A stretch of DNA of 64,000 nucleotides from Clostridiales bacterium (GTDB lineage Bacteria; Bacillota; Clostridia; Christensenellales; UBA1242). The translations under genes were made by a program, and so were the position numbers. The notes under the pieces are model-generated. The model was given only the letters and a program-made list of their open reading frames with translations. It searched no databases and had not been told where the DNA came from. The stretch is taken from assembly GCA_015069395.1 (NCBI GenBank), contig SVIR01000001.1, positions 27,268-91,267 of the forward strand, read 5' to 3'. Of the stretch, positions 1 to 64,000 are shown piece by piece. Each line of letters begins with the position of its first letter. Positions within the stretch are counted from its first letter, which is position 1.

Positions 1-1181
1 TTTGCAGATATAGTTATCGCTATTTCTTTTTTCTTGACTTGAGATAAAATCTCTGTTTCTAATTTTGAGTCCAAAATTAAATGAATTTTATCGCCAATTC
101 CTACTCTTTGAGTTGTTGTCAATCTATATTTTTCTCTAGAAATTTCTTTTAGGTCAAAGGCTGTAAGAGTGTTTTTTTCTCTATTGTTTGAGAAAATCTT
201 AAAGGTTGACTTTGGATAAAGTTGTCTGTTGGAATTAAAGTAAACCTCGTCAAAGGTTTTCCCTCTAACAACCTTTTCAACACGACCGACAAAAATACCA
301 ATGTGGTTGTGATAATCTGAAATAATGTTTCCGTTTCCTTCAAAATATCCTGCCGTATAATCTCTGTTAAAAGCAAGTCTGAGATTGTCTAGATTTGCTC
401 GTTGTCCGTGAACAGCATTATAATATTCTTTAGTCGCTATAGCTACATAAGATGGACGCCTAGCTCTCCCCTCAATCTTAATTACATCAACTCCAGCATT
501 TTTCATATCTTCGAGTTTTCCTGTCATATTCAAATCTTTAGCACTCAACAAATACCCCGATTTGATTTGCTCGCCATCTTTTTCAAAAGTGTAAGGCAAA
601 CGACACAACTGTTTGCATCTGCCTCTATTTCCACTAGCGTTGCACAAATAAGAGCTTAAATAACAATTTCCAGAAAATGAAACACACAATGCCCCTTGTG
701 CAAAATACTCAATCTCAAGATTACTGTTTTGTTTGATACGTCTAACTTCTTCTAGTGGGGTTTCTCTTGCAAGCACAACGCGTTTAAAACCAAACTTTTC
801 AATCTCTTTAACGCCTTCAAGATTATGCAGTCCCATTTGTGTACTTGCATGAAGCTCTATTTGTGGAAATTTTTCATTAACTAACTTTGCCAGACCAATA
901 TCTTGAAGGATAAAAGCGTCAACCCCTAAATTGTACGATTCAACTATTGTATCTAAAGCAGATTGAAGCTCGTCGTCTGAAAACAAGATATTTATTGCCA
1001 TACAGATTTTTACACCAAAAATATGGGCAAACTCCACAGCCTCTTTCAATGTATCCATAGAAAAGCCATCGATATTGTTGCGTGCGTTAAAATCGTTTAT
1101 CCCAAGATAAACTTCGTCAGCCCCATTATATATTGCCATTTTCAAACTTTCAAAATTCCCTGCAGGAGATAAAATCTTCAT
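1..1181 (-). CDS. Peptidase U32 family protein, N-terminal part (3' end runs off the window)
   Basis: Absent from the ORF track because it is open at the window edge. My reverse-strand translation from the ATG (complement of 1179-1181) gives MKILSPAGNFESLKMAIYNGADEVYLGINDFNARNN...ELHASTQM...IKIEGRARRPSYV. I recognise this pattern from U32 (collagenase-like) proteins. Confidence 0.75.
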   Translation of the reverse strand, partial: MKILSPAGNFESLKMAIYNGADEVYLGINDFNARNNIDGFSMDTLKEAVEFAHIFGVKICMAINILFSDDELQSALDTIVESYNLGVDAFILQDIGLAKLVNEKFPQIELHASTQMGLHNLEGVKEIEKFGFKRVVLARETPLEEVRRIKQNSNLEIEYFAQGALCVSFSGNCYLSSYLCNASGNRGRCKQLCRLPYTFEKDGEQIKSGYLLSAKDLNMTGKLEDMKNAGVDVIKIEGRARRPSYVAIATKEYYNAVHGQRANLDNLRLAFNRDYTAGYFEGNGNIISDYHNHIGIFVGRVEKVVRGKTFDEVYFNSNRQLYPKSTFKIFSNNREKNTLTAFDLKEISREKYRLTTTQRVGIGDKIHLILDSKLETEILSQVKKKEIAITISA

Positions 1182-1394
1182 AAGTTGATTATATCACATT
1201 AATAAGCATATTACAAACTCTATTTTATGTTTGCATAATTCTATCCATTTCCTCCACCAAAATAAAATTAATGTTTGTATATTAAATATTAAATATTTTT
1301 ATAACAACAAATTACAAAACGATTGTATTTTATGATAATATAAAATTATCAGGAAACATTAATTTTCCAATCTATACTAAAATGAGGATTTTTT

Positions 1395-2189
1395 ATGACT
1401 TTTATTCAATGGATTTATAGCTCTTACCCAAACCCTTCAATAAGTGGTCAATGGGGAATGTTGCATATTGGGGTTTTGGTTCTTTCAATTGCAATAACTG
1501 TTGCCTTGTCAATATTGTTTAGAGGAAAAAGTTCAAACGACTCAAAAGAAAAAGCTAGAAAGATTGTCATTTGGACATTGGTTGGTTTAATATTCACGTT
1601 TGAACTCTTACGTAGAATTATAAACTTATGCAAAACGACCGATTATTCATTAAATAATATGTTGTATATATTGCTTCCTCGTCCTTGGTGTGCAATCTCT
1701 TGTTGGCTCTTGATTGCTTCGGTATTCGTAAGAAAAAAATTTTTCTACAATCTCGCAAGCATGAGCGCTCTTCTATGTGCAATAATTTTCTTTGCTTATC
1801 CAAGTGCAGGAGTTAACAATCAATATATATTGTTTGAAAATTTATACTCTATCAGCACTCACGCGTTGCTCTTGATAACATCTATTTGTTTAATAACTTT
1901 AAGATTTACAGATTTTAGATATAAAACAATTTGGAAAGAGCTTTACGGACTGGCAATCATTTATGCTTACGGAATATTAGAAATCAACGTTTTAGACATT
2001 TCAACAGATCCTCTTTACTTTATGGAAGGAAATGAAGTTCAAGAAATTTTAGGTTTGCCTTACGGAATGTTTATAGGCGTTTACATAATCTTTATGATAA
2101 TTTATATTAATGTTTTTTATTTAATAAACGATCGCAAAAATGTCTTTGTACGACGAAAGAAAACAATAAAGCAAAAAGCTGTGGTTTAA
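1395..2189 (+). CDS. Polytopic integral membrane protein, YwaF/TIGR02206-like
   Basis: 264-aa ORF with multiple hydrophobic segments. The N-terminal pattern (LHIGVLVLSI..., then a short basic loop) resembles the two tandem membrane proteins at 61892-63395. The family name is from memory only. Confidence 0.5.
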   Translation: MTFIQWIYSSYPNPSISGQWGMLHIGVLVLSIAITVALSILFRGKSSNDSKEKARKIVIWTLVGLIFTFELLRRIINLCKTTDYSLNNMLYILLPRPWCAISCWLLIASVFVRKKFFYNLASMSALLCAIIFFAYPSAGVNNQYILFENLYSISTHALLLITSICLITLRFTDFRYKTIWKELYGLAIIYAYGILEINVLDISTDPLYFMEGNEVQEILGLPYGMFIGVYIIFMIIYINVFYLINDRKNVFVRRKKTIKQKAVV

Positions 2190-2516
2190 ACTACGGCTTT
2201 TTATTTTGTCTCACAATAGTTGACTTTTTTATATAATAAAATTAGAAAGTATAATATCTTTCTATTTTTTTATAAAGGAAAATTATGAATAATCAAAAAC
2301 ACAACAATTCACACAACAACTATAATAAAAACAATTTAGACAATTAGTAAAATTTTATTAAAAAAGGTTGAGACTTTTAAATCTCAACTTTTTTTATTCA
2401 TTATTCAAATTTTTTAATTTATCAAAGTTTTTTCCTTCCCAAAATATGTACATAAAAAACCTGCAATTAATCCAAGTGTACTTATATATTAATATTATGC
2501 CTATTTGTAAAAATGC

Positions 2517-2566
2517 AAAAAAAGAACAACCCGAACATAAGCGTTCGGATTGTTATCACTTGGCGG
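2517..2566 (-). repeat. Third, inverted copy of the 50-bp att/terminator repeat
   Basis: The reverse complement reads CCGCCAAGTGATAACAATCCGAACGCTTATGTTCGGGTTGTTCTTTTTTT. It is identical to 23614-23663 and 49/50 identical to 15564-15613. Confidence 0.9.
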
Positions 2567-2679
2567 GGCAATAGCGATTCTAATCTAACATTTTTATAAA
2601 AAATAAAAACCTACTAGGAATTTTCCTAATAGGTTTTGTTTTGTATAATTAAATAATGTGATAAGACAGAAAAATAGTA

Positions 2680-3744
2680 TTAGTCAGTGGTAACGGTGAA
2701 TGAACAAGGATAATCATCGCCATTAAGCACTGTATAGTTATGGGTATCTGTTTGTTCAAAAATAGGAACAATTTCATAAGTTCCAGCTTCTGTGATAGTG
2801 ATGGTATCACCACCAGTCCAAACTTCGCCATTTACTTTAAATCCAACGACTCTAATGAAAGCAAGATTAGATAAAGAAGCATTAACGCTAGTAAGTGAAA
2901 GTATATCAACAGACTGCCCATTTGATATATAGTAAGAAGTTTGAACATTTCCCCATAAATCATACTTCATAACAGTAGCAGAATAAGTCTTTTTAGTAAT
3001 ATGCCATTCAAATTCTTTTTCTGGAAGACCAATGTAGGTATAATTATTTTCATCAGTATCATATTTTATTTTTGCAGTATAATCACCAACATTTGTGGCA
3101 CTCCAAACAGAACCAGCACTATAATCTTTTTCAAAATTATAAATTCCTTCTTGTGAATAAATAGCCATAAAAATATCAATTGATTGTTCTTCACCTGAAT
3201 ATTCTTTATTTGGATTTGTTGGTTTTTCAGGACTATAATCCCAAAAACCGTTATATTCAGAAAAATCAAGAACTTTTTTGTTTACTATAATTGTGTATGT
3301 TTCGCCCTCACAAGCTTCTGTTTTGTAAATTCCATTGTTGAAAGCATCACAATATAATTTGAATGTATAAGTTCCGGCAGGAATATATGCGCTAGTCCAA
3401 GTTGATTGGTCTGGTATGTTGGTGGCGATTTTATAACCAGCAGGATTTTGCTCCGTTGCTTTTTGTAATGTTCTTGTATTGCCATCTTCTGTTGTGGCAA
3501 CAACTTCAAACAATTCATCTGACCAAGAACCATCTCCATAGGTTATAGTGTATGTGTTTGTTTGTTCATCAATATCCCAAAGGTCACTAAATGTAATATC
3601 ATCACGCATTGAAAAATCAATTGTAACTGCAACAGCATTTTCTGGTGATGGTTCGTCTGGGTCTTTACCACAGGCAGATAACATAATTCCACAAGGGATT
3701 ATTAAACATAATGCAAATATAAAACTCAATAATTTCTTTTTCAT
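2680..3744 (-). CDS. Lipoprotein (function unknown)
   Basis: N-terminus MKKKLLSFIFALCLIIPCGIMLSACGKD has a basic n-region, a hydrophobic core and an LSAC lipobox. The mature part is rich in T/Y/N/E. Confidence 0.8.
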   Translation of the reverse strand: MKKKLLSFIFALCLIIPCGIMLSACGKDPDEPSPENAVAVTIDFSMRDDITFSDLWDIDEQTNTYTITYGDGSWSDELFEVVATTEDGNTRTLQKATEQNPAGYKIATNIPDQSTWTSAYIPAGTYTFKLYCDAFNNGIYKTEACEGETYTIIVNKKVLDFSEYNGFWDYSPEKPTNPNKEYSGEEQSIDIFMAIYSQEGIYNFEKDYSAGSVWSATNVGDYTAKIKYDTDENNYTYIGLPEKEFEWHITKKTYSATVMKYDLWGNVQTSYYISNGQSVDILSLTSVNASLSNLAFIRVVGFKVNGEVWTGGDTITITEAGTYEIVPIFEQTDTHNYTVLNGDDYPCSFTVTTD

Positions 3745-3757
3745 ATAATTATTCCTC

Positions 3758-4495
3758 CTATATTCCTGCTTTCACACAAGCGTCAGCATATTCTACTGAA
3801 TAGTCAGGTAAATCAGCGGTTGCTTTATTAAATGTTCTAAATGCTAGCATATCATTTTTTACATCAGTTTTAAATTCATCATAATATTCAACATTTTCAT
3901 CTAATAAATAGATTTTATTGTTGTTAAATTTAATTTTTTTAGTTTCAAACTCAATACTCATATCTGTTCCAGTACAACCAGTAATTGTGAAAGAGTTTAA
4001 TTTTTCGGTCTTATAATTATAATCAATATCAAATACAAAGTATTGAATATTATTTCCATAAGTCCAATAAATCGTTGTTGTAGTTATGTTTGTAGATTTA
4101 TTATATTCGACTTTCATTCTTGCTTTTGCTGTCCAATCTAATGTTCTTACAATATATTCGTCAATACCATTGTTTACAACATAGTCATCTCTGCTATAAA
4201 TATTTTCAATTAAATAAATAAATGCAACATTTGCTTTTATCATATCAACCATTGCTTCTTCGTTATCAACTTCTTCATAGTCATTATCGTTTATATTATA
4301 ACTTACTGCAAGAACTTGGGCTTCAGGTTCAGCACTAGCAATATAATTTGCACAAGCAGTTGAAACGCTATTAAACATTGCTAGATATTGAGCTTTGGTT
4401 AATTTATCATCATCTTTACCACAAGCAGATAGCGCAAATGCACAAGGAATAATTAAGCAAATTGCCAAAATAAAACTCAGAAATTTCTTCTTCAT
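3758..4495 (-). CDS. Lipoprotein (function unknown), paralogous signal peptide
   Basis: N-terminus MKKKFLSFILAICLIIPCAFALSACGKD carries an LSAC lipobox. It lies 13 nt upstream of the next lipoprotein gene, so a likely operon. Confidence 0.8.
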   Translation of the reverse strand: MKKKFLSFILAICLIIPCAFALSACGKDDDKLTKAQYLAMFNSVSTACANYIASAEPEAQVLAVSYNINDNDYEEVDNEEAMVDMIKANVAFIYLIENIYSRDDYVVNNGIDEYIVRTLDWTAKARMKVEYNKSTNITTTTIYWTYGNNIQYFVFDIDYNYKTEKLNSFTITGCTGTDMSIEFETKKIKFNNNKIYLLDENVEYYDEFKTDVKNDMLAFRTFNKATADLPDYSVEYADACVKAGI

Positions 4496-4823
4496 AAAAC
4501 CTCCTATAATTTACATTTATTCTATATGATATTTTTAGTATAGCACAAACATTTTAAAAATGTATTGATTTTTTTAAAGTATTAAAAAAAACCTTAAATA
4601 ATTTTTAGTTCATAATGCAAATATAAAAGAAGATTCGATATAAGATATATATTGAAGTGCTTGGTATCATTTACAAAAATCTCCAAATTCATTTCTTTTC
4701 TGTTTTAAGTAATGAGTTTGAGTATATTGAATTTTTTGGGTTGGAACAACAAATCCTGCAACACCTTTAATGCAGAAATAGAAAAATCGCACTCCAACAA
4801 TACTGTTAGAATGCGATTGCCTT

Positions 4824-4914
4824 TGGCGGAGAGAGAGGGATTCGAACCCTCGCGGCCTGTTACAACCCTACTCCCTTAGCAGGGGAGCCTCTTCGACCTC
4901 TTGAGTATCTCTCC
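4824..4914 (-). tRNA. tRNA-Ser (anticodon GCU)
   Basis: Hand fold: acceptor GGAGAGA/TCTCTCC, anticodon arm CTCCC-CTGCTAA-GGGAG, long variable arm, T arm GAGGG-TTCGAAT-CCCTC, encoded CCA. Confidence 0.9.
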
Positions 4915-5031
4915 AATATATAGAGCATAGATCCATATGTGATAGCATCTTACCACATAATTATTGACTTTGTCAAGTTTATTATGCTCTATTTTTATAA
5001 ATTTAATTGGTTATATTAATATAACTTTGCA

Positions 5032-5574
5032 TTAGAAGTTTTCGTTGAAAACTTGAAAGTATGCTTTTGGGTGAACACATACTGGACAAACTTCAGGGGC
5101 GCTGTCTCCTACGTGGATATGCCCACAGTTTCTACAAATCCACATAACCTTTTCAGTCTTCTTAAACACCTTTCCTTCTTTTAAAACCTCTGCCAATTTA
5201 TTATATCTTTCTTCATGACGCTTTTCAATTGCTGCCACGCCTTCAAATTTTCTTGCTATAGCTTCAAAGCCTTCTTCTCTCGCTTCTTCAGCCATTCTCT
5301 TATACATTTCGGTCCATTCGCCTCTTTCACCAGCTGCAGCATCTAAAAGATTTTCATAGGTTTCTGGAACAGCCCCACCATGAAGTTCTTTAAACCACAT
5401 TTTCGCATGCTCTTTTTCATTGTCGGCTGTTTCTGTAAAGATTGCTGCAATTTGTTCATATCCATCTTTTTTTGCTTTTGAAGCATAGTAAGTGTATTTA
5501 TTTCTCGCTTGACTCTCTCCAGCAAATGCTTCCATTAGATTTTTCTCAGTTTTTGTACCTTTTAACTCTTTCAT
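5032..5574 (-). CDS. rbr: Rubrerythrin
   Basis: MKELKGTKTEKNLMEAFAGESQARNKYTYYA... is a ferritin-like diiron domain. It is followed by a C-terminal CxxC...CxxC rubredoxin-like motif (CRNCGH...CPVCVHP). Confidence 0.9.
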   Translation of the reverse strand: MKELKGTKTEKNLMEAFAGESQARNKYTYYASKAKKDGYEQIAAIFTETADNEKEHAKMWFKELHGGAVPETYENLLDAAAGERGEWTEMYKRMAEEAREEGFEAIARKFEGVAAIEKRHEERYNKLAEVLKEGKVFKKTEKVMWICRNCGHIHVGDSAPEVCPVCVHPKAYFQVFNENF

Positions 5575-5594
5575 TTTTACCTCCTATAGTACAT

Positions 5595-5612
5595 TTACAT
5601 TATATAATGTAA
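5595..5612. promoter_or_regulatory. Perfect 18-bp palindrome over the rbr promoter -10 (candidate PerR/Fur-family operator)
   Basis: TTACATTATATAATGTAA is its own reverse complement. It overlaps a TATAAT located 18 nt downstream of a TTGACA (complement of 5623-5628) on the rbr strand. Confidence 0.4.
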
Positions 5613-5669
5613 TTCAACCCCTTGTCAATTAGTTAAACAAAGTTTAAATTTGACTTTTCTCAACCTTAT

Positions 5670-5685
5670 TGTTTCACGTGAAACA
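5670..5685. promoter_or_regulatory. parS: parS site
   Basis: TGTTTCACGTGAAACA is a perfect 16-bp palindrome matching the Firmicutes parS consensus TGTTNCACGTGAAACA. Confidence 0.85.
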
Positions 5686-5760
5686 TTCAAACAACCATCT
5701 AAACTCTCCAAACCGATTTTGACTAACGATTTATATAAACGCTAAAACTCTTGCATTAAA

Positions 5761-5776
5761 TGTTTCACGTGAAACA
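5761..5776. promoter_or_regulatory. parS: parS site
   Basis: Identical TGTTTCACGTGAAACA. Confidence 0.85.
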
Positions 5777-5887
5777 ATTTGCAAGACCGTTATCATTGAA
5801 ATATTAGAAAAGCCACTTAAACAATCCTTCGTTCGTCGAAATACATCATTTTGCATTCATAGCGCACGACTTTTTACAATAAAAAAA

Positions 5888-5903
5888 TGTTTCACGTGAA
5901 ACA
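5888..5903. promoter_or_regulatory. parS: parS site
   Basis: Identical TGTTTCACGTGAAACA, 5 nt from the parB stop codon. Confidence 0.85.
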
Positions 5904-5907
5904 TTTT

Positions 5908-6843
5908 TTAGTTTTTATTTCTTTTATTATAGTTTTGAAGATCTTGCAACGTCATTTCTTTTTTGTTTAAAAGCTCAAGCAACTCTGCAATTCTGTCCAA
6001 ATCGTCCCTGCTGTAATAATCAATATAGATCCTACCTTTTGAATCATTTCCAATTGCCGACACCTTTGTAGCGAAAGTTTTTTGCATTTGATTGATAAGC
6101 TCTTTAAGCTCCAAAGACTGTTCTTCTTTAATCACAATTTTCTTAGCCGGATTCAAAAGACCTTTTACCGATTTTTCCAAGTCTCTAACGCTTAAATTTT
6201 TGGCAACTGTCTGTTGCGCCAACCTAATTTGTTCTTTAGAGTCCTCAATCACAACCAAACATCTTGCGTGACCAGCAGACAGCTTTCCTTGCTCCACCAT
6301 TTCTAATACATCTGGATAAAGATTTAACAATCTCAGAGTGTTTGCAATATTAGATCTGCTTTTTCCAATTCTTTCCGCAACAACTTCTTGAGTAAGTCCA
6401 TATTCTTCCATCAGTTCTTTAATCGCTTTTGCTGCTTCAACCGGATTTAAATCTTCCCTTTGCAGGTTCTCAATTATACTTATTTCTTTGACTTGCTTTT
6501 CAGTATAAGTTTTGATCACTGCAGGGACAGTTTTAAGACCACATATATTCGCAGCTCTCCACCTTCTTTCTCCTGCAATTATTAAATAAGACCCATCGGA
6601 TTGTTTATTCAAAACAATCGGCTGTACTATACCATGAATCTTTATAGAAGCTGCCAATTCTTTCAAAGCTTCTTGATCGAAATTTTTTCTAGGCTGATTT
6701 GGATTTGGTCTAATTTTGTCAATCTCAATTTCTAAAACCCCTGTTTTTTCTTGAGGCTGTTTAGTTATATTATTATAACTTTTATCTTCGTCAAACACAC
6801 CAAACAAAGCTTCCAACCCTCTACCTAAACCCTTATTGCTCAT
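5908..6843 (-). CDS. parB: Chromosome partitioning protein ParB/Spo0J
   Basis: GLGRGLEALF, a ParB box (IVQPIV..., IAGERRWRAA) and an HTH region. Overlaps parA by 11 nt. Confidence 0.92.
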   Translation of the reverse strand: MSNKGLGRGLEALFGVFDEDKSYNNITKQPQEKTGVLEIEIDKIRPNPNQPRKNFDQEALKELAASIKIHGIVQPIVLNKQSDGSYLIIAGERRWRAANICGLKTVPAVIKTYTEKQVKEISIIENLQREDLNPVEAAKAIKELMEEYGLTQEVVAERIGKSRSNIANTLRLLNLYPDVLEMVEQGKLSAGHARCLVVIEDSKEQIRLAQQTVAKNLSVRDLEKSVKGLLNPAKKIVIKEEQSLELKELINQMQKTFATKVSAIGNDSKGRIYIDYYSRDDLDRIAELLELLNKKEMTLQDLQNYNKRNKN

Positions 6844-7666
6844 TTTTATCTCCTTTAAACTTTATTTTCTTCACCTTTGAAATCTTAGTAAAAGGCGTTT
6901 TGTTTCTCTTCATAATCTCTTCGGCCAAACTCAAGTATGCCTCTGCTCCTTTTGAATTTGCGTCATACAAAGCAACCGGCAAACCATGGCTTGGTGCCTC
7001 GGCCAACCTGATATTTCTCGGTATGGTAGTCAAATACACTTTCTTGTTAAAGAATTTAATAATTTCGTTACTCACCTGATTAGTAAGATTGTATCGCTTG
7101 TCCTTCATTGTCATTACAACCCCTTCAATATCCAATTCTGGGTTTAAATGATATCGAATCAATTTAATCGTGTTCATAAGCTGAGTCAAACCTTCCAATG
7201 CAAAGAATTCACATTGAATAGGGATCAACACACTGTCTGCAGCCGTAAGGGCATTAACCGTAATTAAAGCCAATGAAGGCGGACAGTCTATCAAAATAAA
7301 GTCGTAACTCTCTTTAATTTCGTCTAAAATCCTCTTTATTACCTTTTCTCTTTGTGGAATTTGAATAAGTTCGACTTCTGCGCCTGCCAAATCTACGGTT
7401 GATGGAATAATATAAAGATTGTCTATAATCGTAGACTTGATCACTTCGTCATACGCACTTTCCCCACCAATCAAATCATAGACCGTCTTCAAATCTTTGG
7501 TTTTTGCAATTCCAACTGCACTTGTGGCATTTCCTTGAGGATCAATATCCAAAATTAAAACCCTTTTTCCCATTAAAGCCATATACGTAGCAACATTAAT
7601 ACAAGTTGTAGTTTTTCCAACGCCACCTTTTTGATTTGCAAAAGCAATAATTTTTCCCATAAACAA
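6833..7666 (-). CDS. parA: Chromosome partitioning ATPase ParA/Soj
   Basis: Deviant Walker A KIIAFANQKGGVGKTTT, plus the DIDPQGNAT and LIDCPPSL motifs. Confidence 0.92.
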   Translation of the reverse strand: MFMGKIIAFANQKGGVGKTTTCINVATYMALMGKRVLILDIDPQGNATSAVGIAKTKDLKTVYDLIGGESAYDEVIKSTIIDNLYIIPSTVDLAGAEVELIQIPQREKVIKRILDEIKESYDFILIDCPPSLALITVNALTAADSVLIPIQCEFFALEGLTQLMNTIKLIRYHLNPELDIEGVVMTMKDKRYNLTNQVSNEIIKFFNKKVYLTTIPRNIRLAEAPSHGLPVALYDANSKGAEAYLSLAEEIMKRNKTPFTKISKVKKIKFKGDKNEQ

Positions 7667-7769
7667 TTTCCTTTTTCAAATTATACAAAAAAAATAAAGA
7701 AAAATAAAGAAAAATAAGCAAATTTATTACATTTTTGCTTATTTTTTTTAATTGTTAAAATCTTTTTCG

Positions 7770-8468
7770 CTAAAGAGGCATCAATCTTGGTTTGTTTTTA
7801 TCTCTTGGATACTTTAATGGTGTTGTTTTTACTTTTTGCACAATCAAAACATTTCTTTCCATATCAGAATTTACTTTATAGTTTTTTACTTTCAAAACTT
7901 TTACACCCAAAATATTTATAGCCTGCTTAGACATAGATAATTCTTCTTCTAATTTTGAAGATTTATAAATGATCGCTTTGCCCCCAACCTTTATCATAGG
8001 AATCAGATATTCGAGCAATATGTTTAATGGAGCAACAGCCCTGGCGACAGCAAAGTCAAAAACCTCTCTATTCCCTTTTGCAAAATCCTCTGCCCTAGAA
8101 TGAACTGCATTTACCTCAGAAAGGTTTAACTGAGAAACAACCTCTTTCAAAAAATTTATTCTTTTGTTGAGACTGTCGACCAACGTAACCTTCAAATCAC
8201 TTCTCACAATCTTAAGTGGCAACCCCGGAAAACCTGCACCCGTTCCCACATCTACTACTGTTGCATTTTGAGAAAAATAATCTAAAGGCAACAAACTATC
8301 TAGAAAATGTTTTACCCACACTTCTTTTTCTTCTGTTATCGTTGTAAGATTAATATTTTTATTGGTCTCGACCAGCATATGAAAATATTTGTCAAATTTA
8401 TTACGTTGCAAATCTGACAGAACAATCCCAAAACTATTAAACAATTCCTTTATTTCTTCCATAATCAC
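7770..8468 (-). CDS. rsmG: 16S rRNA (guanine527-N7)-methyltransferase RsmG
   Basis: SAM motif [17 protein letters not shown]. Conserved position downstream of mnmG, with a 4-nt overlap. Confidence 0.9.
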
Positions 8469-10318
8469 TTTCTTTTAATTAGTATTGACAAAACTGAAAT
8501 ATCGGCAGGAGACACTCCTGAGATTCTTGATGCCTGCCCGAGATTTAACGGCTTTATCTCGTTTAATTTTTCAATAGCTTCTTGCCTTATTCCTTTTACA
8601 GACAAATAATCAAACCCTTCTGGAATCACTATTTCTTCGTTAGCCAACATTCTATCTACCTCTTCTTGCTGTTGTTTAAGATACCCTTCATATTTAATTT
8701 TGGTATTTACTACGTCCAACAAATCTTTAGGTTCATTTTTAAACATATCATATTTTTCTGAAATCTTGTAAATATCAATATTGTTTCTTCGCATCATATC
8801 TCTAAGTTTCAAGCTTTCTCTAGGTGCTGTTTCGCCATTGGTTACAAAAAAATCAACAAGTTCTGAATCCAGCTTGATTTTTTGTTCCAATTGCAACTCT
8901 ATCGCCTTAAGCCTTTCTTGCTTTTTTAAATATCTTTGATAACGAACGTCACTAACAAGACCAACTCTTCTTCCAATTTCGGTCAAACGTACGTCTGCAT
9001 TATCCTGCCTCAAAAGTAAACGATACTCTGCTCGACTAGTCATCATTCTGTAAGGCTCATTAGTTCCTTTTGTAACAATATCGTCAATCAAAACTCCAAT
9101 ATAGCCATCGCTTCTTTTCAAGACCAACTGCTCTTTATTTTGATTATAAAGACTTGCGTTAATACCTGCAACAATCCCTTGCGCAGCAGCTTCCTCATAA
9201 CCACTCGTACCATTGATTTGACCTGCAAAGAAAAGGCCTTTTATGTTTTTCAATTCTAGAGTTGGACTAAGCTGTGTTGGTTCGATACAATCATATTCAA
9301 TCGCATACGCATCTCTCATAATCTCAGCCTCTTGCAAGCCAATTACCGATCTTACCATATCATACTGAATATCAGCAGGCATTGATGTGCTAAAACCTTG
9401 CAAATACAGCTCCTGAGTATCCAAAGCTTCTGGCTCTAAAAACAATTGATGTCTTTCTTTATCTGCAAATCTTACAACTTTTGTTTCTATAGAAGGACAA
9501 TATCTTGGACCAACACCTTTTATCTCTCCAGAGATTGCAGGAGCTTTATCGAGATTGTTTTTTATAATCTCGTGCGTTTCTTTTGTTGTATAAGTCAAAT
9601 AGCATACAGACTTGTTTTTAACCTTCTCTTCTGTTAAATAAGAAAACGGTGCAATATCTTCGTCTCCTTCTTGAAGTTCCATAACAGAATAATCTACACT
9701 TCTTGCATGTAATCTCACTGGAGTTCCTGTTTTGAACCTCAACAGCTTTATGCCAAGATCTAACAAACTTTCAGAAAGTTTACTACTATTTTTAAAACCA
9801 TTTGGCCCAACAAATTCTCTACTTTCTCCTATTATGATCTCGCTCTTTAAATATACCCCTGTTGCAAACACAACACTTTTTGCTTTATATACCAAACCCA
9901 AATGCGTTGTTACTTTTTTATAATCACCCTCTAGCTCAATTGAAATTGCTTCGCCTTGTCTTACAAACAAATTCTGTTCATCTTCCAAAGACTTTTTCAT
10001 TTGTGAATGATATTCATTTTTATCAATTTGCGCCCTCAAACTTTGAACGGCTGGACCTTTGCCCTTGTTTAACATTCTTATTTGTATCGCCGTTTTGTCG
10101 GCAACAACCCCCATTTCGCCACCCAAAGCATCTACTTCAGCTACCAGCTGACCTTTTGCTGTTCCACCTATGGATGGATTGCAAGCCAAAAATCCAATCG
10201 CATCAAGACTGATAGTCAACAACAAAGTTTTGTTTCCCGTACGAGCCAAAGCTAAAGCTGCCTCACAGCCAGCGTGACCAGCTCCGATAACTATCGAATC
10301 AAAAAATTCTTCTTTCAT
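8465..10318 (-). CDS. mnmG: tRNA uridine 5-carboxymethylaminomethyl modification enzyme MnmG (GidA)
   Basis: FAD motif [12 protein letters not shown], 617 aa, typical MnmG motifs throughout ([28 protein letters not shown]). Confidence 0.95.
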
Positions 10319-10319
10319 T

Positions 10320-11651
10320 TTATTTCCCCAAGCAAAATTTTGAAAATATCAAATCAATAATATCTTCGTTTTCTGTATTTCCCGTAATTTTTCCTAACGT
10401 TTGCCACAAAGCCTTAATTAGCATTGACAACACATCTAAAGTTTCATCTTTTTTAGAAAGAACCTCTGCAATTATATCTTGAGCTTCTTTCAAAATCGCA
10501 AGTTGTCTTTCATTTGTCAAAACAACAGAATTAAAGTCGATTTCTTCTTTTAAGACCTTTTCTACAATACAATTCTTAAGCCTTTCAATGTTCTTGCTTT
10601 CTATTGCAGAAACCTCAATTTCGTTTTCAAAGCCTTTAAGTTTTCTAAGCTTGTCAATTTTGTTTACAACTACAATATGAGCCTTTTCTTTTATCAACTT
10701 ATAAATCTGCTTGTCCTCTTCCAAAAACTCTTGACTTCCATCTAATACAAATAAGACAATGTCGCAATGATTTAGAGCATGCTTACTTTTCTCAATCCCG
10801 ATACTTTCAACAACATCTTCGGTTTGTCTTATTCCTGCAGTATCAATAAGGTTTATTTTTATACCATTATGCAAAAAACTTTCAGTTACGCTGTCTCTAG
10901 TCGTCCCTTGAATGTCTGTAACAATCGCCCTATCTTCGCCAAGAAGGGCATTCATTAAGCTGCTTTTACCAACATTAGTTTTTCCAACAATAGCGACCTT
11001 TATCCCATTTTTAAGATAACTAGCACTTTCTGAGACTTTCAAAATTTTAGCGTTTTCTTCCTGAATCTCTTTCAACCTATCAAAAACATTGAACTTTAAA
11101 TTAAGTTCTTCAACCTCGTCTGGATAATCCATTCCAACTTCAATCTCTGCAAGTAGATATTTGAGTTTTTCTTGTTCTTGCAAAACCTTCTCAGCAAGTT
11201 TCCCATTTGTAATCTGTAAACTACTTTTAAGCTCTCCTTCAGTTTCAGCATTAATTTCTCCAATAATAGCTTCGGCTTTATCTAATGTAATTTTTCCATT
11301 TAAGAAAGCTCGCTTTGAAAACTCTCCAGCTTCGGCAAGCTTTGCTCCACAAGCCAAACATTTTTCCATAACTTTTTGAGCCAACAAAACCCCACCGTGC
11401 ACCTGAAACTCAACTATGTCTTCTCCAGTAAATGAGAAAGGGGCTTTAAAATAAACCATCAAACACTCTTCAAGGCCTTGCTCTAAAGATATTCTTCCAA
11501 AATACATATAACGAGGTTTAACAATCTCCTTATTTAAGTTTTTTGAGGTAAAAAACTTAAGTGCAATATCAAGCGCTTTTTTTCCAGTCATTCTTACTAT
11601 TGAAATAGCTCCTTTTCCAAGAGGCGTTGAAATTCCTACAATTGTTTCCAT
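10320..11651 (-). CDS. mnmE: tRNA modification GTPase MnmE
   Basis: G-domain motifs [14 protein letters not shown] and DTAGIR, C-terminal ...CLGK. I place the start at [10 protein letters not shown] (the canonical MnmE N-terminus) rather than at the 30-codon upstream extension in the track. Confidence 0.9.
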
Positions 11652-11823
11652 ATTGATATTATAGCACCTCAATCCAAAAAAAATCAAGAGATTGCTATTG
11701 ACAGATTCTTCTATTGCCGTATAATTTTTGATAAAAATCATTACCTTAATTTAATGAACAACATTCTCTGCATAATCAAACTCTTAACAAAAAAAACCAC
11801 AGAAAATAATCCGTGGTTTATTT

Positions 11824-12615
11824 TTAGTCTTTATATTCTTTTGGAAATACTATCAAGTATCTATGTGGCTCTTCGCCCTTACTCAAAGTAGTAACCCTAT
11901 CGTCGTCTTGTAATGCAGTATGAATAATTTTTCTTTCGCTTGCATCCATAGGTTCGAGTTTGTAATATCTTCCAGATTTTGCAACTTTTCCAGCCACTCT
12001 CTTCGCGAGCTCTATCAATGCCTCCTTTCTTCTTTCACGATAACTTTCAATATCCAAAACAATCTTTTTTCTATCTTCTGATTTACATACAGAATTCATA
12101 ACATAAGAAAGGGCCAACATACATTCTCCGTGATAACCAATCAAGTCATTTAAATTTTCACCTTTAAGATTGTAAGTCACAAACTTTTCTTCTTCTGTTT
12201 TTTCTGTTTCTGCTGACAAATCAAGGGCCGTCAAAAAGCCATCAATAAATTCTTCTGCCGAAATCTTTTCTTTGGCTTGACTTTCCTCTTTTTCAACTGT
12301 TTGAACTTCAGAAACAACATCTTCAGTTTTAGGTTCTTCTGCTTTTGATTCTTCAACTTTTTCGATTTTGTTTTTTATAAAAGCCTCTGCAAAATCTTCG
12401 TCGTCAACTTCATTCAGCTTTTTCTTCAATTCGTCTCTCTTTTCATATTTCTGAAGAGCATCTTCAGATATTGAAACCAAAACCTTTGCTTTTTTAAGAA
12501 ACCCTCCTTCACTCAAAATCTTGATATCAACATCTTCTCTAGGAGCTTTAAGCTCCAACAAAGCATTTTGGATTGCTTGTTCTATATTCTTTCCAGTAGA
12601 TTCACATGAACGCAT
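11824..12615 (-). CDS. jag: Jag/KhpB RNA-binding protein (Jag_N + KH + R3H)
   Basis: The N-terminus ...ESTGKNIEQAIQNALLEL, an acidic linker and the C-terminal R3H-like ERKIIHTALQDD are all present. Conserved position upstream of mnmE. Confidence 0.85.
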   Translation of the reverse strand: MRSCESTGKNIEQAIQNALLELKAPREDVDIKILSEGGFLKKAKVLVSISEDALQKYEKRDELKKKLNEVDDEDFAEAFIKNKIEKVEESKAEEPKTEDVVSEVQTVEKEESQAKEKISAEEFIDGFLTALDLSAETEKTEEEKFVTYNLKGENLNDLIGYHGECMLALSYVMNSVCKSEDRKKIVLDIESYRERRKEALIELAKRVAGKVAKSGRYYKLEPMDASERKIIHTALQDDDRVTTLSKGEEPHRYLIVFPKEYKD

Positions 12616-12754
12616 TTTTCTTTCTCCTTTTTCTAAATTACTTTAACACATTTCAACAAAAATAACAACCTATTTTTTATAATTTTAACTTAATCTTAGA
12701 TTTTTGTTTGGGTTTAAAAGTGTGTTGTGGTAAAATCAAGACAAGGAGAGAAAA

Positions 12755-13312
12755 ATGATTATTACAATTACTGGAAAACCTTGCAGTGGAAAATCTACAA
12801 TCTCTAGATTGATTGCTGAAAAATATGGTTTTAAAAGAATCGGCGTAGGAGATATGTTTAAAGCTGAGGCTGCAAAACGAGGAATCAGCACAGAGGAGTT
12901 TAATGCTCTCTGCTTAAAAAATCCCGAATATGATTATCTGGTTGACGAACAATCAGCGAAACTTGGAAAAGAATTGGAGGGACAAAAAGTAGTTTTTGAC
13001 AGCCGTCTTGCTTGGCATTTTGTTCCAAAATCATTTAAAGTTTTTGTAGACTTGAACGACGAAGAGATGGCAAGAAGACTTGCAAACTCAGATCGTACAG
13101 GAAAAGAACAATACAAAGATTTAAACGAAGCTATGCGCACTTTAAAATCTCGTCGCGACCTTGAAAATGAAAGATACAAAAAGATTTACAATGTAGACTT
13201 AACAAACCTTTCAAACTTTGACTATGTGATTAGCAGTCTAAACAAAACCCCTGAAGAAGTTACACAAAAAATTATGGATGCATACAAAAAATTCTGTATA
13301 GCAAATGGATAA
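12755..13312 (+). CDS. Cytidylate kinase-like / AAA-type nucleotide kinase
   Basis: P-loop ITGKPCSGKST at the N-terminus, 185 aa, with adenylate/cytidylate-kinase-like spacing. Substrate not determinable. Confidence 0.55.
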   Translation: MIITITGKPCSGKSTISRLIAEKYGFKRIGVGDMFKAEAAKRGISTEEFNALCLKNPEYDYLVDEQSAKLGKELEGQKVVFDSRLAWHFVPKSFKVFVDLNDEEMARRLANSDRTGKEQYKDLNEAMRTLKSRRDLENERYKKIYNVDLTNLSNFDYVISSLNKTPEEVTQKIMDAYKKFCIANG

Positions 13313-13341
13313 AAAAGACCACGAGCGTTCGTGGCTTTTTC
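13311..13341. terminator. Bidirectional rho-independent terminator
   Basis: A-run, then CCACGA-GCGT-TCGTGG, then a T-run, between two convergent genes. Confidence 0.6.
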
Positions 13342-13343
13342 TT

Positions 13344-14597
13344 TTATTTTGACTTTACTCTTCCAAGCGTATTATTGTCTTTTGTTCTGTCCTGCAATTC
13401 TTTGACAGGGTTTTCTTTTGTTTCATAACGATAGTCTTCACCAAATCGATTGATATGATCTTCAATCACTTTGTGTCCAGCTTCGTCGTCAGGACATTTA
13501 TTAACCTTGTTTTGATATTTAAAGAAGTTTGCGTCATCGTCCAAATCATTGATGTTGATATACCACTCTCTATCACCAGTATTTTCAACCGTGCTTTTTA
13601 AAACTTTTCTCACATAGTCAATGTTTGACTTAAACGTTACAAGTTCTGGAAATTCTCCTTGAAGCAAAACTTCTTGCCAATCTTTTCCCTCATACTTTCT
13701 TAAATTCTCGTTTGAGGCATGCAGGTGGGCGATTTCTTGTTCTAGCAACATTTCCCATAGCTTCTTTATATTTTTGTCTGTTTCGTCACACATCATAGAA
13801 TAATACAAATAACATTCAATATACTCGTGCATCAAACACATTTCAAACCAACTAGGGTTAGGATCAATCAAACTGCCATATTGCGAAACGTGATCTTCTT
13901 CTACCATTCCTATTTCAGTGTACAATTCTCTACCCTTTTGATTTTTATAAAAGGCTCCAATATTCATATAATAATTCATTGTTTGTTGTTCTGCTGTAGT
14001 GATAATATTTACAACACATTGAGTAAACGGATCTGCTTTTTTGTTTGAAATAGGCTCCTTAATAGTATCATAAGGATGACGATGGTGGGAAATTGTTGGT
14101 CTTCCTGGGGTTATCTCAGTATAATTTCCAACATAATCCTCTGCTTTTGCCCCCATATCACTTTCAAGCAAATTTGCATAACGATATAAATGGTCAAAAT
14201 CTTCAAGCAGCGCAAAATCAAGTGCCGCTTTTACATTTTTATCCTTGACGCTTTGTGCAAAGAAAGCTGTTAAATCAACTGCAAGCTGTTCGTAACCAAT
14301 GGTTGTTTCAAGCAAGTTTTCTTCAACAGGTTTTAATGCAGAAATCAATTTTTGTTGTTGTTGCTCATTTCTTCTGACCATGGCCAACATTCTTCTCAAA
14401 TCATTATCGTCAGAATGTCTTTGAAAGTGGTGACTAAATCCTACTGCTTCATATTCATTTCCGTTCATTAAAATACATCTAACTCTCGTATATGGATCTA
14501 CCTCAAATTTATCATATGGTTTTGGCGCAAGGTCTTTCCAAGACATAATGCACGCCTCTAACTTCTTTGGCTTTTCTAAAAATGGGTTAAATTTCAT
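13344..14597 (-). CDS. Ferritin-like (diiron carboxylate type) domain protein, function unknown
   Basis: Several E...ExxH-type motifs spaced like four-helix-bundle diiron proteins (LEDFDHL, EEDHV, EQEIAHL). Start set at MKFNPF, preceded by GGAGGA. Confidence 0.5.
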   Translation of the reverse strand: MKFNPFLEKPKKLEACIMSWKDLAPKPYDKFEVDPYTRVRCILMNGNEYEAVGFSHHFQRHSDDNDLRRMLAMVRRNEQQQQKLISALKPVEENLLETTIGYEQLAVDLTAFFAQSVKDKNVKAALDFALLEDFDHLYRYANLLESDMGAKAEDYVGNYTEITPGRPTISHHRHPYDTIKEPISNKKADPFTQCVVNIITTAEQQTMNYYMNIGAFYKNQKGRELYTEIGMVEEDHVSQYGSLIDPNPSWFEMCLMHEYIECYLYYSMMCDETDKNIKKLWEMLLEQEIAHLHASNENLRKYEGKDWQEVLLQGEFPELVTFKSNIDYVRKVLKSTVENTGDREWYININDLDDDANFFKYQNKVNKCPDDEAGHKVIEDHINRFGEDYRYETKENPVKELQDRTKDNNTLGRVKSK

Positions 14598-14701
14598 ATA
14601 ATATCCTCCAAATCCATTATTTGCAATTAACAATATTTTATTCTTGATAAAAAAATAATGTTAGCAAAAAAATAAAAACCCACAGTCTTCATTGTGGATT
14701 T

Positions 14702-15079
14702 CTACGCTTCTTTATACAAACCAAGATTATAATATTCTGCAACAAGTCTTATCAGCTCGCCTGCCGTTGGCTTTCCATCTAAATCATACAAATCTGTTTT
14801 AAACATTTTGTTTAGCCCTGAAAAACTTTTGTTTATGTAAGTGTTTTCTATTGCATGCCTAATGCTTCTTTCCACACAACTTTCATTGTCAAGCATAAAC
14901 TTTCTGCTAACTTCACAATAAAGTCCTTTACATAAGTTGTGTATTAGTGCTGGATTGTTTATCACTAATTCTATCGCATAACATAAATAGCTAAAACCAA
15001 TCAAATCACATCTTATACCGATTTTTATTAATGCCAGTTTGATTACACCTCTCATATCAGTTAACTCCTTATCACTCAC
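14702..15079 (-). CDS. Stand-alone Spo0A C-terminal (DNA-binding effector) domain protein
   Basis: GFSYLCYAIELVINNP...LY..V..KF....SCVERSIRHAIENTY...KPTAGELIRLVAEY tracks the Spo0A effector-domain pattern (G.YL..AI......VERAIRHAIE...KPTN.EFI). There is no receiver domain. Confidence 0.75.
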   Translation of the reverse strand: MSDKELTDMRGVIKLALIKIGIRCDLIGFSYLCYAIELVINNPALIHNLCKGLYCEVSRKFMLDNESCVERSIRHAIENTYINKSFSGLNKMFKTDLYDLDGKPTAGELIRLVAEYYNLGLYKEA

Positions 15080-15481
15080 AAACCTATCCTCCTTTTAAAA
15101 CCCAACATTATTTTTTTCAATAAAAAACCTTGTACAACAAAAGTTGAACTCTTTGATATTAAGATTGATATATATACAAGCAATATTATATTTGCAAAAC
15201 AAGTCAAGTCCGTTTCGTCTTTGAAAGTCAGCCATTTCACAAACGTAATCAAATTATATCATAGTTGCCTTTTATGCTCAAAACGATATTTACAATATTA
15301 TACAAATTATTTTTTCTAATTTTAGGTTAATTTGTCGAATAGGCTATTTTTGTCGAAAAATTGAATAAACCTTCTTTTGTGGAAACGCTTTTTTACCTTT
15401 TTAAAAAATCTTTTAAAAAATAGTTGAAATTTATATTTAAATGTGTTAAACTAAATGAGTAATCAGTTTACACATATATAT

Positions 15482-15569
15482 GGAGAGTTGGCTGAGCGGT
15501 CGAAAGCGGCGGTCTTGAAAACCGTTGAGGTGAAAGCCTCCTGGGGTTCGAATCCCTAACTCTCCGCCA
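15482..15569 (+). tRNA. tRNA-Ser (anticodon UGA)
   Basis: Hand fold: acceptor GGAGAGT/ACTCTCC, anticodon arm GCGGT-CTTGAAA-ACCGT, long variable arm GAGG-TGAAAG-CCTC, T arm TGGGG-TTCGAAT-CCCTA, then G and CCA. Confidence 0.9.
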
Positions 15570-17082
15570 AGTGATAACAATCCGAACACTTATGTTCGGG
15601 TTGTTCTTTTTTTGCCAAAAATTCAGTTTCTTGCTCAAAATCTGGTTGTTCGCTTAACTTTAATTGTGTGCCTTTATCATCACTTATATTAAAGTAAATA
15701 AAGCACTCATCATCAAATAGAACAACACGATTAACAAACATATCAATTAGTCTTTGTTTTGCATTGTTAAGTGAATAATCCAAATCCTTGAAAGAACATA
15801 AATAAGCATAAACAAGATTTTCATCAAGTGGTTTAATCGTTAGCATTTCTCTGCTAATGATTTTTTCTTTTAGTTCTTTATTTGCAATTTCAAGTTCTCT
15901 CATTCTATCGTTTGTAGTGTCGTTAAATATTCCATTTTCAAGGGCACGCAAAAGGTTCGCAAGCTTTTTGTTATTCTCTTGCAATTCTTTGTTTAAGTTT
16001 TCTAATATTAAATCTTTCTCAATAAACTTGTTATAACTATTTGAAGTTTCTTTTGCTATTGCTTTTAAATTTGCACTTTGCAAAAAGTTTTGAGTTGCTT
16101 GTAAAACAATATCTTCTATGTATTGTTGTGGAATAGATTTTTTATCACATTTGGCTTTGTTTTTCTTCTTTGTAAAACATTTATAGTAGTTATAGATTGT
16201 TCCAAGCTTGCCTTTGCCACTATCTCCAGTCATTAAACCACCACATTTGCCACAAATAAGCTTTCCACTAAGAAGATAGTTAACTTCGGTCTTATGATGA
16301 GCAGAAGTCCTTTTTGACACCTTTAATCGTGCATTTACTTCATCAAACACTTCTTCACTTACGATTGCTGGATAGATATTTGTATAAACTGTGTCATCTG
16401 CATAAACAACACCTTTGTAATTTTCATTTCTTAAAACTCTTGAAACAGAGTTAATACTCCAATCTTTGCCATAACCATTTTTAATGCCTTTGTCTTTAAG
16501 CATAACAACAATATCTTTAATCTTCTTGCCAGACAAATATTCATCAAACATAAGTCTAACAATATTGGCTTGTGTTTCGTTAATACTTAATTTAAGATTT
16601 TCAACATTATACCCATAAGGAGTTCTACCACCTGTGAATTGACCTTTAATTCTACTTTCTTTAAGCCCACGCTTAACCTTTTGAGATAGTTCAGCAGAAT
16701 AATATTCATTAACACCAATAATAACATTTTCAACCAATCTGCCTTCTGGTTTATCTGAAATATTTTCAGTTGCAGAAACCACCTTAACACCATTGTTATG
16801 TAAAGCCAAAGTGTTAATAGCACTATCATATCTATTTCTTGCAAATCTGTCTAATTTGTAAACCAACACAGCTTCAAAAGTTTTTTGCTTGCTGTCATAT
16901 AGCATTTGTTGAAAAGCAGGACGATTGTCATTTGTTCCTGTCTTTGCTCTATCAATATACTCGCTAACAATCACATATCCGTTTCTTTCAGCAAACTCTC
17001 TACAAACACGAACTTGACCTTCAATACTTTGCTCAGTCTGACTAGAACTTGAATATCTTGCATATATAACAGCTTTTATCAT
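15556..17082 (-). CDS. Large serine recombinase (resolvase/invertase catalytic domain + recombinase domain + zinc ribbon)
   Basis: N-terminus AVIYARYSSSSQTEQSIEGQ...LVYKLDRFARN (catalytic Ser region), CGKCGG...YYKC zinc ribbon, a coiled-coil region, 508 aa. Confidence 0.9.
   Translation of the reverse strand: MIKAVIYARYSSSSQTEQSIEGQVRVCREFAERNGYVIVSEYIDRAKTGTNDNRPAFQQMLYDSKQKTFEAVLVYKLDRFARNRYDSAINTLALHNNGVKVVSATENISDKPEGRLVENVIIGVNEYYSAELSQKVKRGLKESRIKGQFTGGRTPYGYNVENLKLSINETQANIVRLMFDEYLSGKKIKDIVVMLKDKGIKNGYGKDWSINSVSRVLRNENYKGVVYADDTVYTNIYPAIVSEEVFDEVNARLKVSKRTSAHHKTEVNYLLSGKLICGKCGGLMTGDSGKGKLGTIYNYYKCFTKKKNKAKCDKKSIPQQYIEDIVLQATQNFLQSANLKAIAKETSNSYNKFIEKDLILENLNKELQENNKKLANLLRALENGIFNDTTNDRMRELEIANKELKEKIISREMLTIKPLDENLVYAYLCSFKDLDYSLNNAKQRLIDMFVNRVVLFDDECFIYFNISDDKGTQLKLSEQPDFEQETEFLAKKEQPEHKCSDCYHLAES
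15564..15613 (+). repeat. attL-like 50-bp direct repeat (last 6 nt of tRNA-Ser plus its terminator hairpin and T-run)
   Basis: CCGCCAAGTGATAACAATCCGAACACTTATGTTCGGGTTGTTCTTTTTTT. The internal hairpin is AACAATCCGAAC / GTTCGGGTTGTT. Confidence 0.9.
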
Positions 17083-17101
17083 AATTTACTCTCCTAATTC
17101 T

Positions 17102-17275
17102 TTACATATTTATATCTTGTAATGAAGCACAAACAGCAACTACATTTGCCAACTCTTGCCAAGTTTTAGAATCGTCAACACACTTTTTCAAATACTCTTT
17201 TGCCATTTTGCTCCAATTTTGATTATTTTCTATTTTTTGTTTATAAGCCTCTTTTATAAATTTTTCTGGTGTCAT
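17102..17275 (-). CDS. Small hypothetical protein (57 aa) immediately upstream of the recombinase
   Basis: My translation is MTPEKFIKEAYKQKIENNQNWSKMAKEYLKKCVDDSKTWQELANVVAVCASLQDINM. It lies 19 nt upstream of the recombinase start on the same strand and is below the ORF-track size cut-off. Confidence 0.35.
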   Translation of the reverse strand: MTPEKFIKEAYKQKIENNQNWSKMAKEYLKKCVDDSKTWQELANVVAVCASLQDINM

Positions 17276-17391
17276 ACAATTTCTCCTTTTGGCTATTATA
17301 CCATGCTATTTTTCATTTGTCCGCTATTTTGTTCAAAAATATTGGTATATTTTTCATATTTTTGCTATAATGCCCGTAGGGGGATTATTTT

Positions 17392-18171
17392 ATGAGTAGT
17401 AATCGTCACGGTTTTTCAAATGAAGAACATATTGCAAATTATTTAAACAATAAAAAATTTTCTAATTTAAATGAAAATATGCAAGATTTCTTATCTTTTC
17501 TTTTTAAAAGGCAAATTTCAAGTAATGAAATCATATTTTCTGACTTAACACAGAAAATTGAAGGCAAGAATCCAAAGCCAGACATCTGGATTAAAATAGG
17601 TGGTGAAATAAAGCTTATTAGTGTTAAAGAAGGTTCTGGTAATAGCGTTCACCAAGAACCTTTTAAAGATTTTTGCAAATTTCTTGAAGATATAAATGTA
17701 TCAAAAGAAACAGTTAATCATCTAAAACTATATCATTATGGTGATGATACATTAGATGGTAAAGGTGAAACCAGGTTATCAACTTCTGATATCAAAACAA
17801 AATATCAAAGAAAAATTCTTTCAGTCAACACAGAGTTAAATTCTCCAGACACCTTAATTGAAATTCTTTATAGAGTTCTTTTTGCTGGTGTTTTTAGAAA
17901 TCCAATTATTGTTGATGCCATTTATCATGGTTCAGTTGATAGTGGTGTTTATGCCAATCGTGAAGAAATTATTGATTATTTAATAGATAATGCTAATGTT
18001 TCTGAAATGTCTGGCATTAGATTTTCTGAACTTACATATCAACCATGGACAAGAGACCAATTTAGAACTGCTTCACACCCAGAAAGAAGATATGTTATGC
18101 AAGTTAAATGGGGTTCAATGACCAATTGTATCAACATTATTACTAGGAGAAGAAATAACAATGGCAACTAA
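17392..18171 (+). CDS. Putative restriction endonuclease subunit 1
   Basis: 259 aa. Contains PKPDIWIKIGGEIKLISVKEGSG, a D...(E/S)xK arrangement compatible with a PD-(D/E)XK-type site. Overlaps the next ORF by 11 nt and is convergent with two m5C MTase genes. Confidence 0.5.
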   Translation: MSSNRHGFSNEEHIANYLNNKKFSNLNENMQDFLSFLFKRQISSNEIIFSDLTQKIEGKNPKPDIWIKIGGEIKLISVKEGSGNSVHQEPFKDFCKFLEDINVSKETVNHLKLYHYGDDTLDGKGETRLSTSDIKTKYQRKILSVNTELNSPDTLIEILYRVLFAGVFRNPIIVDAIYHGSVDSGVYANREEIIDYLIDNANVSEMSGIRFSELTYQPWTRDQFRTASHPERRYVMQVKWGSMTNCINIITRRRNNNGN

Positions 18172-18958
18172 TAGAGGAACTTTTGAGGGAGATATTCAAG
18201 AAATAGAGTTTGTTAAAGCATTTAATAAAGATAGACAAAATATAAATTTCTCTATTTTTACAGATGATATTAACTATGCTTTAGACAATGTTTATATGGT
18301 TAGAGTAACAACTAATCAATTATCAAGATTAAGTGGCAAAATTACAAAAACTCGTTCAGATTGTTATGCTATTTATTCTGAAGATGAAAAAATAATAAAC
18401 ATTTTACAAGAAAACGATTATTACCTTAATGAAAAAAACATTCAAAGTCTTAACTATACAATCATTAAAAAATCTGGAATCTCTATAAAAATGTCAGATT
18501 CTGATAAATATCAAATATTAAAAACAGGTCCAAACAGTTTTAATTCTTTGTTTGGTAATTATGAGCTAGGTGCTGGTGCAAGTTTGTTTTGCATGAGAGA
18601 TACCGAACTAATAAAAAACAAAGAACTTGTTATTGGTTGGAATACAACACTTGAAAATATGAAAAATTATTTTGATTGTGTAAACGACACAAATGATTTA
18701 ATTTCAAATAAAGAAATTTGTCAACAAATAAAAACTTTCTGTAATAATAAAATTACAGAAAGAATTAATAGTTCTTCAGAATTGCAACAAAAAATATTCA
18801 ATGGTTATCCAATTTATGATGAACCTTATTCTGCGTGGTATTTATTCTCTCATGGAAAATTAGAGAAATTAACTTATATACCATTTACGGTAACAACAGG
18901 TTCTGGCAGAAGTCATGGAGATTATACAATTGTATTAAAACCAAAAAAGGAAGATTAA
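18161..18958 (+). CDS. Putative restriction endonuclease subunit 2
   Basis: 265 aa. Contains KTRSDCYAIY...SGISIKMSD (a D...SxK arrangement similar to subunit 1) and is translationally coupled to subunit 1. Confidence 0.45.
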   Translation: MATNRGTFEGDIQEIEFVKAFNKDRQNINFSIFTDDINYALDNVYMVRVTTNQLSRLSGKITKTRSDCYAIYSEDEKIINILQENDYYLNEKNIQSLNYTIIKKSGISIKMSDSDKYQILKTGPNSFNSLFGNYELGAGASLFCMRDTELIKNKELVIGWNTTLENMKNYFDCVNDTNDLISNKEICQQIKTFCNNKITERINSSSELQQKIFNGYPIYDEPYSAWYLFSHGKLEKLTYIPFTVTTGSGRSHGDYTIVLKPKKED

Positions 18959-18976
18959 AACTAATCTTCCTTTTTT
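18943..18976. terminator. Bidirectional hairpin spanning both convergent stop codons
   Basis: AAAAAAGGAAGATTA-aaac-TAATCTTCCTTTTTT forms a perfect 15-bp stem flanked by A and T runs. Confidence 0.7.
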
Positions 18977-19956
18977 AATATTCTAACAATTTCATTAGCA
19001 AGTAATGTTATTATTGGAACAACAACACTATTACCAATTTGCTTATAAGTTTGAGCACCTTTATTTATTTTATATGTTTCTGGATAACCCATAATTCTTA
19101 AGCATTCTCTTTCTGTTAATCTTCTTTGTTGCTCAATAACAATAGGAACATTATTTCCACCCGTTCCCATTTTTGCAGTTAAACAAGGAGAAATTCCATC
19201 ATTTTTAAATTGACATCTTGAAGCTCTAACTTCATAAGCCAAAGTATCATTTTTCACATTGATGGATTTTTCTTTTACATATTTTTTAATATTATTATCA
19301 CAAGTGTCAGAAATATAATAATTATCTTCGGCAAAACTATCTATTAAATTTTCAAGTTTATTTGTAAACTCTTGTGGTTCTGGAAAACAAAAATTATCAA
19401 TACTTATATTTAAATCCTTTCTAAAACCAATACAATACCACCTTTCTCTATGTTGTGGAACATTGTAATCTTTTGCATTTAATACTTTGTATTTAAAATC
19501 ATAACCCAAGTCAGACAATGTGTTTAATATTGTTTGTAAGGTATTTCCATTGTCGTGATTTGTTATTCCCTTAACATTTTCAAGTATAAATGCTTTTGGT
19601 TGTTTTTCTTTTATTATTCTTGCAACATCAAAGAATAACGTGCCACGGGTATCATTAAATCCAAGTCGCTTTCCTGCTATTGAGAAAGATTGGCAAGGAA
19701 AACCAGCACAAATTATATCGTGATTTGGAATATCTTTTTCATCTATTTTTGTTATATCGCCAAAAGGCACTTCATTAAAATTTGCAGCATAAGTTTTTTG
19801 TGCAAAAAGGTCTATATCTGAACTAAACACACAATCGCAATTGTTTCGTTCAAAAGCTATACGAAAGCCACCCATTCCACAGAATAGGTCTATAAACTTA
19901 AACTTATTGTCACTGCACAAACTCGCTGTATCCCATAAGGTTAATTGTTTATACAT
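18961..19956 (-). CDS. DNA (cytosine-5)-methyltransferase
   Basis: Motif I FCGMGG, motif IV FPCQSFS, motif VI ENVKG, motif VIII QHRER, motif X GNSV. Confidence 0.92.
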   Translation of the reverse strand: MYKQLTLWDTASLCSDNKFKFIDLFCGMGGFRIAFERNNCDCVFSSDIDLFAQKTYAANFNEVPFGDITKIDEKDIPNHDIICAGFPCQSFSIAGKRLGFNDTRGTLFFDVARIIKEKQPKAFILENVKGITNHDNGNTLQTILNTLSDLGYDFKYKVLNAKDYNVPQHRERWYCIGFRKDLNISIDNFCFPEPQEFTNKLENLIDSFAEDNYYISDTCDNNIKKYVKEKSINVKNDTLAYEVRASRCQFKNDGISPCLTAKMGTGGNNVPIVIEQQRRLTERECLRIMGYPETYKINKGAQTYKQIGNSVVVPIITLLANEIVRILKKED

Positions 19957-21001
19957 TTTTCTTATCTTTTAATCCTTTATAAATTTCTTCTGCAATTGCT
20001 TTTCCAAGTAATGGTGGAACTGCATTTGCCAATTGTTGGTGTTGGTCTGAACCATTTCCTGTTAAAACAAAATTATCGTCAAATGACTGTAATCTAGCAC
20101 ATTCTCTAACGGTTAATATTCTATTTTCAGTTGGGTGAATTATCATTGCTTTTGCAGCATGCTTAATTGTAACAGATGGTTTTTTAGGGTCAAGCCTTTT
20201 ATATGCGTTACTATAAGTTCCACCACCAGTTCCAAGCTCTTTTGGTATATCTTGCCAATTTCCACCTTGTGGAATAAATGACATTCTTTTTGTAACTAAT
20301 TCATTTGATTGCCTTCTCACATGGTTGCAAATATCTTTTCTTCCAGCCATTTGTTTTTGAAATTCACAATCTGGTTCTAAATATTCATCTCCGTTAGGGT
20401 CAACATTTCCAATTGCTTGACCAACAGTTATATAATTTTCTTCAGTATATTTTGGCTCTGGATATTCCACATTAAAATCCGGTTTAGTGATTATAAAAAT
20501 AACTCTTTTTCTTTGTTGAGGAACACCATAATCAGCAGCATTTAAAACCTTATATTTAACATTATAACCCAAATTATTAAATTCTTCTATAATTAGTTCT
20601 TTAACATCTTTTCCGTCTTGTGTTGTCATAGATAGTAGTCCAACAACATTTTCAATAACAACAATTTTAGGATTGGTAATTTTTGTAACACGAACAACTT
20701 CTTCAAATAACGAATTTCTTTTATCGTCTTTCTTCCGTTGTCCTATCATGCTAAATCCCTGACAAGGTGGACCAGCAATTATTACATCAACTTTATCTTT
20801 ATATTTATCCCAATAATCATCTGGCAATTTTGTCAAATCTTCATTAAGTAATTCTGTTCCCGAATGATTTTCTTTAAATGTGTTAAGGGCAATATCCCAA
20901 ATATCTGCTCCGAGTACAACTTCAAAATTTTCAGTCATACTAAACCCGTAAGAAAAACCACCGATACCACAAAATAAATCTATGACTTTAAATTTATCCA
21001 T
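19949..21001 (-). CDS. DNA (cytosine-5)-methyltransferase
   Basis: Motif I FCGIGG, motif IV PPCQGFS, motif VI ENVVGL, motif VIII QQRKR, C-terminal NAVPP. Overlaps the second MTase by 8 nt. Confidence 0.92.
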   Translation of the reverse strand: MDKFKVIDLFCGIGGFSYGFSMTENFEVVLGADIWDIALNTFKENHSGTELLNEDLTKLPDDYWDKYKDKVDVIIAGPPCQGFSMIGQRKKDDKRNSLFEEVVRVTKITNPKIVVIENVVGLLSMTTQDGKDVKELIIEEFNNLGYNVKYKVLNAADYGVPQQRKRVIFIITKPDFNVEYPEPKYTEENYITVGQAIGNVDPNGDEYLEPDCEFQKQMAGRKDICNHVRRQSNELVTKRMSFIPQGGNWQDIPKELGTGGGTYSNAYKRLDPKKPSVTIKHAAKAMIIHPTENRILTVRECARLQSFDDNFVLTGNGSDQHQQLANAVPPLLGKAIAEEIYKGLKDKKNV

Positions 21002-21187
21002 TTCTACTCCTTTTCTAAAACTAAGAATATTATAACATAAACAAATTGAAAAATCCGCTAATTTTTAATATTTTCTTAAATTATTTTAGTAAGCAGGATA
21101 AGAGTTGCATACATTTTGCCATATTTTTTGGTCTAAAAGCCCTAAAAATCAGCACTTTTGATGTATTCACTTTTCAAAAGTCGCTGA

Positions 21188-21201
21188 ATGCAAATTTGCA
21201 T
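21188..21201. promoter_or_regulatory. Perfect 14-bp palindrome in the MTase-upstream region (possible operator)
   Basis: ATGCAAATTTGCAT is self-complementary and lies about 190 nt upstream of the MTase operon start. Confidence 0.25.
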
Positions 21202-21215
21202 GCACTCCCTTTCTA

Positions 21216-21246
21216 GACCAAGTGGGAAACCCACTTGTCTTTTTTT
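21216..21246 (+). terminator. Rho-independent terminator with no annotated gene upstream
   Basis: GACCAAGTGGG-aaa-CCCACTTGTC followed by T7. Confidence 0.55.
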
Positions 21247-21360
21247 GTAGAAATTATGGTTTTTGAAGATGTTTTATGCTATACTATTGTTGCTCCAAAT
21301 AGAGCATTGGGTTAAAGTCAATAAGGCACAAGCATATTCTCATAATTGTAAAAATATGAG

Positions 21361-21600
21361 ATGCAAAAACTTATTGACACACAATGTTTTATTGATTGTG
21401 AAGATATACCAGAAAATACAGCCACATTCAACCTTAATACTAAAGTATTAAGGCAAGGCAAAACAAAATTAAGTCAAAAGCAAATAAAGCGAATTGCCTT
21501 TATTCTTGCCACCGACTTAAAGAACTTCGCCGAATCCAATGGCAACTTTTCCAATCTATCAGCAAATGAAGTTTACACCCATTTGCAATCCAATCAATAA
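21361..21600 (+). CDS. Hypothetical protein (79 aa)
   Basis: The ORF ends 8 nt before a strong terminator. The RBS is weak and I recognise no domain. Confidence 0.4.
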   Translation: MQKLIDTQCFIDCEDIPENTATFNLNTKVLRQGKTKLSQKQIKRIAFILATDLKNFAESNGNFSNLSANEVYTHLQSNQ

Positions 21601-21607
21601 AACCCAC

Positions 21608-21639
21608 GAGAAGAAGTAAAAAACTTCTTCTCTTTTTTT
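21608..21639 (+). terminator. Rho-independent terminator
   Basis: GAGAAGAAGT-aaaaa-ACTTCTTCTC followed by T7. Confidence 0.75.
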
Positions 21640-21696
21640 ATTTTAGGCCTTTAAATTTAAATCAAAATATGGTATTATTAAATTGTGAGGTATTTT

Positions 21697-23541
21697 ATGG
21701 ATAAAAGATATACAGATTCTGAATATTTATTTAAAAACTTTTTATTGTCAAAACTTAATCTTAAGGCAACTTATCTTGATATTCCTGATAATAACTGTTT
21801 CTATTTATGCATTAGCGAGGTCATTAAAAACTTGTCGCTTAATATAGAAAAAAATATAAATGATTACAGTAATGCTTTAATTAAAAATTTTTATAATTAT
21901 TTAATAAAAGACACATTATTTAAAGAAAAACAACCAGCCGTTTATGGTGCTCTTTTAGCTAAATTAAAAGATTATTTAGATTCTAGCAAAATAAGCAAAA
22001 AAGAACTGTTTGGATTTTTGCTTGATGTTCGCAAAAGAAATAGCTTAAGTTATTTTAAAATGGTTTTTTCGGAAGTTGAATTTATACTCAAGAAAGAAAC
22101 TGTTGATAATGTAGAATATTCTATTAATGTATTTAATACCCTATTGAATGAAGTAATAGCAAGGGGCACAGATATTAGATTCTTAAATTTTTCGTTATCA
22201 GAAATAGATACAAATCCAGTTTTTGAAGAATTTATAAACTATGTAAAATATATTGCTAAGGTTAAACCATATAATAAAGATGTTTTAGATATTTTAGTGC
22301 CAATTAAAATAGATAAAGAAAAAGATATTTTTGTAGAAATTTGTGACAAAAGAAATCAAAAATATGAAATTGTGGATGACACTCTATATTGTAAAATATA
22401 TGATTGTGATACAAATGACTTCTTTACTTTAATTGAAGACCAAATGGTAAGGATAAGTTCAATATTCGACTTGATAAAACTTTACACATATCATACTCCA
22501 GAATTTGATAGTGAATTACCTATTAAAATAAAAAGTAAAACATTAAATAAAGAATTTGAAATTCCTTTTAACTACATTATAAGATATACAGGGAACAAAC
22601 CGTATGCCAAACATCTAGACAATACTATAACATCATTAGATATTGCAAAAGAAACCGATACTAAGTTTTATCATCAAGTTTTAAATACTTTAAGTTATGC
22701 AGAAAAAGATTTAAGTAGAAAAAACAGTAATGCATTTGTCGATAATTGGATTGCTTTAGAAACAATTTGCTCAATTTCTGAAATTAAATCTGGATATGAA
22801 GCTGTTCAGTTTTATGTGCCTAAAATGTTAATCACAACAATAGTTAGGCAAAACATTACATCATATTTGATAAAAGCATATAAAAATTATTTTAAAGATG
22901 TAAAACTTGAAGAGTTTTTAAAAATCATAACTAATGAAAATTATGAAGAGTTCCTAAATAAGGTACCAAATGTTTATAATAGATTTATTCTTTCAAATTG
23001 GGCAAAAATTTTAAACAACCCTCTTAACTTATATCAATACATTAACAGATTGCAAGATAGAATTAATATTGATATTTTAAGAATTTATATTTTAAGAAAC
23101 GAATATGTGCATGCTTGTAATTTAAATGCATTTCAAACATTGGAATTCTATAAATTAAAAAACATATTTAATATCGTCATTGATGAATTTTTTAGATGCT
23201 TAACTAATAGAAAAAATAAAGACGAGAGCCACGAGGGAATAGGTTTTGATATTTTCAATCAATTTACATATAAGTGGGACATTATGCTAAAATCTCTTAA
23301 TTTAATGTTTAAAACTGAAGAACATACTTATAAATCGGATACAACAAAAACAGTACCAGATAAAACTAATATAACAATAAAATTAGAAGGAGATTTGACT
23401 TATTCAGATTATTTATTAAATTTATTAAAAAACAATAATGAGATTTTAAAAAAATACATTCCTAAAAAGGAGTATAAACAAAAAGATGAGGATTTGGAAA
23501 TTATAGAAAATGACTTTATAAATATTTTTACGGATTTTTAA
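21697..23541 (+). CDS. Uncharacterised 614-aa protein with C-terminal HEPN-like domain (candidate abortive-infection/defence RNase)
   Basis: Start at the ATG after GTGAGG. RNEYVH (23095-23112) fits the HEPN Rx4-6H motif. It lies 112 aa after an NWIALE helix (22741-22767), the usual N-terminal HEPN landmark. The N-terminal ~340 aa are unrecognised. Confidence 0.55.
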   Translation: MDKRYTDSEYLFKNFLLSKLNLKATYLDIPDNNCFYLCISEVIKNLSLNIEKNINDYSNALIKNFYNYLIKDTLFKEKQPAVYGALLAKLKDYLDSSKISKKELFGFLLDVRKRNSLSYFKMVFSEVEFILKKETVDNVEYSINVFNTLLNEVIARGTDIRFLNFSLSEIDTNPVFEEFINYVKYIAKVKPYNKDVLDILVPIKIDKEKDIFVEICDKRNQKYEIVDDTLYCKIYDCDTNDFFTLIEDQMVRISSIFDLIKLYTYHTPEFDSELPIKIKSKTLNKEFEIPFNYIIRYTGNKPYAKHLDNTITSLDIAKETDTKFYHQVLNTLSYAEKDLSRKNSNAFVDNWIALETICSISEIKSGYEAVQFYVPKMLITTIVRQNITSYLIKAYKNYFKDVKLEEFLKIITNENYEEFLNKVPNVYNRFILSNWAKILNNPLNLYQYINRLQDRINIDILRIYILRNEYVHACNLNAFQTLEFYKLKNIFNIVIDEFFRCLTNRKNKDESHEGIGFDIFNQFTYKWDIMLKSLNLMFKTEEHTYKSDTTKTVPDKTNITIKLEGDLTYSDYLLNLLKNNNEILKKYIPKKEYKQKDEDLEIIENDFINIFTDF

Positions 23542-23613
23542 TAATTTTAAAATATATCCTAACCCATCTAACACCAATATAGATTTTAGTGTTAGGATTG
23601 GATAACGGTCTTC

Positions 23614-23663
23614 CCGCCAAGTGATAACAATCCGAACGCTTATGTTCGGGTTGTTCTTTTTTT
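23614..23663 (+). repeat. attR-like 50-bp direct repeat
   Basis: CCGCCAAGTGATAACAATCCGAACGCTTATGTTCGGGTTGTTCTTTTTTT. There is a single A/G difference (23638 versus 15588) from the attL-like copy. Confidence 0.9.
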
Positions 23664-23677
23664 ATATCTAATATTTC

Positions 23678-23706
23678 TTGAAAAAAGATTCTACATATGT
23701 TACAAT
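23678..23706 (+). promoter_or_regulatory. Sigma-A type promoter
   Basis: TTGAAA, 17 nt, TACAAT, upstream of the 23797 gene. Confidence 0.45.
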
Positions 23707-23796
23707 TTCGAGAAAGGTAAAGGTTTTGTTTTTTTGACACACGAACAAAAAACTTATTTTTATAGTTAAAAAATTAAATCACTGGAGGAGTAAACT

Positions 23797-24129
23797 ATGA
23801 ATAGAAATTATATTGGTAAAAAAGTAACTGTAATTATGGATAGACCGTTGGGTTCAAAGCATCCAAAACACGGTTTTGTTTATCCCGTAAATTATGGATA
23901 TATTCCAAACACGATTTCTGGCGATGGAGAAGAGTTGGATGCTTATGTGTTGGGAGAACACAAACCTTTAGAAAAATTTGAGGGCGTTGTGATTGCTGTT
24001 CTACACAGAAAAAATGACAATGACGACAAACTGATTGTAATGAAAGAAGGCAGAAATTATACAGACGATCAAATCAGAGCTTTGACAGAATTTCAAGAAC
24101 AATGGTTTAAATCCGACATATATAGATAA
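23797..24129 (+). CDS. Small inorganic-pyrophosphatase-family protein
   Basis: DRPLGSKHP...YPVNYGYIPNT..GDGEELDAYVLG resembles the family I PPase core, but at 110 aa it is much shorter than canonical enzymes. Confidence 0.55.
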   Translation: MNRNYIGKKVTVIMDRPLGSKHPKHGFVYPVNYGYIPNTISGDGEELDAYVLGEHKPLEKFEGVVIAVLHRKNDNDDKLIVMKEGRNYTDDQIRALTEFQEQWFKSDIYR

Positions 24130-24212
24130 TCAAAATCAAATCTAGTTTAACCTACTAGATTTTTTTATTCAAAGATTAACATCGTTATAAACAAATGTGC
24201 TATACTCAATAT

Positions 24213-24905
24213 ATGAAGAATATAGAATACTCAAAAATGGCTCCTTTATATGATAAATTTTACGCGAATAAAAATTATTTAAAGGAAGTCGACTTTATAA
24301 CGCACTTTGCAAAAAAAAGTGATTATGTCCTTGACGCTGGGTGTGGAACTGGAAAACACGCAAAAATTCTCTCAGATTTAGGATTTCAAGTTTATGGATT
24401 TGATCAAAGCGAGTCAATGGTTGATATTGCCAATTCTAAAATACCTAAACACTTTTTTGTAGACGATTTGTTGACTTTCTGTTATAATGCACAATACGAT
24501 ATCATTATTTCTTTCTTTGCAGTTTTCAATCATTTAAAAAATTATAAACAGTTTAAAACTTCCTTGTCTAATTTAAAGAGGCATTTAAAACCCAATGGGC
24601 GAATTATAATCGATTTGCATAACCCCCAAAAAAGTGGAAAAAAGACTGAAAGCATAGAGAACGGAACTCGAATTATGAAATGGAAAAAGTGCGATTTGGT
24701 TAAGAAGGAATTTACAAAAATAATTTATGAGGTTGATGGAAAAACTTTCAAGACAAAACGTGTTTTCAAAATCTATAAGATTAAAAAATTGCGAGATATA
24801 GCACATGATATTGGTTTTTATTCTGTTGACTTTTACGAAAATTACAACACTTCAACAAAAGCCTCTAAAAAAAGCAAAAACGTTCAAATGGTATTAACTA
24901 TTTGA
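24213..24905 (+). CDS. Class I SAM-dependent methyltransferase
   Basis: Motif I VLDAGCGTGKH with an acidic residue after beta-2 (GFDQS). Start set at MKNIEY. Confidence 0.75.
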   Translation: MKNIEYSKMAPLYDKFYANKNYLKEVDFITHFAKKSDYVLDAGCGTGKHAKILSDLGFQVYGFDQSESMVDIANSKIPKHFFVDDLLTFCYNAQYDIIISFFAVFNHLKNYKQFKTSLSNLKRHLKPNGRIIIDLHNPQKSGKKTESIENGTRIMKWKKCDLVKKEFTKIIYEVDGKTFKTKRVFKIYKIKKLRDIAHDIGFYSVDFYENYNTSTKASKKSKNVQMVLTI

Positions 24906-25057
24906 GAGAACTCAAAACTCTTAGGCAACTTGCTAACCAAATTTGAATTTTTATTTTTTAGAGAATTTTTGTTAGCAAAGAATATCTTTTATGATATATA
25001 TAAAAAAGTTTAATTAGAATAGCCACTACACAAAATAAAAAGACAGTTTTCTGTCTT

Positions 25058-25831
25058 TTATTTTTTTATCAATTTTTCCAAACGCTTTAAAGCTTCAAAG
25101 TTTTCTTTTAAATGTATTTCCATCAAAGGTTTATCTGGTTGGCTATACTTTATCTCAGAAGATAAAACTATCTTCTCTGAAAAGCTTTTAAACCTATTTG
25201 CTAAAAATTCAACATCAATTGTTCCCGTTCCCAAAATATTATGTAAGTCAGACATCCCATCATTGTCGTGTAAATGCACAACAGAAATATATTTCCCAAA
25301 TTCTTCAATCATATCATATTTCGGTTTAGACCAGTTTAAGTGTCCAACATCATAACAAATTTTCAAAAGAGGGTGCGAAATATTATTAAAAATATATTCT
25401 AATTCAGATTTTAAATATAAATTTTCAACAGCGAAATTTATGTCATATTTTTCACATTCTTTTAAAATCCTTTTCAATCTTTCTATACCTATTTCAGATT
25501 GCTTTGTATCTTGGTTGGCATGTAAATGTGCTACAAAATTTTTTGTATATTTTCCACAAATATTTATTTGCTCTATAAATGAATTTGTAATTTGTTCTCC
25601 GATTTCGTTATCCTTCCAAAAGTTGTTTAGAATTGTTTCATCGTATCTACAATGAACCATTGTAAGCTTAAAACCATAGTCTTTAATTAGGCCAGCAAGT
25701 TTTTTAAAATCTTTTTCTCGATCTTCTTCAAGACCAACAAACACCTCGTCATAACCATATTTTTTTATCAGTTTTAATTTTGTTTCATAGTCAAAACAAG
25801 TGTTAAAATACAAATTTATACCTTTCTTCAT
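25058..25831 (-). CDS. Sugar phosphate isomerase/epimerase (xylose isomerase-like TIM barrel)
   Basis: HLHAN..., FAVENL, GHLNW and VHLHDNDG are spaced as in AP endonuclease 2 / xylose-isomerase-like TIM barrels. Start at MKKGINLYF is uncertain. Confidence 0.65.
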   Translation of the reverse strand: MKKGINLYFNTCFDYETKLKLIKKYGYDEVFVGLEEDREKDFKKLAGLIKDYGFKLTMVHCRYDETILNNFWKDNEIGEQITNSFIEQINICGKYTKNFVAHLHANQDTKQSEIGIERLKRILKECEKYDINFAVENLYLKSELEYIFNNISHPLLKICYDVGHLNWSKPKYDMIEEFGKYISVVHLHDNDGMSDLHNILGTGTIDVEFLANRFKSFSEKIVLSSEIKYSQPDKPLMEIHLKENFEALKRLEKLIKK

Positions 25832-25943
25832 ACCTTTGTATTCTAACACATTAATTTCTTTTTTCAAAATGAATTTTACGCGTCTAGTTTTGAATTCACA
25901 CAAAAGATTTTTTAATCATAAATCTAATTATAAAGGAGATATT

Positions 25944-26969
25944 ATGGCAAACGAAATTTATTACATAGGGGCAAATGACGAACACGGCATAAATCCACCA
26001 ACTGCCGGAAAACGTACTCCTACTATGCCAAATTTAGATCGTTCAATATATGAAAACGAATTTAATCGTGCTGCAAAAATTTATTTTATTGAAGCCCTGT
26101 TTAGAAATGGTTTTTCTGTTTATGATGTAAAACCCGAGCTTAGGGACATTTCAATCAACGAAAGGGTAAGAAGAGTAAATCGCCAAAATCTTACTGCCTT
26201 AGTGACTTTTGCTTATAATGCATACGGAGAAGTGTTTAATTCTGCAAGTGGAGTAGGAACATATTATTCTCCACTAAATCCTCAATCAACTCAAAGTCGT
26301 CAACTTGCAGAAAATATATATGGAGAACTTGTCCAAGGAACTCCTCAACGACCTAGGGGTGTAAACCAACTAGATATAGGAATTTTATCTAGCGTAAATT
26401 GTCCATCGGCGTTAGTTGAAGCAGGCTTTATGACAAACCTTCAGGAAGCTAGAAGAATGATAAATCCTCTTTTTCAAATAGAAGTAGGAGAAGAAAGTTG
26501 TCAAGGAGTATGCCAATATCTAGGAGTTGATTTTATCCCCCGAGACATACGCTATCCCGTTTTAAGAAATGGAAGCCGAAGCAATTATGTCTTTCTGTTG
26601 CAGTTTATCCTAAATCAAAACGGAGCAAATTTGACGGTAGATGGTGTGTTTGGAAATCGTACAGCAGAAGCAGTAAGAAACTTCCAAGAAAACAATTCTC
26701 TAGCAGTTGATGGCATTGTTGGAACAAACACTTGGCGTACTTTGTTGACAATGGCTCCCTATCCTATTTTAAGAAATGGAAGCCGAGGTGTTTATGTGAC
26801 ATTTTTGCAACAATTGTTAGAAAGCAATTTGATTCCTGTAGGAAATATTGATGGTATTTTTGGTAATCAAACAGAAACTGCCGTCAGACAATTTCAAGAA
26901 AACAACAATTTGTCTGTTGACGGCATTGTTGGACCAATCACTTGGAGAAGTTTGGCACAAATTGATTAA
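25944..26969 (+). CDS. N-acetylmuramoyl-L-alanine amidase (Amidase_3) with two C-terminal peptidoglycan-binding repeats
   Basis: Start is the ATG after AAAGGAG. The catalytic region ends ...SALVEAGFMTN. It is followed by two repeats of LRNGSRG.YV..LQ..L......DG.FG..T..AVR.FQ..N.L..DGIVG..TW..L. Confidence 0.85.
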   Translation: MANEIYYIGANDEHGINPPTAGKRTPTMPNLDRSIYENEFNRAAKIYFIEALFRNGFSVYDVKPELRDISINERVRRVNRQNLTALVTFAYNAYGEVFNSASGVGTYYSPLNPQSTQSRQLAENIYGELVQGTPQRPRGVNQLDIGILSSVNCPSALVEAGFMTNLQEARRMINPLFQIEVGEESCQGVCQYLGVDFIPRDIRYPVLRNGSRSNYVFLLQFILNQNGANLTVDGVFGNRTAEAVRNFQENNSLAVDGIVGTNTWRTLLTMAPYPILRNGSRGVYVTFLQQLLESNLIPVGNIDGIFGNQTETAVRQFQENNNLSVDGIVGPITWRSLAQID

Positions 26970-27018
26970 ATCTAAAAAATATTATATAAAAAAGAACTCA
27001 GAATTTGAGTTCTTTTTC

Positions 27019-28341
27019 TTACATATCTTTTCTTCTATAATCAACCTCAATTACATCTTTTTCTTTCTTTTTCTTTGCTTCTGCTTCTATCCATTTCTTT
27101 ACAATCCAAGTTGTAAGAGGAGTTAAAGCAATCATAATTATTTGTCCAATAATCAAATAGATCGCAAACAAACTTGTGTACATAAATGTAAATATACCCA
27201 TAATTATAGGCATTACAAAATACATAATCATATTCTGTTTTTGAGCTGGTTGATTTTTGTTTTTCATTAATTTGTTAGAAAGCCAAATAGACAAGAATGA
27301 TGTCAAAACAGCCAAAATTGTCAAAATATAATAACCATTGTGTTGTTTTCTTATAGAATCAAGTTGACCATTGTTTTCTATAATATTATTGAAGATTTTT
27401 CCTTCATAATCATTTGCTTCTTCCAATGTCTTCTCTTCGTCTGAATAATATTTAGATAAATATTCTTTAATTTCTTTTTCTGTAAACATTGGATTTGAAG
27501 GAGATTCTGATCTATAGATATTTTTAATCCATAAAAATCCTTCTCTTGTATCTTCAAAATAATCTCTTACTGTTTGTTCTGCCAAAGTTTTAAATATTTC
27601 ATTGTATCCAGTGTCTGTTGTAAAAGCATTTGATATGACTTCTCCTTCAGAAACTTCAGGCAATTCAATTACATATTGACTAAGCAAATTATAGATATTT
27701 TCATTTGTCAATTCTGTATTATAGTCAAATTCAAATGGAATTTCTCCACCATTTTCTCTTGTCAAAGTAACAACAAGCTTTGTCAAATCTTCGTTTAGTT
27801 CTGCTTCTAAAGAATATTCTTCGCCAGCAGTCTTTGCTTCTGATATTTGCAACTTTAATGCATCTGCTCCAGCTATTGAAGAGTCATTAAGTTGGATTAC
27901 ATTTGCATACAAAGATTTCATATTTTCATATTGATAACAAATATTGTAGTTTGAAACTGCTTGCAATGAATTCCACAATGTCAAGAAAACCGTAAATTGT
28001 AAGATCATTGTGATAATCATTGGAAGACAACTTCCCATCATTGAAAATTGATACTTCTTATAAACCTCTTGTTGTTTTTGCTGAAGCAATCTTTGATCGT
28101 GACCATACTTTTTTTGAATTGCTTCAAGTTCTGGTTTCATCTTTGTATTTATATCCATATTCTTCATATTGACTTTTTTATTCAAAATGTCAACAAGAGA
28201 AAACAAAACTCTTACTATCACAGCAATCAAAATTACTGCTAAAATGTAAGTTCCCATCGCACCCTTAAATGAATTCAAAATAGTTGGCCAAAAGCCCGAT
28301 GGTTGTTTCAAAGCAACAAGTGCTGTGCTTACAAAATCCAT
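27019..28341 (-). CDS. yidC: Membrane protein insertase YidC/Oxa1 family, with a large internal insertion
   Basis: Conserved position after rnpA-yidD. Multiple TMs, a GFLWIKNI motif and a basic C-tail. At 440 aa it is far longer than typical Firmicute YidC. Confidence 0.8.
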   Translation of the reverse strand: MDFVSTALVALKQPSGFWPTILNSFKGAMGTYILAVILIAVIVRVLFSLVDILNKKVNMKNMDINTKMKPELEAIQKKYGHDQRLLQQKQQEVYKKYQFSMMGSCLPMIITMILQFTVFLTLWNSLQAVSNYNICYQYENMKSLYANVIQLNDSSIAGADALKLQISEAKTAGEEYSLEAELNEDLTKLVVTLTRENGGEIPFEFDYNTELTNENIYNLLSQYVIELPEVSEGEVISNAFTTDTGYNEIFKTLAEQTVRDYFEDTREGFLWIKNIYRSESPSNPMFTEKEIKEYLSKYYSDEEKTLEEANDYEGKIFNNIIENNGQLDSIRKQHNGYYILTILAVLTSFLSIWLSNKLMKNKNQPAQKQNMIMYFVMPIIMGIFTFMYTSLFAIYLIIGQIIMIALTPLTTWIVKKWIEAEAKKKKEKDVIEVDYRRKDM

Positions 28342-28592
28342 AAATCTTCTCCTTTAATATTTATAGGAACAGGGTCAACCCCTCTTTTCTTTTGCCAAGG
28401 AACACATCTAAAAATCCTCTTTACGCCAAGCCACGACCCTTTAAAGATTCCAAATCTTTCAACCGACTTTATGAAATAGTTTGAACAGGACGGAAAAAAG
28501 ATACAACTATGTGGAAGTAAAGGTGATATTCCATACTTATATAGATACACTGGTGACAAAAAGATTTTTTTAATTATTTTTTTTGCTTTCAT
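28329..28592 (-). CDS. yidD: Membrane protein insertion efficiency factor YidD
   Basis: YKYGISPLLPHSCIFFPSCSNY...G...G..R..RC.PW matches the YidD signature. Confidence 0.88.
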   Translation of the reverse strand: MKAKKIIKKIFLSPVYLYKYGISPLLPHSCIFFPSCSNYFIKSVERFGIFKGSWLGVKRIFRCVPWQKKRGVDPVPINIKGEDLWIL

Positions 28593-28902
28593 ATTTCTTA
28601 AACAATTTGATAAGTTCTTCTTTCAATTGAATAAAAGTCAAACAAACAGAATTTTCTTTTGCTAAAATCACAAAATTACAAAAAGAAGGAATGTCGATTT
28701 CTCTACGAGCAATCTCTTTAATCCTTCTTTTTAGCAGGTTTCTTTTGTTTGCTTTTCCCAACTTTTTGCTAATTGAAATGCCAAGCTTATAGTCTTTGTA
28801 TTTGCTTTTTACTACAAAAAGACAAAAGTTTTCGGTATGAACTCTTTCTCCATTTTTGTAAATAAAATTAAATTGACTATTTTTTTTAAGTCTATGTTCC
28901 AT
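28570..28902 (-). CDS. rnpA: Ribonuclease P protein component
   Basis: 110 aa and basic (KK..KANKRNLLKRRIKE), directly downstream of rpmH. Confidence 0.9.
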   Translation of the reverse strand: MEHRLKKNSQFNFIYKNGERVHTENFCLFVVKSKYKDYKLGISISKKLGKANKRNLLKRRIKEIARREIDIPSFCNFVILAKENSVCLTFIQLKEELIKLFKKYESKKNN

Positions 28903-28914
28903 TTCTCAAAAACC

Positions 28915-29049
28915 TTAAGCAGCGATATTCTTTCTGCCTCTGTTTCTTCTTCTTTTCAACACATTTCTTCCACCTTGTGTCTTCATTCTTTGACGGAATC
29001 CATGTACTTTTTGTCTTTGTCTTTTCTTAGGTTGATAAGTTCTTTTCAT
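28915..29049 (-). CDS. rpmH: 50S ribosomal protein L34
   Basis: Below the ORF-track cut-off. My translation is [44 protein letters not shown] (44 aa). Confidence 0.95.
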
Positions 29050-29123
29050 TTTTTTCTCCTTAATTTTTAGCATTAACTCCTATTGCAAAAGGTATTTTCT
29101 TTCGAATAGATTTTACGAACTCT

Positions 29124-29152
29124 ATTATATCTGAAAAAAAACGATTTGTCAA
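29124..29152 (-). promoter_or_regulatory. Consensus sigma-A promoter of the rpmH operon
   Basis: On the minus strand: TTGACA, 17 nt, TATAAT. Confidence 0.6.
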
Positions 29153-29284
29153 CTGCAAATGACACCATTTTTTTTAAAAATTATTTCGTAAAATGTCGCA
29201 AAAGAAAGTGTTGTTTTCTATATATTTTAATTTTCGATTTTATCGCAACAAAAAAACACTCAATTTATGAGTGTTTTTTGAATT

Positions 29285-30385
29285 TTAACCGATCATTCTT
29301 ACAGGTAAAATCAAATATAAGAATTCGTCTCCTTCAACTGGAACAATTACACAAGGATTTGCAGGAGAATTGAAACAAATCTTAACAAATTCGTCGCCAT
29401 TTGCTTTTAAGTTTTCGATAAAGTATCTAGCATTGAAAGCAATCAAAAGTTCTTTTCCCGTCATATTGATGTTTACATTTTCTTTTACATTTCCAAGTTC
29501 TGAATTTGATGTAATGCAAAGATTTTTTTCTTTTACTTCAAATTTAACACAATTTCCTTGTCCCACTTTAGAAAGAAGAGAAGCTCTTTCAAGGGCATCT
29601 TCAAATTGACCTTTGTTTATAACGCAAATTGTTTCATAGTTTGCTGAAATGATTTGTTTATAATTTACAAAATCTCCTTCCAACAATCTTGTAGTAACTT
29701 TTGTATCTCCAAAATCCACCATAAGAGTGCTTCTATCAACATAAACATTTATAATTTCTTCACTGTCATCAAGAAGTCTAGATATCTCTGACAAACTCTT
29801 TGCTGGAATAACTATATTCATAGTCAAGTTTGAAACAATTGTTTTCTTAACTTTCGCTAAACGATATCCGTCAAGAGCAACAGCATTGATTGTGTTTTTG
29901 TCTATATCAAACAAAACACCTTTCAAAATTGGTCTAGAATCGTCAATAGCAACTGAGAAGATTGTCTTGTTGATAATTGTTTTCAAATCTTTTTTTGAAA
30001 TCCCAAAATAATCCAAACTTTCAAGTTTCTTAAATGAAGGATATTCCAAAACATTATAACATTGAATCAAACTTTGGCTATCGTCATATTTGATAAGCAT
30101 TTGATTTTTTTCATTAAGTTCGAGTTCAATCATTTCATTTGTAAGTTTTTTAATAAATTCGGTAATAAACTTTCCTGGAACAACAGCTTCGCCTTCGGTT
30201 TTGATGTTTGCTTTGATTTTCTTTTCAATTGAAAGTTCTGTATCTGTAGCACTCAAAGTCAAAGTATCGTCTTCGGCTACGATTTTAATACCCTCCAAGA
30301 TAGGGTTTGTGACTTTGTTTGATATAGCTTTGCTAACACTCATTAGTGCATCTGAAAGCTCAATCCCATGACAACTAACTAACAT
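29285..30385 (-). CDS. dnaN: DNA polymerase III beta sliding clamp
   Basis: 366 aa with three-domain clamp-like sequence (...NPILEGIKI..., ...LPVRM at the C-terminus), downstream of dnaA. Confidence 0.95.
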   Translation of the reverse strand: MLVSCHGIELSDALMSVSKAISNKVTNPILEGIKIVAEDDTLTLSATDTELSIEKKIKANIKTEGEAVVPGKFITEFIKKLTNEMIELELNEKNQMLIKYDDSQSLIQCYNVLEYPSFKKLESLDYFGISKKDLKTIINKTIFSVAIDDSRPILKGVLFDIDKNTINAVALDGYRLAKVKKTIVSNLTMNIVIPAKSLSEISRLLDDSEEIINVYVDRSTLMVDFGDTKVTTRLLEGDFVNYKQIISANYETICVINKGQFEDALERASLLSKVGQGNCVKFEVKEKNLCITSNSELGNVKENVNINMTGKELLIAFNARYFIENLKANGDEFVKICFNSPANPCVIVPVEGDEFLYLILPVRMIG

Positions 30386-30938
30386 TTCTCTGCTCCTTTT
30401 TTATGTAATCATTATAACACAAAACCTTTGCGCGTGCAAGTATAATTTATATTTTTAAATATTTTTTTAATAATATTACCCATAATAAGGTTTTGTAGAA
30501 ATGTGGATAAATTAGGACTGTTTCTAGAAAATGTCAATATATAGTAGTTCCGTGAGAGGCTTGTATACAAGATAACCAAAATATTTATGTGGAAAAATGT
30601 GGACAAGTTTGTAGATAAATATAATTTTTTTATCCACAAATTATTTTTTTGTTGTGGACAAATAAAAAAATTGTCGAAAAAAAACAAAAAAATCTTTTTA
30701 AAGAATTTTTTATTATTTATAAATATATTTATGGATATTATTATATACGCCTAAAAACGGACGGTGTATAAATATTAAATGATTTTTTATTGTACTATTT
30801 AGAAAAAATATAAAAAATTAAAAAAAATAATAAAAAAAGTTAAAAAAAACATGTTTTTTACGATTTTTTATGTTTTTTTATACTTTTTTTTAACAATTTT
30901 TTAAAAAACATTATTTAAAAAAATAAAAAAGGAGTTTT
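30386..30938. other. oriC: Candidate oriC (DnaA-box cluster plus AT-rich unwinding region) in the dnaA-dnaN spacer
   Basis: There are two perfect DnaA boxes: TGTGGATAA at 30502-30510 and TTATCCACA at 30630-30638. There are three one-mismatch boxes at 30588-30596, 30598-30606 and 30654-30662. A roughly 240-bp, almost pure A/T stretch follows at 30700-30938. Confidence 0.75.
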
Positions 30939-32288
30939 TTAAACTCCTTCCAACATATTTCTAATTTCATTTACAAGTGTCTGAGTCTTTTTATTGACTT
31001 TCAAATCTTGAGTAATCTTGTCTCGTGAATGCATTATTGTTGTATGGTCACGTCCTCCAAATATCTTTCCAATGTTTACAAGAGGAAGATTTAAAAGTTC
31101 GCTGATCAAATAGATTGATATCATTCTAGGTTCTACAATGTCTTTGGTTTTCTTTTTTCCAATCAAGTCTTGATATGATACATTGAAATAATCACAAACA
31201 ATCGTAATAATTTTGTCTGGAGTAAGATCGTTTTTGATCTCTTCTTTTTGATTTGAGAAGATGTCTTTAACTTCTTCCATTGTTGCTACTTTTTTGCCTG
31301 AAAGAGTTGCCAAGAAATAAACTTCTGAAAGTTTTCCCTCAAGTTCTCTAATATTTGTGTCAATGTGCTCTGCAATATAATTTAAAACTTCGTCTTCAGC
31401 ATAATATTTTTCAAGTTGGCTTTTTTTGTGTAAAATTGCGATTCTTGTTTCAATGTCAGGTTGTTGAATGTCGTGAATAAGACCACTTGCAAATCTAGAA
31501 CGAAGCCTGTCTTCAAGGGTAGGTATATCCTTTGGTGGTCTATCAGAACAAATAATAACTTGTTTGTTGCTTAAAATTAATTCGTTGAATGTATGGAAAA
31601 ACTCTTCTTGAGTTTCTTTTTTGTTTGAAATAAACTGGATGTCGTCAACCATCAAAACATCCAAATTTCTATATTTGCCTCTAAATTCCATAACAGCCTT
31701 ATTTTTTGTTGGGGAATAAAGAGAAGAAATATAGTCATTTGTGAACTGCTCACAAGTAGTATATAAAATTTTTAAATCTGGAGAAAATTCTCTCAAATAA
31801 TTTCCAATAGAATGCAAAAGGTGTGTTTTTCCAAGGCCAACACCACCATAAATAAAAAGAGGATTGTATCTTTTTCCTGGGTGTTCAGCAACCGTTCTAG
31901 CCGCAGCATAAACAAATTGATTGCTTTTTCCAACTACAAAATTGTCGAAAGTATATTTTTCCATAAATGGATTTTTTTCTTCTTTCTTGTGTAAATTTTT
32001 ATCGTCAACCCTGTTGTTTTTTAGATACTCAATTTCTTCATTTTGATCAAGAACAACGATTTTTAATGGTTTTCCAACAATTTCAAAAGTACAATCGCCA
32101 ATTTTGTCAATAAAGTTTCTCAATATTTGATTTTTAGCAGAAACGGATTGAGCAGCGATTATAAAATTGTCTTTGTCGTCAATTTCAATAGGTTTTATTG
32201 TCTTAATCCACAACATAAATGAAACTGACGAAACTCGAAGCTCCAATTTTTCTAGAATTTGTTGCCATATTACATTTATATCTTGCAT
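30939..32288 (-). CDS. dnaA: Chromosomal replication initiator protein DnaA
   Basis: AAA+ motifs GGVGLGKTHLL and LMVDDIQF, sensor region, C-terminal DnaA-box-binding signature (GGRDHTTIMHS). Confidence 0.97.
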   Translation of the reverse strand: MQDINVIWQQILEKLELRVSSVSFMLWIKTIKPIEIDDKDNFIIAAQSVSAKNQILRNFIDKIGDCTFEIVGKPLKIVVLDQNEEIEYLKNNRVDDKNLHKKEEKNPFMEKYTFDNFVVGKSNQFVYAAARTVAEHPGKRYNPLFIYGGVGLGKTHLLHSIGNYLREFSPDLKILYTTCEQFTNDYISSLYSPTKNKAVMEFRGKYRNLDVLMVDDIQFISNKKETQEEFFHTFNELILSNKQVIICSDRPPKDIPTLEDRLRSRFASGLIHDIQQPDIETRIAILHKKSQLEKYYAEDEVLNYIAEHIDTNIRELEGKLSEVYFLATLSGKKVATMEEVKDIFSNQKEEIKNDLTPDKIITIVCDYFNVSYQDLIGKKKTKDIVEPRMISIYLISELLNLPLVNIGKIFGGRDHTTIMHSRDKITQDLKVNKKTQTLVNEIRNMLEGV

Positions 32289-32413
32289 CTTTCACCTCTC
32301 AATCGTATAAAAAACTTTGTCAGAGCAAAGTTTGTCTAAAAAAATTATAAATTACAGAAAATAAATTGTCAAGCAACTTTGAAATATTAAAATTTTGTGA
32401 TAAAATATATTCA

Positions 32414-33493
32414 ATGAAAATAAAGAGCCTTAAGATTCAAAATTTTAGAAATTACAAAAACTTAAAGGTTGACTTTAAAGACGAAGTCAATGTCTTTATC
32501 GGCAAAAATGCTCAAGGAAAAACGAACTTACTTGAAAGTATCTTTTATTGTTGCATAGGAAAGAGTTTCAAGTCTTGCAAAGACAAAGAAATGATAAATT
32601 GGAATGAAGAACACTCTTCTATTAAAATTGAAGTTGAAAAAAAATATAGAGATGTTGAAGTAGAGATAAATTTGTTTAAAAATCAAAAAAAATCTATTAA
32701 GATAAATGGCATTGCTATTAGAAAAATAGGTGAACTTATTGGAGAAATAAACATAGTATTTTTCTCACCACAAGAAATGAAGCTTGTTAGAGAGAGCCCA
32801 GAAGAAAGACGAAAATTTATGGATATTGACATATCGCAAAACAATAAAAGATATTTTTATCAGTTGAGTAGATATGAAAAAATTTTGGCAAACAGAAACA
32901 AACTTTTGAAGATGTCTCAAAATATAGAAACGGTTAAAGAAACAATAGAAATCTGGGATAGAGCACTGATAACTTCTGCAAAATATATAGCTTTTGAGAG
33001 ACAAAAGTTTTTAGAACAAATCTTACCATATTCTCAAAAAGCACATTCTTATATAAGCAATGGAAAAGAAGAATTGAATTTGTTTTACAAGTGTGGATGC
33101 CAAGTTGGATTAGACGAAAATTTTGAAAAAAATTTAGAGAAGGTTTTAAAGAAAAATTTATACAAAGATTTCAAACTGGGACATACAACTGTTGGTGTTC
33201 ACCGTGACGATATTGACATATATTTAAACAATGTTGAAGTCAAGAGTTTTGGTTCGCAGGGACAACAAAGAACAGTTGCACTTTCTCTTAAATTAGCCGA
33301 ACTAGAAAATATGTATAATATAAATGGAGAATATCCTATTCTGCTTTTAGACGATGTTTTCAGCGAATTGGATTCAGAAAGACAAAAAAGACTCTTAAAA
33401 TTTGTCGGTAGAACACAAACCTTCATTACTTGCACAGACGAAAAGAAAATTGAAGGTCAGATATTTAAAATTAGTGATGGCAATTTAATTTAA
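32414..33493 (+). CDS. recF: DNA replication and repair protein RecF
   Basis: MKIKSLKIQNFRNY, Walker A GKNAQGKTNLLE, signature FGSQGQQRT, Walker B LLLDDVFSELD. Start moved to the ATG at 32414. Confidence 0.9.
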   Translation: MKIKSLKIQNFRNYKNLKVDFKDEVNVFIGKNAQGKTNLLESIFYCCIGKSFKSCKDKEMINWNEEHSSIKIEVEKKYRDVEVEINLFKNQKKSIKINGIAIRKIGELIGEINIVFFSPQEMKLVRESPEERRKFMDIDISQNNKRYFYQLSRYEKILANRNKLLKMSQNIETVKETIEIWDRALITSAKYIAFERQKFLEQILPYSQKAHSYISNGKEELNLFYKCGCQVGLDENFEKNLEKVLKKNLYKDFKLGHTTVGVHRDDIDIYLNNVEVKSFGSQGQQRTVALSLKLAELENMYNINGEYPILLLDDVFSELDSERQKRLLKFVGRTQTFITCTDEKKIEGQIFKISDGNLI

Positions 33494-33554
33494 AGTTGAA
33501 ATAATTGTTGCAATTAAAGATAAAAATAGTTATAATAAAAGAAAAGGAGTCGTT

Positions 33555-36494
33555 ATGGAAATTTATATTATTTGGGGAAGCGTAGGTCTTTTGTGTTTGT
33601 TCCTTTTGGTGGGACTTTTATCAGGGCTTACAAGAGGATTAAAAAGATCTTCTTTACACCTCTTATTTTTTGTGATAAGTTTTGTTTTGTCATTTTTAAT
33701 CACAAAATCTATCACAAATGCTGTTTTAGGGATAAATATAACAGTAGGTGGCACAACTCAATCTATTTCGAATTTTATTATAAATATGGTTGAGGAACAA
33801 TTTAACTTAGCAAGTTTCGAATCAGCACAAACATTTTTACACAACTTGCCAACTGCAATTGCTTCACCAATTGTATTTTTGCTTATCTCTTATATATGTT
33901 ATTTCTTGTTTGATATTATTTATCTTATTATCGCAAGAGTTTCTTTTGGTAAAAAGAAAAAAGATTTTCAAAAAAACAAGCCATACAGAGCATATGGTGC
34001 AGTGGTAGGTGTTTTTGAAGGTTTGTTATGTTTGTTTATTACATTTGCACCATTGACTGCGCTTACAAACACATATGCCGAACTTGCTGAGGTTCAAGCA
34101 GCAGCTCAGGTCTATTCACAATCAGAACAGGAAAATTCAAACCAAATGAAGACAATTGGTGAAACGTTGGCAGAATTCATTCCTCAAGAAGTGCACGAGA
34201 TTATAATGAGCTATAATGATAGTGTAATTGGAAAAGTTTCTGGTGCTGGTGGAGTAGACAACTTGTTGTTTGATGGATTGTCAAACTTTAAGGTTGATGG
34301 AGAAAAGATTAAGTTTAGAGAAGAGGTAATAAATCTCGCTGATTGTTATGACGATTTTGTAGTCGTATATAATGGAATTAATACAGATATAACCCAAGTT
34401 GACTTAACAAGCCTTAGAGCTAGCGTTGAAAAGTTTTTGGACGATGGTCTCTTTAAGTCTGTCGTTTCAAATACAATAAGAGATGTGATTGTTAAATTTG
34501 AAGAAATAAAAGAAGATCTAAATCTTACAGAGTTGCCACAAATAGCACAAGACATTATAAACGATTTATATACAGTTTTTACTGCCGATGACTTTGATCC
34601 AAGTGCTTATTTAAAAGAAAACATTTTGGACGTAATAGATACCTTTACAAAAGTTTTGGATTATGAACTTATCGAAAAATTTAATGCTTTAGAAAATCAA
34701 GAAATTGAAACAATTTTAGAATATATAAATACAAATAGCACAGAAATAAAAAATGTTTTGAAAGAAGCGCTTAGCGTTAGGATTATAAACGATTGCTACA
34801 ACTCAATTGGAAAATTTGCTTCTCAATCATTCCAAGAAGCTCTTGAATCAGATCCAGCTCTTGAAATGAAACTCAATATGACAAAAGAAAACAAAAATCA
34901 AATGGTTGAGGATATTTTCTCAGCTGTAAGTGGAATTGTAGAATTGAGTCAAGACGTAAACATTTTTGAAATAACTGATTCTGAAAATCCTACTGAGATC
35001 ATTGTTTCTCTCGACGAAGAAACTGTTGTTAAGCTTGGCCAAGTTTTGGACAAAATCAACGAAATAAACATTTTAGTATTGCCAGTAGAAGATGGCGTTA
35101 GAACAGAACCTGCTTATGTGTTTACAAACTTTATGAAATCTGTGGGAATGGATCTCTTGGGAGATAATGTAATAACTTCTCTTGGAGTTGATACAATCAA
35201 TACTTATGAAGAATTCTTTACATTTATTAGCAAGCCAATAGATGTCATAAATCAATTGGAACTTACTACAGAAACCGAAACAGATGTAATTTTGGAAAAA
35301 TTTAAATTGGCTTTAGATGCAAATCCTGGACTGGTAAGAGATGTTTTGATCCCATTCTATCAATTGGATTTAGCAAATATTCAAGGTACGTCATTTAAAG
35401 ATTTGTTGTTTAATGATATTTTAAAGATTGTGTTAACTTTAGGAGCAGGTGATCCTGATGTAACAGAAGAAGAGAAAGATCAAGCAATAAATCAATTTAT
35501 ACAAATGGTTGAAGACGGAAAAACTACAAAACTAGAAAAGGTTTTATTGATGGACAATGAGCTTTTAGCTATGAGCAGATATTTTAATGTTTTCTTCCAT
35601 GGAGAAGTTGTCGTTGGAGATAAAACTTATAGCTATTTTGAGTACGATAAGTTAGACGGTATTTACCAAGAAGATTTGTTTAAAGCGGCTCTGAGCCAAA
35701 AGACTGTCGACGGAATTAGAACCGACTTTGAGATTCTTGCAGACGCTTGTCTTGATTCAAAAGTGATAGGTCTTAAAAATAGTATTTTTATGGGATTTGA
35801 TGATGCTCTTCGTAGTCTTACAGGACAACGTATAGAAACTCCAACTGAAATAAACGCTGCTGACAAGAGCAAAATTATTTCCGATTTAAAAGAAATCTTT
35901 GAAATTGTTTTAGACTTGGACGAAATTTGTGATATATGTTATCCAAAGTTAGGAAAAATTATTGATATATTGAAAACAAATGCTTACAACAATGGTGGAA
36001 CAAAAGGAATCTTTGACGATGCGTTCAAGGCTTTGGTTTGGTATGCAACAGGTGACGATATCAACGAAACAGCAACTTTCTCAGGAACATCTCATTCAAT
36101 GAGTGCAGACATTAAGAAATATCTGGCAGTAGAAGAGCTTGAAGACTATTATACAATAAACTTCGAAGAGAAACTAATTGAAATCTCAAAGGCTCTAAAT
36201 CTCGCAGAGAGTTTGACAGGCGCTGTTGAAGGAATTTCTTTAAGTGTTGATACTATTGAAGAATATGTTGAAGCTATTAAAGAAGTTGTAAATGCTATGG
36301 AAGGAACAGACGCAGAAAACACTGCAATCATAGAAAATCTTACAACTCTTGTAAACAACAATGCAGAATACAAGCTTTTGAGCGACACAGATAAAGAGAC
36401 TTATGGTTCGGCCATTGTTACAGCTTTAGAAGATGGAACAACAGGAATTAAATATCCTACAGAACTTAAAGCTTTGTTTGGACTTTCAGCATAA
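33555..36494 (+). CDS. CvpA-like membrane protein with ~800-aa acidic C-terminal extension
   Basis: The N-terminal ~170 aa have four hydrophobic segments arranged like colicin V production (CvpA) family proteins. The remainder is acidic and appears helical, with no recognisable domain. Confidence 0.4.
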   Translation: MEIYIIWGSVGLLCLFLLVGLLSGLTRGLKRSSLHLLFFVISFVLSFLITKSITNAVLGINITVGGTTQSISNFIINMVEEQFNLASFESAQTFLHNLPTAIASPIVFLLISYICYFLFDIIYLIIARVSFGKKKKDFQKNKPYRAYGAVVGVFEGLLCLFITFAPLTALTNTYAELAEVQAAAQVYSQSEQENSNQMKTIGETLAEFIPQEVHEIIMSYNDSVIGKVSGAGGVDNLLFDGLSNFKVDGEKIKFREEVINLADCYDDFVVVYNGINTDITQVDLTSLRASVEKFLDDGLFKSVVSNTIRDVIVKFEEIKEDLNLTELPQIAQDIINDLYTVFTADDFDPSAYLKENILDVIDTFTKVLDYELIEKFNALENQEIETILEYINTNSTEIKNVLKEALSVRIINDCYNSIGKFASQSFQEALESDPALEMKLNMTKENKNQMVEDIFSAVSGIVELSQDVNIFEITDSENPTEIIVSLDEETVVKLGQVLDKINEINILVLPVEDGVRTEPAYVFTNFMKSVGMDLLGDNVITSLGVDTINTYEEFFTFISKPIDVINQLELTTETETDVILEKFKLALDANPGLVRDVLIPFYQLDLANIQGTSFKDLLFNDILKIVLTLGAGDPDVTEEEKDQAINQFIQMVEDGKTTKLEKVLLMDNELLAMSRYFNVFFHGEVVVGDKTYSYFEYDKLDGIYQEDLFKAALSQKTVDGIRTDFEILADACLDSKVIGLKNSIFMGFDDALRSLTGQRIETPTEINAADKSKIISDLKEIFEIVLDLDEICDICYPKLGKIIDILKTNAYNNGGTKGIFDDAFKALVWYATGDDINETATFSGTSHSMSADIKKYLAVEELEDYYTINFEEKLIEISKALNLAESLTGAVEGISLSVDTIEEYVEAIKEVVNAMEGTDAENTAIIENLTTLVNNNAEYKLLSDTDKETYGSAIVTALEDGTTGIKYPTELKALFGLSA

Positions 36495-36502
36495 TGAAAA
36501 TA

Positions 36503-36533
36503 AAAGTTGAGTTTTTAAAACTCAACTTTTTTG
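36503..36533 (+). terminator. Rho-independent terminator
   Basis: AAAGTTGAGTTTT-t-AAAACTCAACTTT followed by Ts. Confidence 0.7.
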
Positions 36534-36583
36534 TTGTCAAAAAAAATATAATGTGATAAAATCAAAAACATATAAGGAGTGTT

Positions 36584-37522
36584 ATGGAATTTAAACATAT
36601 TCCCGTTATGCTAAATGAAGTTATTGACGGACTTGAAATAAAAAAAGACGGTGTTTATGTAGACTGCACAGTCGGGGGTGGTGGACATTCTTATGAAATT
36701 GTAAAAAGATTGACCACGGGACACTTGTTTGCGTTTGACAGAGATGTTGAAGCTATTGAAAAAAGCAAACAAACATTGAAAGAATTTGCTGACAAGACAA
36801 CCTTTGTAAAAGCAAATTATAAAGAAGCTCCGAGCATTTTGAAAGAGCAATTTGGAATAGAAAAAATTGATGGTTTTTTGATTGATCTAGGGGTTAGTTC
36901 ATATCAAATAGACGAAGGTGAAAGAGGGTTTAGCTTTGTAAACGATGGCCCTTTGGATATGAGAATGGATCAAGAAGAAGATGTAGAAACGGCATATGAG
37001 ATTGTAAATACATTTTCTTATGAAAAACTAGTAAAAATCTTTTTTGAATATGGCGAAGAAGAGTTTGCAAAACAGATAGCAAAAAATATTGTTTCTGCAA
37101 GAGAACAAAAAAAGATAGAGACAACTTTTGAGCTTAGAGAAATTATTGAAAACAGTTTGCCAAAGAAGATTGTATTCTCACGTGGAGGGGCGTCAAAAAA
37201 AGTTTTTCAAGCCTTGAGAATTTGTGTAAATAAAGAACTTGACGAATTGGATTTGCTTTTTTCTGAACTGGTCGATATGTTAAAAAAAGGTGGTAGAGGC
37301 TGTGTTTTAACTTTCCATAGTCTTGAAGATAGAATTGCAAAACAAGTTTTTAAACTTGAGAGTACAAGTTGTATTTGTCCACCAAGGACTCCAATATGTA
37401 TCTGTGGACATAAAGCAAAAATCAAACTCATAAACCGAAAACCAATTGTTGCAAGTGAAGCTGAGCAAAAGATTAATAGCCGTAGCACGTGTGCAAAACT
37501 TAGGGTGGTTGAAAGAATTTAA
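36584..37522 (+). CDS. rsmH: 16S rRNA (cytosine1402-N4)-methyltransferase RsmH (MraW)
   Basis: HIPVMLNEV...DCTVGGGGHS, DLGVSS.Q.D...RGFSF, FHSLEDR. Confidence 0.95.
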   Translation: MEFKHIPVMLNEVIDGLEIKKDGVYVDCTVGGGGHSYEIVKRLTTGHLFAFDRDVEAIEKSKQTLKEFADKTTFVKANYKEAPSILKEQFGIEKIDGFLIDLGVSSYQIDEGERGFSFVNDGPLDMRMDQEEDVETAYEIVNTFSYEKLVKIFFEYGEEEFAKQIAKNIVSAREQKKIETTFELREIIENSLPKKIVFSRGGASKKVFQALRICVNKELDELDLLFSELVDMLKKGGRGCVLTFHSLEDRIAKQVFKLESTSCICPPRTPICICGHKAKIKLINRKPIVASEAEQKINSRSTCAKLRVVERI

Positions 37523-37554
37523 AGAATATAAACAAAAGGAGGCCAATATAATAT

Positions 37555-38202
37555 ATGGACAGGCTTATAGCAGAAATAGAAACAGAAAAAAAGATTGAGC
37601 CAGAAGTTAAAGCTGAAGCTCATATTGAAGTTAAGAAACAGCCAAAGATTGAAGAGAATCCAGTAGCTGAATCGTATTTAAACTCCTTTAAAAATATTAC
37701 ATTGGCTGATGTAAAAAGAGAAAAAGAAAAAAAAGAGAAAGAGCTGTTTGAAGCAGAGAAAGAGGTTTTGATTGAACAACAATATCAAACCAAAGAGGAA
37801 GTGAAGCCTAGTCAAACAATTATAGAAAAACCCAACTATGATTTGATTGAAGAAAATCCAAAAATTGTCAAACTAAAACGAAAAGAAAAGACAATCAAAA
37901 AGAAGAGCAAAAAGGTTGCAGGATTGGTGTTGGCGTGTGTTTTGGGAGCAAGTGCGACAATTTGTATAGCCAACACAGTGATATTGGATAATATGAGCTC
38001 GTCATTTTCACAACTTGAAGATGTTTATAATATAAACCTTCAAAAATATTTGAATAATATCTACAATCTTGATACTACAAAGAAAAGTATGGAGATGCTT
38101 GAGACATATCCGGAAGATTTGTTGGAAGCAGGAGATTTTGGAGAAAAAACGAATTGGTTTGATACGCTCTGCAATTTCATAGGTGGAATTTTTGGAGGTT
38201 GA
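37555..38202 (+). CDS. Single-pass membrane protein in the FtsL position (putative divisome component)
   Basis: Charged N-terminal half, one TM (VAGLVLACVLGASATICIANTVIL) and a short extracellular tail. Lies between rsmH and the PBP. No sequence-level identification. Confidence 0.4.
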   Translation: MDRLIAEIETEKKIEPEVKAEAHIEVKKQPKIEENPVAESYLNSFKNITLADVKREKEKKEKELFEAEKEVLIEQQYQTKEEVKPSQTIIEKPNYDLIEENPKIVKLKRKEKTIKKKSKKVAGLVLACVLGASATICIANTVILDNMSSSFSQLEDVYNINLQKYLNNIYNLDTTKKSMEMLETYPEDLLEAGDFGEKTNWFDTLCNFIGGIFGG

Positions 38203-40103
38203 TTTTGAAAGTGCCTTACACCTTACATTCGTTGCAAAAGAGAATAAAGACAGTTTTACTGGTTTTGATATTTATCTTTTGTAGCCTTGGTGTAAGGCTT
38301 TTTGTTGTCCAAATTATCAATGGACAGTCGCTTCAACAAAAAGCAACTGACCAATGGACTAGACACTTGAAACTTACTGCTCCAAGAGGAACTATATATG
38401 ATTCTACGGGAGACACATTGGCAGTAAGTTATACGACTTATGATGTCTATGCAAGGGGCAGAGAAGTTTTTAATGTAGAGAAAACGGCAAAAACTTTAAG
38501 TAATATTTTGGGTATAGATTATGATAAGACAAAAGAAAAAGTATCTAGAAAGAATGTTTCTGAAGTTTTGCTTAAAATGCAAATTGACGAAGATGTAGCA
38601 GAAAAGATTTACAATGAAAAATTGGAAGGCGTTTATCTCAGTGAAAATGTTGGACGATATTACGTTTACGGAAATCTTTTAACGCAACTTTTGGGATTTA
38701 CTTCAATTGATAATGTTGGTCAGGCAGGATTAGAAGCTTATTTAAATGACTATCTAGTCGGAAAAGATGGATATAGTTATGTTCAGAGCGACTTACAAGG
38801 AAAAGAAATTGGTGGAAGTATTAGATATTATGTCGGTGGAACTGCTGGCAATGACGTAATCTTAACGGAAGACAGCAAAATGCAAATTTTGCTTGAGAGG
38901 GTTTTGGAAACTGCATATACAGAACAAAAAGCGAAGGCCATTACAGGAATTGTAATGAATGCAAAAACAGGCGAGATTGTTGCGATTTCTTCTAAGCCAA
39001 GTTTTGATTTAAATGAAGTGCCCCGTGATGATTTGAAAGCATTGTTTGAATATTCAAAAATGAAAGCCGTAACAGATTCGTTTGAGCCTGGCTCAACCTT
39101 TAAGATATTGACTTTGGCTGCGTCGCTTGAAGAAGGAGTAGTCTCTTTAGCCGATCATTTTTATTGCCCCGGGTACAGAATTTTTGATGGGCAGAGAATT
39201 AAATGTTGGAAGACAATTGGACATGGAAACCAAACATTAGAAGAGGCTTTTGCAAATTCGTGCAACTGTTGTTTTATGGATTTAGCACAAAGGTTGGGGG
39301 TAGATAGGTTTTATTATTATTTAGAAAAGTTTGGTGTTGGACAAAAAACAGGAATTACAATAAAGGGAGAAAGTGGAGGCATTGTTATGAACAAAGCAAA
39401 TGTCAAAACAGTTGACCTTGCGAGAATGGGGTTTGGCCATGCTATTGCAGTGACGCCAATACAACTTTTGACAATTGTTGCTGGCATAACAAATGGAGGA
39501 ATAAGAAATACTCCAACGGTTGTAAAAGAAATAGTTTCGTCGTCTAGCGAAGCGTTGTATAAACCACAAACAAACAAAAAAAGAATTGTTTCAGAACAGA
39601 CGAGCAAGATTATCAATCAAATGTTGCAAAAAGCTGAAAACAAATTGGCCGACTATAGTTTTGTAGAGGGATATAATGTCGGAGGAAAAACGGGTACTGC
39701 TCAAAAGTACGACGAGACAGGAAAGATTGCAAATGGAAAATATATTTCAAGTTTTATTGGAACTTATCCTGCAGACAACCCACAATATCTTTTTATGATT
39801 ATGGTAGACGAACCAAGCGCAGGAGCTTATTACGGATCTTTGGTTGCGGCCCCTTATGGAAAGATGTTTTTTTCTAAGATGTTTGAGTTTTACAATATTC
39901 CGAAAGACGACCAAAGCGTCAAGATTGAAGAGACTATAATGCCTCAAGTTACTGGTATGAGTCTTGCCAATGCAGTCGCACAGATCAAAAAAGCCGAACT
40001 GGAATATGAAATTGACGGATGCGGTGGAGTGATCAAAAATCAATTGCCTCCAGCTGGAACAATTTTACAAAAAGGAAGCACTGTTTTGTTGGTGACAAAC
40101 TAA
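38199..40103 (+). CDS. Class B penicillin-binding protein (FtsI/PBP2B-type) with C-terminal PASTA domain
   Basis: N-terminal TM, SxxK (STFK), SxN (SCN), KTG (KTGT). The C-terminal ~60 aa follow a PASTA-like pattern. The track start is a TTG. Confidence 0.9.
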   Translation: MILKVPYTLHSLQKRIKTVLLVLIFIFCSLGVRLFVVQIINGQSLQQKATDQWTRHLKLTAPRGTIYDSTGDTLAVSYTTYDVYARGREVFNVEKTAKTLSNILGIDYDKTKEKVSRKNVSEVLLKMQIDEDVAEKIYNEKLEGVYLSENVGRYYVYGNLLTQLLGFTSIDNVGQAGLEAYLNDYLVGKDGYSYVQSDLQGKEIGGSIRYYVGGTAGNDVILTEDSKMQILLERVLETAYTEQKAKAITGIVMNAKTGEIVAISSKPSFDLNEVPRDDLKALFEYSKMKAVTDSFEPGSTFKILTLAASLEEGVVSLADHFYCPGYRIFDGQRIKCWKTIGHGNQTLEEAFANSCNCCFMDLAQRLGVDRFYYYLEKFGVGQKTGITIKGESGGIVMNKANVKTVDLARMGFGHAIAVTPIQLLTIVAGITNGGIRNTPTVVKEIVSSSSEALYKPQTNKKRIVSEQTSKIINQMLQKAENKLADYSFVEGYNVGGKTGTAQKYDETGKIANGKYISSFIGTYPADNPQYLFMIMVDEPSAGAYYGSLVAAPYGKMFFSKMFEFYNIPKDDQSVKIEETIMPQVTGMSLANAVAQIKKAELEYEIDGCGGVIKNQLPPAGTILQKGSTVLLVTN

Positions 40104-40161
40104 CTTAGAAAATGCAAAAATTTTTGTTGCTTAAAACAAAGATTTTTATTATACTATATAT

Positions 40162-40890
40162 ATGTTAACTTATATTTTAATCGGTGTAGCAGTAGGATTT
40201 GTTTTGTTGTTGTGTTTTTGTTTAGCAATAGCAAATTTTTCATTCGATAATTACAACGAAAAATTGCAACAACTAGATGGGGTCAAAAATTCTTATAATA
40301 TTACAACAAGGGATTATGTAGCTGCCATAAATCACAAATATTTCAAAGACACTTTAAGGCTTGCAAGTTGTCCAAAATATTATGACAACTATTCTAAGAA
40401 AACGATTTCTTTGAGTGCAGAAACGATGTTTTCAAATGGGTTAGCGTCGCTTTCTATTGTTTCTCACGAATTAGGGCATGCAAGACAAGATGCAACCGGG
40501 GATAAACTTCAAAAACATTGGCAATTGAGAAAAGTAGGAAGAATTATTGGTAGACTTTTTCTTCCATTAATTTTGATAGGTATAATTTTGAGCGTACTGA
40601 ATGTCTTTGAAGTGCTCAATCATTTGGCTGTTTTAATTGTCGGAGGGGTTTGTTTAGGATTAGGGGTTTTGATATTTTTCTTTGCAATAATATTGAAGTA
40701 TAAAGAAATTAAGATAGAAAGAGAAGCGTCAGATTTTGCGATAGAATATCTTTCAGAAATTCTGACGGAGAATGAAATAAAAACTTGCAAAGAATTTTTA
40801 AAAAGTGCAAGATTGACTTATTGGGCAAGTTTGATAAAAGTTTTGTTTGGCTGGACATTTTTGACTAAAAAAGAAAAGATGTTTTACTAG
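40162..40890 (+). CDS. Membrane zinc metallopeptidase (YugP-like)
   Basis: HELGHA zinc motif flanked by TM segments. Confidence 0.65.
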   Translation: MLTYILIGVAVGFVLLLCFCLAIANFSFDNYNEKLQQLDGVKNSYNITTRDYVAAINHKYFKDTLRLASCPKYYDNYSKKTISLSAETMFSNGLASLSIVSHELGHARQDATGDKLQKHWQLRKVGRIIGRLFLPLILIGIILSVLNVFEVLNHLAVLIVGGVCLGLGVLIFFFAIILKYKEIKIEREASDFAIEYLSEILTENEIKTCKEFLKSARLTYWASLIKVLFGWTFLTKKEKMFY

Positions 40891-41063
40891 CCTTGAACAT
40901 CGTCTTTGCAAATAAAACTTTTGCAATAATGAGGTGGGCGATCATTATTAGAATCCCCTTTCGACACCTCGATCATACTTCGATTACACTCACAACCGTT
41001 TTGATGGTAGATGCATTCAGAAACATTACATTTGACACCTTTGTTTGCAAAATCCATTTTTCA
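40887..41063 (-). CDS. Small Cys-rich DUF1540-like protein (start codon problematic)
   Basis: The minus-strand frame reads ..GVKCNVSECIYHQNGCECNRSMIEVSKGDSNNDRPPHYCKSFICKDDVQG. The only in-frame start is a GTG inside the GAGGTG Shine-Dalgarno. The well-placed ATG (41054-41056) is one nt out of frame. Confidence 0.45.
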
Positions 41064-41220
41064 CCTCTTAAAAATATTTTGTGCCTTTTTTTTTAAAAAT
41101 AATCATTAAAAAAATTTTTGAGAATATAATATTTTTAAGGATAAATTGTTGACATTGTAATTTTAAAAAGTTAAAATGAAAATGTAACAAAGATTACAAA
41201 TAAAAAAAGGAGAAAAAGGA

Positions 41221-41442
41221 ATGGCAAAGAAATCAGATTACTTTGGTTTGGGCTATATCGTAAGTCTTATTCTTGCGATCATCCCTGTAACATCTTGGAT
41301 TTGTGGATTTATCACAAGATTCCAAGAAGGAAAAATTGTTGCAGGACTTGTCAGATTGATTTTTGGTTTCACTATTGTTTGGCTTGTTGATCTTATTCTT
41401 ATGATCGTAAGCAAACACATTTTGAGACTCATAAATTGTTAA
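41221..41442 (+). CDS. Small two-TM membrane protein
   Basis: 73 aa with two hydrophobic helices and a good RBS (AAGGAGAAAAAGGA). A terminator follows. Confidence 0.55.
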   Translation: MAKKSDYFGLGYIVSLILAIIPVTSWICGFITRFQEGKIVAGLVRLIFGFTIVWLVDLILMIVSKHILRLINC

Positions 41443-41503
41443 TCTCGATACAAATAAAAAAACACCTTAAAAATAGGTGTTTTTTTATTGACGTTTTATA
41501 ATT

Positions 41504-42898
41504 TTAAAACTTAATTTTTTCAGAGATATATTTTTCAAGTTGGTCAATATGAAGTCTAACTTGTTCCATTGTATCTCTATCGCGAATAGTTACGGCGTCG
41601 TCTTCTAAAGTATCAAAGTCGATAGTTACACAGAAAGGAGTTCCGATTTCGTCTTGACGGCGATATCTTTTTCCGATAGAGCCTGCTTCGTCATATGTGC
41701 AAGCAAACTTTTTGATTAGTTGAGCATAAACTTCTTCTGCTTTTTCACTTAATTTCTTTGAAAGTGGAAGAATTGCGACTTTGTAAGGAGCTAAGTGAGG
41801 TGCTAATTTCAACACAACTCTTGTATCGCCTTCTCCAACTTGTTCTTCATTATAAGCAGCGCACAAAACTGTTAAAAACATTCTATCTACACCGAGAGAA
41901 GGTTCAATAACATAAGGAACATAAGATTTGTTTGTAACGGGATCTAAATATGTGAGTTCTTGTCTGCTCTCTTTTGCGTGTTGAGTCAAATCGTAATCTG
42001 TTCTGTCAGCAATCCCCCAAAGTTCGCCCCAACCAAATGGAAAACGATATTCAAAATCGGTTGTCGCTTTTGAATAGAAACAAAGTTCTTCTTGAGAATG
42101 GTCTCTCAATCGCAAATCGTTTTCATTGATACCCATAGAAATCAACCATTCTTTACAGAAGTTTCTCCAATAAGCAAACCATTCAAGGTCTGTGCCAGGT
42201 TCGCAGAAAAATTCGAGTTCCATTTGTTCGAATTCTCTTGTTCTAAAGATAAAGTTTCCTGGTGTGATTTCGTTTCTAAAAGATTTACCGATTTGTCCAA
42301 CGCCCAAAGGCATTCTGCTTCTTGTTGTTCTCAATATATTCTTAAAATTAACGAAAATTCCTTGTGCTGTTTCAGGTCTTAAATAAATAGTGCTTGTACT
42401 TTCTTCAGTAACACCTTGAAAAGTTTTAAACATCAAGTTAAATTTTCTGATATTTGTAAAGTCGCTTTTTCCACAAATAGGACATTTTACTTTGTTTTCA
42501 AAAATAAAATCTTCCATTTTCTTATCGTCAGTTTCCCAACCGGCAATATTAATGTCCAAATTGTTGTCTTTTACATAATCTTCAATCAATTTGTCTGCTC
42601 TATGTCTTGATTTACAACTTTTGCAATCCATAAGTGGGTCTGAAAAACCACCCAAGTGGCCAGAAGCTTTCCACACTCTTGGATTCATTAAAATTGCGCT
42701 ATCCAAACCTACATTGTATTTACATTCGGTTACAAACTTTTGCCACCAAGCTTTTTTGATGTTGTTTTTAAGCTCTACACCCAATGGGCCATAATCCCAA
42801 GTGTTTGCTAAACCTTCGTAAATTTCGCTTCCAGGAAAAACAAAACCTCTTCCTTTGCACAAATTTACAATTTTGTCCATAGTAATTTTTTCGTCCAT
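41504..42898 (-). CDS. glyQS: Glycine--tRNA ligase (single-chain, class II)
   Basis: 464 aa. N-terminal KRRGF-type region ([25 protein letters not shown]) and class II motifs ([11 protein letters not shown]). Confidence 0.95.
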
Positions 42899-42926
42899 AA
42901 AAACCTCCTAAACTTTTTTTGGGCAT

Positions 42927-43068
42927 AAAAAAACGCCCTTATGTCTTTTGACATAGGGGCGACTATTAACCGCTGTTCCACCCTATTTCGCAAGAGATTC
43001 TTGCCTTCATTAAGTCTTTTCGCCGACTAGCGTATGATTCGGGAGTTGCCAGTTCCGTCATTACCATA
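42927..43068 (-). promoter_or_regulatory. T-box leader (glycine) with terminator/antiterminator
   Basis: On the minus strand, the T-box sequence AAATAGGGTGGAACAGCGG is at complement 42970-42988. The antiterminator can form as AGGG/CCCT plus GCG/CGC. The competing terminator CGCCCCTATGTC-aaaa-GACATAAGGGCG plus T7 is at 42927-42961. GGC triplets each followed by A lie at 43048-43050 and 43003-43005. Confidence 0.8.
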
Positions 43069-43074
43069 TGTATA

Positions 43075-43103
43075 AGTATATTATCAAAAACCTAAAAAGT
43101 CAA
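43075..43103 (-). promoter_or_regulatory. Sigma-A type promoter of the glyQS leader
   Basis: On the minus strand: TTGACT, 17 nt, TATACT. Confidence 0.5.
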
Positions 43104-43170
43104 TAAAATTTTGAAATATTATTTATCTTAGTAGAGTTGAGATATTAAAAAATACGGATTATCCGTATTT

Positions 43171-44754
43171 TTAATTGTTTTTAAATTTTTCCATATATTC
43201 TTCATAAGACATTTGCTTGTCGATTATCGTATTCTCGTCAACGATATCAATAATTCTGTTTGCAACGGTTTCAATAATTTCTTGGTCACCGGTAGCAAAC
43301 AACATTGCGCCTTTGAAGTTTATCATTCCCTTGTTGAGAGAGGTGATGCTTTCAAGATCAAGATGGTTTGTAGGTTCGTCAAGCATCAAAAAGTTTCCTG
43401 ATTCAAGCATAAGTTTTGCAAGCATACATCTCACCTTTTCTCCACCAGACAATACGTTTACTTCTTTCAAACTTTCTTCTCCAGAGAAAAGCATTCTTCC
43501 AAGCCAGCCTCTTACATAGCTTTCAGTTTTGTCTTTTGAATATTGTCTAAGCCAATCGACAATGCTGAGGTGGCAATCGTCAAAGTATTCTCTATTGTCT
43601 TGAGGAAGATAAGAATATTTGATTGTTTTTCCAAAGCGAATCATGCCACTGTCGGCATCTTCTTTTCCGGCTAAGATGTTGAAAAGGGTAGTCAAAACCA
43701 AGCTGTTTGAGGATAGAATTGCAATTTTTTGTCCGTGCTCTACTGTAAATGAAAGGTTTTTAAACATTCCGGCTTTGGTCAATTTTTCTACTTTTAAGAT
43801 CTCTTTTCCAATTTCTTGTTCATATTTAAAGTCAACATATGGATATTTTCTAGAAGAAGGTTTAAAATCTTCAATAGTCAATTTTTCTAATTCTTTCTTT
43901 CGGCTGGTTGCTTGTTTAGATTTTGAAGCATTTGCAGAGAATCTTGCAATAAAGTCTTTCAACTCTTTTGCTCTTTGTTCGGCCTTCTTGTTTTGTTCTT
44001 TAGCTTGCCTTGCTAAAAGTTGGCTTGTTTCGTACCAGAAATCATAATTCCCTAAATACATATTAATTTCGCCAAAATCTACATCACAGATATGTGTGCA
44101 AACTTTATTTAAAAAGTGTCTGTTGTGAGAAACGATAATTACGATGTTTTCAAAGTCAAGTAAGAAGTTTTCGAGCCATCTGATTGTTTTAAAGTCGAGA
44201 TTGTTTGTCGGTTCGTCTAAAACCAAAATATCTGGGTTTCCAAACAGAGCTTGTGCGAGCAATACTTTCACCTTTATTTTTGAATCAAGAGTAGACATTA
44301 GGTCATAAAAACACGACTCTTCAACTCCAAGGTTTTGCAAAAGAGACTTTGCTTCTCCCTCTGCTTCCCATCCACCAAGTTCGGCAAATTCTGTTTCAAG
44401 TTCGCCGGCACGAATACCGTCTTCGTCGCTAAAGTCTGGTTTTGCATAAAGTTCGTCTTTTTCTTTTTGAATTTCCATCAATCTTTTATGTCCAAGCAAA
44501 ACTGTGTCTAAAACTGTTTCATTGTCATATTTGTTTTGATTTTGTTCTAATACAGACATTCTTTCTCCAGGAGTAACAACAATCTCTCCTGTATTAGGCT
44601 CAATTTCGCCGGTCAAAATTTTCAAAAATGTAGATTTGCCGGCTCCGTTTGCGCCGATAATGCCATAACAATTGCCTTTTGTAAATTTTAAATTTACTTC
44701 TTTGTATAAAGTTCTTCCACCAAATGCGAGTGAAACGTTGATTGCTTGTATCAT
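43171..44754 (-). CDS. ABC-F family ATPase (two ABC domains, no TM domain)
   Basis: Two Walker A sites (the first is GANGAGKST), two LSGGE signatures and an inter-domain linker with a KEQNKKAEQRAKELKDF coiled segment. Confidence 0.9.
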   Translation of the reverse strand: MIQAINVSLAFGGRTLYKEVNLKFTKGNCYGIIGANGAGKSTFLKILTGEIEPNTGEIVVTPGERMSVLEQNQNKYDNETVLDTVLLGHKRLMEIQKEKDELYAKPDFSDEDGIRAGELETEFAELGGWEAEGEAKSLLQNLGVEESCFYDLMSTLDSKIKVKVLLAQALFGNPDILVLDEPTNNLDFKTIRWLENFLLDFENIVIIVSHNRHFLNKVCTHICDVDFGEINMYLGNYDFWYETSQLLARQAKEQNKKAEQRAKELKDFIARFSANASKSKQATSRKKELEKLTIEDFKPSSRKYPYVDFKYEQEIGKEILKVEKLTKAGMFKNLSFTVEHGQKIAILSSNSLVLTTLFNILAGKEDADSGMIRFGKTIKYSYLPQDNREYFDDCHLSIVDWLRQYSKDKTESYVRGWLGRMLFSGEESLKEVNVLSGGEKVRCMLAKLMLESGNFLMLDEPTNHLDLESITSLNKGMINFKGAMLFATGDQEIIETVANRIIDIVDENTIIDKQMSYEEYMEKFKNN

Positions 44755-45410
44755 TCTTTCTCCTTTTGAGCTGATGCCATTTGAATTTTTCTTCTTGGTT
44801 TTGCAACAGTTGCTTTTGTTTTTTCGGCAGGTTTAGTTTTTGTAGCTAGTCTTGTTGCAACCGTTTTCTGTTCTTTTTGTTTTTTCTTTTCAATAAGTTT
44901 AAGTTTTTCGATGTAAGAGAGGGTATATTTTTCTTCGAAGTCTGAAGGAAGTTTTGAAAGGTCAAAAGATTCATTAAAAAGATCTTCAAGTTTTTCAAAC
45001 ATTACTGGATCTATTTTTATAATTTCTTGAAAAGCCGAGTTTTCGCTGAAGTCAAAATTTTTAAAATCTTTCAAAATTGCTTGAGACAGTCTTAACCTTA
45101 CTTCAATGTAAAAATCAAATTTTTGTGAAAAAACTATAGAAAATTGATTAAATTTTTGATTTTTTTTGATATTTTTGATATTTTTTATTGAATTTTTTAA
45201 TTTTTTCTTAATTATTTTTTTGTCGTCAAAAATAAAATCAGGAAGTTTTACAAATTCTTCTATTTGTGACATTTCCAATCTTTCTTTAATTTTTTCTTCT
45301 GTAAATACAAAATCTGAAGGCAATGGATTGTAGCCTTTTGTTTTAAACAAATTTCCTAATTTTGGGCTGATTAGGTTTAAATAATTCAAAATTTCCAAAT
45401 TCTTGCTCAT
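44751..45410 (-). CDS. Hypothetical protein with Lys-rich C-terminal tail
   Basis: 219 aa. The stop overlaps the ABC-F start in an ATGA junction. No recognisable domain. Confidence 0.55.
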   Translation of the reverse strand: MSKNLEILNYLNLISPKLGNLFKTKGYNPLPSDFVFTEEKIKERLEMSQIEEFVKLPDFIFDDKKIIKKKLKNSIKNIKNIKKNQKFNQFSIVFSQKFDFYIEVRLRLSQAILKDFKNFDFSENSAFQEIIKIDPVMFEKLEDLFNESFDLSKLPSDFEEKYTLSYIEKLKLIEKKKQKEQKTVATRLATKTKPAEKTKATVAKPRRKIQMASAQKEKE

Positions 45411-45503
45411 AGAAATGATTATAAAACAAAATCGCCTCTATGTCAACTCAAAAAAATAAAAATAAATTATATAAATATTATTTAAAAAATTGAGTTTAAT
45501 TGT

Positions 45504-45532
45504 TTGGAAAAAAACAAGAAAAAATGTATAAT
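45504..45532 (+). promoter_or_regulatory. Sigma-A type promoter of the giant gene
   Basis: TTGGAA, 17 nt, TATAAT, about 70 nt upstream of the ATG at 45600. Confidence 0.45.
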
Positions 45533-45599
45533 TAAATTGTCGAAAAATGCAAACAATATTTTTAAAATATTGGACAAAAATTTATCGTTTGGAGTTCGT

Positions 45600-48500
45600 A
45601 TGAAAAAAAGAAAAGTTCTCAGTGTTTGGAAGTCAATCTTGCTTACTTTTGCAGGAGTGCTTGGAGTTGCCGGAGTGACGGTGCTTGGAGTATATCTTAC
45701 AAAAGGTTTTGACGAAGAAAAGGTTCTCCCGGAGAGTATAGCTTTTGAACAGACGCTAGACAGTGGGCTGGGATATTTTAATTCAGAAGCAAATCGCTTT
45801 GAAGTTTCTTCGGATTTCCAAATTACTATAACAACTCCAACTGAAGGTGTTACAGAAAATGAAATTGAACTTTCATTAGACCACGGAACTTTGGACGATG
45901 GTTACATAAAAAATGATGTTATTAGAGTTCCTCAATTTGTTGAAATAGGAACCCCTTTTACAGTGCAACTTGTTACAAAAGATAATATCTCTCTTTTACA
46001 GGATTGGGTTTTTGGTGGCATTTCTACAATTACTGCAGAGTCAACAGCAGATGTAAACATTGATCACAAAAGTGCGACAATTGCTGTAGATGTTCCAGTA
46101 AAAAACATATCGGTTAAAATAGCCGGATCCGAACAAAATTTAAACGAACCGCAAAATGTAGTTGTAGGATCTTACTTCTCTCTTGAAACAATTTATTCTC
46201 CGAACGAAAGTGAAAGATTGTATAAAGAAGACTCTGCTCAAAAAGAAGTTTTCTATGATATCTTAACTACTGCGATTGACTATGATTTTGAAACCGACAA
46301 GTTTTTTGCAAAAAACAGAACTGTTGGTGAGAACAATTCAATAGTTGTTTATACTTTTAAAAATGCGTATTATCAACATGAGATTTTGACAAGGTTTGCA
46401 GCAGAAACAGATCCTGCAGACAGGTCGGCAAACATATTGGCTTATTTTAAGAGTTTAGAGAGGGAACAAGGCATTGTTGCTTATGTTTCGCGAGAGATTG
46501 ATATCAATGTTTTGGCAGTAGATGTAGCGACGGTTCAAATGCAAATTCCAACAATGAGTTCTTATGTAGACAAATATTTTACTCTTACTGCAAGCTCTGC
46601 AAAAGGCAATGCAAATCTTGATCTTGATATTCGTGATAGTAAAGGTGATAAGCTTGATTATCTTTTTGCAAACGTTGGCATAAAGATTCCAAAGGACAAC
46701 AATTTGAAAATTGTAGGAGGAAAGCTCGTTAAAGTTGAAGATGGAAAGGTTTCTGCTCCTCAAGACTATGACGACTCAATTGATTTTGCTGAAGTTGCTG
46801 ATGGTATAGAATATTATTTATTGCCAAATATCGCTCCTGCTGAGTATGGAAATTATTATTGGGATTTTGCTTCTACAGTGGAAGCTGATTATGAGTTGTT
46901 GGTTAACTTCTTCTATGAAAAAGATGGTGAATGGAAAGCCTTCTTTGGTGGAGAAGGGCAAGCAGAAAAAACTTTGACTTTCAGTACAAGACACCATTCA
47001 AACGAAGAAGATCCTTCTTGGCTTACAAACGAAGCTATAGAAATGACAATCAGTTTTGACGAAGATGGAACTGCAAATCAAGCTGTTGAAGATTTGTCTA
47101 AATTGATTAGAGGAATTGAAGCTGATAATGTTTACAAAGAGGTAAGGTATTTCTTGTTTATTGACGAAGAAGATCCAGCTGGTTTTGCAAACATAACAGT
47201 TACAGATGTTTTCAATTGTAAACCAGGAGTAGAATATACAACAAACTATCTTGGAGAAGCATTAGAAATTCCTTATACTATTGAAAGAAGCTCTTATACT
47301 TTATACGAATTGAATAGTGCACAACTTAGAGCACTGAAAAGTTTTAGTGGAAAAGTTAAAGTGGTTTTGGCAACAATCAAAACGGACGCTGACTTAAATC
47401 CAGAAATGGACGGAAATAAATATAAATTGGTTAGGGTTAGCAGACCAAAAGATGTAACGGTAGAAAGTTTATTGTCAATAGCAAATATGACACCAACATT
47501 TACATTCGATGATGTTGCAGAACAAATTGAAGAAGATTATTATCTTCCTGCAATAAACAGAAATGAAAGTGGTGCACAAAAGGATGTTGTTGACTTTAAG
47601 TTGATTTTGTCAAACAGTGAAGACCCAGAAAGCGATTCAACAAAAATTATCAATGCCTACAATTCAGGAAAATTGAAAGTTGTTTGCAAGATGGGAGAAA
47701 CAGTTGTAAATTACATAACGTTAAGAGGTTTGGTCCAAGAGACTTATGATGCAAACTCTATCACATTTACTGGAAGTTTTGCTATTGAAGAAGGTTATTT
47801 CACTCCAGGAACAAACGCTGTAGATATGAAAGGAACAAGACTTTCTCTTGAATTACAATACAACGACGGAAAAGAAGTATTTTCAAAACAAATACTTAAA
47901 GAAGGCGAACCTGACATTAATTCTTTCTATGTTTATTATCAACAGCCAGTTAGGATGGTAGGAAATTTTGAGTCTCAAAATGATCTAGATGTGAACGCTG
48001 ACGGAAAGATTGATCCTATTGAGGTTGTTAGCAGTTCTGATGGTCTTGAAATTTCTTGGGGTGGCAAAAACTTGACTTCGGACAAGCTTGAAGATACTCT
48101 TGAAAACCTTAACGATCTTCTCGCCTTCAAACTTTATGATCAGTTTGAAAAAGAAATTCCTGCCAACACGGGAGAATACTCGGTTAGATTTGTTGAAGAC
48201 ATTCCTACGGGAGAGACAGGCCTTTTAGGGTTTGACAGTTCTTATACAAAAATTCAAGCCTTTGTTTCAACTCAAGGTGTTAGCGATAGCACTACAATGA
48301 CTGTTTATGTAGTTGATAAAGAAGGAAGAATCTGCTATTCTTATGACGAAGATGGAAATCTTATATATGAAAATGATCAACCAAAACCTCTTTGTTCAAT
48401 TAGTTTAGATTTTGAAATAGTTAGTGAAGGAATTTCGTCAATTAAAAAACTCCCAGACGAATTTGAGGGAGAGTTAATTACAGATCCGACAGCCGCAAAT

Positions 48501-51500
48501 TATTCTTATGTAGACAATGGCAATATTGGAAGTGTGACAATTAGAAAAACTGTTAAGGCCGAAGAAAAAATCGAACTTGATAAATGGGTTAAGATTTATA
48601 TAGAAAAAACTAGTGAAGGCGTAACGGAAGAAGTTGAAGATACGGGCAGAGTATTTATGCTGGACGACGACTATGTGGCAACATTTAGTTCTAACACAAA
48701 AGTAGATATAATGAAAATGATTTCGTTTACTGATGCGAATGGAAATACGAGCAAGTATGATGGAACAGACAATCTGGACAACTGGAAGGGAAAGGCCATC
48801 AAAGAAATCAATGTTAAAAATCCGTTTAAAAATGACACCAGAATGCAATTTTTGATTCGCGATGCAAACGGATCGTTGTATGAAGTTTCGTTGATCTTTG
48901 AGTTTAGAGCAGATCTTTCAATTACTCCAACATTTGCTACTTATTACGAAGAAAACAAAGAGTATTTGGTGAAACAGGGCACAGCAGAAGGTGTTTTTGC
49001 AGACGAAAAGTATAGTCTTTTGAAATATTTGTCTTTGACTTCTTCTAGTGAAGAATATTCTTGGCTAACAGGTTTGGCAAACTTTTTGACTGAAGGCAAC
49101 AACCTTTTCTATTGTGAGCAAGAAGATATTTGTTATTTAGAAGTGGTTACCGACGAGGGCGGCGTTGCTGTTGATATCAATCTTGTGATTGCTCCACTTT
49201 ATCAATTTAAGACGATCACTGTAACTATATATTATGGTGTGAATTGTTCGTTTGCTTGTAGTACAACCTTCTCACTTTATGTAAATCCTAATATCGTGGC
49301 AGAACAACAATCTGAAGAAGTAGAGTTGAAAGGTTTTAACAGTCCAAATGTTAGACAATTTTACAAGTTCTATAAAGCAACAGATTATATCAAAGGAGTA
49401 AAAACAGAACTTGACACGGAAATGGTATTTGACAATATTTCTCAAGAACAATATTTGTCAATAGACGAATACAACAATATGGCTGTAGTTTCAGAAAAAA
49501 CCATAAACATTGATCTTGGAGAAACGATAAATCAAGAGTTTTCTGTAAAAGCTCAAGATGCCACAGAAACCTTAGTTTTGGTTGATGCAGTTAAGGTTTT
49601 GGTTGATGGAACAATTATACCTTGCTCATTTGACGATGAAGGTGTAAGTAAACATTTGATTTTAGGTTTAGAGATGTGTTATGGTTCTGATGCATTAGAA
49701 ACTGCAACATCTTTAATTAGAAGAGTCCTTGAAAGTGGAGAAGAAGATGTACAAGTTGTTTTGTACAATGGAGAGCCAATGCTTTTGTTGTATGAAAACT
49801 CAAAATATTCAACTCCTGATGGAATGTCAAATGTTTCAATTGATGTAAGTTCTATTAATGGAGAAATGAGAGATTTTGGTGGCGACTTGGCCACAAACAG
49901 CTTGTCAACTTATCTTGACGCCACAGACAATTCGTTTAGAATTAGTGTCGACATAAACGGTTTAAAATTAAACATTTTGCTCAGGGCTGTAATATCAAAA
50001 GTTGGAAGCAAATTTGTTCATTACGAAGACGACACAGGCGATATAAATTTCGCAGATAAAGATTTAGCTATATTGTTGGGTTCTATAGAAACCCTTGAAG
50101 AAAACGACATTTATCAAAAAATGTATGCAGGACAAGAATATGAGATAGTCTTTGAAGAATCAATAGCAGATTATCTTCCAGGTTTCTATTACAATGACAG
50201 TTTATTGGGTGTTTCTGAAAACTATTCAAGAATCTCTCTTTCAGTTGCAAAAGTGGAAGGTGGAGAAAGCAATTTGGCATCTATAACAAGTGAAAACAAA
50301 CTTAAACTCAATCACCTTTCTTCAACCTATGAAGATATTTATGTAGTGTTGAAAATTGAATTGACTGGCTATACAATGGAACCATTTAGCTGGTATTACA
50401 GAATTATGGTATTGCCAAGTTTTGAAATGGCAGATGTAACATATCCTTATGCTGACGAAGTTGAACATTTGGACGAAACGACAGAAGGTTTCAATTCTCA
50501 AACCTTGAGTTATGAAATTGATTTAGCAGAAACACTTAGCTATGAAAACAGCAAGTATGCCGATGCGACTAGATTTGGAAACGCATTGTTTATCGATGCT
50601 GGAGGAAACTTTTCTCAAACAAAGACGGTCGAAACTTCTTATAATGTTTTAAAGGTTTACGTAAATGGTGAAGTTGCTGACAATTGGAGTGCATATTTCA
50701 CTTATGAGTTTGACGAAGATATGTTCAAAATAAGACTTTTGCAAAGAGATGTTCAATTGAATGTTGTAATTCAAAGACATTTGACTAGCGAAGGTTTTGA
50801 AATGGTTGGAAGCTCTCAAAACTATACGTTCTCATTCAATCAAAGTTCAAATTATAAATTTAGAGTGACTCAAAATATAGGTGGGACGGATAAACAATTT
50901 GAAGGCGAAAGTGGAGATGTGTTTAATACAACAATCAATGCCGGAGATGGAGATGTAACATTTAAAACAGAATTGTATATTTCAAGCAATAACACTCAAA
51001 CAAAAGTTAATGATTATCAATTTGCAATTAAAGGCTCTTCTGAAGAATTGCTTAAAGCTCTCAAGTTTAAGTATTATATGCCAAAGGGCACAATCGTATA
51101 TTTGAGCGATTATACAACGCAGGACAAAATCCTTGAAAACGATCTTTTGATTAGCGAAAATTGGTTAAGCGAAGTGACAACGGAATATGATGCTGAAAAC
51201 TTGCAAATTGTTGTAGATTCTGTAACATATTATGTGAAGAAAGCCTCTGTTCAAATGTGTTTTGCTTATGTTGATTCAAACAATCTTTTGACGATTGTTC
51301 CTCAAGAAAACATTGAAGAGGACAAAACAATTTCTTTGTTGTGTTACACAACAGAAAAGGTAGTCTTTGAAATAGATGTAAAGGTTGAAAGTTATCTTGA
51401 AGCAGTTGTAAATTCAGATACAACATTGCTTGGAGGAAGAGAATATTCATTTGATGGAGAAATTTTTAAAAAGATCGGCTTCAAAGAAGGAAAACAGCCA

Positions 51501-54500
51501 GAGGGCGTAACTATCACAAACTTTGAAGTTGAGCTAAAGAACGGCGATATCGAATATCGTGAAGGATTTACGTTGGCAGATTTGATAATGATCGAAGATG
51601 GCTTGGCAGGAAAGATTTCTTTTGCTCACCTCGCCCAAGACGTAACATTTGAATTTGGTGGAAAATTTAGTCTGTCAAATAGCGCAACCTATACTTTCGG
51701 TTTTGCTTTGACAGTAGGGAAGAGCTTTGATCTTGAAAAAGAATATAGATATAGTCAATCGAAAACTGAGATCGAAACCAGTGGTCTTTCGGTTGATGTC
51801 GACAATACATTGATTTCGGCTCTCATTGGTTCTGGTTCAACGACAGGTTTTGCTTACGCAGAAAACTTTGTTGCTAAGCAAGTTGGAGAAGAAGGTTGGG
51901 CTGAAGAAAGTTTGTCTATAGGATATACTTTCAACTCGAAAGATTTGTTTGAATTTGAGGCGATTTATTCTTACTATGTACAACCAAACGTAACATTAGA
52001 TCCAAATTATCCAGCTCCAGATGGGGTTAATGAAGTTTCTGAAAAGACGGAATACGTTTCAACGAGTGCAAACGCAGATCCAACCTCAGTTGCTAAATAT
52101 ATTTCAGATTCAATAGAAAACTTCTTTGGTTCGAAAGCCAAATTTGCAATAGAAAATAGAGTTGTTGCAGAAAAACAAGGTGGATACACAGGTGAGTTGG
52201 TTTGGGATATAAATGTATCTTCAATAAGTTCAAATGCTGTTGTTTTTGTTATGAATGGAGCTTCAATAGCAAAAACAATTACAAATTCGACCTCAGACAA
52301 GAGAATTTCCACCTCTACAGATGTTGATCTAAAATTTGGTCTTTCAGACACATCTTCAAACGGCACGGTTGTGTTTGATGTTACTGTAAATGGTGTTGCA
52401 AAACTTTATAGCGTTACAATTGTGGCAGGAAGCATAATAAAAGTTGATACTTATCCTACAAACTACACAAACGACGGAGAAGTGTTGTTTGCAGAAGACC
52501 TATCGGCTTATGAAGAAAAGGAAATTTTCAAGCAAGATAGAATCTTGAGTTATACATTAAATTCAAGTGCTACAAATGGAAAATATTATGTAGTAGTTAA
52601 AAAAGGAAACGTTACAGAAATAATCGATATTGACAATACAACAATTAATAGTCAAGTTAATAAAGATCTTGGAAAAAGCTTTGTAGGATATGAATATGCA
52701 GGAACATACTCAGATAAAGATCTTGAAACTAGAGCAGAAGGCATTTATGCTCAAGCTCCAGTAATAACAAGCAGAATTGTTGCCTCTTATTACAATGGTG
52801 ACAAATTAAAGCTAGCAGATTCTGATATTTTGCTCAATGGAACATCAGTTTCAGATGTTGAAATTTCAACAACAAATCTCAATCAAGTACAAGAATGGTC
52901 TATTAGAATTTCTGGAATTTCGACAACGTTTGTTTATAAAACATATCTTACTCTTGAATTGAGCGTTAAAGGAGATGCTCAAGTAAAAGATGGAAAGGTA
53001 TCAACATACACAACAGTAGAGCTTAAAGCTGGAGAAACAGTAAATTTGTTGTCTTTGACGTCATTCAAAATTACAAATCAAAGAACAAACTCTCTTTATA
53101 CTTCTTTCGGAGATTGTGAAGGAACTGTAGATTTAGCTGTTTATGGATTGGATATATCTTGGACAGAAGACGATGGCTCTGTAGCAGATATCTATGATAG
53201 ATATTTTAAGGCATTTGAAGAAAACGGTATCAAATATCTAACAGGTATTTCTCCTTATTATGGAGTTTCAACAGACAATAAATATCTTAGACTTTCACAA
53301 CCTATAGGAAGCAGTCAGATTACTGATTATACAATTCAAGCACTAGGAGCAGGAAACGACGGAAATCACGTCTTAATGAAACTTACATATATAGTTGACA
53401 TTGGAAGTGGAACTGTTTCAGTAAGTTATGATTTATTGTTTAAAGTTGTTCCAAACACAAATATTGAATTTAAAACATTGCCTAATGAAATTGCTACAAT
53501 AGAAGCTTCAAAAGAAATAATTAACTTTTCTTCTATCGCAAGCAACTATGTTGATCCATACAAGCTCTCAGGAATAACTTCAGATGCAACTCTTTGGCTC
53601 TATGGTGCAGCAAATGAAAACAATGATGCGATTTTGGCTTATATGTATGGTTCTTCAACAAATTTAGCAAGTCAATTTACCTATACTTATACAATCGGAA
53701 CTCCTCAAAATTATAATGACTTTGATCAGTTAGACGATTCAACAGATGGCACCCTTATAGACTCAGGCTGGGTGGATGGTTCAGGCAAGTACACTGCAAG
53801 TTCGGGACAAAGCTCTGTTAGCTTGAGAGTTCCTGAATTAGAACTTGGAGCAAAACATTTTGTGCTTACAGCAATAAACAAATATGGCTATCAAATGAAA
53901 TTCTACTTTGATTTGACAGCACCTATCAATCCACAGGTTTCTCTTAGCACTTCAACATTTGTTGAAGGCAGCACATTGGCATTCGGTATCAAATATAAAG
54001 AAGTGTCAATTGAAAAGACAAGTGAAGGCTTGGTTCAACACGATTCATTTAAATATGAAAGCAAGGTTGTTACTGGTGTAACTGCAACAAACTATTATAC
54101 AGATCAAATCAAAATTACTGGAGCTATAGGTGGAACAGAAAGCTACGTCAACCAAATCATTTTAACCCTTGAAGATAATGGTATGACTTATGAGAAAACT
54201 ATTACCCCAGTAGCAGTTTCTGAAATTGCAGTTGTTAGAGTCTCAGGAGAATGGACAGATATAGAAGGTACAGATACTCGTACATTTGAAGTTGAATATT
54301 TGGCCATGACAAGCAAGACGATAAATGTTTCTGTTTCTTTGAATAGTGGAAATGATCCGGCATTGATGGGGTATTCTTTAAATGTTCAGTACATTACAAA
54401 AGATGGATCGACTGCACTTACAGAAGAAATAGCCTTGCCAACAAACAGTCACAAAGCTTCACCAAATGACATTACTCCAAGTTTCACATATACATCAGGT

Positions 54501-57113
54501 ACTGGGCCTTCAGCAATAATAGCGACTCCACAAATTACTGGATTGTTTACAGGTATTGACGCATTTGCTTATAGTCAAACTGATGCGATTGATTCTAATT
54601 CAATTTTGAAATCAAATATAGGAGACATTTATGTTTCAAAAATTGAATTGTATCACAAAAATGAAAAAATTGGATCTGTTTCAGGAACAGCAAATAATTT
54701 GGTTACTGCAAGTGGTTGGACTTTTGTAAACTCTGATGGAACAAAGACAACAGGCGTGGCTTGTACAGAAGAAATTGTTATGACAATTCCTCATGTCAAC
54801 GGAATACTTTATGGAGCAAGCAACAATTTGGACAATGTAAGACTCGACATATATTTGACAAAAGGATCCTACACAAGCGTAATATCAAAAGATATTATTT
54901 TGCAAAAGATTGCTCCAACATTGTTTACCGAGACGGAAGTGTTGGACGGAAGTTCTCCGGTTAAAGCTTCTGGAACAGGAATTCCAACAATTTATAACGA
55001 TACCTTGGAGATAGAACTTGCTCCAAACACAAGTGTAACGTTTGCTATTCACAACAGTGCGATTACTTCATTTGGTACTGATGTGAACGGAAGAACAACA
55101 ATCAATGGTTCAACGATAGCTAATATGATTACATTATCAAACGACAGAGATTATACTATTACGGAGTATGTTGGAATTACAAACAATATAGTTGGCCTGA
55201 CTGAAAACTTGACGGCTGGAGATTCTTTCTACATTGGAAGTCCAGCAACACTCCCTGCAGGAGCAACATTTAAATACAACAACTCAACTATTTCTGCTAC
55301 AGGCACGATTGCGACTTATAGTTCTATTACTTTGAATCTTGACAGCATAAACGAATTGTCTGCTAACAGACAAAAGAATGTAAGGTTGTATTTCTTGTAT
55401 TCTGAAAACGGACAAACTTATCAACATCAAGAAATGTTTACAATCACACAAGCTTATAAGACAATTACAAGTAGCAGTGATATTACAGCAACGGATTATA
55501 TCAAAATGACAAAGGGTGGAAGTCATTATTATGTAATCCCTTATGAAAATTGGGCTACGAAGGTAGAAGTTGATGGCACAGTGTTGGGTAGTGGTGATGC
55601 TTATAAATTCTACTTCAAGATTGAAAACAACGCAACGGGTGGTTCTGGTTTTGTTGACGAAAACGGAACTATTACAACGACAGAAAACTTCAAAGTAGGG
55701 TCGTATTATGTAGCCGTTGAGGTGTATGTGAAAGTTTCTGGTGCAAACGCACAGTTTGAAGAAAACAACACAACATTGCATCTCGGAACTATAAACATAA
55801 GCTTGGGAACAGAGCCAACAGGAAGCAACACTTCTAGTGCAGGGGTCTACGAATATGGCAGCAACAACCTTGTAGTTCTGGCGGATGGTTGGACAAGTAG
55901 CAAAACCTTGACCTCTGTTTCATTGGCTAGTGCGACTGATAAAGGGGCTTTTGCTGTGGGTGTTAATGAAACGTTAGACTTCAAACAAATGTTTGACGAT
56001 TCATATGCAAGCACAACAAATGAAAATTATCATTTGGTTAAGATAGGTCAAGAATATATTACAACAAACAATCTTAATAGCTATTCGTTTGGAACTGCAG
56101 GCAGTTACGATTTAATCTTTGTTAAGACATATCGAAATAGTGGAATATACACGACACAAGTGCTTTCTGCAACAGTGATGGTGTATTCTACTACATCAAC
56201 TGAACAAAGATTTGACGTCGCAAAGAATAATGTTGAAACAACTTTGACAGGCTCTTGGTATGAAAGAAATCAATCGGGGGTTACAGAATCAACAGGATTT
56301 AAAGAAACCGTTGACGGAATTTATGAGAAATCATATTTAGAAACTTCTGATGGAGTAAAACTTATAGACATTGATTGGTTTGTATATTCTGCAGAAGCTG
56401 AAAAAGAATTTGCGCTTTATTCTTTGACAACTTATCAGTTTGCAGATTTGTTTAATGCTTCAACTGCAGAAGTATATGAAGTAAAATATACAGATGCAAG
56501 TAAAACAACTGTTTCAACCATTTCAAAAGAATCTTCTGTTATGTTTGAAAATGGAGTAGACTACCAAGAAGAGCGTACCTATTATGTAAAAATTGGCTCA
56601 ACTGCTACTTTGTATACAATAGTCTTTAAGATTATCTCTGACGATGTGACAGAATATAAACAAATTATTTCTTCGACAGCAAGTGAAAAGAGTTTGGTAG
56701 AAAGCTATATCAATTATATTCATTCGGGTGCAACAATTCAAATGTTGAATGATTCAACAAATGAATTGACTTCAAATGCTGATATAACAAGAGCAGCAAA
56801 TTATTATACTCAAAAATATTTAGTAACAACAGCTGACGAGCATCTTGTTGTCTATGAGTTTGAGTTCTACAGTTATAGCGAAGCAAAAGAGATAACCTTC
56901 TCAACAGAAGCAAATAGAGCTTTTTCTCTTGCAGAACTTGATTCAACAGTAAGATCAGAGGTTGGAGCAGGAGCAACAGATATAGTTTCATATTATGACT
57001 CAACTAGCTTGGAACAAGCTTACACAATCAACTTGGAAGAAAGCAGAGAGGTTACATATTATGTAAAAGCTGGTGAAAGTTTCTACTTAATCACTTTTCA
57101 ACTTAATATCTGA
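45600..57113 (+). CDS. Giant (3837 aa) N-terminally membrane-anchored surface protein, function unknown
   Basis: An uninterrupted 11.5-kb frame. The start is the ATG after GGAG, giving MKKRKVLSVWKSILLTFAGVLGVAGVTVLGVYL (signal anchor). The remainder is T/S/N/Y/E/D-rich and beta-type. There is no LPXTG or other wall-anchor motif at the C-terminus. Confidence 0.85.
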   Translation: MKKRKVLSVWKSILLTFAGVLGVAGVTVLGVYLTKGFDEEKVLPESIAFEQTLDSGLGYFNSEANRFEVSSDFQITITTPTEGVTENEIELSLDHGTLDDGYIKNDVIRVPQFVEIGTPFTVQLVTKDNISLLQDWVFGGISTITAESTADVNIDHKSATIAVDVPVKNISVKIAGSEQNLNEPQNVVVGSYFSLETIYSPNESERLYKEDSAQKEVFYDILTTAIDYDFETDKFFAKNRTVGENNSIVVYTFKNAYYQHEILTRFAAETDPADRSANILAYFKSLEREQGIVAYVSREIDINVLAVDVATVQMQIPTMSSYVDKYFTLTASSAKGNANLDLDIRDSKGDKLDYLFANVGIKIPKDNNLKIVGGKLVKVEDGKVSAPQDYDDSIDFAEVADGIEYYLLPNIAPAEYGNYYWDFASTVEADYELLVNFFYEKDGEWKAFFGGEGQAEKTLTFSTRHHSNEEDPSWLTNEAIEMTISFDEDGTANQAVEDLSKLIRGIEADNVYKEVRYFLFIDEEDPAGFANITVTDVFNCKPGVEYTTNYLGEALEIPYTIERSSYTLYELNSAQLRALKSFSGKVKVVLATIKTDADLNPEMDGNKYKLVRVSRPKDVTVESLLSIANMTPTFTFDDVAEQIEEDYYLPAINRNESGAQKDVVDFKLILSNSEDPESDSTKIINAYNSGKLKVVCKMGETVVNYITLRGLVQETYDANSITFTGSFAIEEGYFTPGTNAVDMKGTRLSLELQYNDGKEVFSKQILKEGEPDINSFYVYYQQPVRMVGNFESQNDLDVNADGKIDPIEVVSSSDGLEISWGGKNLTSDKLEDTLENLNDLLAFKLYDQFEKEIPANTGEYSVRFVEDIPTGETGLLGFDSSYTKIQAFVSTQGVSDSTTMTVYVVDKEGRICYSYDEDGNLIYENDQPKPLCSISLDFEIVSEGISSIKKLPDEFEGELITDPTAANYSYVDNGNIGSVTIRKTVKAEEKIELDKWVKIYIEKTSEGVTEEVEDTGRVFMLDDDYVATFSSNTKVDIMKMISFTDANGNTSKYDGTDNLDNWKGKAIKEINVKNPFKNDTRMQFLIRDANGSLYEVSLIFEFRADLSITPTFATYYEENKEYLVKQGTAEGVFADEKYSLLKYLSLTSSSEEYSWLTGLANFLTEGNNLFYCEQEDICYLEVVTDEGGVAVDINLVIAPLYQFKTITVTIYYGVNCSFACSTTFSLYVNPNIVAEQQSEEVELKGFNSPNVRQFYKFYKATDYIKGVKTELDTEMVFDNISQEQYLSIDEYNNMAVVSEKTINIDLGETINQEFSVKAQDATETLVLVDAVKVLVDGTIIPCSFDDEGVSKHLILGLEMCYGSDALETATSLIRRVLESGEEDVQVVLYNGEPMLLLYENSKYSTPDGMSNVSIDVSSINGEMRDFGGDLATNSLSTYLDATDNSFRISVDINGLKLNILLRAVISKVGSKFVHYEDDTGDINFADKDLAILLGSIETLEENDIYQKMYAGQEYEIVFEESIADYLPGFYYNDSLLGVSENYSRISLSVAKVEGGESNLASITSENKLKLNHLSSTYEDIYVVLKIELTGYTMEPFSWYYRIMVLPSFEMADVTYPYADEVEHLDETTEGFNSQTLSYEIDLAETLSYENSKYADATRFGNALFIDAGGNFSQTKTVETSYNVLKVYVNGEVADNWSAYFTYEFDEDMFKIRLLQRDVQLNVVIQRHLTSEGFEMVGSSQNYTFSFNQSSNYKFRVTQNIGGTDKQFEGESGDVFNTTINAGDGDVTFKTELYISSNNTQTKVNDYQFAIKGSSEELLKALKFKYYMPKGTIVYLSDYTTQDKILENDLLISENWLSEVTTEYDAENLQIVVDSVTYYVKKASVQMCFAYVDSNNLLTIVPQENIEEDKTISLLCYTTEKVVFEIDVKVESYLEAVVNSDTTLLGGREYSFDGEIFKKIGFKEGKQPEGVTITNFEVELKNGDIEYREGFTLADLIMIEDGLAGKISFAHLAQDVTFEFGGKFSLSNSATYTFGFALTVGKSFDLEKEYRYSQSKTEIETSGLSVDVDNTLISALIGSGSTTGFAYAENFVAKQVGEEGWAEESLSIGYTFNSKDLFEFEAIYSYYVQPNVTLDPNYPAPDGVNEVSEKTEYVSTSANADPTSVAKYISDSIENFFGSKAKFAIENRVVAEKQGGYTGELVWDINVSSISSNAVVFVMNGASIAKTITNSTSDKRISTSTDVDLKFGLSDTSSNGTVVFDVTVNGVAKLYSVTIVAGSIIKVDTYPTNYTNDGEVLFAEDLSAYEEKEIFKQDRILSYTLNSSATNGKYYVVVKKGNVTEIIDIDNTTINSQVNKDLGKSFVGYEYAGTYSDKDLETRAEGIYAQAPVITSRIVASYYNGDKLKLADSDILLNGTSVSDVEISTTNLNQVQEWSIRISGISTTFVYKTYLTLELSVKGDAQVKDGKVSTYTTVELKAGETVNLLSLTSFKITNQRTNSLYTSFGDCEGTVDLAVYGLDISWTEDDGSVADIYDRYFKAFEENGIKYLTGISPYYGVSTDNKYLRLSQPIGSSQITDYTIQALGAGNDGNHVLMKLTYIVDIGSGTVSVSYDLLFKVVPNTNIEFKTLPNEIATIEASKEIINFSSIASNYVDPYKLSGITSDATLWLYGAANENNDAILAYMYGSSTNLASQFTYTYTIGTPQNYNDFDQLDDSTDGTLIDSGWVDGSGKYTASSGQSSVSLRVPELELGAKHFVLTAINKYGYQMKFYFDLTAPINPQVSLSTSTFVEGSTLAFGIKYKEVSIEKTSEGLVQHDSFKYESKVVTGVTATNYYTDQIKITGAIGGTESYVNQIILTLEDNGMTYEKTITPVAVSEIAVVRVSGEWTDIEGTDTRTFEVEYLAMTSKTINVSVSLNSGNDPALMGYSLNVQYITKDGSTALTEEIALPTNSHKASPNDITPSFTYTSGTGPSAIIATPQITGLFTGIDAFAYSQTDAIDSNSILKSNIGDIYVSKIELYHKNEKIGSVSGTANNLVTASGWTFVNSDGTKTTGVACTEEIVMTIPHVNGILYGASNNLDNVRLDIYLTKGSYTSVISKDIILQKIAPTLFTETEVLDGSSPVKASGTGIPTIYNDTLEIELAPNTSVTFAIHNSAITSFGTDVNGRTTINGSTIANMITLSNDRDYTITEYVGITNNIVGLTENLTAGDSFYIGSPATLPAGATFKYNNSTISATGTIATYSSITLNLDSINELSANRQKNVRLYFLYSENGQTYQHQEMFTITQAYKTITSSSDITATDYIKMTKGGSHYYVIPYENWATKVEVDGTVLGSGDAYKFYFKIENNATGGSGFVDENGTITTTENFKVGSYYVAVEVYVKVSGANAQFEENNTTLHLGTINISLGTEPTGSNTSSAGVYEYGSNNLVVLADGWTSSKTLTSVSLASATDKGAFAVGVNETLDFKQMFDDSYASTTNENYHLVKIGQEYITTNNLNSYSFGTAGSYDLIFVKTYRNSGIYTTQVLSATVMVYSTTSTEQRFDVAKNNVETTLTGSWYERNQSGVTESTGFKETVDGIYEKSYLETSDGVKLIDIDWFVYSAEAEKEFALYSLTTYQFADLFNASTAEVYEVKYTDASKTTVSTISKESSVMFENGVDYQEERTYYVKIGSTATLYTIVFKIISDDVTEYKQIISSTASEKSLVESYINYIHSGATIQMLNDSTNELTSNADITRAANYYTQKYLVTTADEHLVVYEFEFYSYSEAKEITFSTEANRAFSLAELDSTVRSEVGAGATDIVSYYDSTSLEQAYTINLEESREVTYYVKAGESFYLITFQLNI

Positions 57114-57188
57114 GGATAGTCGAAATATTTTCTAAAATAAATAAAAAGCATTTGAATAAAATGCTTTTTTTATGCAAACAATTTTTCT

Positions 57189-57860
57189 ATGGATAAGATA
57201 TATTTTTTAGATAGTTTTTTAGACAACAAGCCAAGGGCTATTTGGGATATAGTTTTTGCAAATATTATTGCGATTGTTGCAATAATTCTGTCTGCATTTA
57301 TCCCGATTTTTAGCCTAGCTTTGCCAATAATTCTTTTCATTTATCTTGAAACGGGGCTTTGGGGATTTGTATTAAAAAAAGAGACTGGCAAAAGTGTAAA
57401 GTTTGAGGATATATTTTTACCATTAAAAAACATTATAAAAGCATTTTGTGTTTTTGTTTTGAAAACGGTTATGTTTATTTTTGGAACGGTGCTTTTTATT
57501 GTTCCAGGAATCATTTCTGCAACCACTTATGCTTTTACTCCCATGATAATTTTTGAGAGCCCTGATTTAGATGCAAAAGGAGTGCTGATGCTTAGCAAAG
57601 AGCTTTCGAAAGGGTATCGGTTAAAAATTTTGTTTGCTTTTTTGCTTTGTCTCACATCTATTTGTGCAACTTTATCTTTGGCTTTTTATATAGTTTTCAT
57701 TTTCGATGTTTTTTTTGAAGTGGCAAGCTTTGTTTATATTGTAGTTGTTCTAACCGTAGGAATTTTTGAGACTCTTGTAATGGCTATTCCTATGTATCAA
57801 ATAGTAATAGTTGATTGCTTTATTGACAGCAAAAACAAAAAAGTTTCTTGCAAAGATTAA
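57189..57860 (+). CDS. DUF975-like integral membrane protein
   Basis: Multi-TM with the central pattern ...FIVPGIISATTYAFTPMIIFESPDLDAKGVLMLSKELSKGYRLKILF, which I recognise from DUF975 proteins. Confidence 0.55.
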   Translation: MDKIYFLDSFLDNKPRAIWDIVFANIIAIVAIILSAFIPIFSLALPIILFIYLETGLWGFVLKKETGKSVKFEDIFLPLKNIIKAFCVFVLKTVMFIFGTVLFIVPGIISATTYAFTPMIIFESPDLDAKGVLMLSKELSKGYRLKILFAFLLCLTSICATLSLAFYIVFIFDVFFEVASFVYIVVVLTVGIFETLVMAIPMYQIVIVDCFIDSKNKKVSCKD

Positions 57861-57925
57861 AAGCAAGTCTTTTTTGTTGAAATTTTTTTTAATATTTTAT
57901 ATAATCTTTTTGTAAGGAGAACAAG

Positions 57926-58468
57926 GTGGATTATAAAGACTTTACAAAAAGAGATAAGGCTTTCAAAGGTTTTATTGAATATAGAAAAGAAGTTTTAAAT
58001 AGTGGGGCAGATTTCCCAAATGTTTTTGTTGATCTTTGTACAAAGGCAATAGAAGGAGATTGTATAGCTCAAGATTGTGTGGCATACTTTTTCAACAAAG
58101 GAGTTCCTGATTATTTAGTTCAAAACTATGAATATTATCTCTCTTGGCAAATTCTCGCCGGAGCAAACGGAAATGAGTTTGCTCTTGAGAAGTTGGAATT
58201 CTTTTTGAATTCGGGATTGCAAGAGATAATCAACGACGAAGAAATTTTAAAAACGGCTATGCTCAGAAGAAATCTAACAAAAGAAAATGCTGTGTTTGTA
58301 ATTACAAATCTCATTTGTGAAGGGATTGTTGACGAATTGAAGATAAATCCTAAAGATCTTATTGATATAAAGTCCAAGCCTTCTAGATATTCTCCAGAAA
58401 AGAATAGAGCTTTTCTTTCAGCAATGGAAAGATGTTTGCAAAATGTTGTTGACTTCTTGGTTAGTTGA
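57926..58468 (+). CDS. Hypothetical helical protein (possibly Sel1/TPR-like)
   Basis: 180 aa with a GTG start after AAGGAGA. The segment AQDCVAYFFNKGVPDYLVQNYEYYLSWQILAGANGNEFALEKLEFF is loosely Sel1-repeat-like. Confidence 0.4.
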   Translation: MDYKDFTKRDKAFKGFIEYRKEVLNSGADFPNVFVDLCTKAIEGDCIAQDCVAYFFNKGVPDYLVQNYEYYLSWQILAGANGNEFALEKLEFFLNSGLQEIINDEEILKTAMLRRNLTKENAVFVITNLICEGIVDELKINPKDLIDIKSKPSRYSPEKNRAFLSAMERCLQNVVDFLVS

Positions 58469-58928
58469 TGTCCAAAATAAAGCCTTCGCAAGAAAAACTT
58501 TCTGCAAAAATACTGCTAATGGCAGTAATTATACTATTACAAATCTCAAACTCTCCACTTTTGATTGAGAGCAACATCAATTTTATAGTCAAAGTGTTTT
58601 GAATCGCAATCAAACTTAAAAAAGCATTATTTTCATTTTCCACACAAACAAACTTGTGTGGTTTTTTCTTTCCAAATTTTTCTTGCAACATCTTTTCCGA
58701 ATAAACTATCTTTGAGCTAAGCTCAGCAGAGTTGATTTTTTTACATAGTTTTTTTAGGCATGCCTGCATCTTTTCAAGCAAAATTAAAATTTCTCCGATT
58801 AAAAGATTAAACTCTTCTTCTTCCAATCGAATAAATACAAAGCCCTTATTTTTCAATGCCTTCGCATAAGCTTTTGCCATCTCTTCAAAATTTTCTGGCA
58901 AGAGTTGGTCGTTGTAAGTGTTTTCCAT
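58461..58928 (-). CDS. Hypothetical protein (155 aa)
   Basis: Start set at MENTYNDQ, because the upstream TTG extension would contain the terminator hairpin at 58962-58994. No recognisable domain. Confidence 0.45.
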   Translation of the reverse strand: MENTYNDQLLPENFEEMAKAYAKALKNKGFVFIRLEEEEFNLLIGEILILLEKMQACLKKLCKKINSAELSSKIVYSEKMLQEKFGKKKPHKFVCVENENNAFLSLIAIQNTLTIKLMLLSIKSGEFEICNSIITAISSIFAESFSCEGFILDIN

Positions 58929-58961
58929 ATAATCTTTTATGACGTAAAAATTTTTTATGAC

Positions 58962-58994
58962 AAAAAAAGAACACAATTTTGTGTTCTTTTTTTT
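58962..58994. terminator. Bidirectional rho-independent terminator after the coupling-protein gene
   Basis: A7, then GAACAC-aatttt-GTGTTC, then T8. Confidence 0.6.
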
Positions 58995-60978
58995 AAAAAT
59001 CAAAACTTGAAGTTTGCTTTAAAATTTTTTGGTTTCTAAGTTTGATGTCATAGCGCACTTTGGTGACATCAAGACTCTTCGCAATTCCTACTGATCTCAC
59101 TGCTTCCTTTACATAGAAGAATGGGACTTTGTCGTTTCTTGTCGCTTGCAATTTCATAGGGTTGTATCTAAAGAGTTTTACTACAACAGTTCCAAAAGGA
59201 AGTTGACCAAGTTCATAAGGGGTGATAAGTGCACGATTTGTTCTTTGTACGCTGGTTGTTGTATTTGTGCCTTGTTCTTTTTTGTCACTCTTTGATGTAC
59301 TTGTTTCTTCGTGAGTCAACTGAACTTCACCACACATTTTTGAGAAACTTTCAAGGGTGTGTTGGTCGTCGGTACCCAAAAAGATTTGAGCGTTGCAGTT
59401 TCCGATAATAGTTTTTGCTGCATCTTGACCATATTTTGTTTCAAGCTGAGTATATGATTGAATAACCATTTCATATAAAATATTTCTACCACGAGAAACC
59501 GTAATCATACTATCAAATTTAGGGATAGGTGGGATATTACCGAATTCGTCAAGCAAGAAATAAACGTGTTGAGGTAATTTTTTGTTGTGATACGAATTTG
59601 CTTTGTCAACCAAACGTTTGTAAAGTTGTGATATACACAAAACAGCTAGGTTGTGTCTTTCTTCTCTATCGTCAGGAATAATCAAATAGAAAGCAGTTGG
59701 CTTGTTTGTAAAATCTTCAAAATTGATATCGCTTTCTGAAGTAAGATAAGAGATGCCTATATCGTTCATGAATGAGATTTTGCCGTTCAAAACTCCAATA
59801 TATGATTTTGTAGTATTTGGAGAGTTGTTGATAACGGCCGAGGTTAAGTTTGGAACGATTGATGTCGCTTCGTCTCTGCCTTGCAACAAATATTTTCTGA
59901 CAGTTTCAAAAGGTGCATCTGCATCAGGATCACGATAAGTTGCGATTTTATATAAGTTGTAGAAGTTGAACTTTTCTTTTGTCATTCCTAGTTCTGGAAT
60001 TAAGCTGTCTTCCAACATTGCAAGAGCTACACCGTATAAGAAGTCTTGAGCCCCTTCTTCCCAAGTAGGATCTTGTGCTTTAGATTTTGGTGCTACTGTA
60101 TTGCAAATCTCTTTAAGTTCGTTTTGTGCCATATCACAATAAACTTGTTCAGCGCTTGAAACTGCAATTCTAAGCTGGTCTAAGTTTGGATAAGCAACTC
60201 CTTCAAATCCATACCATTCATTTCCATAAGTTTCTCCGGAAATTTCTTGATATCCTGCATCTTTTGGTCTTGCCTTTCCAGTGTATTTTTTTATATTGTT
60301 TTTGCAATTTTTACCTTTGTGATAAAGGTCATAAGCATGTCCCATTGGGTTCCATCTTGTAGAAGAGAAAGGGTCTCTCAAATCCAAAGTCATAATTCTA
60401 TAACCTTCGTCTTCTAAGATTCTGCTTGTCTTTGTAAAAAGTTCGCCTTTAGGGTCAGAGATTACCATACAAGGTTTTTCTCCAGAGTGTCCCAAAATTC
60501 TGATTGTAGGAACTAAGAAGATAGATGTTTTACCAGAACCAGTTGTACCGATAATCAAACAATGATATTCGTCTTTCATAGCGATTTGATACTTGTTGTT
60601 TTCAATAACATTTCTGAAAACGATGCCAGTATTTTTCAATGAAGGAAGTGAAGCCCAGTTTGTAGCTATAATACCAAATTGATCTTTTATTTTGTCTGGT
60701 TGTAGCCATTGAGCATCATAAGACAAATCCATTTCTTGTCCACTTGCTGTTTTTCCGGTAGATTTTTTTTCTTCTTTTTTCTTTGGTTTTGAAGTAAAGA
60801 AGAAAAAGAGTCCAATCACAGCTCCAATTCCTGCACCAAATCCAGCATAATCGGTTAGCAAAGATTGGGTAAATGAATCAGGAGCCTTTACAAAAAAGTG
60901 TACAGCTACTCCAGCAACATAGCCGAGAGCTCCAAAGATAATGAAATAAAGTAAAAATGATTTAAATCTTTTTCCCAT
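58993..60978 (-). CDS. Type IV secretion coupling protein family ATPase (VirD4/TraG/TraD-like)
   Basis: Two N-terminal TMs, Walker A IIGTTGSGKT, DPKGE, RWNP, Walker B VYFLLDEFGNI, SRGRNI...IQSYTQL..KYG. Start is the ATG after GGGGGG. Confidence 0.85.
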   Translation of the reverse strand: MGKRFKSFLLYFIIFGALGYVAGVAVHFFVKAPDSFTQSLLTDYAGFGAGIGAVIGLFFFFTSKPKKKEEKKSTGKTASGQEMDLSYDAQWLQPDKIKDQFGIIATNWASLPSLKNTGIVFRNVIENNKYQIAMKDEYHCLIIGTTGSGKTSIFLVPTIRILGHSGEKPCMVISDPKGELFTKTSRILEDEGYRIMTLDLRDPFSSTRWNPMGHAYDLYHKGKNCKNNIKKYTGKARPKDAGYQEISGETYGNEWYGFEGVAYPNLDQLRIAVSSAEQVYCDMAQNELKEICNTVAPKSKAQDPTWEEGAQDFLYGVALAMLEDSLIPELGMTKEKFNFYNLYKIATYRDPDADAPFETVRKYLLQGRDEATSIVPNLTSAVINNSPNTTKSYIGVLNGKISFMNDIGISYLTSESDINFEDFTNKPTAFYLIIPDDREERHNLAVLCISQLYKRLVDKANSYHNKKLPQHVYFLLDEFGNIPPIPKFDSMITVSRGRNILYEMVIQSYTQLETKYGQDAAKTIIGNCNAQIFLGTDDQHTLESFSKMCGEVQLTHEETSTSKSDKKEQGTNTTTSVQRTNRALITPYELGQLPFGTVVVKLFRYNPMKLQATRNDKVPFFYVKEAVRSVGIAKSLDVTKVRYDIKLRNQKILKQTSSFDF

Positions 60979-61075
60979 AAAAAATCCCCCCAAAATTCAT
61001 TATTAATAATATTTTAAACTTAATCAACAAAAAATGCAAGCATTAGCCCAAGATTTTGAAAAGAACAACAAAAAA

Positions 61076-61104
61076 TTGACAAAAATATTAGTTGAGTTTA
61101 TAAT
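61076..61104 (+). promoter_or_regulatory. Consensus sigma-A promoter upstream of tRNA-Arg
   Basis: TTGACA, 17 nt, TATAAT. Confidence 0.6.
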
Positions 61105-61172
61105 AAAATCGCTCAAAGCATAAAAAAGCGTCCATAGTGGTATTGAGACATACTTCACTATGTTCGCCATTT

Positions 61173-61247
61173 GCGTCCATAGTGAAATGGATATCACACA
61201 AGTCTTCGGAACTTGGTTTTCGGGTTCGAATCCTGATGGACGCACCA
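61173..61247 (+). tRNA. tRNA-Arg (anticodon UCG)
   Basis: Hand fold: acceptor GCGTCCA/TGGACGC, D arm GTGA...TCAC, anticodon arm CAAGT-CTTCGGA-ACTTG, T arm TCGGG-TTCGAAT-CCTGA, then A and CCA. Confidence 0.85.
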
Positions 61248-61371
61248 TATAAGTTGTATAAAAAGTCTGATACAATTTTTTATTTAATTTCATGTTATTC
61301 AAAAAATTATTAAATTATAAAAATAAATATTTTTTATGACATAATATACAGGAGAAAAGGGAAATAAATTA

Positions 61372-61833
61372 ATGAATTATCAACAAAAAAAAGCCAAATA
61401 TGCATATCACTTATTTAAAAAGGGATTGCCCTTCAAGAAGGCGTATGCTGTGGTGGAGAAGGGCGACAAGTTTGTTGTGCTTAATAATTTGGCAAAAGAT
61501 AGGTACTCTCTTTCGGGTGGCGGAGTTGACAGGAGTGAAGACAATATTGCGGCGGTCAAACGAGAGGTGATGGAAGAGATGAATATGGAGATTGAGATTG
61601 CAAGAAGTCTTGGCGTAGTCAGTTATCCCAGTGACAGAAAGTATAAAAATCATGAGTTTGTTTTAGAGTGTCAAGCAGAAATTTTTTATGCCCGCTTTGT
61701 TGGGTATGGAGATAATAAAGATTTTGGCATTAAAGGAGAGTTTAGTGATAACATAAGAATAGTTGAGCTTACTAAAGAAGAGATGATTAAAAAAGTGGAT
61801 ACATTTACAAAACTTGGAGTAAAATTAGATTAA
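61372..61833 (+). CDS. NUDIX hydrolase
   Basis: Nudix box GGGVDRSEDNIAAVKREVMEEMNM (Gx5Ex7REUxEExGU). Confidence 0.85.
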   Translation: MNYQQKKAKYAYHLFKKGLPFKKAYAVVEKGDKFVVLNNLAKDRYSLSGGGVDRSEDNIAAVKREVMEEMNMEIEIARSLGVVSYPSDRKYKNHEFVLECQAEIFYARFVGYGDNKDFGIKGEFSDNIRIVELTKEEMIKKVDTFTKLGVKLD

Positions 61834-61891
61834 GTCCCTGCAAAATAGGACTTTTTCTTTTTTAATTACAAAGAATGTGATATAATAGGCT

Positions 61892-62629
61892 ATGTTTAAT
61901 TGGAGCGAAGCGGATAAAATTGCGATTCCTGTGATGATGTTGATTGTGGCTGCACTGGCAGTTGCACTTGCTTTTTTGTTGCGTGGTAAAAGCGAGAAAA
62001 TAAAAAACATTCCGCTGCATATTATTGCTGCTCTTATGATAGGGTTGGAGATTGCAAAACAGCTGTACTTTCTTATTTCAGGAACATATCATTTGGGTGT
62101 AATTCCAGTACACTTTTGCTCATATATGATTATGATTATTTCTCTTGCGCAGTGGCTTCCAAAGAAATATTCAACATTTTTTCAAGTCCCTGCAGTGGTG
62201 TTTTCAATATTAATATGGGCGTTGCTTCTGATTCATCCTAGTTCTATGATAGGGAATTACAGTGCAACAATGTTTCAAAGTTTTCCAGGCTTTCACAGCT
62301 TTTTCTTTCATTCTTTGGTTGTTTGTTATGCGGTGTTTAGACTTGTGCTTTGCAAACATAGTTTGAAATGGATTTATCTTCTAAGCTTCCCTGTCTGCGT
62401 ATTGTTTTATGCGGCATATGCTGTGCCGGTTGCTTTTAAATTAGGCTTTAACTATATCAATATCTTATATAGTTATTTCCAACCGCTTGAGAACTTTCGG
62501 TTAAGTTGCGGGCAAGTGGCGTACGATATTTTATTATTTTCTATTGCAATTGCGGTTAGTTGCTTGATTTTTGTTGTTTGGTTTTTTATAATTAAATTAA
62601 TAAACAAAAGGAGAAAGAAAAATGCCTAA
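61892..62629 (+). CDS. Polytopic integral membrane protein, YwaF/TIGR02206-like
   Basis: 245 aa with 6-7 hydrophobic segments, similar in layout to 1395-2189 and to the next gene. Confidence 0.5.
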   Translation: MFNWSEADKIAIPVMMLIVAALAVALAFLLRGKSEKIKNIPLHIIAALMIGLEIAKQLYFLISGTYHLGVIPVHFCSYMIMIISLAQWLPKKYSTFFQVPAVVFSILIWALLLIHPSSMIGNYSATMFQSFPGFHSFFFHSLVVCYAVFRLVLCKHSLKWIYLLSFPVCVLFYAAYAVPVAFKLGFNYINILYSYFQPLENFRLSCGQVAYDILLFSIAIAVSCLIFVVWFFIIKLINKRRKKNA

Positions 62630-63395
62630 AATTTTTGGAACAGGACACATTGTCTATTTGGTTATAAGCTTTGCTCTTATAATTGCCGTACTTGTGCTTA
62701 TTAAGAAATTTTGCAAAAGTGAAAAATCGCAAATGATTGCAATAAAAATCAGTGCTGCTGTACAGCTATTGATGATTATATTAAATAACCTCTTTGTATA
62801 TTTGTGGGTTGGGACAATTAAGCTTGATTCTCTCTGCGGGGTAGTAAGCTTCTTGATTGCAATTTTTGCATTAATCTGTAAAAAAGATTCATCTATTTTG
62901 CATTTCATTTCTTATACCGCGCTCTTTACCGGCCTTATTCCAACTTTTTATCCTACATACATTGGGCAAGGGCCAACAATTTTCTTCCCATCAACAATAA
63001 CAAGTTTAATCCATCACTCATTGTCTTTCTATTTGGCGCTGCTTATTTTTATTCTTGGATATGTTAAGCCAAATATTAAAAAGTGGCATGCTTGGCCGCT
63101 TGGCTATTTTGCGCTTATTGCAATCGGTGTGTTTAACATAAAAATCCGTGGACTTGGTGATTCTATGAATATCAACTCTCCAATCATCGCAGGTACTCCA
63201 TTTAACTGGTTTTATCTGGGATTAATATTTATAGGGGTTTATACAATATTCCTGCTTGTGTATGATGCGATTGAAAACAAGAAAAATTGTTTTGTGGTAT
63301 GTACATACAACAAAATTGCTGCTCTTTTCAAGAAAAAAGAAAAGATTGAATCCGCAAAAGAAGAAAAGCAAGAGGAAAACAAAAAAGACCTTTAA
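62622..63395 (+). CDS. Polytopic integral membrane protein, YwaF/TIGR02206-like
   Basis: 257 aa. Overlaps the preceding paralogue by 8 nt and starts MPKIFGTGHIVYLVISF. Confidence 0.5.
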   Translation: MPKIFGTGHIVYLVISFALIIAVLVLIKKFCKSEKSQMIAIKISAAVQLLMIILNNLFVYLWVGTIKLDSLCGVVSFLIAIFALICKKDSSILHFISYTALFTGLIPTFYPTYIGQGPTIFFPSTITSLIHHSLSFYLALLIFILGYVKPNIKKWHAWPLGYFALIAIGVFNIKIRGLGDSMNINSPIIAGTPFNWFYLGLIFIGVYTIFLLVYDAIENKKNCFVVCTYNKIAALFKKKEKIESAKEEKQEENKKDL

Positions 63396-63779
63396 TGGTC
63401 TTTTTGTATTTTGAGAGGTTTCTTTGGTGTGGTATAATAATGCATGATTACAATAAGAAGTTTTCATCAAAATGATGTTGAGTTTAAATTCAATAATTTA
63501 GTATAATGAAAATCTTATTTTAATCTTTGCAAAATCAAACACAAGAAATCAAAAAAACGACTTCTTGTAGTGGTGATACAAATATTGCAAAAAAATCTCA
63601 TGCAAAAAAAGACCTAGAGTTTAGAGGTGATACAAAAACATGGGGAAAGAATTTATTCTTTTTTTGAACAAAGATATAGGGTGCGAACTTCAAATTTAGC
63701 GAGGTGTTTAATAATAAAGAAAAAAGGATTTTGTTTTTTTAGCAAAATATGTTAATATATAAATATATGGAGGGGAATT

Positions 63780-64000
63780 ATGAAAGTATTTATAAAAAAC
63801 AAATTGTTTTCTATGGGAGGAAGTTCAGAGGTTTTTGATGAAGCGAACAATCCTATATTTAAAGTCGAGGGAGGCGTTGCTAGTCCAACTAGAAGAAAGG
63901 AAATATATGATACAAATGGAAAATTGTTGTACATTGTACGTAACAGATTTTTCAATTTTTTCGCCAACAAAGTCTATATTTTTGATTCAAACGAGAATCT
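63780..64000 (+). CDS. LURP-one-related / YxjI-like (tubby C-terminal-like) protein, N-terminal part
   Basis: ATG after GGAGGGG. MKVFIKNKLFSMGGSSEVFDEANNPIFKVEGGVASPTRRKEIYDTNGKLLYIVRNRFF matches the YxjI/DUF567 pattern as I remember it. The frame runs off the window. Confidence 0.55.
   Translation, partial: MKVFIKNKLFSMGGSSEVFDEANNPIFKVEGGVASPTRRKEIYDTNGKLLYIVRNRFFNFFANKVYIFDSNEN

Follow-up and report, generated by a model that had tools for sequence, protein, structure and literature searches.

The analysed window is a stretch of 64,000 nucleotides of a Clostridiales genome, in which a tRNA-Ser(UGA) gene (15482-15569, forward strand; ARAGORN and Rfam tRNA model, 56.9 bits), the proposed integration target, marks the left end of the region described here. 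Its last six nucleotides (15564-15569) read CCGCCA, the common core, and are also the start of a 50-bp sequence, CCGCCAAGTGATAACAATCCGAAC[A/G]CTTATGTTCGGGTTGTTCTTTTTTT, which occurs in direct orientation on the forward strand at 15564-15613 (copy 1, A variant) and 23614-23663 (copy 2, G variant). The two copies agree at 49 of 50 positions, and the chance expectation for such matches is 0.00 (100 dinucleotide shuffles), so that the repeat described in the initial annotation, with a first copy made of the tRNA 3' end and a terminator, was confirmed in position and identity. The tRNA accounts for only 6 nt of the duplication, the remaining 44 nt being element-type sequence. This sequence contains a dyad (12-bp arms, 6-nt loop) with an RNA fold of -19.4 kcal/mol (z = -4.9), whose stem, loop and U-run have the form of a standard intrinsic terminator. 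We refer to copy 1 as attL (core plus putative element-borne terminator hairpin) and to copy 2 as attR (core plus resident solo hairpin). The opposite strand of copy 1 codes for about 19 C-terminal residues of a recombinase, and directly 3' of copy 2 lies a chromosomal promoter region, followed by a conserved pyrophosphatase gene.

The segment is therefore bounded in the manner of a tRNA island, with the intact tRNA-Ser(UGA) at one end and a displaced CCGCCA (23614-23619) at the other, which supports the integration at the tRNA 3' end originally suggested. The recommended compositional comparison also sets it apart, its GC content being 28.3% (32.9% in the rest of the window) and its tetranucleotide deviation the largest in the window. 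At its right end lies an arm (23543-23613, forward strand; P arm, or L2), including GTTAGGATTGGATAACGGTCTTC next to the core, which is kept in L005, L007, L009 and L012 (0-1 mismatch in 29 nt) and in L028 (22 of 23).

A third copy of the 50-mer, missing from the initial annotation, is an exact G variant in inverted orientation (2517-2566, reverse strand) that follows a P-type arm other than L2, namely L3 (2567-2590); a 52-nt stretch matches a recombinase-adjacent copy in contig L034 perfectly, and it may be another relic behind a different element arm. Between this copy and a second target-type tRNA with the same CCGCCA end, tRNA-Ser(GCU) (4824-4914, reverse strand; ARAGORN and Rfam), sits a cassette without recombinase gene, E2 (2567-4829, reverse strand), formed by a core (4824-4829), a terminator (4746-4823), two lipoprotein-like genes and arm L3. 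In L013 the two E2 ends are found again, separated by about 0.6 kb, and the E2 terminator recurs at the attR of L005.

The recombinase and the cargo genes

The gene adjoining the tRNA (15556-17082, reverse strand) encodes a large serine recombinase (LSR) of 508 residues, in which a Resolvase catalytic domain (PF00239, E = 4.3e-31, residues 4-148) is followed by Recombinase (PF07508, E = 2.8e-19) and Zn_ribbon_recom (PF13408, E = 3.3e-15) domains. Its translation retains the motif Y7-x-R9-x-S11 (as Y7-A-R9-Y-S11), with the serine nucleophile present, and it matches the PHROG 95 integrase over residues 1-462 (E = 2.7e-117); the closest LSRs in phage databases are only about 40% identical. Lacking its own stop codon, the ORF reads through the hairpin and the core and ends within the antisense strand of the tRNA (a point also absent from the initial annotation), and at least 53 of 109 full-length homologues likewise end in antisense T-arm peptides, such as GFEP, GLEP and GIRTP.

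A Pfam scan of the eight island ORFs (all the non-overlapping coding ones) found recombinase domains in the LSR only, as had been proposed; no tyrosine recombinase (Phage_integrase) was detected in the island, nor is there a precomputed Phage_integrase hit among the called genes of the complete sister island L028. The island yielded no identifiable recombination directionality factor. A DNA invertase or shufflon-type inversion system was considered and rejected, the recombinase being of the large type and exchange between the inverted copies at 2517 and 23614 being hinted at by a single short contig (L002).

The remaining gene content, initially read from the sequence as a small ORF, a four-gene restriction-modification module, a 79-aa ORF and a HEPN-like gene, was recovered by Pfam, PADLOC and profile comparisons. 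Directly upstream of the LSR is a 57-aa ORF (17102-17275, reverse strand), identical in L003. The restriction endonuclease (17392-18958, forward strand; PADLOC REase_II) is encoded by two ORFs (17392-18171 and 18161-18958) matching the N-terminal and C-terminal halves of PDLC03402, which overlap by 11 nt and, with an AGGAGA ribosome-binding site before the second ATG, are translationally coupled. Two C-5 cytosine DNA methyltransferases follow (18961-19956 and 19949-21001, reverse strand; PF00145, E = 2e-103 and 2e-74; PADLOC MTase_II) and, judged by this combination of methyltransferase and endonuclease, the module is a type II restriction-modification system. Next comes a module conserved in the family (21022-21643, forward strand; 77-96% nucleotide identity in L005, L009, L010, L011, L012 and L027), with a terminator, a promoter-like site and the 79-aa ORF (21361-21600), whose product has 366 homologues and is 87-100% identical among the 120 matches listed.

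The last gene (21685-23541, forward strand) encodes 618 residues from a GTG start (614 from the first ATG). As a single sequence the protein has no Pfam or PADLOC match, and among 1.84 billion proteins its family amounts to only 39 cluster representatives. The family profile aligns with Ec2ApeA (PDB 9hxi, E = 8.4e-10) over about 490 residues, including the RNxxxH motif (R471-N472-x3-H476, with R471, N472 and H476 invariant in 21 sequences), which has the HEPN Rx4-6H form. The protein is thus a divergent ApeA/HEPN homologue and a predicted defence protein: its length is similar to that of the single-gene ApeA anti-phage system, from which it differs by being very divergent. The defence cargo assigned initially therefore holds, as restriction-modification genes plus an ApeA-like HEPN protein.

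The island family in related contigs

A scan for the 50-mer in 185,579 species genomes, a metagenome collection and viral contigs returned ten loci in the species genomes (seven next to a tRNA-Ser gene or the 3' end of one, the other three being orphan copies), one in the metagenome collection and none in the viral contigs. Nine of the ten carry remnants of the island family, mostly of the LSR. Every copy starts with CCGCCA (CAGCCA in L013), what precedes it is either the 3' end of a tRNA-Ser or the arm of an element, and an LSR or its remnants lie 3' of nearly all of them.

LSRs 74-97% identical to that of the window adjoin tRNA-Ser(UGA), (GCU) or (CGA), while a 46% relative adjoins tRNA-Ser(GGA), and in all of these the reading frame passes through the hairpin into the tRNA. 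Units of LSR and hairpin stand at tRNA-Ser(UGA) in the window, L014 (96%) and L018 (74%); at tRNA-Ser(CGA) in L008 (96%) and P0002 (94%, site inferred from the LSR tail); at tRNA-Ser(GCU) in L034 (97%) and L027 (84%); and at tRNA-Ser(GGA) in L029 (46%, a different hairpin with the same CCGCCAAGTGA). Three different tRNA-Ser genes thus have LSRs as similar as 94-97%. A hairpin accompanies the 3' end of the LSR gene throughout the family, even where the LSR is only 46% identical, and each lineage has its own hairpin sequence; the 5' arm of the hairpin is conserved family-wide and, in L018, the 3' arm co-varies with pairing kept. Contig L004 has a tRNA only 86% identical to that of the window, and a 50-mer that is 98% identical.

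The complete sister island (L028) is 7.6 kb long and has an intact LSR, 80% identical. In many other sister islands (L010, L011, L012) the LSR is internally deleted, so part of the family is immobile. Additionally, L019 contains a tandem array (tRNA-Ser(UGA), an element with a 44% LSR, its arm, CCGCCA, hairpin and an element with a 79% LSR), and arrays of this kind explain the orphan 50-mer copies.

Crossover position, origin of the repeat and mobility

The limits of the exchange region are set by four sister islands (L005, L009, L012, L028), which keep the right-end arm and CCGCCA and then continue into four unrelated sequences. Only CCGCCA(A/AG) is common to both ends of these islands, a direct repeat of 6-8 bp, and CCGCCA is the sole invariant block in an alignment of 18 sites. 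Strand exchange would consequently lie inside CCGCCA (acceptor end, G73 and CCA), with the hairpin to its right, and the long 50-bp identity is not a property of the recombination system. The first loop position of the hairpin is A or C in LSR-adjacent copies at 15 of 16 loci with the E1-type hairpin, and G in L034, L002, L020 and the solo copies of the window; the LSR-side copy of the window has A, which fits an exchange to the left of the loop.

Based on these comparisons, we consider it likely that 15570-23613 is an integrative defence island of an LSR-mobilised family targeting tRNA-Ser 3' ends, by the following reaction and with the following origin of the repeat. The attP would comprise the conserved right-end arm (GTTAGGATTGGATAACGGTCTTC), CCGCCA, AGTGATAACAATCCGAAC with the rest of the terminator hairpin, and the 3' end of the LSR gene, whereas any tRNA-Ser would supply attB, through its T-arm and the 3' strand of its acceptor stem as far as the terminal CCGCCA. 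Exchange within CCGCCA, probably at a CC dinucleotide and presumably catalysed by the LSR, would rebuild the tRNA exactly and provide it with the element's hairpin (the P' arm and a putative terminator), displacing the original downstream DNA to attR, behind the right arm of the element. For the repeat to span 50 bp here, the DNA downstream of tRNA-Ser(UGA) must already have had an identical core and hairpin, most likely left there as the P' end of an older element of the G variant. At the solo hairpins (23614 and 2517) chromosomal DNA follows directly, with no LSR remnant, and the window has no further arm-plus-core site, so that this relic origin requires two very clean deletions. Unfavourable to a crossover in CCGCCA are also the weak symmetry around it (9-10/24) and the arm motifs GTTAGGATTG and CAATCCGAAC, each with one base at its centre instead of a dinucleotide.

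The initial annotation had read the dyad as the dimer site of a serine recombinase. The dyad itself is real, but with the exchange region to its left and the form of a terminator it would not be the crossover site. If the whole 50-mer were the recombinase site, with a dimer on the 12-bp arms, exchange at the TT of the loop and a long identity intrinsic to the system, one could understand why the TT-centred dyad far surpasses all others in the region (16/24), why TT is non-palindromic and why the 5' arm of the hairpin is conserved. The four sister islands have no hairpin at attR, which would be impossible with exchange in the loop, the loop variants are distributed as expected for exchange to its left, stem, loop and U-run are those of an ordinary terminator, and the co-variation in L018 points to a constraint on RNA rather than on protein binding, all of which makes such a site highly unlikely. 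A REP-like or terminator repeat, dispersed and functionally unconnected with the recombinase, was named initially as what would overturn the island and would suit three copies within 24 kb, one of them inverted. Given the few loci found, the tRNA-Ser 3' end or arm that always precedes the copies and the LSR sequences that nearly always follow, we regard it as extremely improbable.

The pre-existing hairpin could also have been native. With the same island and the same core crossover, 23620-23663 would be the original tRNA-Ser(UGA) terminator, captured into attP by the element's ancestor, and the repeat would reflect homology of attP and attB through common descent, as is the case for tyrosine-integrase islands. 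The promoter-like site and conserved chromosomal gene directly 3' of the hairpin, the retention of hairpin and right flank in three strains and the lack of visible deletion scars agree with this. We nevertheless judge it unlikely, and less likely than a relic, since LSR-linked hairpins are family-wide and lineage-specific, the solo copies match the LSR-adjacent copy of another species (L034) without a single difference over 50-52 nt, the 50-mer of L004 is far better conserved than its tRNA, and an identical hairpin stands at two different loci of the window. Very improbable, in our view, is a fixed, immobile remnant whose repeats and alternative junctions arose by homologous recombination between the 50-bp repeats (including inversion of 2567-23613) rather than through the LSR. 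The inverted third copy, the frequent LSR decay in relatives and contig L002, in which arm L3 stands next to the right flank of copy 2, just the junction that an inversion would produce, would accord with it, but the LSR of the window is intact, closely similar LSRs occupy three different tRNA-Ser genes, the left arm of L020 is absent from the window and inexplicable by inversion, and the inverted order would put par, gid, trmE and jag head-on to replication (start at about 30-32 kb).

As for mobility, strains 99.3-100% identical to the window have three arms, L2 (window), L3 (L002, 100%) and L4 (L020, 99.3%), joined to the same hairpin and right flank, which suggests recent use of the site, with the reservation that L002 and L020 are short metagenome contigs crossing the 50-bp repeat, where misassembly is possible. 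The suggested search among relatives found neither an empty site (tRNA-Ser(UGA) running straight into the sequence from 23620) nor a circular junction. The island is real and probably mobile.

Relation to known systems

The pairing of a serine recombinase with a tRNA gene, called unusual in the initial annotation, is rare in the literature but has precedents; a tRNA 3' end usually serves tyrosine integrases as target. Serine-recombinase elements have been reported at tRNA genes for Mycobacterium AICEs at tRNA-Leu (PMC3218068), for 14 of 297 S-Int elements in TIGER (PMC7192596), for phiRSM at tRNA-Ser (PMC4471427) and for a minority of tycheposons (bioRxiv 10.1101/2020.12.28.424599). The AICE and TIGER cases come from sequence analysis only (the TIGER authors asked for experimental proof), and phiRSM differs in being a filamentous phage with a small resolvase/invertase-type integrase. 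None of these reports describes the use of several isoacceptors, an integrase ORF reading through into the tRNA or a terminator supplied by the element.

With LSR elements and prophages of the phiC31, Bxb1, A118 and TP901-1 type (PMC10083194) the island shares the three-domain LSR, an integrase gene at the element edge, a short common core and cargo between attL and attR. It differs in targeting a tRNA 3' end instead of a protein-coding gene, in an attP that overlaps the 3' end of the LSR ORF and in the family's use of several isoacceptor genes through a shared 6-bp core. In the LSR catalogue of Durrant et al. 2022, LSRs with att centres >20 bp were discarded (PMC10083194), so the locus of the window would drop out of that set.

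Islander-type tyrosine-integrase islands (PMC4383910) are built alike: one end has the intact tRNA and the other a displaced copy of its 3' end, the integrase gene adjoins the tRNA, tandem elements accumulate on the tRNA-proximal side, and the cargo consists of accessory or defence genes. In contrast, the island of the window has no tyrosine recombinase and duplicates only 6 tRNA nt, its long repeat being terminator sequence that would not be needed for strand exchange. SCCmec and related cassette chromosome elements, driven by the Ccr LSRs, are similar in that they insert at the 3' end of a conserved housekeeping gene, form tandem or composite arrays and include cassettes that lack an LSR and are mobilised in trans. 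The LSR of the window is only a distant homologue of Ccr (NCBIfam CcrA/CcrB scores of 118-121 against cut-offs of 700-900), and the island has a single LSR and a tRNA as target, not rlmH.

The island, its ends and its genes

The direct repeat described in the initial annotation is present: the two 50-mer copies (15564-15613 and 23614-23663) lie in the same orientation and are 49/50 identical, differing solely at position 25 (A/G), and shuffled window sequence gave no match to the 50-mer. Placement of tRNA-Ser(UGA) at 15482-15569 by both ARAGORN and Rfam confirms that the repeat starts with the last six bases of this gene, CCGCCA (the core), the remaining part of the 50-mer being a hairpin. The same repeat search returned a third copy, overlooked in the initial annotation, which is a perfect G variant on the minus strand (2517-2566). 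Upstream of this copy, at a distance of 2.26 kb and separated from it by two lipoprotein-like genes, is tRNA-Ser(GCU) (4824-4914, minus strand). These two tRNAs were the only matches in an Rfam scan of positions 1-30000. In comparison with its flanks, the island (15570-23613) also stands out in composition, with 28.3% GC (vs 32.9% elsewhere) and the largest tetranucleotide deviation in the window. It is located about 7-15 kb to the left of dnaA (30939-32288), in the neighbourhood of a replication origin region (27019-33493, with yidC, dnaN and dnaA on the minus strand and recF on the plus strand) where the cumulative GC skew reaches its minimum (about 30-32 kb). Further to the right, a single plus-strand ORF of 3869 aa occupies 45504-57113.

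The recombinase (508 aa, 15556-17082, minus strand) contains Resolvase, Recombinase and zinc-ribbon domains and an intact Y-x-R-x-S motif, in agreement with its earlier assignment as a large serine recombinase (LSR). The ORF does not contain its own stop codon: it runs through the hairpin and the core and terminates in the antisense strand of the tRNA. Antisense tRNA T-arm peptides end at least 53 of the 109 full-length best homologues, and thus it is a property of this LSR clade that the gene abuts a tRNA and extends its ORF into that tRNA. The predicted C-terminus (read from 15556-15613 and 23528-23740, minus strand) is ...HLAES when the element is integrated at tRNA-Ser(UGA) and is 14-28 residues longer at GCU or CGA tRNAs, with predicted lengths of 508-536 aa for the integrated forms and about 534 aa (about 28 residues longer) for the excised form. 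The stop codon is given by the DNA flanking the core. Coverage by the PHROG integrase profile stops at aa 462, and the tail beyond this residue may therefore be functionless.

The restriction-modification (R-M) module consists of two m5C methyltransferases and an endonuclease encoded as two ORFs overlapping by 11 nt; given this overlap and the ribosome-binding site that precedes the start of the second ORF, we consider a frameshift pseudogene unlikely. A 618-aa ORF had no match as a single sequence in Pfam, PADLOC, NCBIfam or PHROG, and its family is rare (39 cluster representatives among 1.84 billion proteins). The family profile, which was the sole route to ApeA, matches the solved anti-phage protein Ec2ApeA (E = 8.4e-10) and aligns the invariant R-N-x3-H of the family with the HEPN motif of ApeA, therefore supporting the labels “HEPN-like” and “defence island” given in the initial annotation. 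The 79-aa ORF, in a conserved block at 21022-21643 that recurs in eight related loci (L005, L009-L012, L019, L027 and L028), has 366 homologues; the 120 listed show 87-100% identity, and almost all of them share its length of 79 aa. Sister islands have a conserved terminator, along with a promoter-like site, upstream of this ORF, which is retained even where the LSR is deleted. It had no match in Pfam, PHROG, NCBIfam or PDB sequences, and its AlphaFold model (pLDDT 71) gave no Foldseek match with E < 1; it could be an accessory factor or a recombination directionality factor (RDF).

The site of strand exchange

The island's right-end arm, GTTAGGATTGGATAACGGTCTTC, followed by CCGCCA, recurs with 0-1 mismatch in four related contigs (L005, L007, L009 and L012) and with 22/23 matches in a fifth (L028, a complete island of 7.6 kb with an intact LSR). 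In L005, L009, L012 and L028, the core (CCGCCA, or CCGCCAA, CCGCCAAG) is followed not by the hairpin, but by four unrelated sequences. Left of the core, the tRNA bodies are unlike one another and unlike the island arm, and in an alignment of 18 sites CCGCCA is the sole invariant block. Judging from these alignments, the exchange must therefore occur inside CCGCCA, that is, within the last two acceptor-stem bases, G73 and CCA, with a non-palindromic crossover dinucleotide that we infer to be CC or CA.

The hairpin is located to the right of the exchange point, and so is part of the element's P' arm. It folds with -19.4 kcal/mol, is followed by a U-run and, in L018 (an island in a related species), its 3' arm co-varies with its 5' arm. 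The element would in this way hand a putative terminator hairpin to a tRNA that has been cut off from its own terminator. The dyad of the 50-mer had been taken initially for the dimer site of the recombinase, a reading that does not hold: the strong dyad is the terminator hairpin to the right of the core, and around CCGCCA itself we looked for a strong dyad and found only weak symmetry. A crossover in the hairpin loop was likewise rejected, both from the four sister islands without a hairpin after CCGCCA and from the distribution of the loop variants. What stands of the earlier interpretation is the island, its LSR, the defence cargo and the rare pairing of LSR and tRNA, but not the role given to the 50-mer and its dyad.

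Origin of the repeat and variants at the right junction

The 50-bp repeat has an ordinary explanation. At the right junction of the island (attR), the arm and the core are followed by a complete hairpin, with a promoter-like site and a conserved gene for a pyrophosphatase immediately after it, so a hairpin was present in the target before the insertion. The first loop position is A or C in the LSR-adjacent hairpins of 15 out of 16 loci with E1-type hairpins, the exception being L034, whose LSR-adjacent copy is 100% identical to the window's solo copies over 50-52 nt. G at this position is found in these two solo copies, in L002, in L020 and in L034, and A in the window's LSR-side copy, as fits an incoming A-type element that would have exchanged, left of the loop, with a site bearing a G-type hairpin. 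L019 provides a documented case of tandem stacking (in the order tRNA-Ser(UGA), an element with a 44% identical LSR, its arm, core, hairpin and an element with a 79% identical LSR), and L007 has the arm, core and hairpin together with a 10-nt LSR remnant. Based on the loop-variant pattern and on this stacking, we prefer to see the resident hairpin as probably the relic of an earlier element, even if that element would have been lost very cleanly, twice; that it is instead a captured native terminator seems to us quite unlikely. Within the window, no further arm and core sites were found to the right of 23663.

The right junction itself varies, which suggests recent activity at this site. L002 matches the window with 100% identity on either side, and joins the arm of the third 50-mer copy (window 3002 down to 2567), via the 50-mer, to the sequence from 23664 onward. 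In L020 (99.3% identity across 2.8 kb), a novel arm, the third one seen, precedes this hairpin and flank; thus three strains differ here in the sequence left of the core. The L002 arrangement could reflect an inversion of 2567-23613, in which case par, gid, trmE and jag would point against the direction of replication from oriC; this orientation, together with L020, disfavours a simple inversion as the only explanation. Alternatively, L002 may be accounted for by mobility of the LSR-less cassette found in the window (2517-4829, minus strand) between tRNA-Ser(GCU) and the third 50-mer copy. This cassette is composed of CCGCCA, a terminator, the two lipoprotein-like genes and, as its P-type arm, GTTAGATTAGAATCGCTATTGCC, which matches the island arm at 13/23 positions. 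Both of its ends recur in L013, at a distance of about 0.6 kb from each other; in L005 an inserted island lies between them. Searches for the empty site and the circle junction, using exact-protein matches of both flanking genes and the LSR, gave only colinear or too-short contigs, and a more distant pyrophosphatase homologue showed no synteny.

Related islands and known systems

A scan of 185,579 species-representative genomes for the hairpin core yielded ten loci only, all of them in gut or rumen Clostridia MAGs (Ca. Onthoplasma and relatives); hairpin-pattern scans gave one locus in the metagenome collection and none in viral contigs. The hairpin lies directly 3' of tRNA-Ser(UGA) (L004, L014), tRNA-Ser(CGA) (L008, L011) or tRNA-Ser(GCU) (L007, L010). 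An LSR 96% identical to that of the window adjoins it in both L008 and L014, and further LSRs are found at tRNA-Ser(GCU) (L034, 97%; L027, 84%), at the syntenic tRNA-Ser(UGA) of a related species (L018, 74%) and at tRNA-Ser(GGA) of a human-gut organism (L029, 46%), the last with another hairpin and with the junction CCGCCAAGTGA kept. The conserved modules of these islands are the hairpin with the LSR, the 79-aa ORF block and a right-end stretch of about 70 nt; the intervening cargo varies (R-M or other defence genes where identifiable). In L029 (1059-11689), the cargo includes DndB, a Dnd-associated protein, Fic, an SMC-like ATPase and an SNF2/PLD helicase.

In island finders and textbooks, a tRNA-borne island is taken to be the work of a tyrosine integrase. 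The authors of Islander, which is limited to these enzymes, stated that tDNA targeting is known for them only (PMC4383910), and TIGER placed 14 of 297 S-Int elements at t(m)RNA genes, with a request for experimental proof (PMC7192596). Precedents exist in the serine recombinases of Mycobacterium AICEs at tRNA-Leu (PMC3218068), in the small serine recombinase of phiRSM at tRNA-Ser (PMC4471427) and in the LSRs of a minority of tycheposons (bioRxiv 10.1101/2020.12.28.424599). Mechanistically, the system corresponds to an ordinary serine integrase; what is unusual is its target. We found no literature description of the use of all tRNA-Ser isoacceptors via a 6-bp core, of an attP within the 3' end of the LSR ORF or of a terminator supplied by the element, and the closest LSRs in phage databases are about 40% identical to that of the window.

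This coherent family of gut and rumen Clostridia constitutes an LSR system specific to tRNA-Ser, whose attP can be reconstructed and whose core is 6 bp long, so the use of tRNA genes by serine integrases becomes directly testable. For the engineering of hard-to-manipulate anaerobes, it provides candidate integrases whose natural landing site is conserved and present in multiple copies, and it carries R-M, ApeA-like and Dnd-associated defence genes from species to species. A broader reading, which we hold to be rather doubtful as a whole, is that the tRNA-Ser genes of gut Clostridia form a recombination network of a large, undescribed LSR clade, in which any “arm + CCGCCA” site (all four tRNA-Ser isoacceptors and resident element ends) would be a substrate, and autonomous islands, LSR-deleted islands and LSR-less cassettes (e.g. 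2567-4829) would be inserted, stacked, swapped between loci and occasionally inverted in trans, with integration possibly altering the LSR C-terminus and biasing directionality.

Internal LSR deletions recur in these loci (L010, L011 and L012, and also L004, L007 and L009), leaving the first 23-39 and last 18-100 codons, or just the hairpin and at most about 20 nt; the hairpin end is kept in every case. In L006 (1642-5096), a degenerate tRNA-Ser copy, a hairpin and an LSR 3' remnant adjoin homologues of the genes at 57.9-60.9 kb of the window, near a tRNA-Arg, which points to rearrangement of such sites in another species. In L028 (9112-10404), the left neighbour of the complete island is no more than a piece of about 22 nt similar to the tRNA-Ser(GCU) 3' end, followed by ArdC and MPTase-PolyVal genes, and therefore a second type of mobile element uses the same hotspot.

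Follow-up and report, generated by a model that had tools for sequence, protein, structure and literature searches.

The gene at the centre of this analysis lies in the window, i.e. the whole 64,000-nt stretch of DNA that was analysed, and encodes a giant protein of an undescribed family. We consider it, with a probability of roughly 0.55, to be a surface contact fibre of fixed length, anchored N-in/C-out (type II) and built from about 35 differing Ig-like domains, the domain count being an estimate. The features of the locus are listed in Table 1.

The giant gene is genuine. As an earlier note on this DNA had stated, a single uninterrupted 11.5-kb frame occupied 18.0% of the window. The ORF spanned 45504-57113, and 3,837 intact codons followed the ATG at 45600, a start backed by the upstream GGAG and by the N-termini of the homologues, which begin with MKKRxVLSLWK. 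The stop-free run of 3,869 codons had a chance probability of ~1e-131 at this base composition. Seven metagenome contigs were 99.97-100% identical over 53295-58465 and matched the last 3.8 kb of the gene exactly, indicating that the 3' third of the frame had been independently assembled; no repeats were found at 58000-58022, where contig ends clustered. The exact protein is also on deposit in NCBI and JGI, and more than 100 intact orthologues of like length were detected. The source is a MAG, and the frame of one distant homologue (L007) was split by a frameshift in its Logan assembly. Against the chance probability, the identical independent assemblies and the intact orthologues, however, a broken frame, which the earlier note had considered as an assembly artefact and which might also mark a pseudogene in decay, has a negligible probability.

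The gene has its own near-consensus promoter, as had been proposed, and its -10 region (TTGTATAAT) was kept in the relatives L027, L011 and L016. The terminator previously placed at 57153-57180 was found as an AT-rich hairpin with a T-run, its position being slightly offset. The fold z-score of this hairpin was only -1.8, and it was missed by the consensus scan, which is GC-biased.

Table 1. Features of the giant-gene locus (positions in the window)
Feature	Position	Strand	Remarks
ABC-F ATPase	43171-44754	-	divergent from giant gene; conserved upstream neighbour, 77-95% identity in at least 15 loci
Lys-rich 219-aa ORF	44751-45410	-	between ABC-F and giant gene; divergent
Sigma-70-type promoter	45504-45532	+	TTGGAA-17 nt-TATAAT; 10/12 consensus matches
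Shine-Dalgarno GGAG	45591-45594	+	5 nt 5' of ATG; read from sequence
Giant gene	45600-57113	+	3,837 aa, 425 kDa, pI 4.4; GenBank MBE7075495.1 'hypothetical protein [Clostridiales bacterium]'
Residues 1-1200	45600-49199	+	AF2 pLDDT 86.1, pTM 0.51; anchor helix, then ~10-11 predicted Ig-like beta-sandwiches, some with helical inserts
Signal-anchor helix, N-terminal, aa ~5-33	45612-45698	+	MKKRK inside, acidic stretch outside; conserved in family
Proximal module, aa ~34-170	45699-46109	+	most conserved in family; mean identity 0.36-0.40 versus ~0.2 elsewhere
Residues 2638-3837	53511-57110	+	AF2 pLDDT 82.2, pTM 0.56; further predicted Ig-like beta-sandwich chain
Cryptic C-terminal (membrane-distal) repeat	56160-57110	+	sub-units ending YYVK.G..Y.ITF; occupancy ~0.5; most indel-rich part of family
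Intrinsic-terminator-like AT-rich hairpin	57144-57171	+	AAAAGCATTT-GAATA-AAATGCTTTT, then T-run; hairpin itself 57144-57168
m223, 223-aa polytopic membrane protein	57189-57860	+	hydropathy; weakly DUF975-like
u180p, 180-aa soluble helical protein	57926-58468	+	recurrent downstream partner; no Pfam match
u180m, 180-aa protein	58461-59003	-	close clade only: L027, L034 at 60-64% identity
VirD4/TraG-type coupling ATPase	58993-60993	-	Pfam T4SS-DNA_transf 4e-55, TraG-D_C, TrwB_AAD_bind; two N-terminal TM helices; translation likely starts at an ATG 15 nt into the ORF

The N-terminal signal anchor noticed earlier was recovered both by KD hydropathy (residues ~6-35) and as a helix of residues 5-33 in the AF2 model, with MKKRK on the cytoplasmic side by the positive-inside rule. 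Cleavage of the anchor may be an alternative to its retention. A regular-expression search of the protein found no LPXTG-type motif or sortase signal, the C-terminus reading ...FYLITFQLNI, which agreed with the reported lack of a wall-sorting motif and ruled out a sortase-anchored (LPXTG) surface protein or MSCRAMM. The protein is acidic as described (D+E = 558 versus K+R = 285, pI 4.36), and T, S, V and E are its commonest residues. TRF detected zero tandem repeats in the DNA of the gene, and self-BLASTP gave the diagonal alone, i.e. no BLAST-detectable internal repeats. The protein was thus non-repetitive, apart from one cryptic repeat disclosed by profile-profile comparison (aa 3521-3680 versus 3681-3837; hhalign 95%, E = 1.5e-8). 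The proximal module carried the motifs GGF, P..I.F, dF.lTI.T.TE.VT, LS, GyIsdgvI.VP, PF.V.L, WI.GGIS.L.A.S and IAVDVPV. Searches of Pfam, NCBIfam and PDB sequences gave 0 matches for the giant protein, 12 diverse relatives or the family profile; membership of a well-described adhesin family, which the earlier note had entertained, was not borne out.

AF2 models covered residues 1-1200 and 2638-3837, that is 2,400 of the 3,837 residues, and Foldseek was run on both. The two 1,200-residue stretches are predicted to be chains of Ig-like beta-sandwich domains. The first matched NUP210 (1.4e-19), protocadherins, the Sap/EA1 S-layer proteins and the GhpA base, and the second matched hydin-like proteins, the GhpA neck/base, NUP210 and contactin/DSCAM, along with Ig-like phage proteins. 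The best overall matches were NUP210 and hydin-type proteins (4e-14), with TM-scores of ~0.1. No lectin or adhesive fold was found among the matches for the 2,400 modelled residues. The 'beta-sandwich' in the earlier description of a beta-sandwich adhesin was therefore supported by both models, whereas 'adhesin' could only be inferred, as domains for adhesion or ligand binding were not detected. Sequence profiles detected no non-Ig domain in aa 1201-2637; the models covering the other 2,400 residues, such a domain may structurally be present there.

An exhaustive profile search of cluster representatives identified 230 homologous clusters at 50% identity, about 120 of which were full length (3,200-5,670 aa) and collinear end to end with the giant protein. 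The giant protein, itself a cluster representative, scored 1342 bits against the family profile and shared the N-terminal anchor, the ~140-aa proximal module (...IAVDVPV...) and collinearity over more than 3,000 residues. Every full-length homologue had an uninterrupted frame of more than 3,000 codons. As judged from these alignments, the giant gene is the founding member, within the window, of an undescribed, unannotated orthologous family and not an isolated oddity. Other routes to the family were less productive. A word-indexed database of 5.8 billion entries, queried with 1,280 aa and with an N-terminal profile, gave one distant match or short fragments; giant proteins seem poorly reached by such a search, and it was the exhaustive search of representatives from which the family emerged. 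An alignment of two sequences led to over-specific patterns (PESIAFEQ), with which scans of genomes and metagenomes matched nothing. An alignment of 31 sequences contained no stretch conserved enough as a query, a subset of seven sequences worked, and a metagenome scan with the poor patterns of the m223 alignment returned a single locus.

Conservation in the family peaked beside the anchor and bottomed at the distal end, the C-terminal ~440 residues being the least conserved. Strain comparison, which the earlier note had suggested, did not reveal the length variation expected of adhesins: 12 strain variants of one relative measured 3461/3464 aa and were 98-99.9% identical, with no swapping of C-termini. 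The weakly conserved C-terminus, together with the small genes that follow, might recall a polymorphic toxin or contact-dependent inhibition system, in which a variable toxin is delivered at the C-terminus of a long filament and an immunity gene lies downstream. However, the C-terminus was confidently modelled as beta-sandwich and small repeated domains, no enzyme or toxin fold was found in residues 2638-3837 by AF2 and Foldseek, and the giant protein and its relatives lacked pre-toxin, LXG, Rhs and haemagglutinin-repeat signatures. As the C-terminus was also conserved inside the close clade and nearly invariant among strains, this candidate was rejected as extremely improbable.

In at least 15 loci of gut MAGs the core gene order was mraW-ftsL-PBP ... 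glyS(-), ABC-F(-), giant gene(+), usually followed by the cardiolipin synthase gene. This conserved core synteny lies near oriC, and comparison of the loci points to vertical inheritance of the family at a fixed place on the core chromosome. In most relatives the cardiolipin synthase gene stood directly 3' of the giant gene, instead of the genes found here. The first of these, m223, had been called a DUF975 protein, an assignment that was not sustained: its match to the Pfam family was sub-threshold (E = 0.039, 14 bits versus a cut-off of 34.8). Homologues of m223 occurred in L028, L032 and L034, directly 3' of giant genes from both subfamilies, and those of u180p showed 63-65% identity in L027 and L034 and 27-31% in L028 and L032. 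The proposed co-occurrence with the downstream genes thus held for m223 and u180p, which recurred even in the deeply divergent subfamily, but not for the VirD4-like ATPase, whose place beside the giant gene was confined to the close clade (L027 and L034, 70-78% identity) and which was absent from L028-L030.

This ATPase, correctly recognised earlier as an orphan T4SS coupling protein, lies 2 kb downstream and could suggest that the giant protein serves a conjugative or type-IV-secretion element as its PrgB-like adhesin, the more so as L027 and L034 have kept both genes together and a tRNA-Arg gene is adjacent. The window, however, contained no VirB4, relaxase or any other T4SS gene, the GC content was unexceptional and no flanking repeats were found. 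In addition, the core synteny near oriC was maintained in distant relatives, most of which lacked VirD4 nearby. An adhesin of an ICE or T4SS was accordingly discarded as very improbable.

The giant protein was compared with known surface proteins. Like the fibrillar adhesins, a class defined by Monzon et al. 2021 (PMC8286594), it would be a long, monomeric, cell-anchored extracellular protein with its bulk in a 'stalk' chain of Ig-like domains, an acidic composition rich in T/S/N/V and a presumed working end distal to the anchor. Unlike them, it has no Pfam stalk family, tandem sequence repeats or known adhesive domain, and its gene belongs to the core genome, in single copy and orthologous from end to end, not to the variable accessory genes. 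When the tests for FA-like proteins were applied, no Pfam stalk domain was detected and no adhesive domain appeared in the 2,400 modelled residues, and the TM helix supplied the surface attachment, such anchors occurring in a minority of FA-like proteins (PMC8286594). The polarity of the giant protein is the reverse of that of LPXTG adhesins, because its anchor is an N-terminal TM helix. The giant Firmicutes adhesins Ebh/Embp, SasC and Bap rely on near-identical repeats, the copy number of which is variable between strains. The periscope proteins (PMC9704523) are likewise Gram-positive surface proteins of very large size, with a functional tip that extends away from the wall, but they consist of near-identical repeat arrays with strain-variable copy number, whereas the giant protein has no such repeats and a constant length. 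The negative TRF and self-BLASTP results and the lengths of the 12 strain variants ruled out this class.

The GhpA grappling hook, in which 'slightly varying' Ig-like domains form a uniform-length appendage for cell-cell contact (10.1101/2024.01.29.577165), and SprB, both of Bacteroidota, resembled the giant protein in giant size (5,898 aa for GhpA versus 3,837 aa) and in the chain of Ig-like domains. Indeed, Foldseek matched GhpA directly (PDB 9flp, 9fly; 1.6e-13 to 3.4e-12). GhpA, however, is secreted by the T9SS: its signal peptide is cleaved, a sorting domain lies at its C-terminus, and it forms a heptamer anchored on the outer membrane, whereas the giant protein is TM-anchored, belongs to a host in Clostridia and shares no sequence homology with it; no Por_Secre_tail or other Pfam match indicative of a T9SS sorting domain was found. 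NUP210 (PDB 7r5k_10), which is also a single-pass membrane protein, and hydin (9ijj) are built as long rows of Ig-like domains that are not identical and are each fixed in position. They are eukaryotic intracellular or luminal scaffolds of Ig-like/ASH domains with no sequence similarity to the giant protein, and the likeness is architectural only since the TM-scores were ~0.1. Sap/EA1 of Bacillus anthracis and SbsB of Geobacillus are Firmicutes envelope proteins of consecutive Ig-like domains and were matched by Foldseek as well (PDB 9g93, 8opr, 4aq1; 6e-14 to 2e-6). These proteins of 600-900 aa have SLH wall-binding domains and assemble into 2-D lattices, whereas the giant protein is SLH-free and ~5 times longer. 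An SLH S-layer protein was ruled out, as Pfam detected no SLH, CWB2 or other wall-binding module in the giant protein and 12 relatives.

These matches bear on a further explanation, a structural component of the envelope and not an adhesin, such as an S-layer-like coat tethered to the membrane, a scaffold across the wall or a molecular ruler. Each unique domain would then keep one constant structural neighbour, the arrangement seen in NUP210 and hydin. The domain-by-domain orthology, the constant length among strains, the core-genome location next to genes of division and the wall (mraW-ftsL-PBP), the fold matches to the S-layer proteins Sap, EA1 and SbsB and to NUP210 and hydin-like scaffolds, and the lack of a detected adhesive domain are all in line with it. 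The pTM values of 0.51-0.56 suggest a defined inter-domain geometry, and values of ~0.5, together with conservation of the domains by position, would also be compatible with an envelope structure that is compact or assembled laterally, and not a free fibre. On the other hand, no wall-binding module was found, the S-layer matches were no better than those to cadherin/Ig-CAM proteins at TM-scores of ~0.1, and a single TM helix would be an unusual anchor for a lattice. The distal end also varied at deep divergence, as expected of an exposed interaction tip. An envelope component is therefore possible, though we regard it as unlikely.

The DnaA of the host was 83-89% identical to that of Candidatus Caccovivens, which is assigned to GTDB UBA1242 and has a type genome of 1.1 Mb. 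This similarity, the sole basis of the placement, would put the host beside Caccovivens in the family UBA1242 of Christensenellales. Genomes of this lineage are near 1 Mb and have lost most biosynthesis and standard transporters, and the cells have been proposed to live off partner cells and predicted to be obligately partner-dependent (PMC12306168). The organism studied here is probably partner-dependent as well. UBA1242 and related Christensenellales are common in the guts of humans, mice, ruminants, rabbits and chickens.

Sporulation is unexpectedly retained in UBA1242 despite genome reduction (PMC12306168), and SpoIIE, Spo0A_C, SpoVG and DUF1540 were encoded in related loci, as might be expected if the giant protein formed a sporulation-associated surface structure, namely a spore appendage or a tether between mother cell and forespore. 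This explanation is nevertheless improbable: the promoter is sigma-A-like and not sigma-E/K/F/G-like, the link to the sporulation genes is no more than a distance of under 10 kb in some loci, and nothing resembling the known proteins of coat, exosporium or appendages was detected.

For the contact fibre that we favour, the following course can be proposed. The giant protein would be expressed from its own sigma-A promoter and inserted by Sec via an uncleaved signal-anchor, which would leave the conserved module of aa ~34-170 at the membrane or wall. The other domains would reach through and past the wall, giving an exposed fibre of fixed length, by estimate of the order of 100-150 nm if extended. 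The variable, internally repeated C-terminus at the distal end could then touch another surface, be it host mucus, a particle or that of a partner cell, in a contact or adhesion function. The recurrent DUF975-like membrane protein and the small helical protein encoded downstream may help the giant protein.

The giant gene owes its interest to its host, which belongs to a lineage with reduced genomes and a probable dependence on partner cells. In a genome of ~1 Mb it would take up ~1% of the DNA, and a gene of this cost must serve something on which the cells rely. Frames of more than 3,000 codons have stayed open in carriers with reduced genomes, indicating strong selection. A doubtful extension of the contact-fibre reading would make the giant protein the core of a new contact organelle in a Firmicutes lineage convergent on a Patescibacteria-like partner-dependent life. 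As a fixed-length tether of about 35 position-specific Ig-like domains, it would dock the ~1-Mb cell to a partner bacterium or host surface and maintain a junction for the uptake of metabolites or macromolecules. The co-inherited DUF975-like and small helical proteins would share in this task, joined in the Caccovivens clade by the orphan VirD4-type ATPase.

More than 100 divergent lineages have kept the gene intact and collinear, and its product is predicted to be a long Ig-like chain projecting from the surface. The family adds to unannotated protein space ~4,000 residues per member with zero Pfam coverage, and it provides a counter-example to the origin of giant bacterial surface proteins by recent repeat amplification. 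The giant protein is the best candidate for the contact organ of this lineage, and an obvious prime target for the study of its cell contact.

The frame that carries the giant gene has its biologically sensible start at an ATG preceded by GGAG, and the homologue N-termini (MKKRxVLSLWK) agree with this start. The product comprises 3,837 aa (425 kDa, pI 4.36), and the gene takes up 18.0% of the window. At the base composition of the window, stop codons are expected about every 13 codons and the chance of 3,869 open codons is near 1e-131. Seven short contigs, assembled independently from JGI and ENA metagenomes, showed 99.97-100% identity to window 53295-58465, and GenBank MBE7075495.1, titled 'MAG: hypothetical protein [Clostridiales bacterium]', is the exact protein. 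The gene is real, strongly conserved and core-chromosomal; its reading as an artefact was contradicted by the tested features. It is preceded by the promoter TTGGAA-17-TATAAT, and the -10 region TTGTATAAT is kept upstream of the orthologues in the related loci L027, L011 and L016. The terminator claimed in the earlier note was found as an AT-rich 10-bp hairpin followed by Ts, at coordinates a few bases off those first given, and was statistically weak (z = -1.8). Five independent metagenome assemblies (L001, L004, L005, L006 and L008) end within 22 bp of one another, inside a 180-aa ORF and beside a small hairpin, and three of the assemblies share a narrow start region. No repeat accounting for the clustered ends was found, and they may mark a strain-variable junction.

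As had been read from the sequence at first, the protein has an N-terminal signal anchor, a single hydrophobic helix (hydropathy windows ~6-35; AlphaFold2 helix 5-33) preceded by MKKRK and followed by acidic residues, and lacks a C-terminal wall-sorting motif, no LPXTG-like motif being present. This anchor polarity is opposite to that of LPXTG adhesins. The acidic composition was also borne out (558 acidic vs 285 basic residues; T, S, V, N and Y abundant), as was the absence of DNA tandem repeats, and self-BLASTP gave no off-diagonal match. When 160-residue slices of the family alignment were compared all against all by hhalign, the sole strong internal repeat was C-terminal (3521-3680 vs 3681-3837, 95% probability) and weak similarities were few (e.g. 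1521-1680 vs 2081-2240 at 83%); the label 'non-repetitive' was therefore right at the sequence level.

Searches with the protein against Pfam, NCBIfam and PDB sequences gave nothing credible, a profile built from 16 full-length members of the family matched no PDB chain, and a Pfam scan of 12 diverse members (~48,000 residues in total) found nothing. The protein belongs to no described family. A word-indexed database gave a single distant match, the homologue P0001 (24% identity across residues 1-700). When the profile of the alignment of these two proteins was run in an exhaustive search of 1.84 billion cluster representatives, it recovered 230 proteins at E <= 1e-3 (183 at <= 1e-30); ~120 of the 230 are full-length (3,200-5,670 aa). 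The match started at the N-terminus in every case and, in phmmer with the window protein, most members were collinear from residue 1 to ~3,835, indicating one orthologous giant protein rather than a shuffled domain set. In a 120-sequence alignment, the membrane-proximal module (aa 1-200) was highly conserved (identity 0.36-0.40) and most of the body moderately so; indel-rich stretches lay at 1800-1900, 2800-3000 and above all 3400-3837. There are two subfamilies: type A, which begins with MKKRxVLSLWK and includes the window protein, and type B, which begins with MRFFKIFL/MKFxTFLKIF and whose members include P0001, P0003 and P0073. In the type-B homologue on Logan contig L007, a frameshift in GAAGAAGAAGG (10700-10780) leaves ORFs of 1,085 aa and >1,698 aa, which may reflect a sequencing error or a genuine slippery run.

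Two AlphaFold2 runs with family alignments covered residues 1-1200 (mean pLDDT 86.1, pTM 0.51) and 2638-3837 (pLDDT 82.2, pTM 0.56). In the former, the N-terminal helix leads into a series of beta-rich domains, each ~100-120 residues long and in some cases carrying helical inserts. Its 324 Foldseek matches in the PDB at E <= 1e-3 were all Ig-like domain chains, among them NUP210 (1.4e-19), ciliary central-pair proteins, protocadherins, the B. anthracis S-layers Sap and EA1, the GhpA base, and alpha-2-macroglobulin and complement proteins. Residues 2638-3837 matched hydin-like proteins, GhpA neck and base, NUP210, contactin, DSCAM and EA1/Sap/SbsB, and, among viral models, Ig-like phage proteins. 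As TM-scores were ~0.1, the likeness is architectural and not specific homology. Neither model revealed an enzymatic, lectin or toxin fold. The giant protein is a type-II-anchored chain of Ig-like domains without sequence repeats, which by extrapolation from the models would number ~35 in the whole protein. The main alternative to an exposed fibre is that the protein has a structural function in the envelope, as an S-layer-like component, a scaffold or a ruler; the position-specific conservation of the domains and the relatively high pTM speak for such a role, but the protein has no wall-binding module.

Twelve full-length variants of the homologue cluster P0092, from different samples, were 98.2-99.97% identical and 3,461 or 3,464 aa long, with a modest excess of substitutions toward the C-terminal third; there was thus neither repeat-number variation nor C-terminal cassette swapping among them. 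Between species, the window protein and P0013 were ~36% identical, and in the P0013 locus ABC-F and VirD4 were 95% and 70% identical to those of the window. Such fast evolution of the giant protein fits an exposed protein, as expected, and length and domain order are preserved between species despite the sequence change.

The window is the chromosomal oriC region. Scanning GTDB species genomes by pattern recovered 18 loci, all of them on gut MAGs of uncultured Clostridia, Clostridiales or Eubacteriales, with human, mouse, rumen, rabbit and other sources represented. In tblastn of the window neighbours against these loci and others that were fetched, the order mraW-ftsL-PBP-Zn-peptidase...glyS(-)-ABC-F(-)-giant(+) was common to at least 15 loci of 27-46% GC.

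Features of the window
Feature	Position	Strand	Remark
TMEM164-family membrane proteins	1395-2189; 61892-62629; 62622-63395		last two in tandem
Third copy of island repeat	2515-2590		inverted
tRNA-Ser(tga) island	15482-23663		~8 kb, integrated
Large serine recombinase	15556-17082	-	in island
Direct repeats, 50 nt	15564-15613; 23614-23663		98% identical
Two C5 DNA methylases	18961-21001	-	in island
Two unknown ORFs, 618-aa unknown protein			in island
GC skew sign switch	~31-32 kb
parB, parA, gidB, gidA, mnmE, jag, yidC, dnaN, dnaA, recF-like gene			oriC region
CvpA-domain protein, 979 aa	33555-36494	+	just upstream of mraW
mraW, ftsL-like gene, PASTA-containing PBP, Zn-peptidase			in this order
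glyS, ABC-F		-	followed by giant gene
Giant-gene ORF	45504-57113	+
Promoter	45504-45532
GGAG	45591-94
Giant gene from ATG	45600-57113	+
Starts of three assemblies	56686-56711
Terminator hairpin	57144-57168
m223, 223-aa membrane protein	57189-57860	+
u180p, 180 aa	57926-58468	+
Clustered assembly ends	58000-58022
Small hairpin	58003-18
u180m, 180 aa	58461-59003	-
VirD4/TraG-type coupling ATPase	58993-60993	-	two N-terminal TM helices

Full contexts were compared in six relatives. A cardiolipin synthase (PLDc) lies directly 3' of the giant gene in L027, L029, L030 and L034, its start in L034 sharing one base with the giant-gene stop codon (position 27013); in the window m223 takes that place. 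The 'DUF975' label first given to m223 corresponds to a sub-threshold match (E = 0.039). Homologues of m223 (L028, L032, L034) and u180p (L027, L028, L032, L034) occur downstream, and both therefore recur beside type A and type B giants. The ATPase and u180m were conserved only in the close clade of L027 and L034 (60-78% identity). The coupling ATPase is an orphan, as proposed, with no other T4SS component within the window. Its counterparts in L027 and L034 occupy the same position and are 70-78% identical to it, indicating a stable chromosomal gene of a reduced-genome clade, not an ICE remnant. The orientation of u180m is flipped in L034 (29694-30155, +) relative to the window and L027, a local single-gene inversion.

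The 979-aa protein combines an N-terminal CvpA (colicin V production) membrane domain with a long acidic helical tail, and L029 has an 881-aa counterpart in the same position. The TMEM164 family is best known from eukaryotes, and its density in the window is notable; the type-B locus L007 (1364-3565), and L033 too, encodes a fusion of a TMEM164 domain with an ABC ATPase. In L033, prophage genes (20276-28450; terminase large subunit, P22-like portal) lie 2 kb 3' of the type-B giant P0003. The repeats bounding the tRNA-Ser(tga) island look like attL/attR, and GC falls to 0.26-0.30 within it.

The DnaA proteins of 'Candidatus Caccovivens sp.' and Ca. Caccovivens faecavium share 89% and 83% identity, respectively, with the window DnaA, and by DnaA identity alone the source MAG would be placed in UBA1242. 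Ca. Caccovivens corresponds to GTDB UBA11517 of family UBA1242, order Christensenellales, with a type genome of 1.1 Mb and 34.2% GC (Gilroy et al., PMC8035907); assuming that size, the giant gene is ~1% of the DNA. UBA1242 is a reduced-genome family (0.67-1.6 Mb) without amino-acid, nucleotide or lipid biosynthesis, with incomplete glycolysis and without standard transporters; its members keep sporulation genes, are predicted to live as obligate symbionts or parasites and may draw metabolites from partner cells (Begmatov et al., PMC12306168). The sporulation genes SpoIIE, Spo0A, SpoVG and DUF1540 were present in related giant-gene loci.

The giant protein would project from the cell surface as a fibre of fixed length, ~150 nm when extended if scaled from GhpA (5,898 aa, measured 240 nm; 10.1101/2024.01.29.577165), and contact with a partner cell, host surface or particle may be made by its far end, which is more variable and carries the internal repeat. 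Tested features contradicted three other readings, namely conjugation adhesin, polymorphic toxin and spore appendage. Giant Ig-like surface proteins are already known as a kind; new are an undescribed family without Pfam coverage, the reversed polarity of the anchor compared with LPXTG adhesins, the absence of repeats in such a protein, and its standing as a core gene, orthologous from end to end, in a lineage of Clostridia with reduced genomes and probable partner dependence. The giant protein is thereby a concrete, testable candidate for partner contact by these reduced-genome Clostridia.
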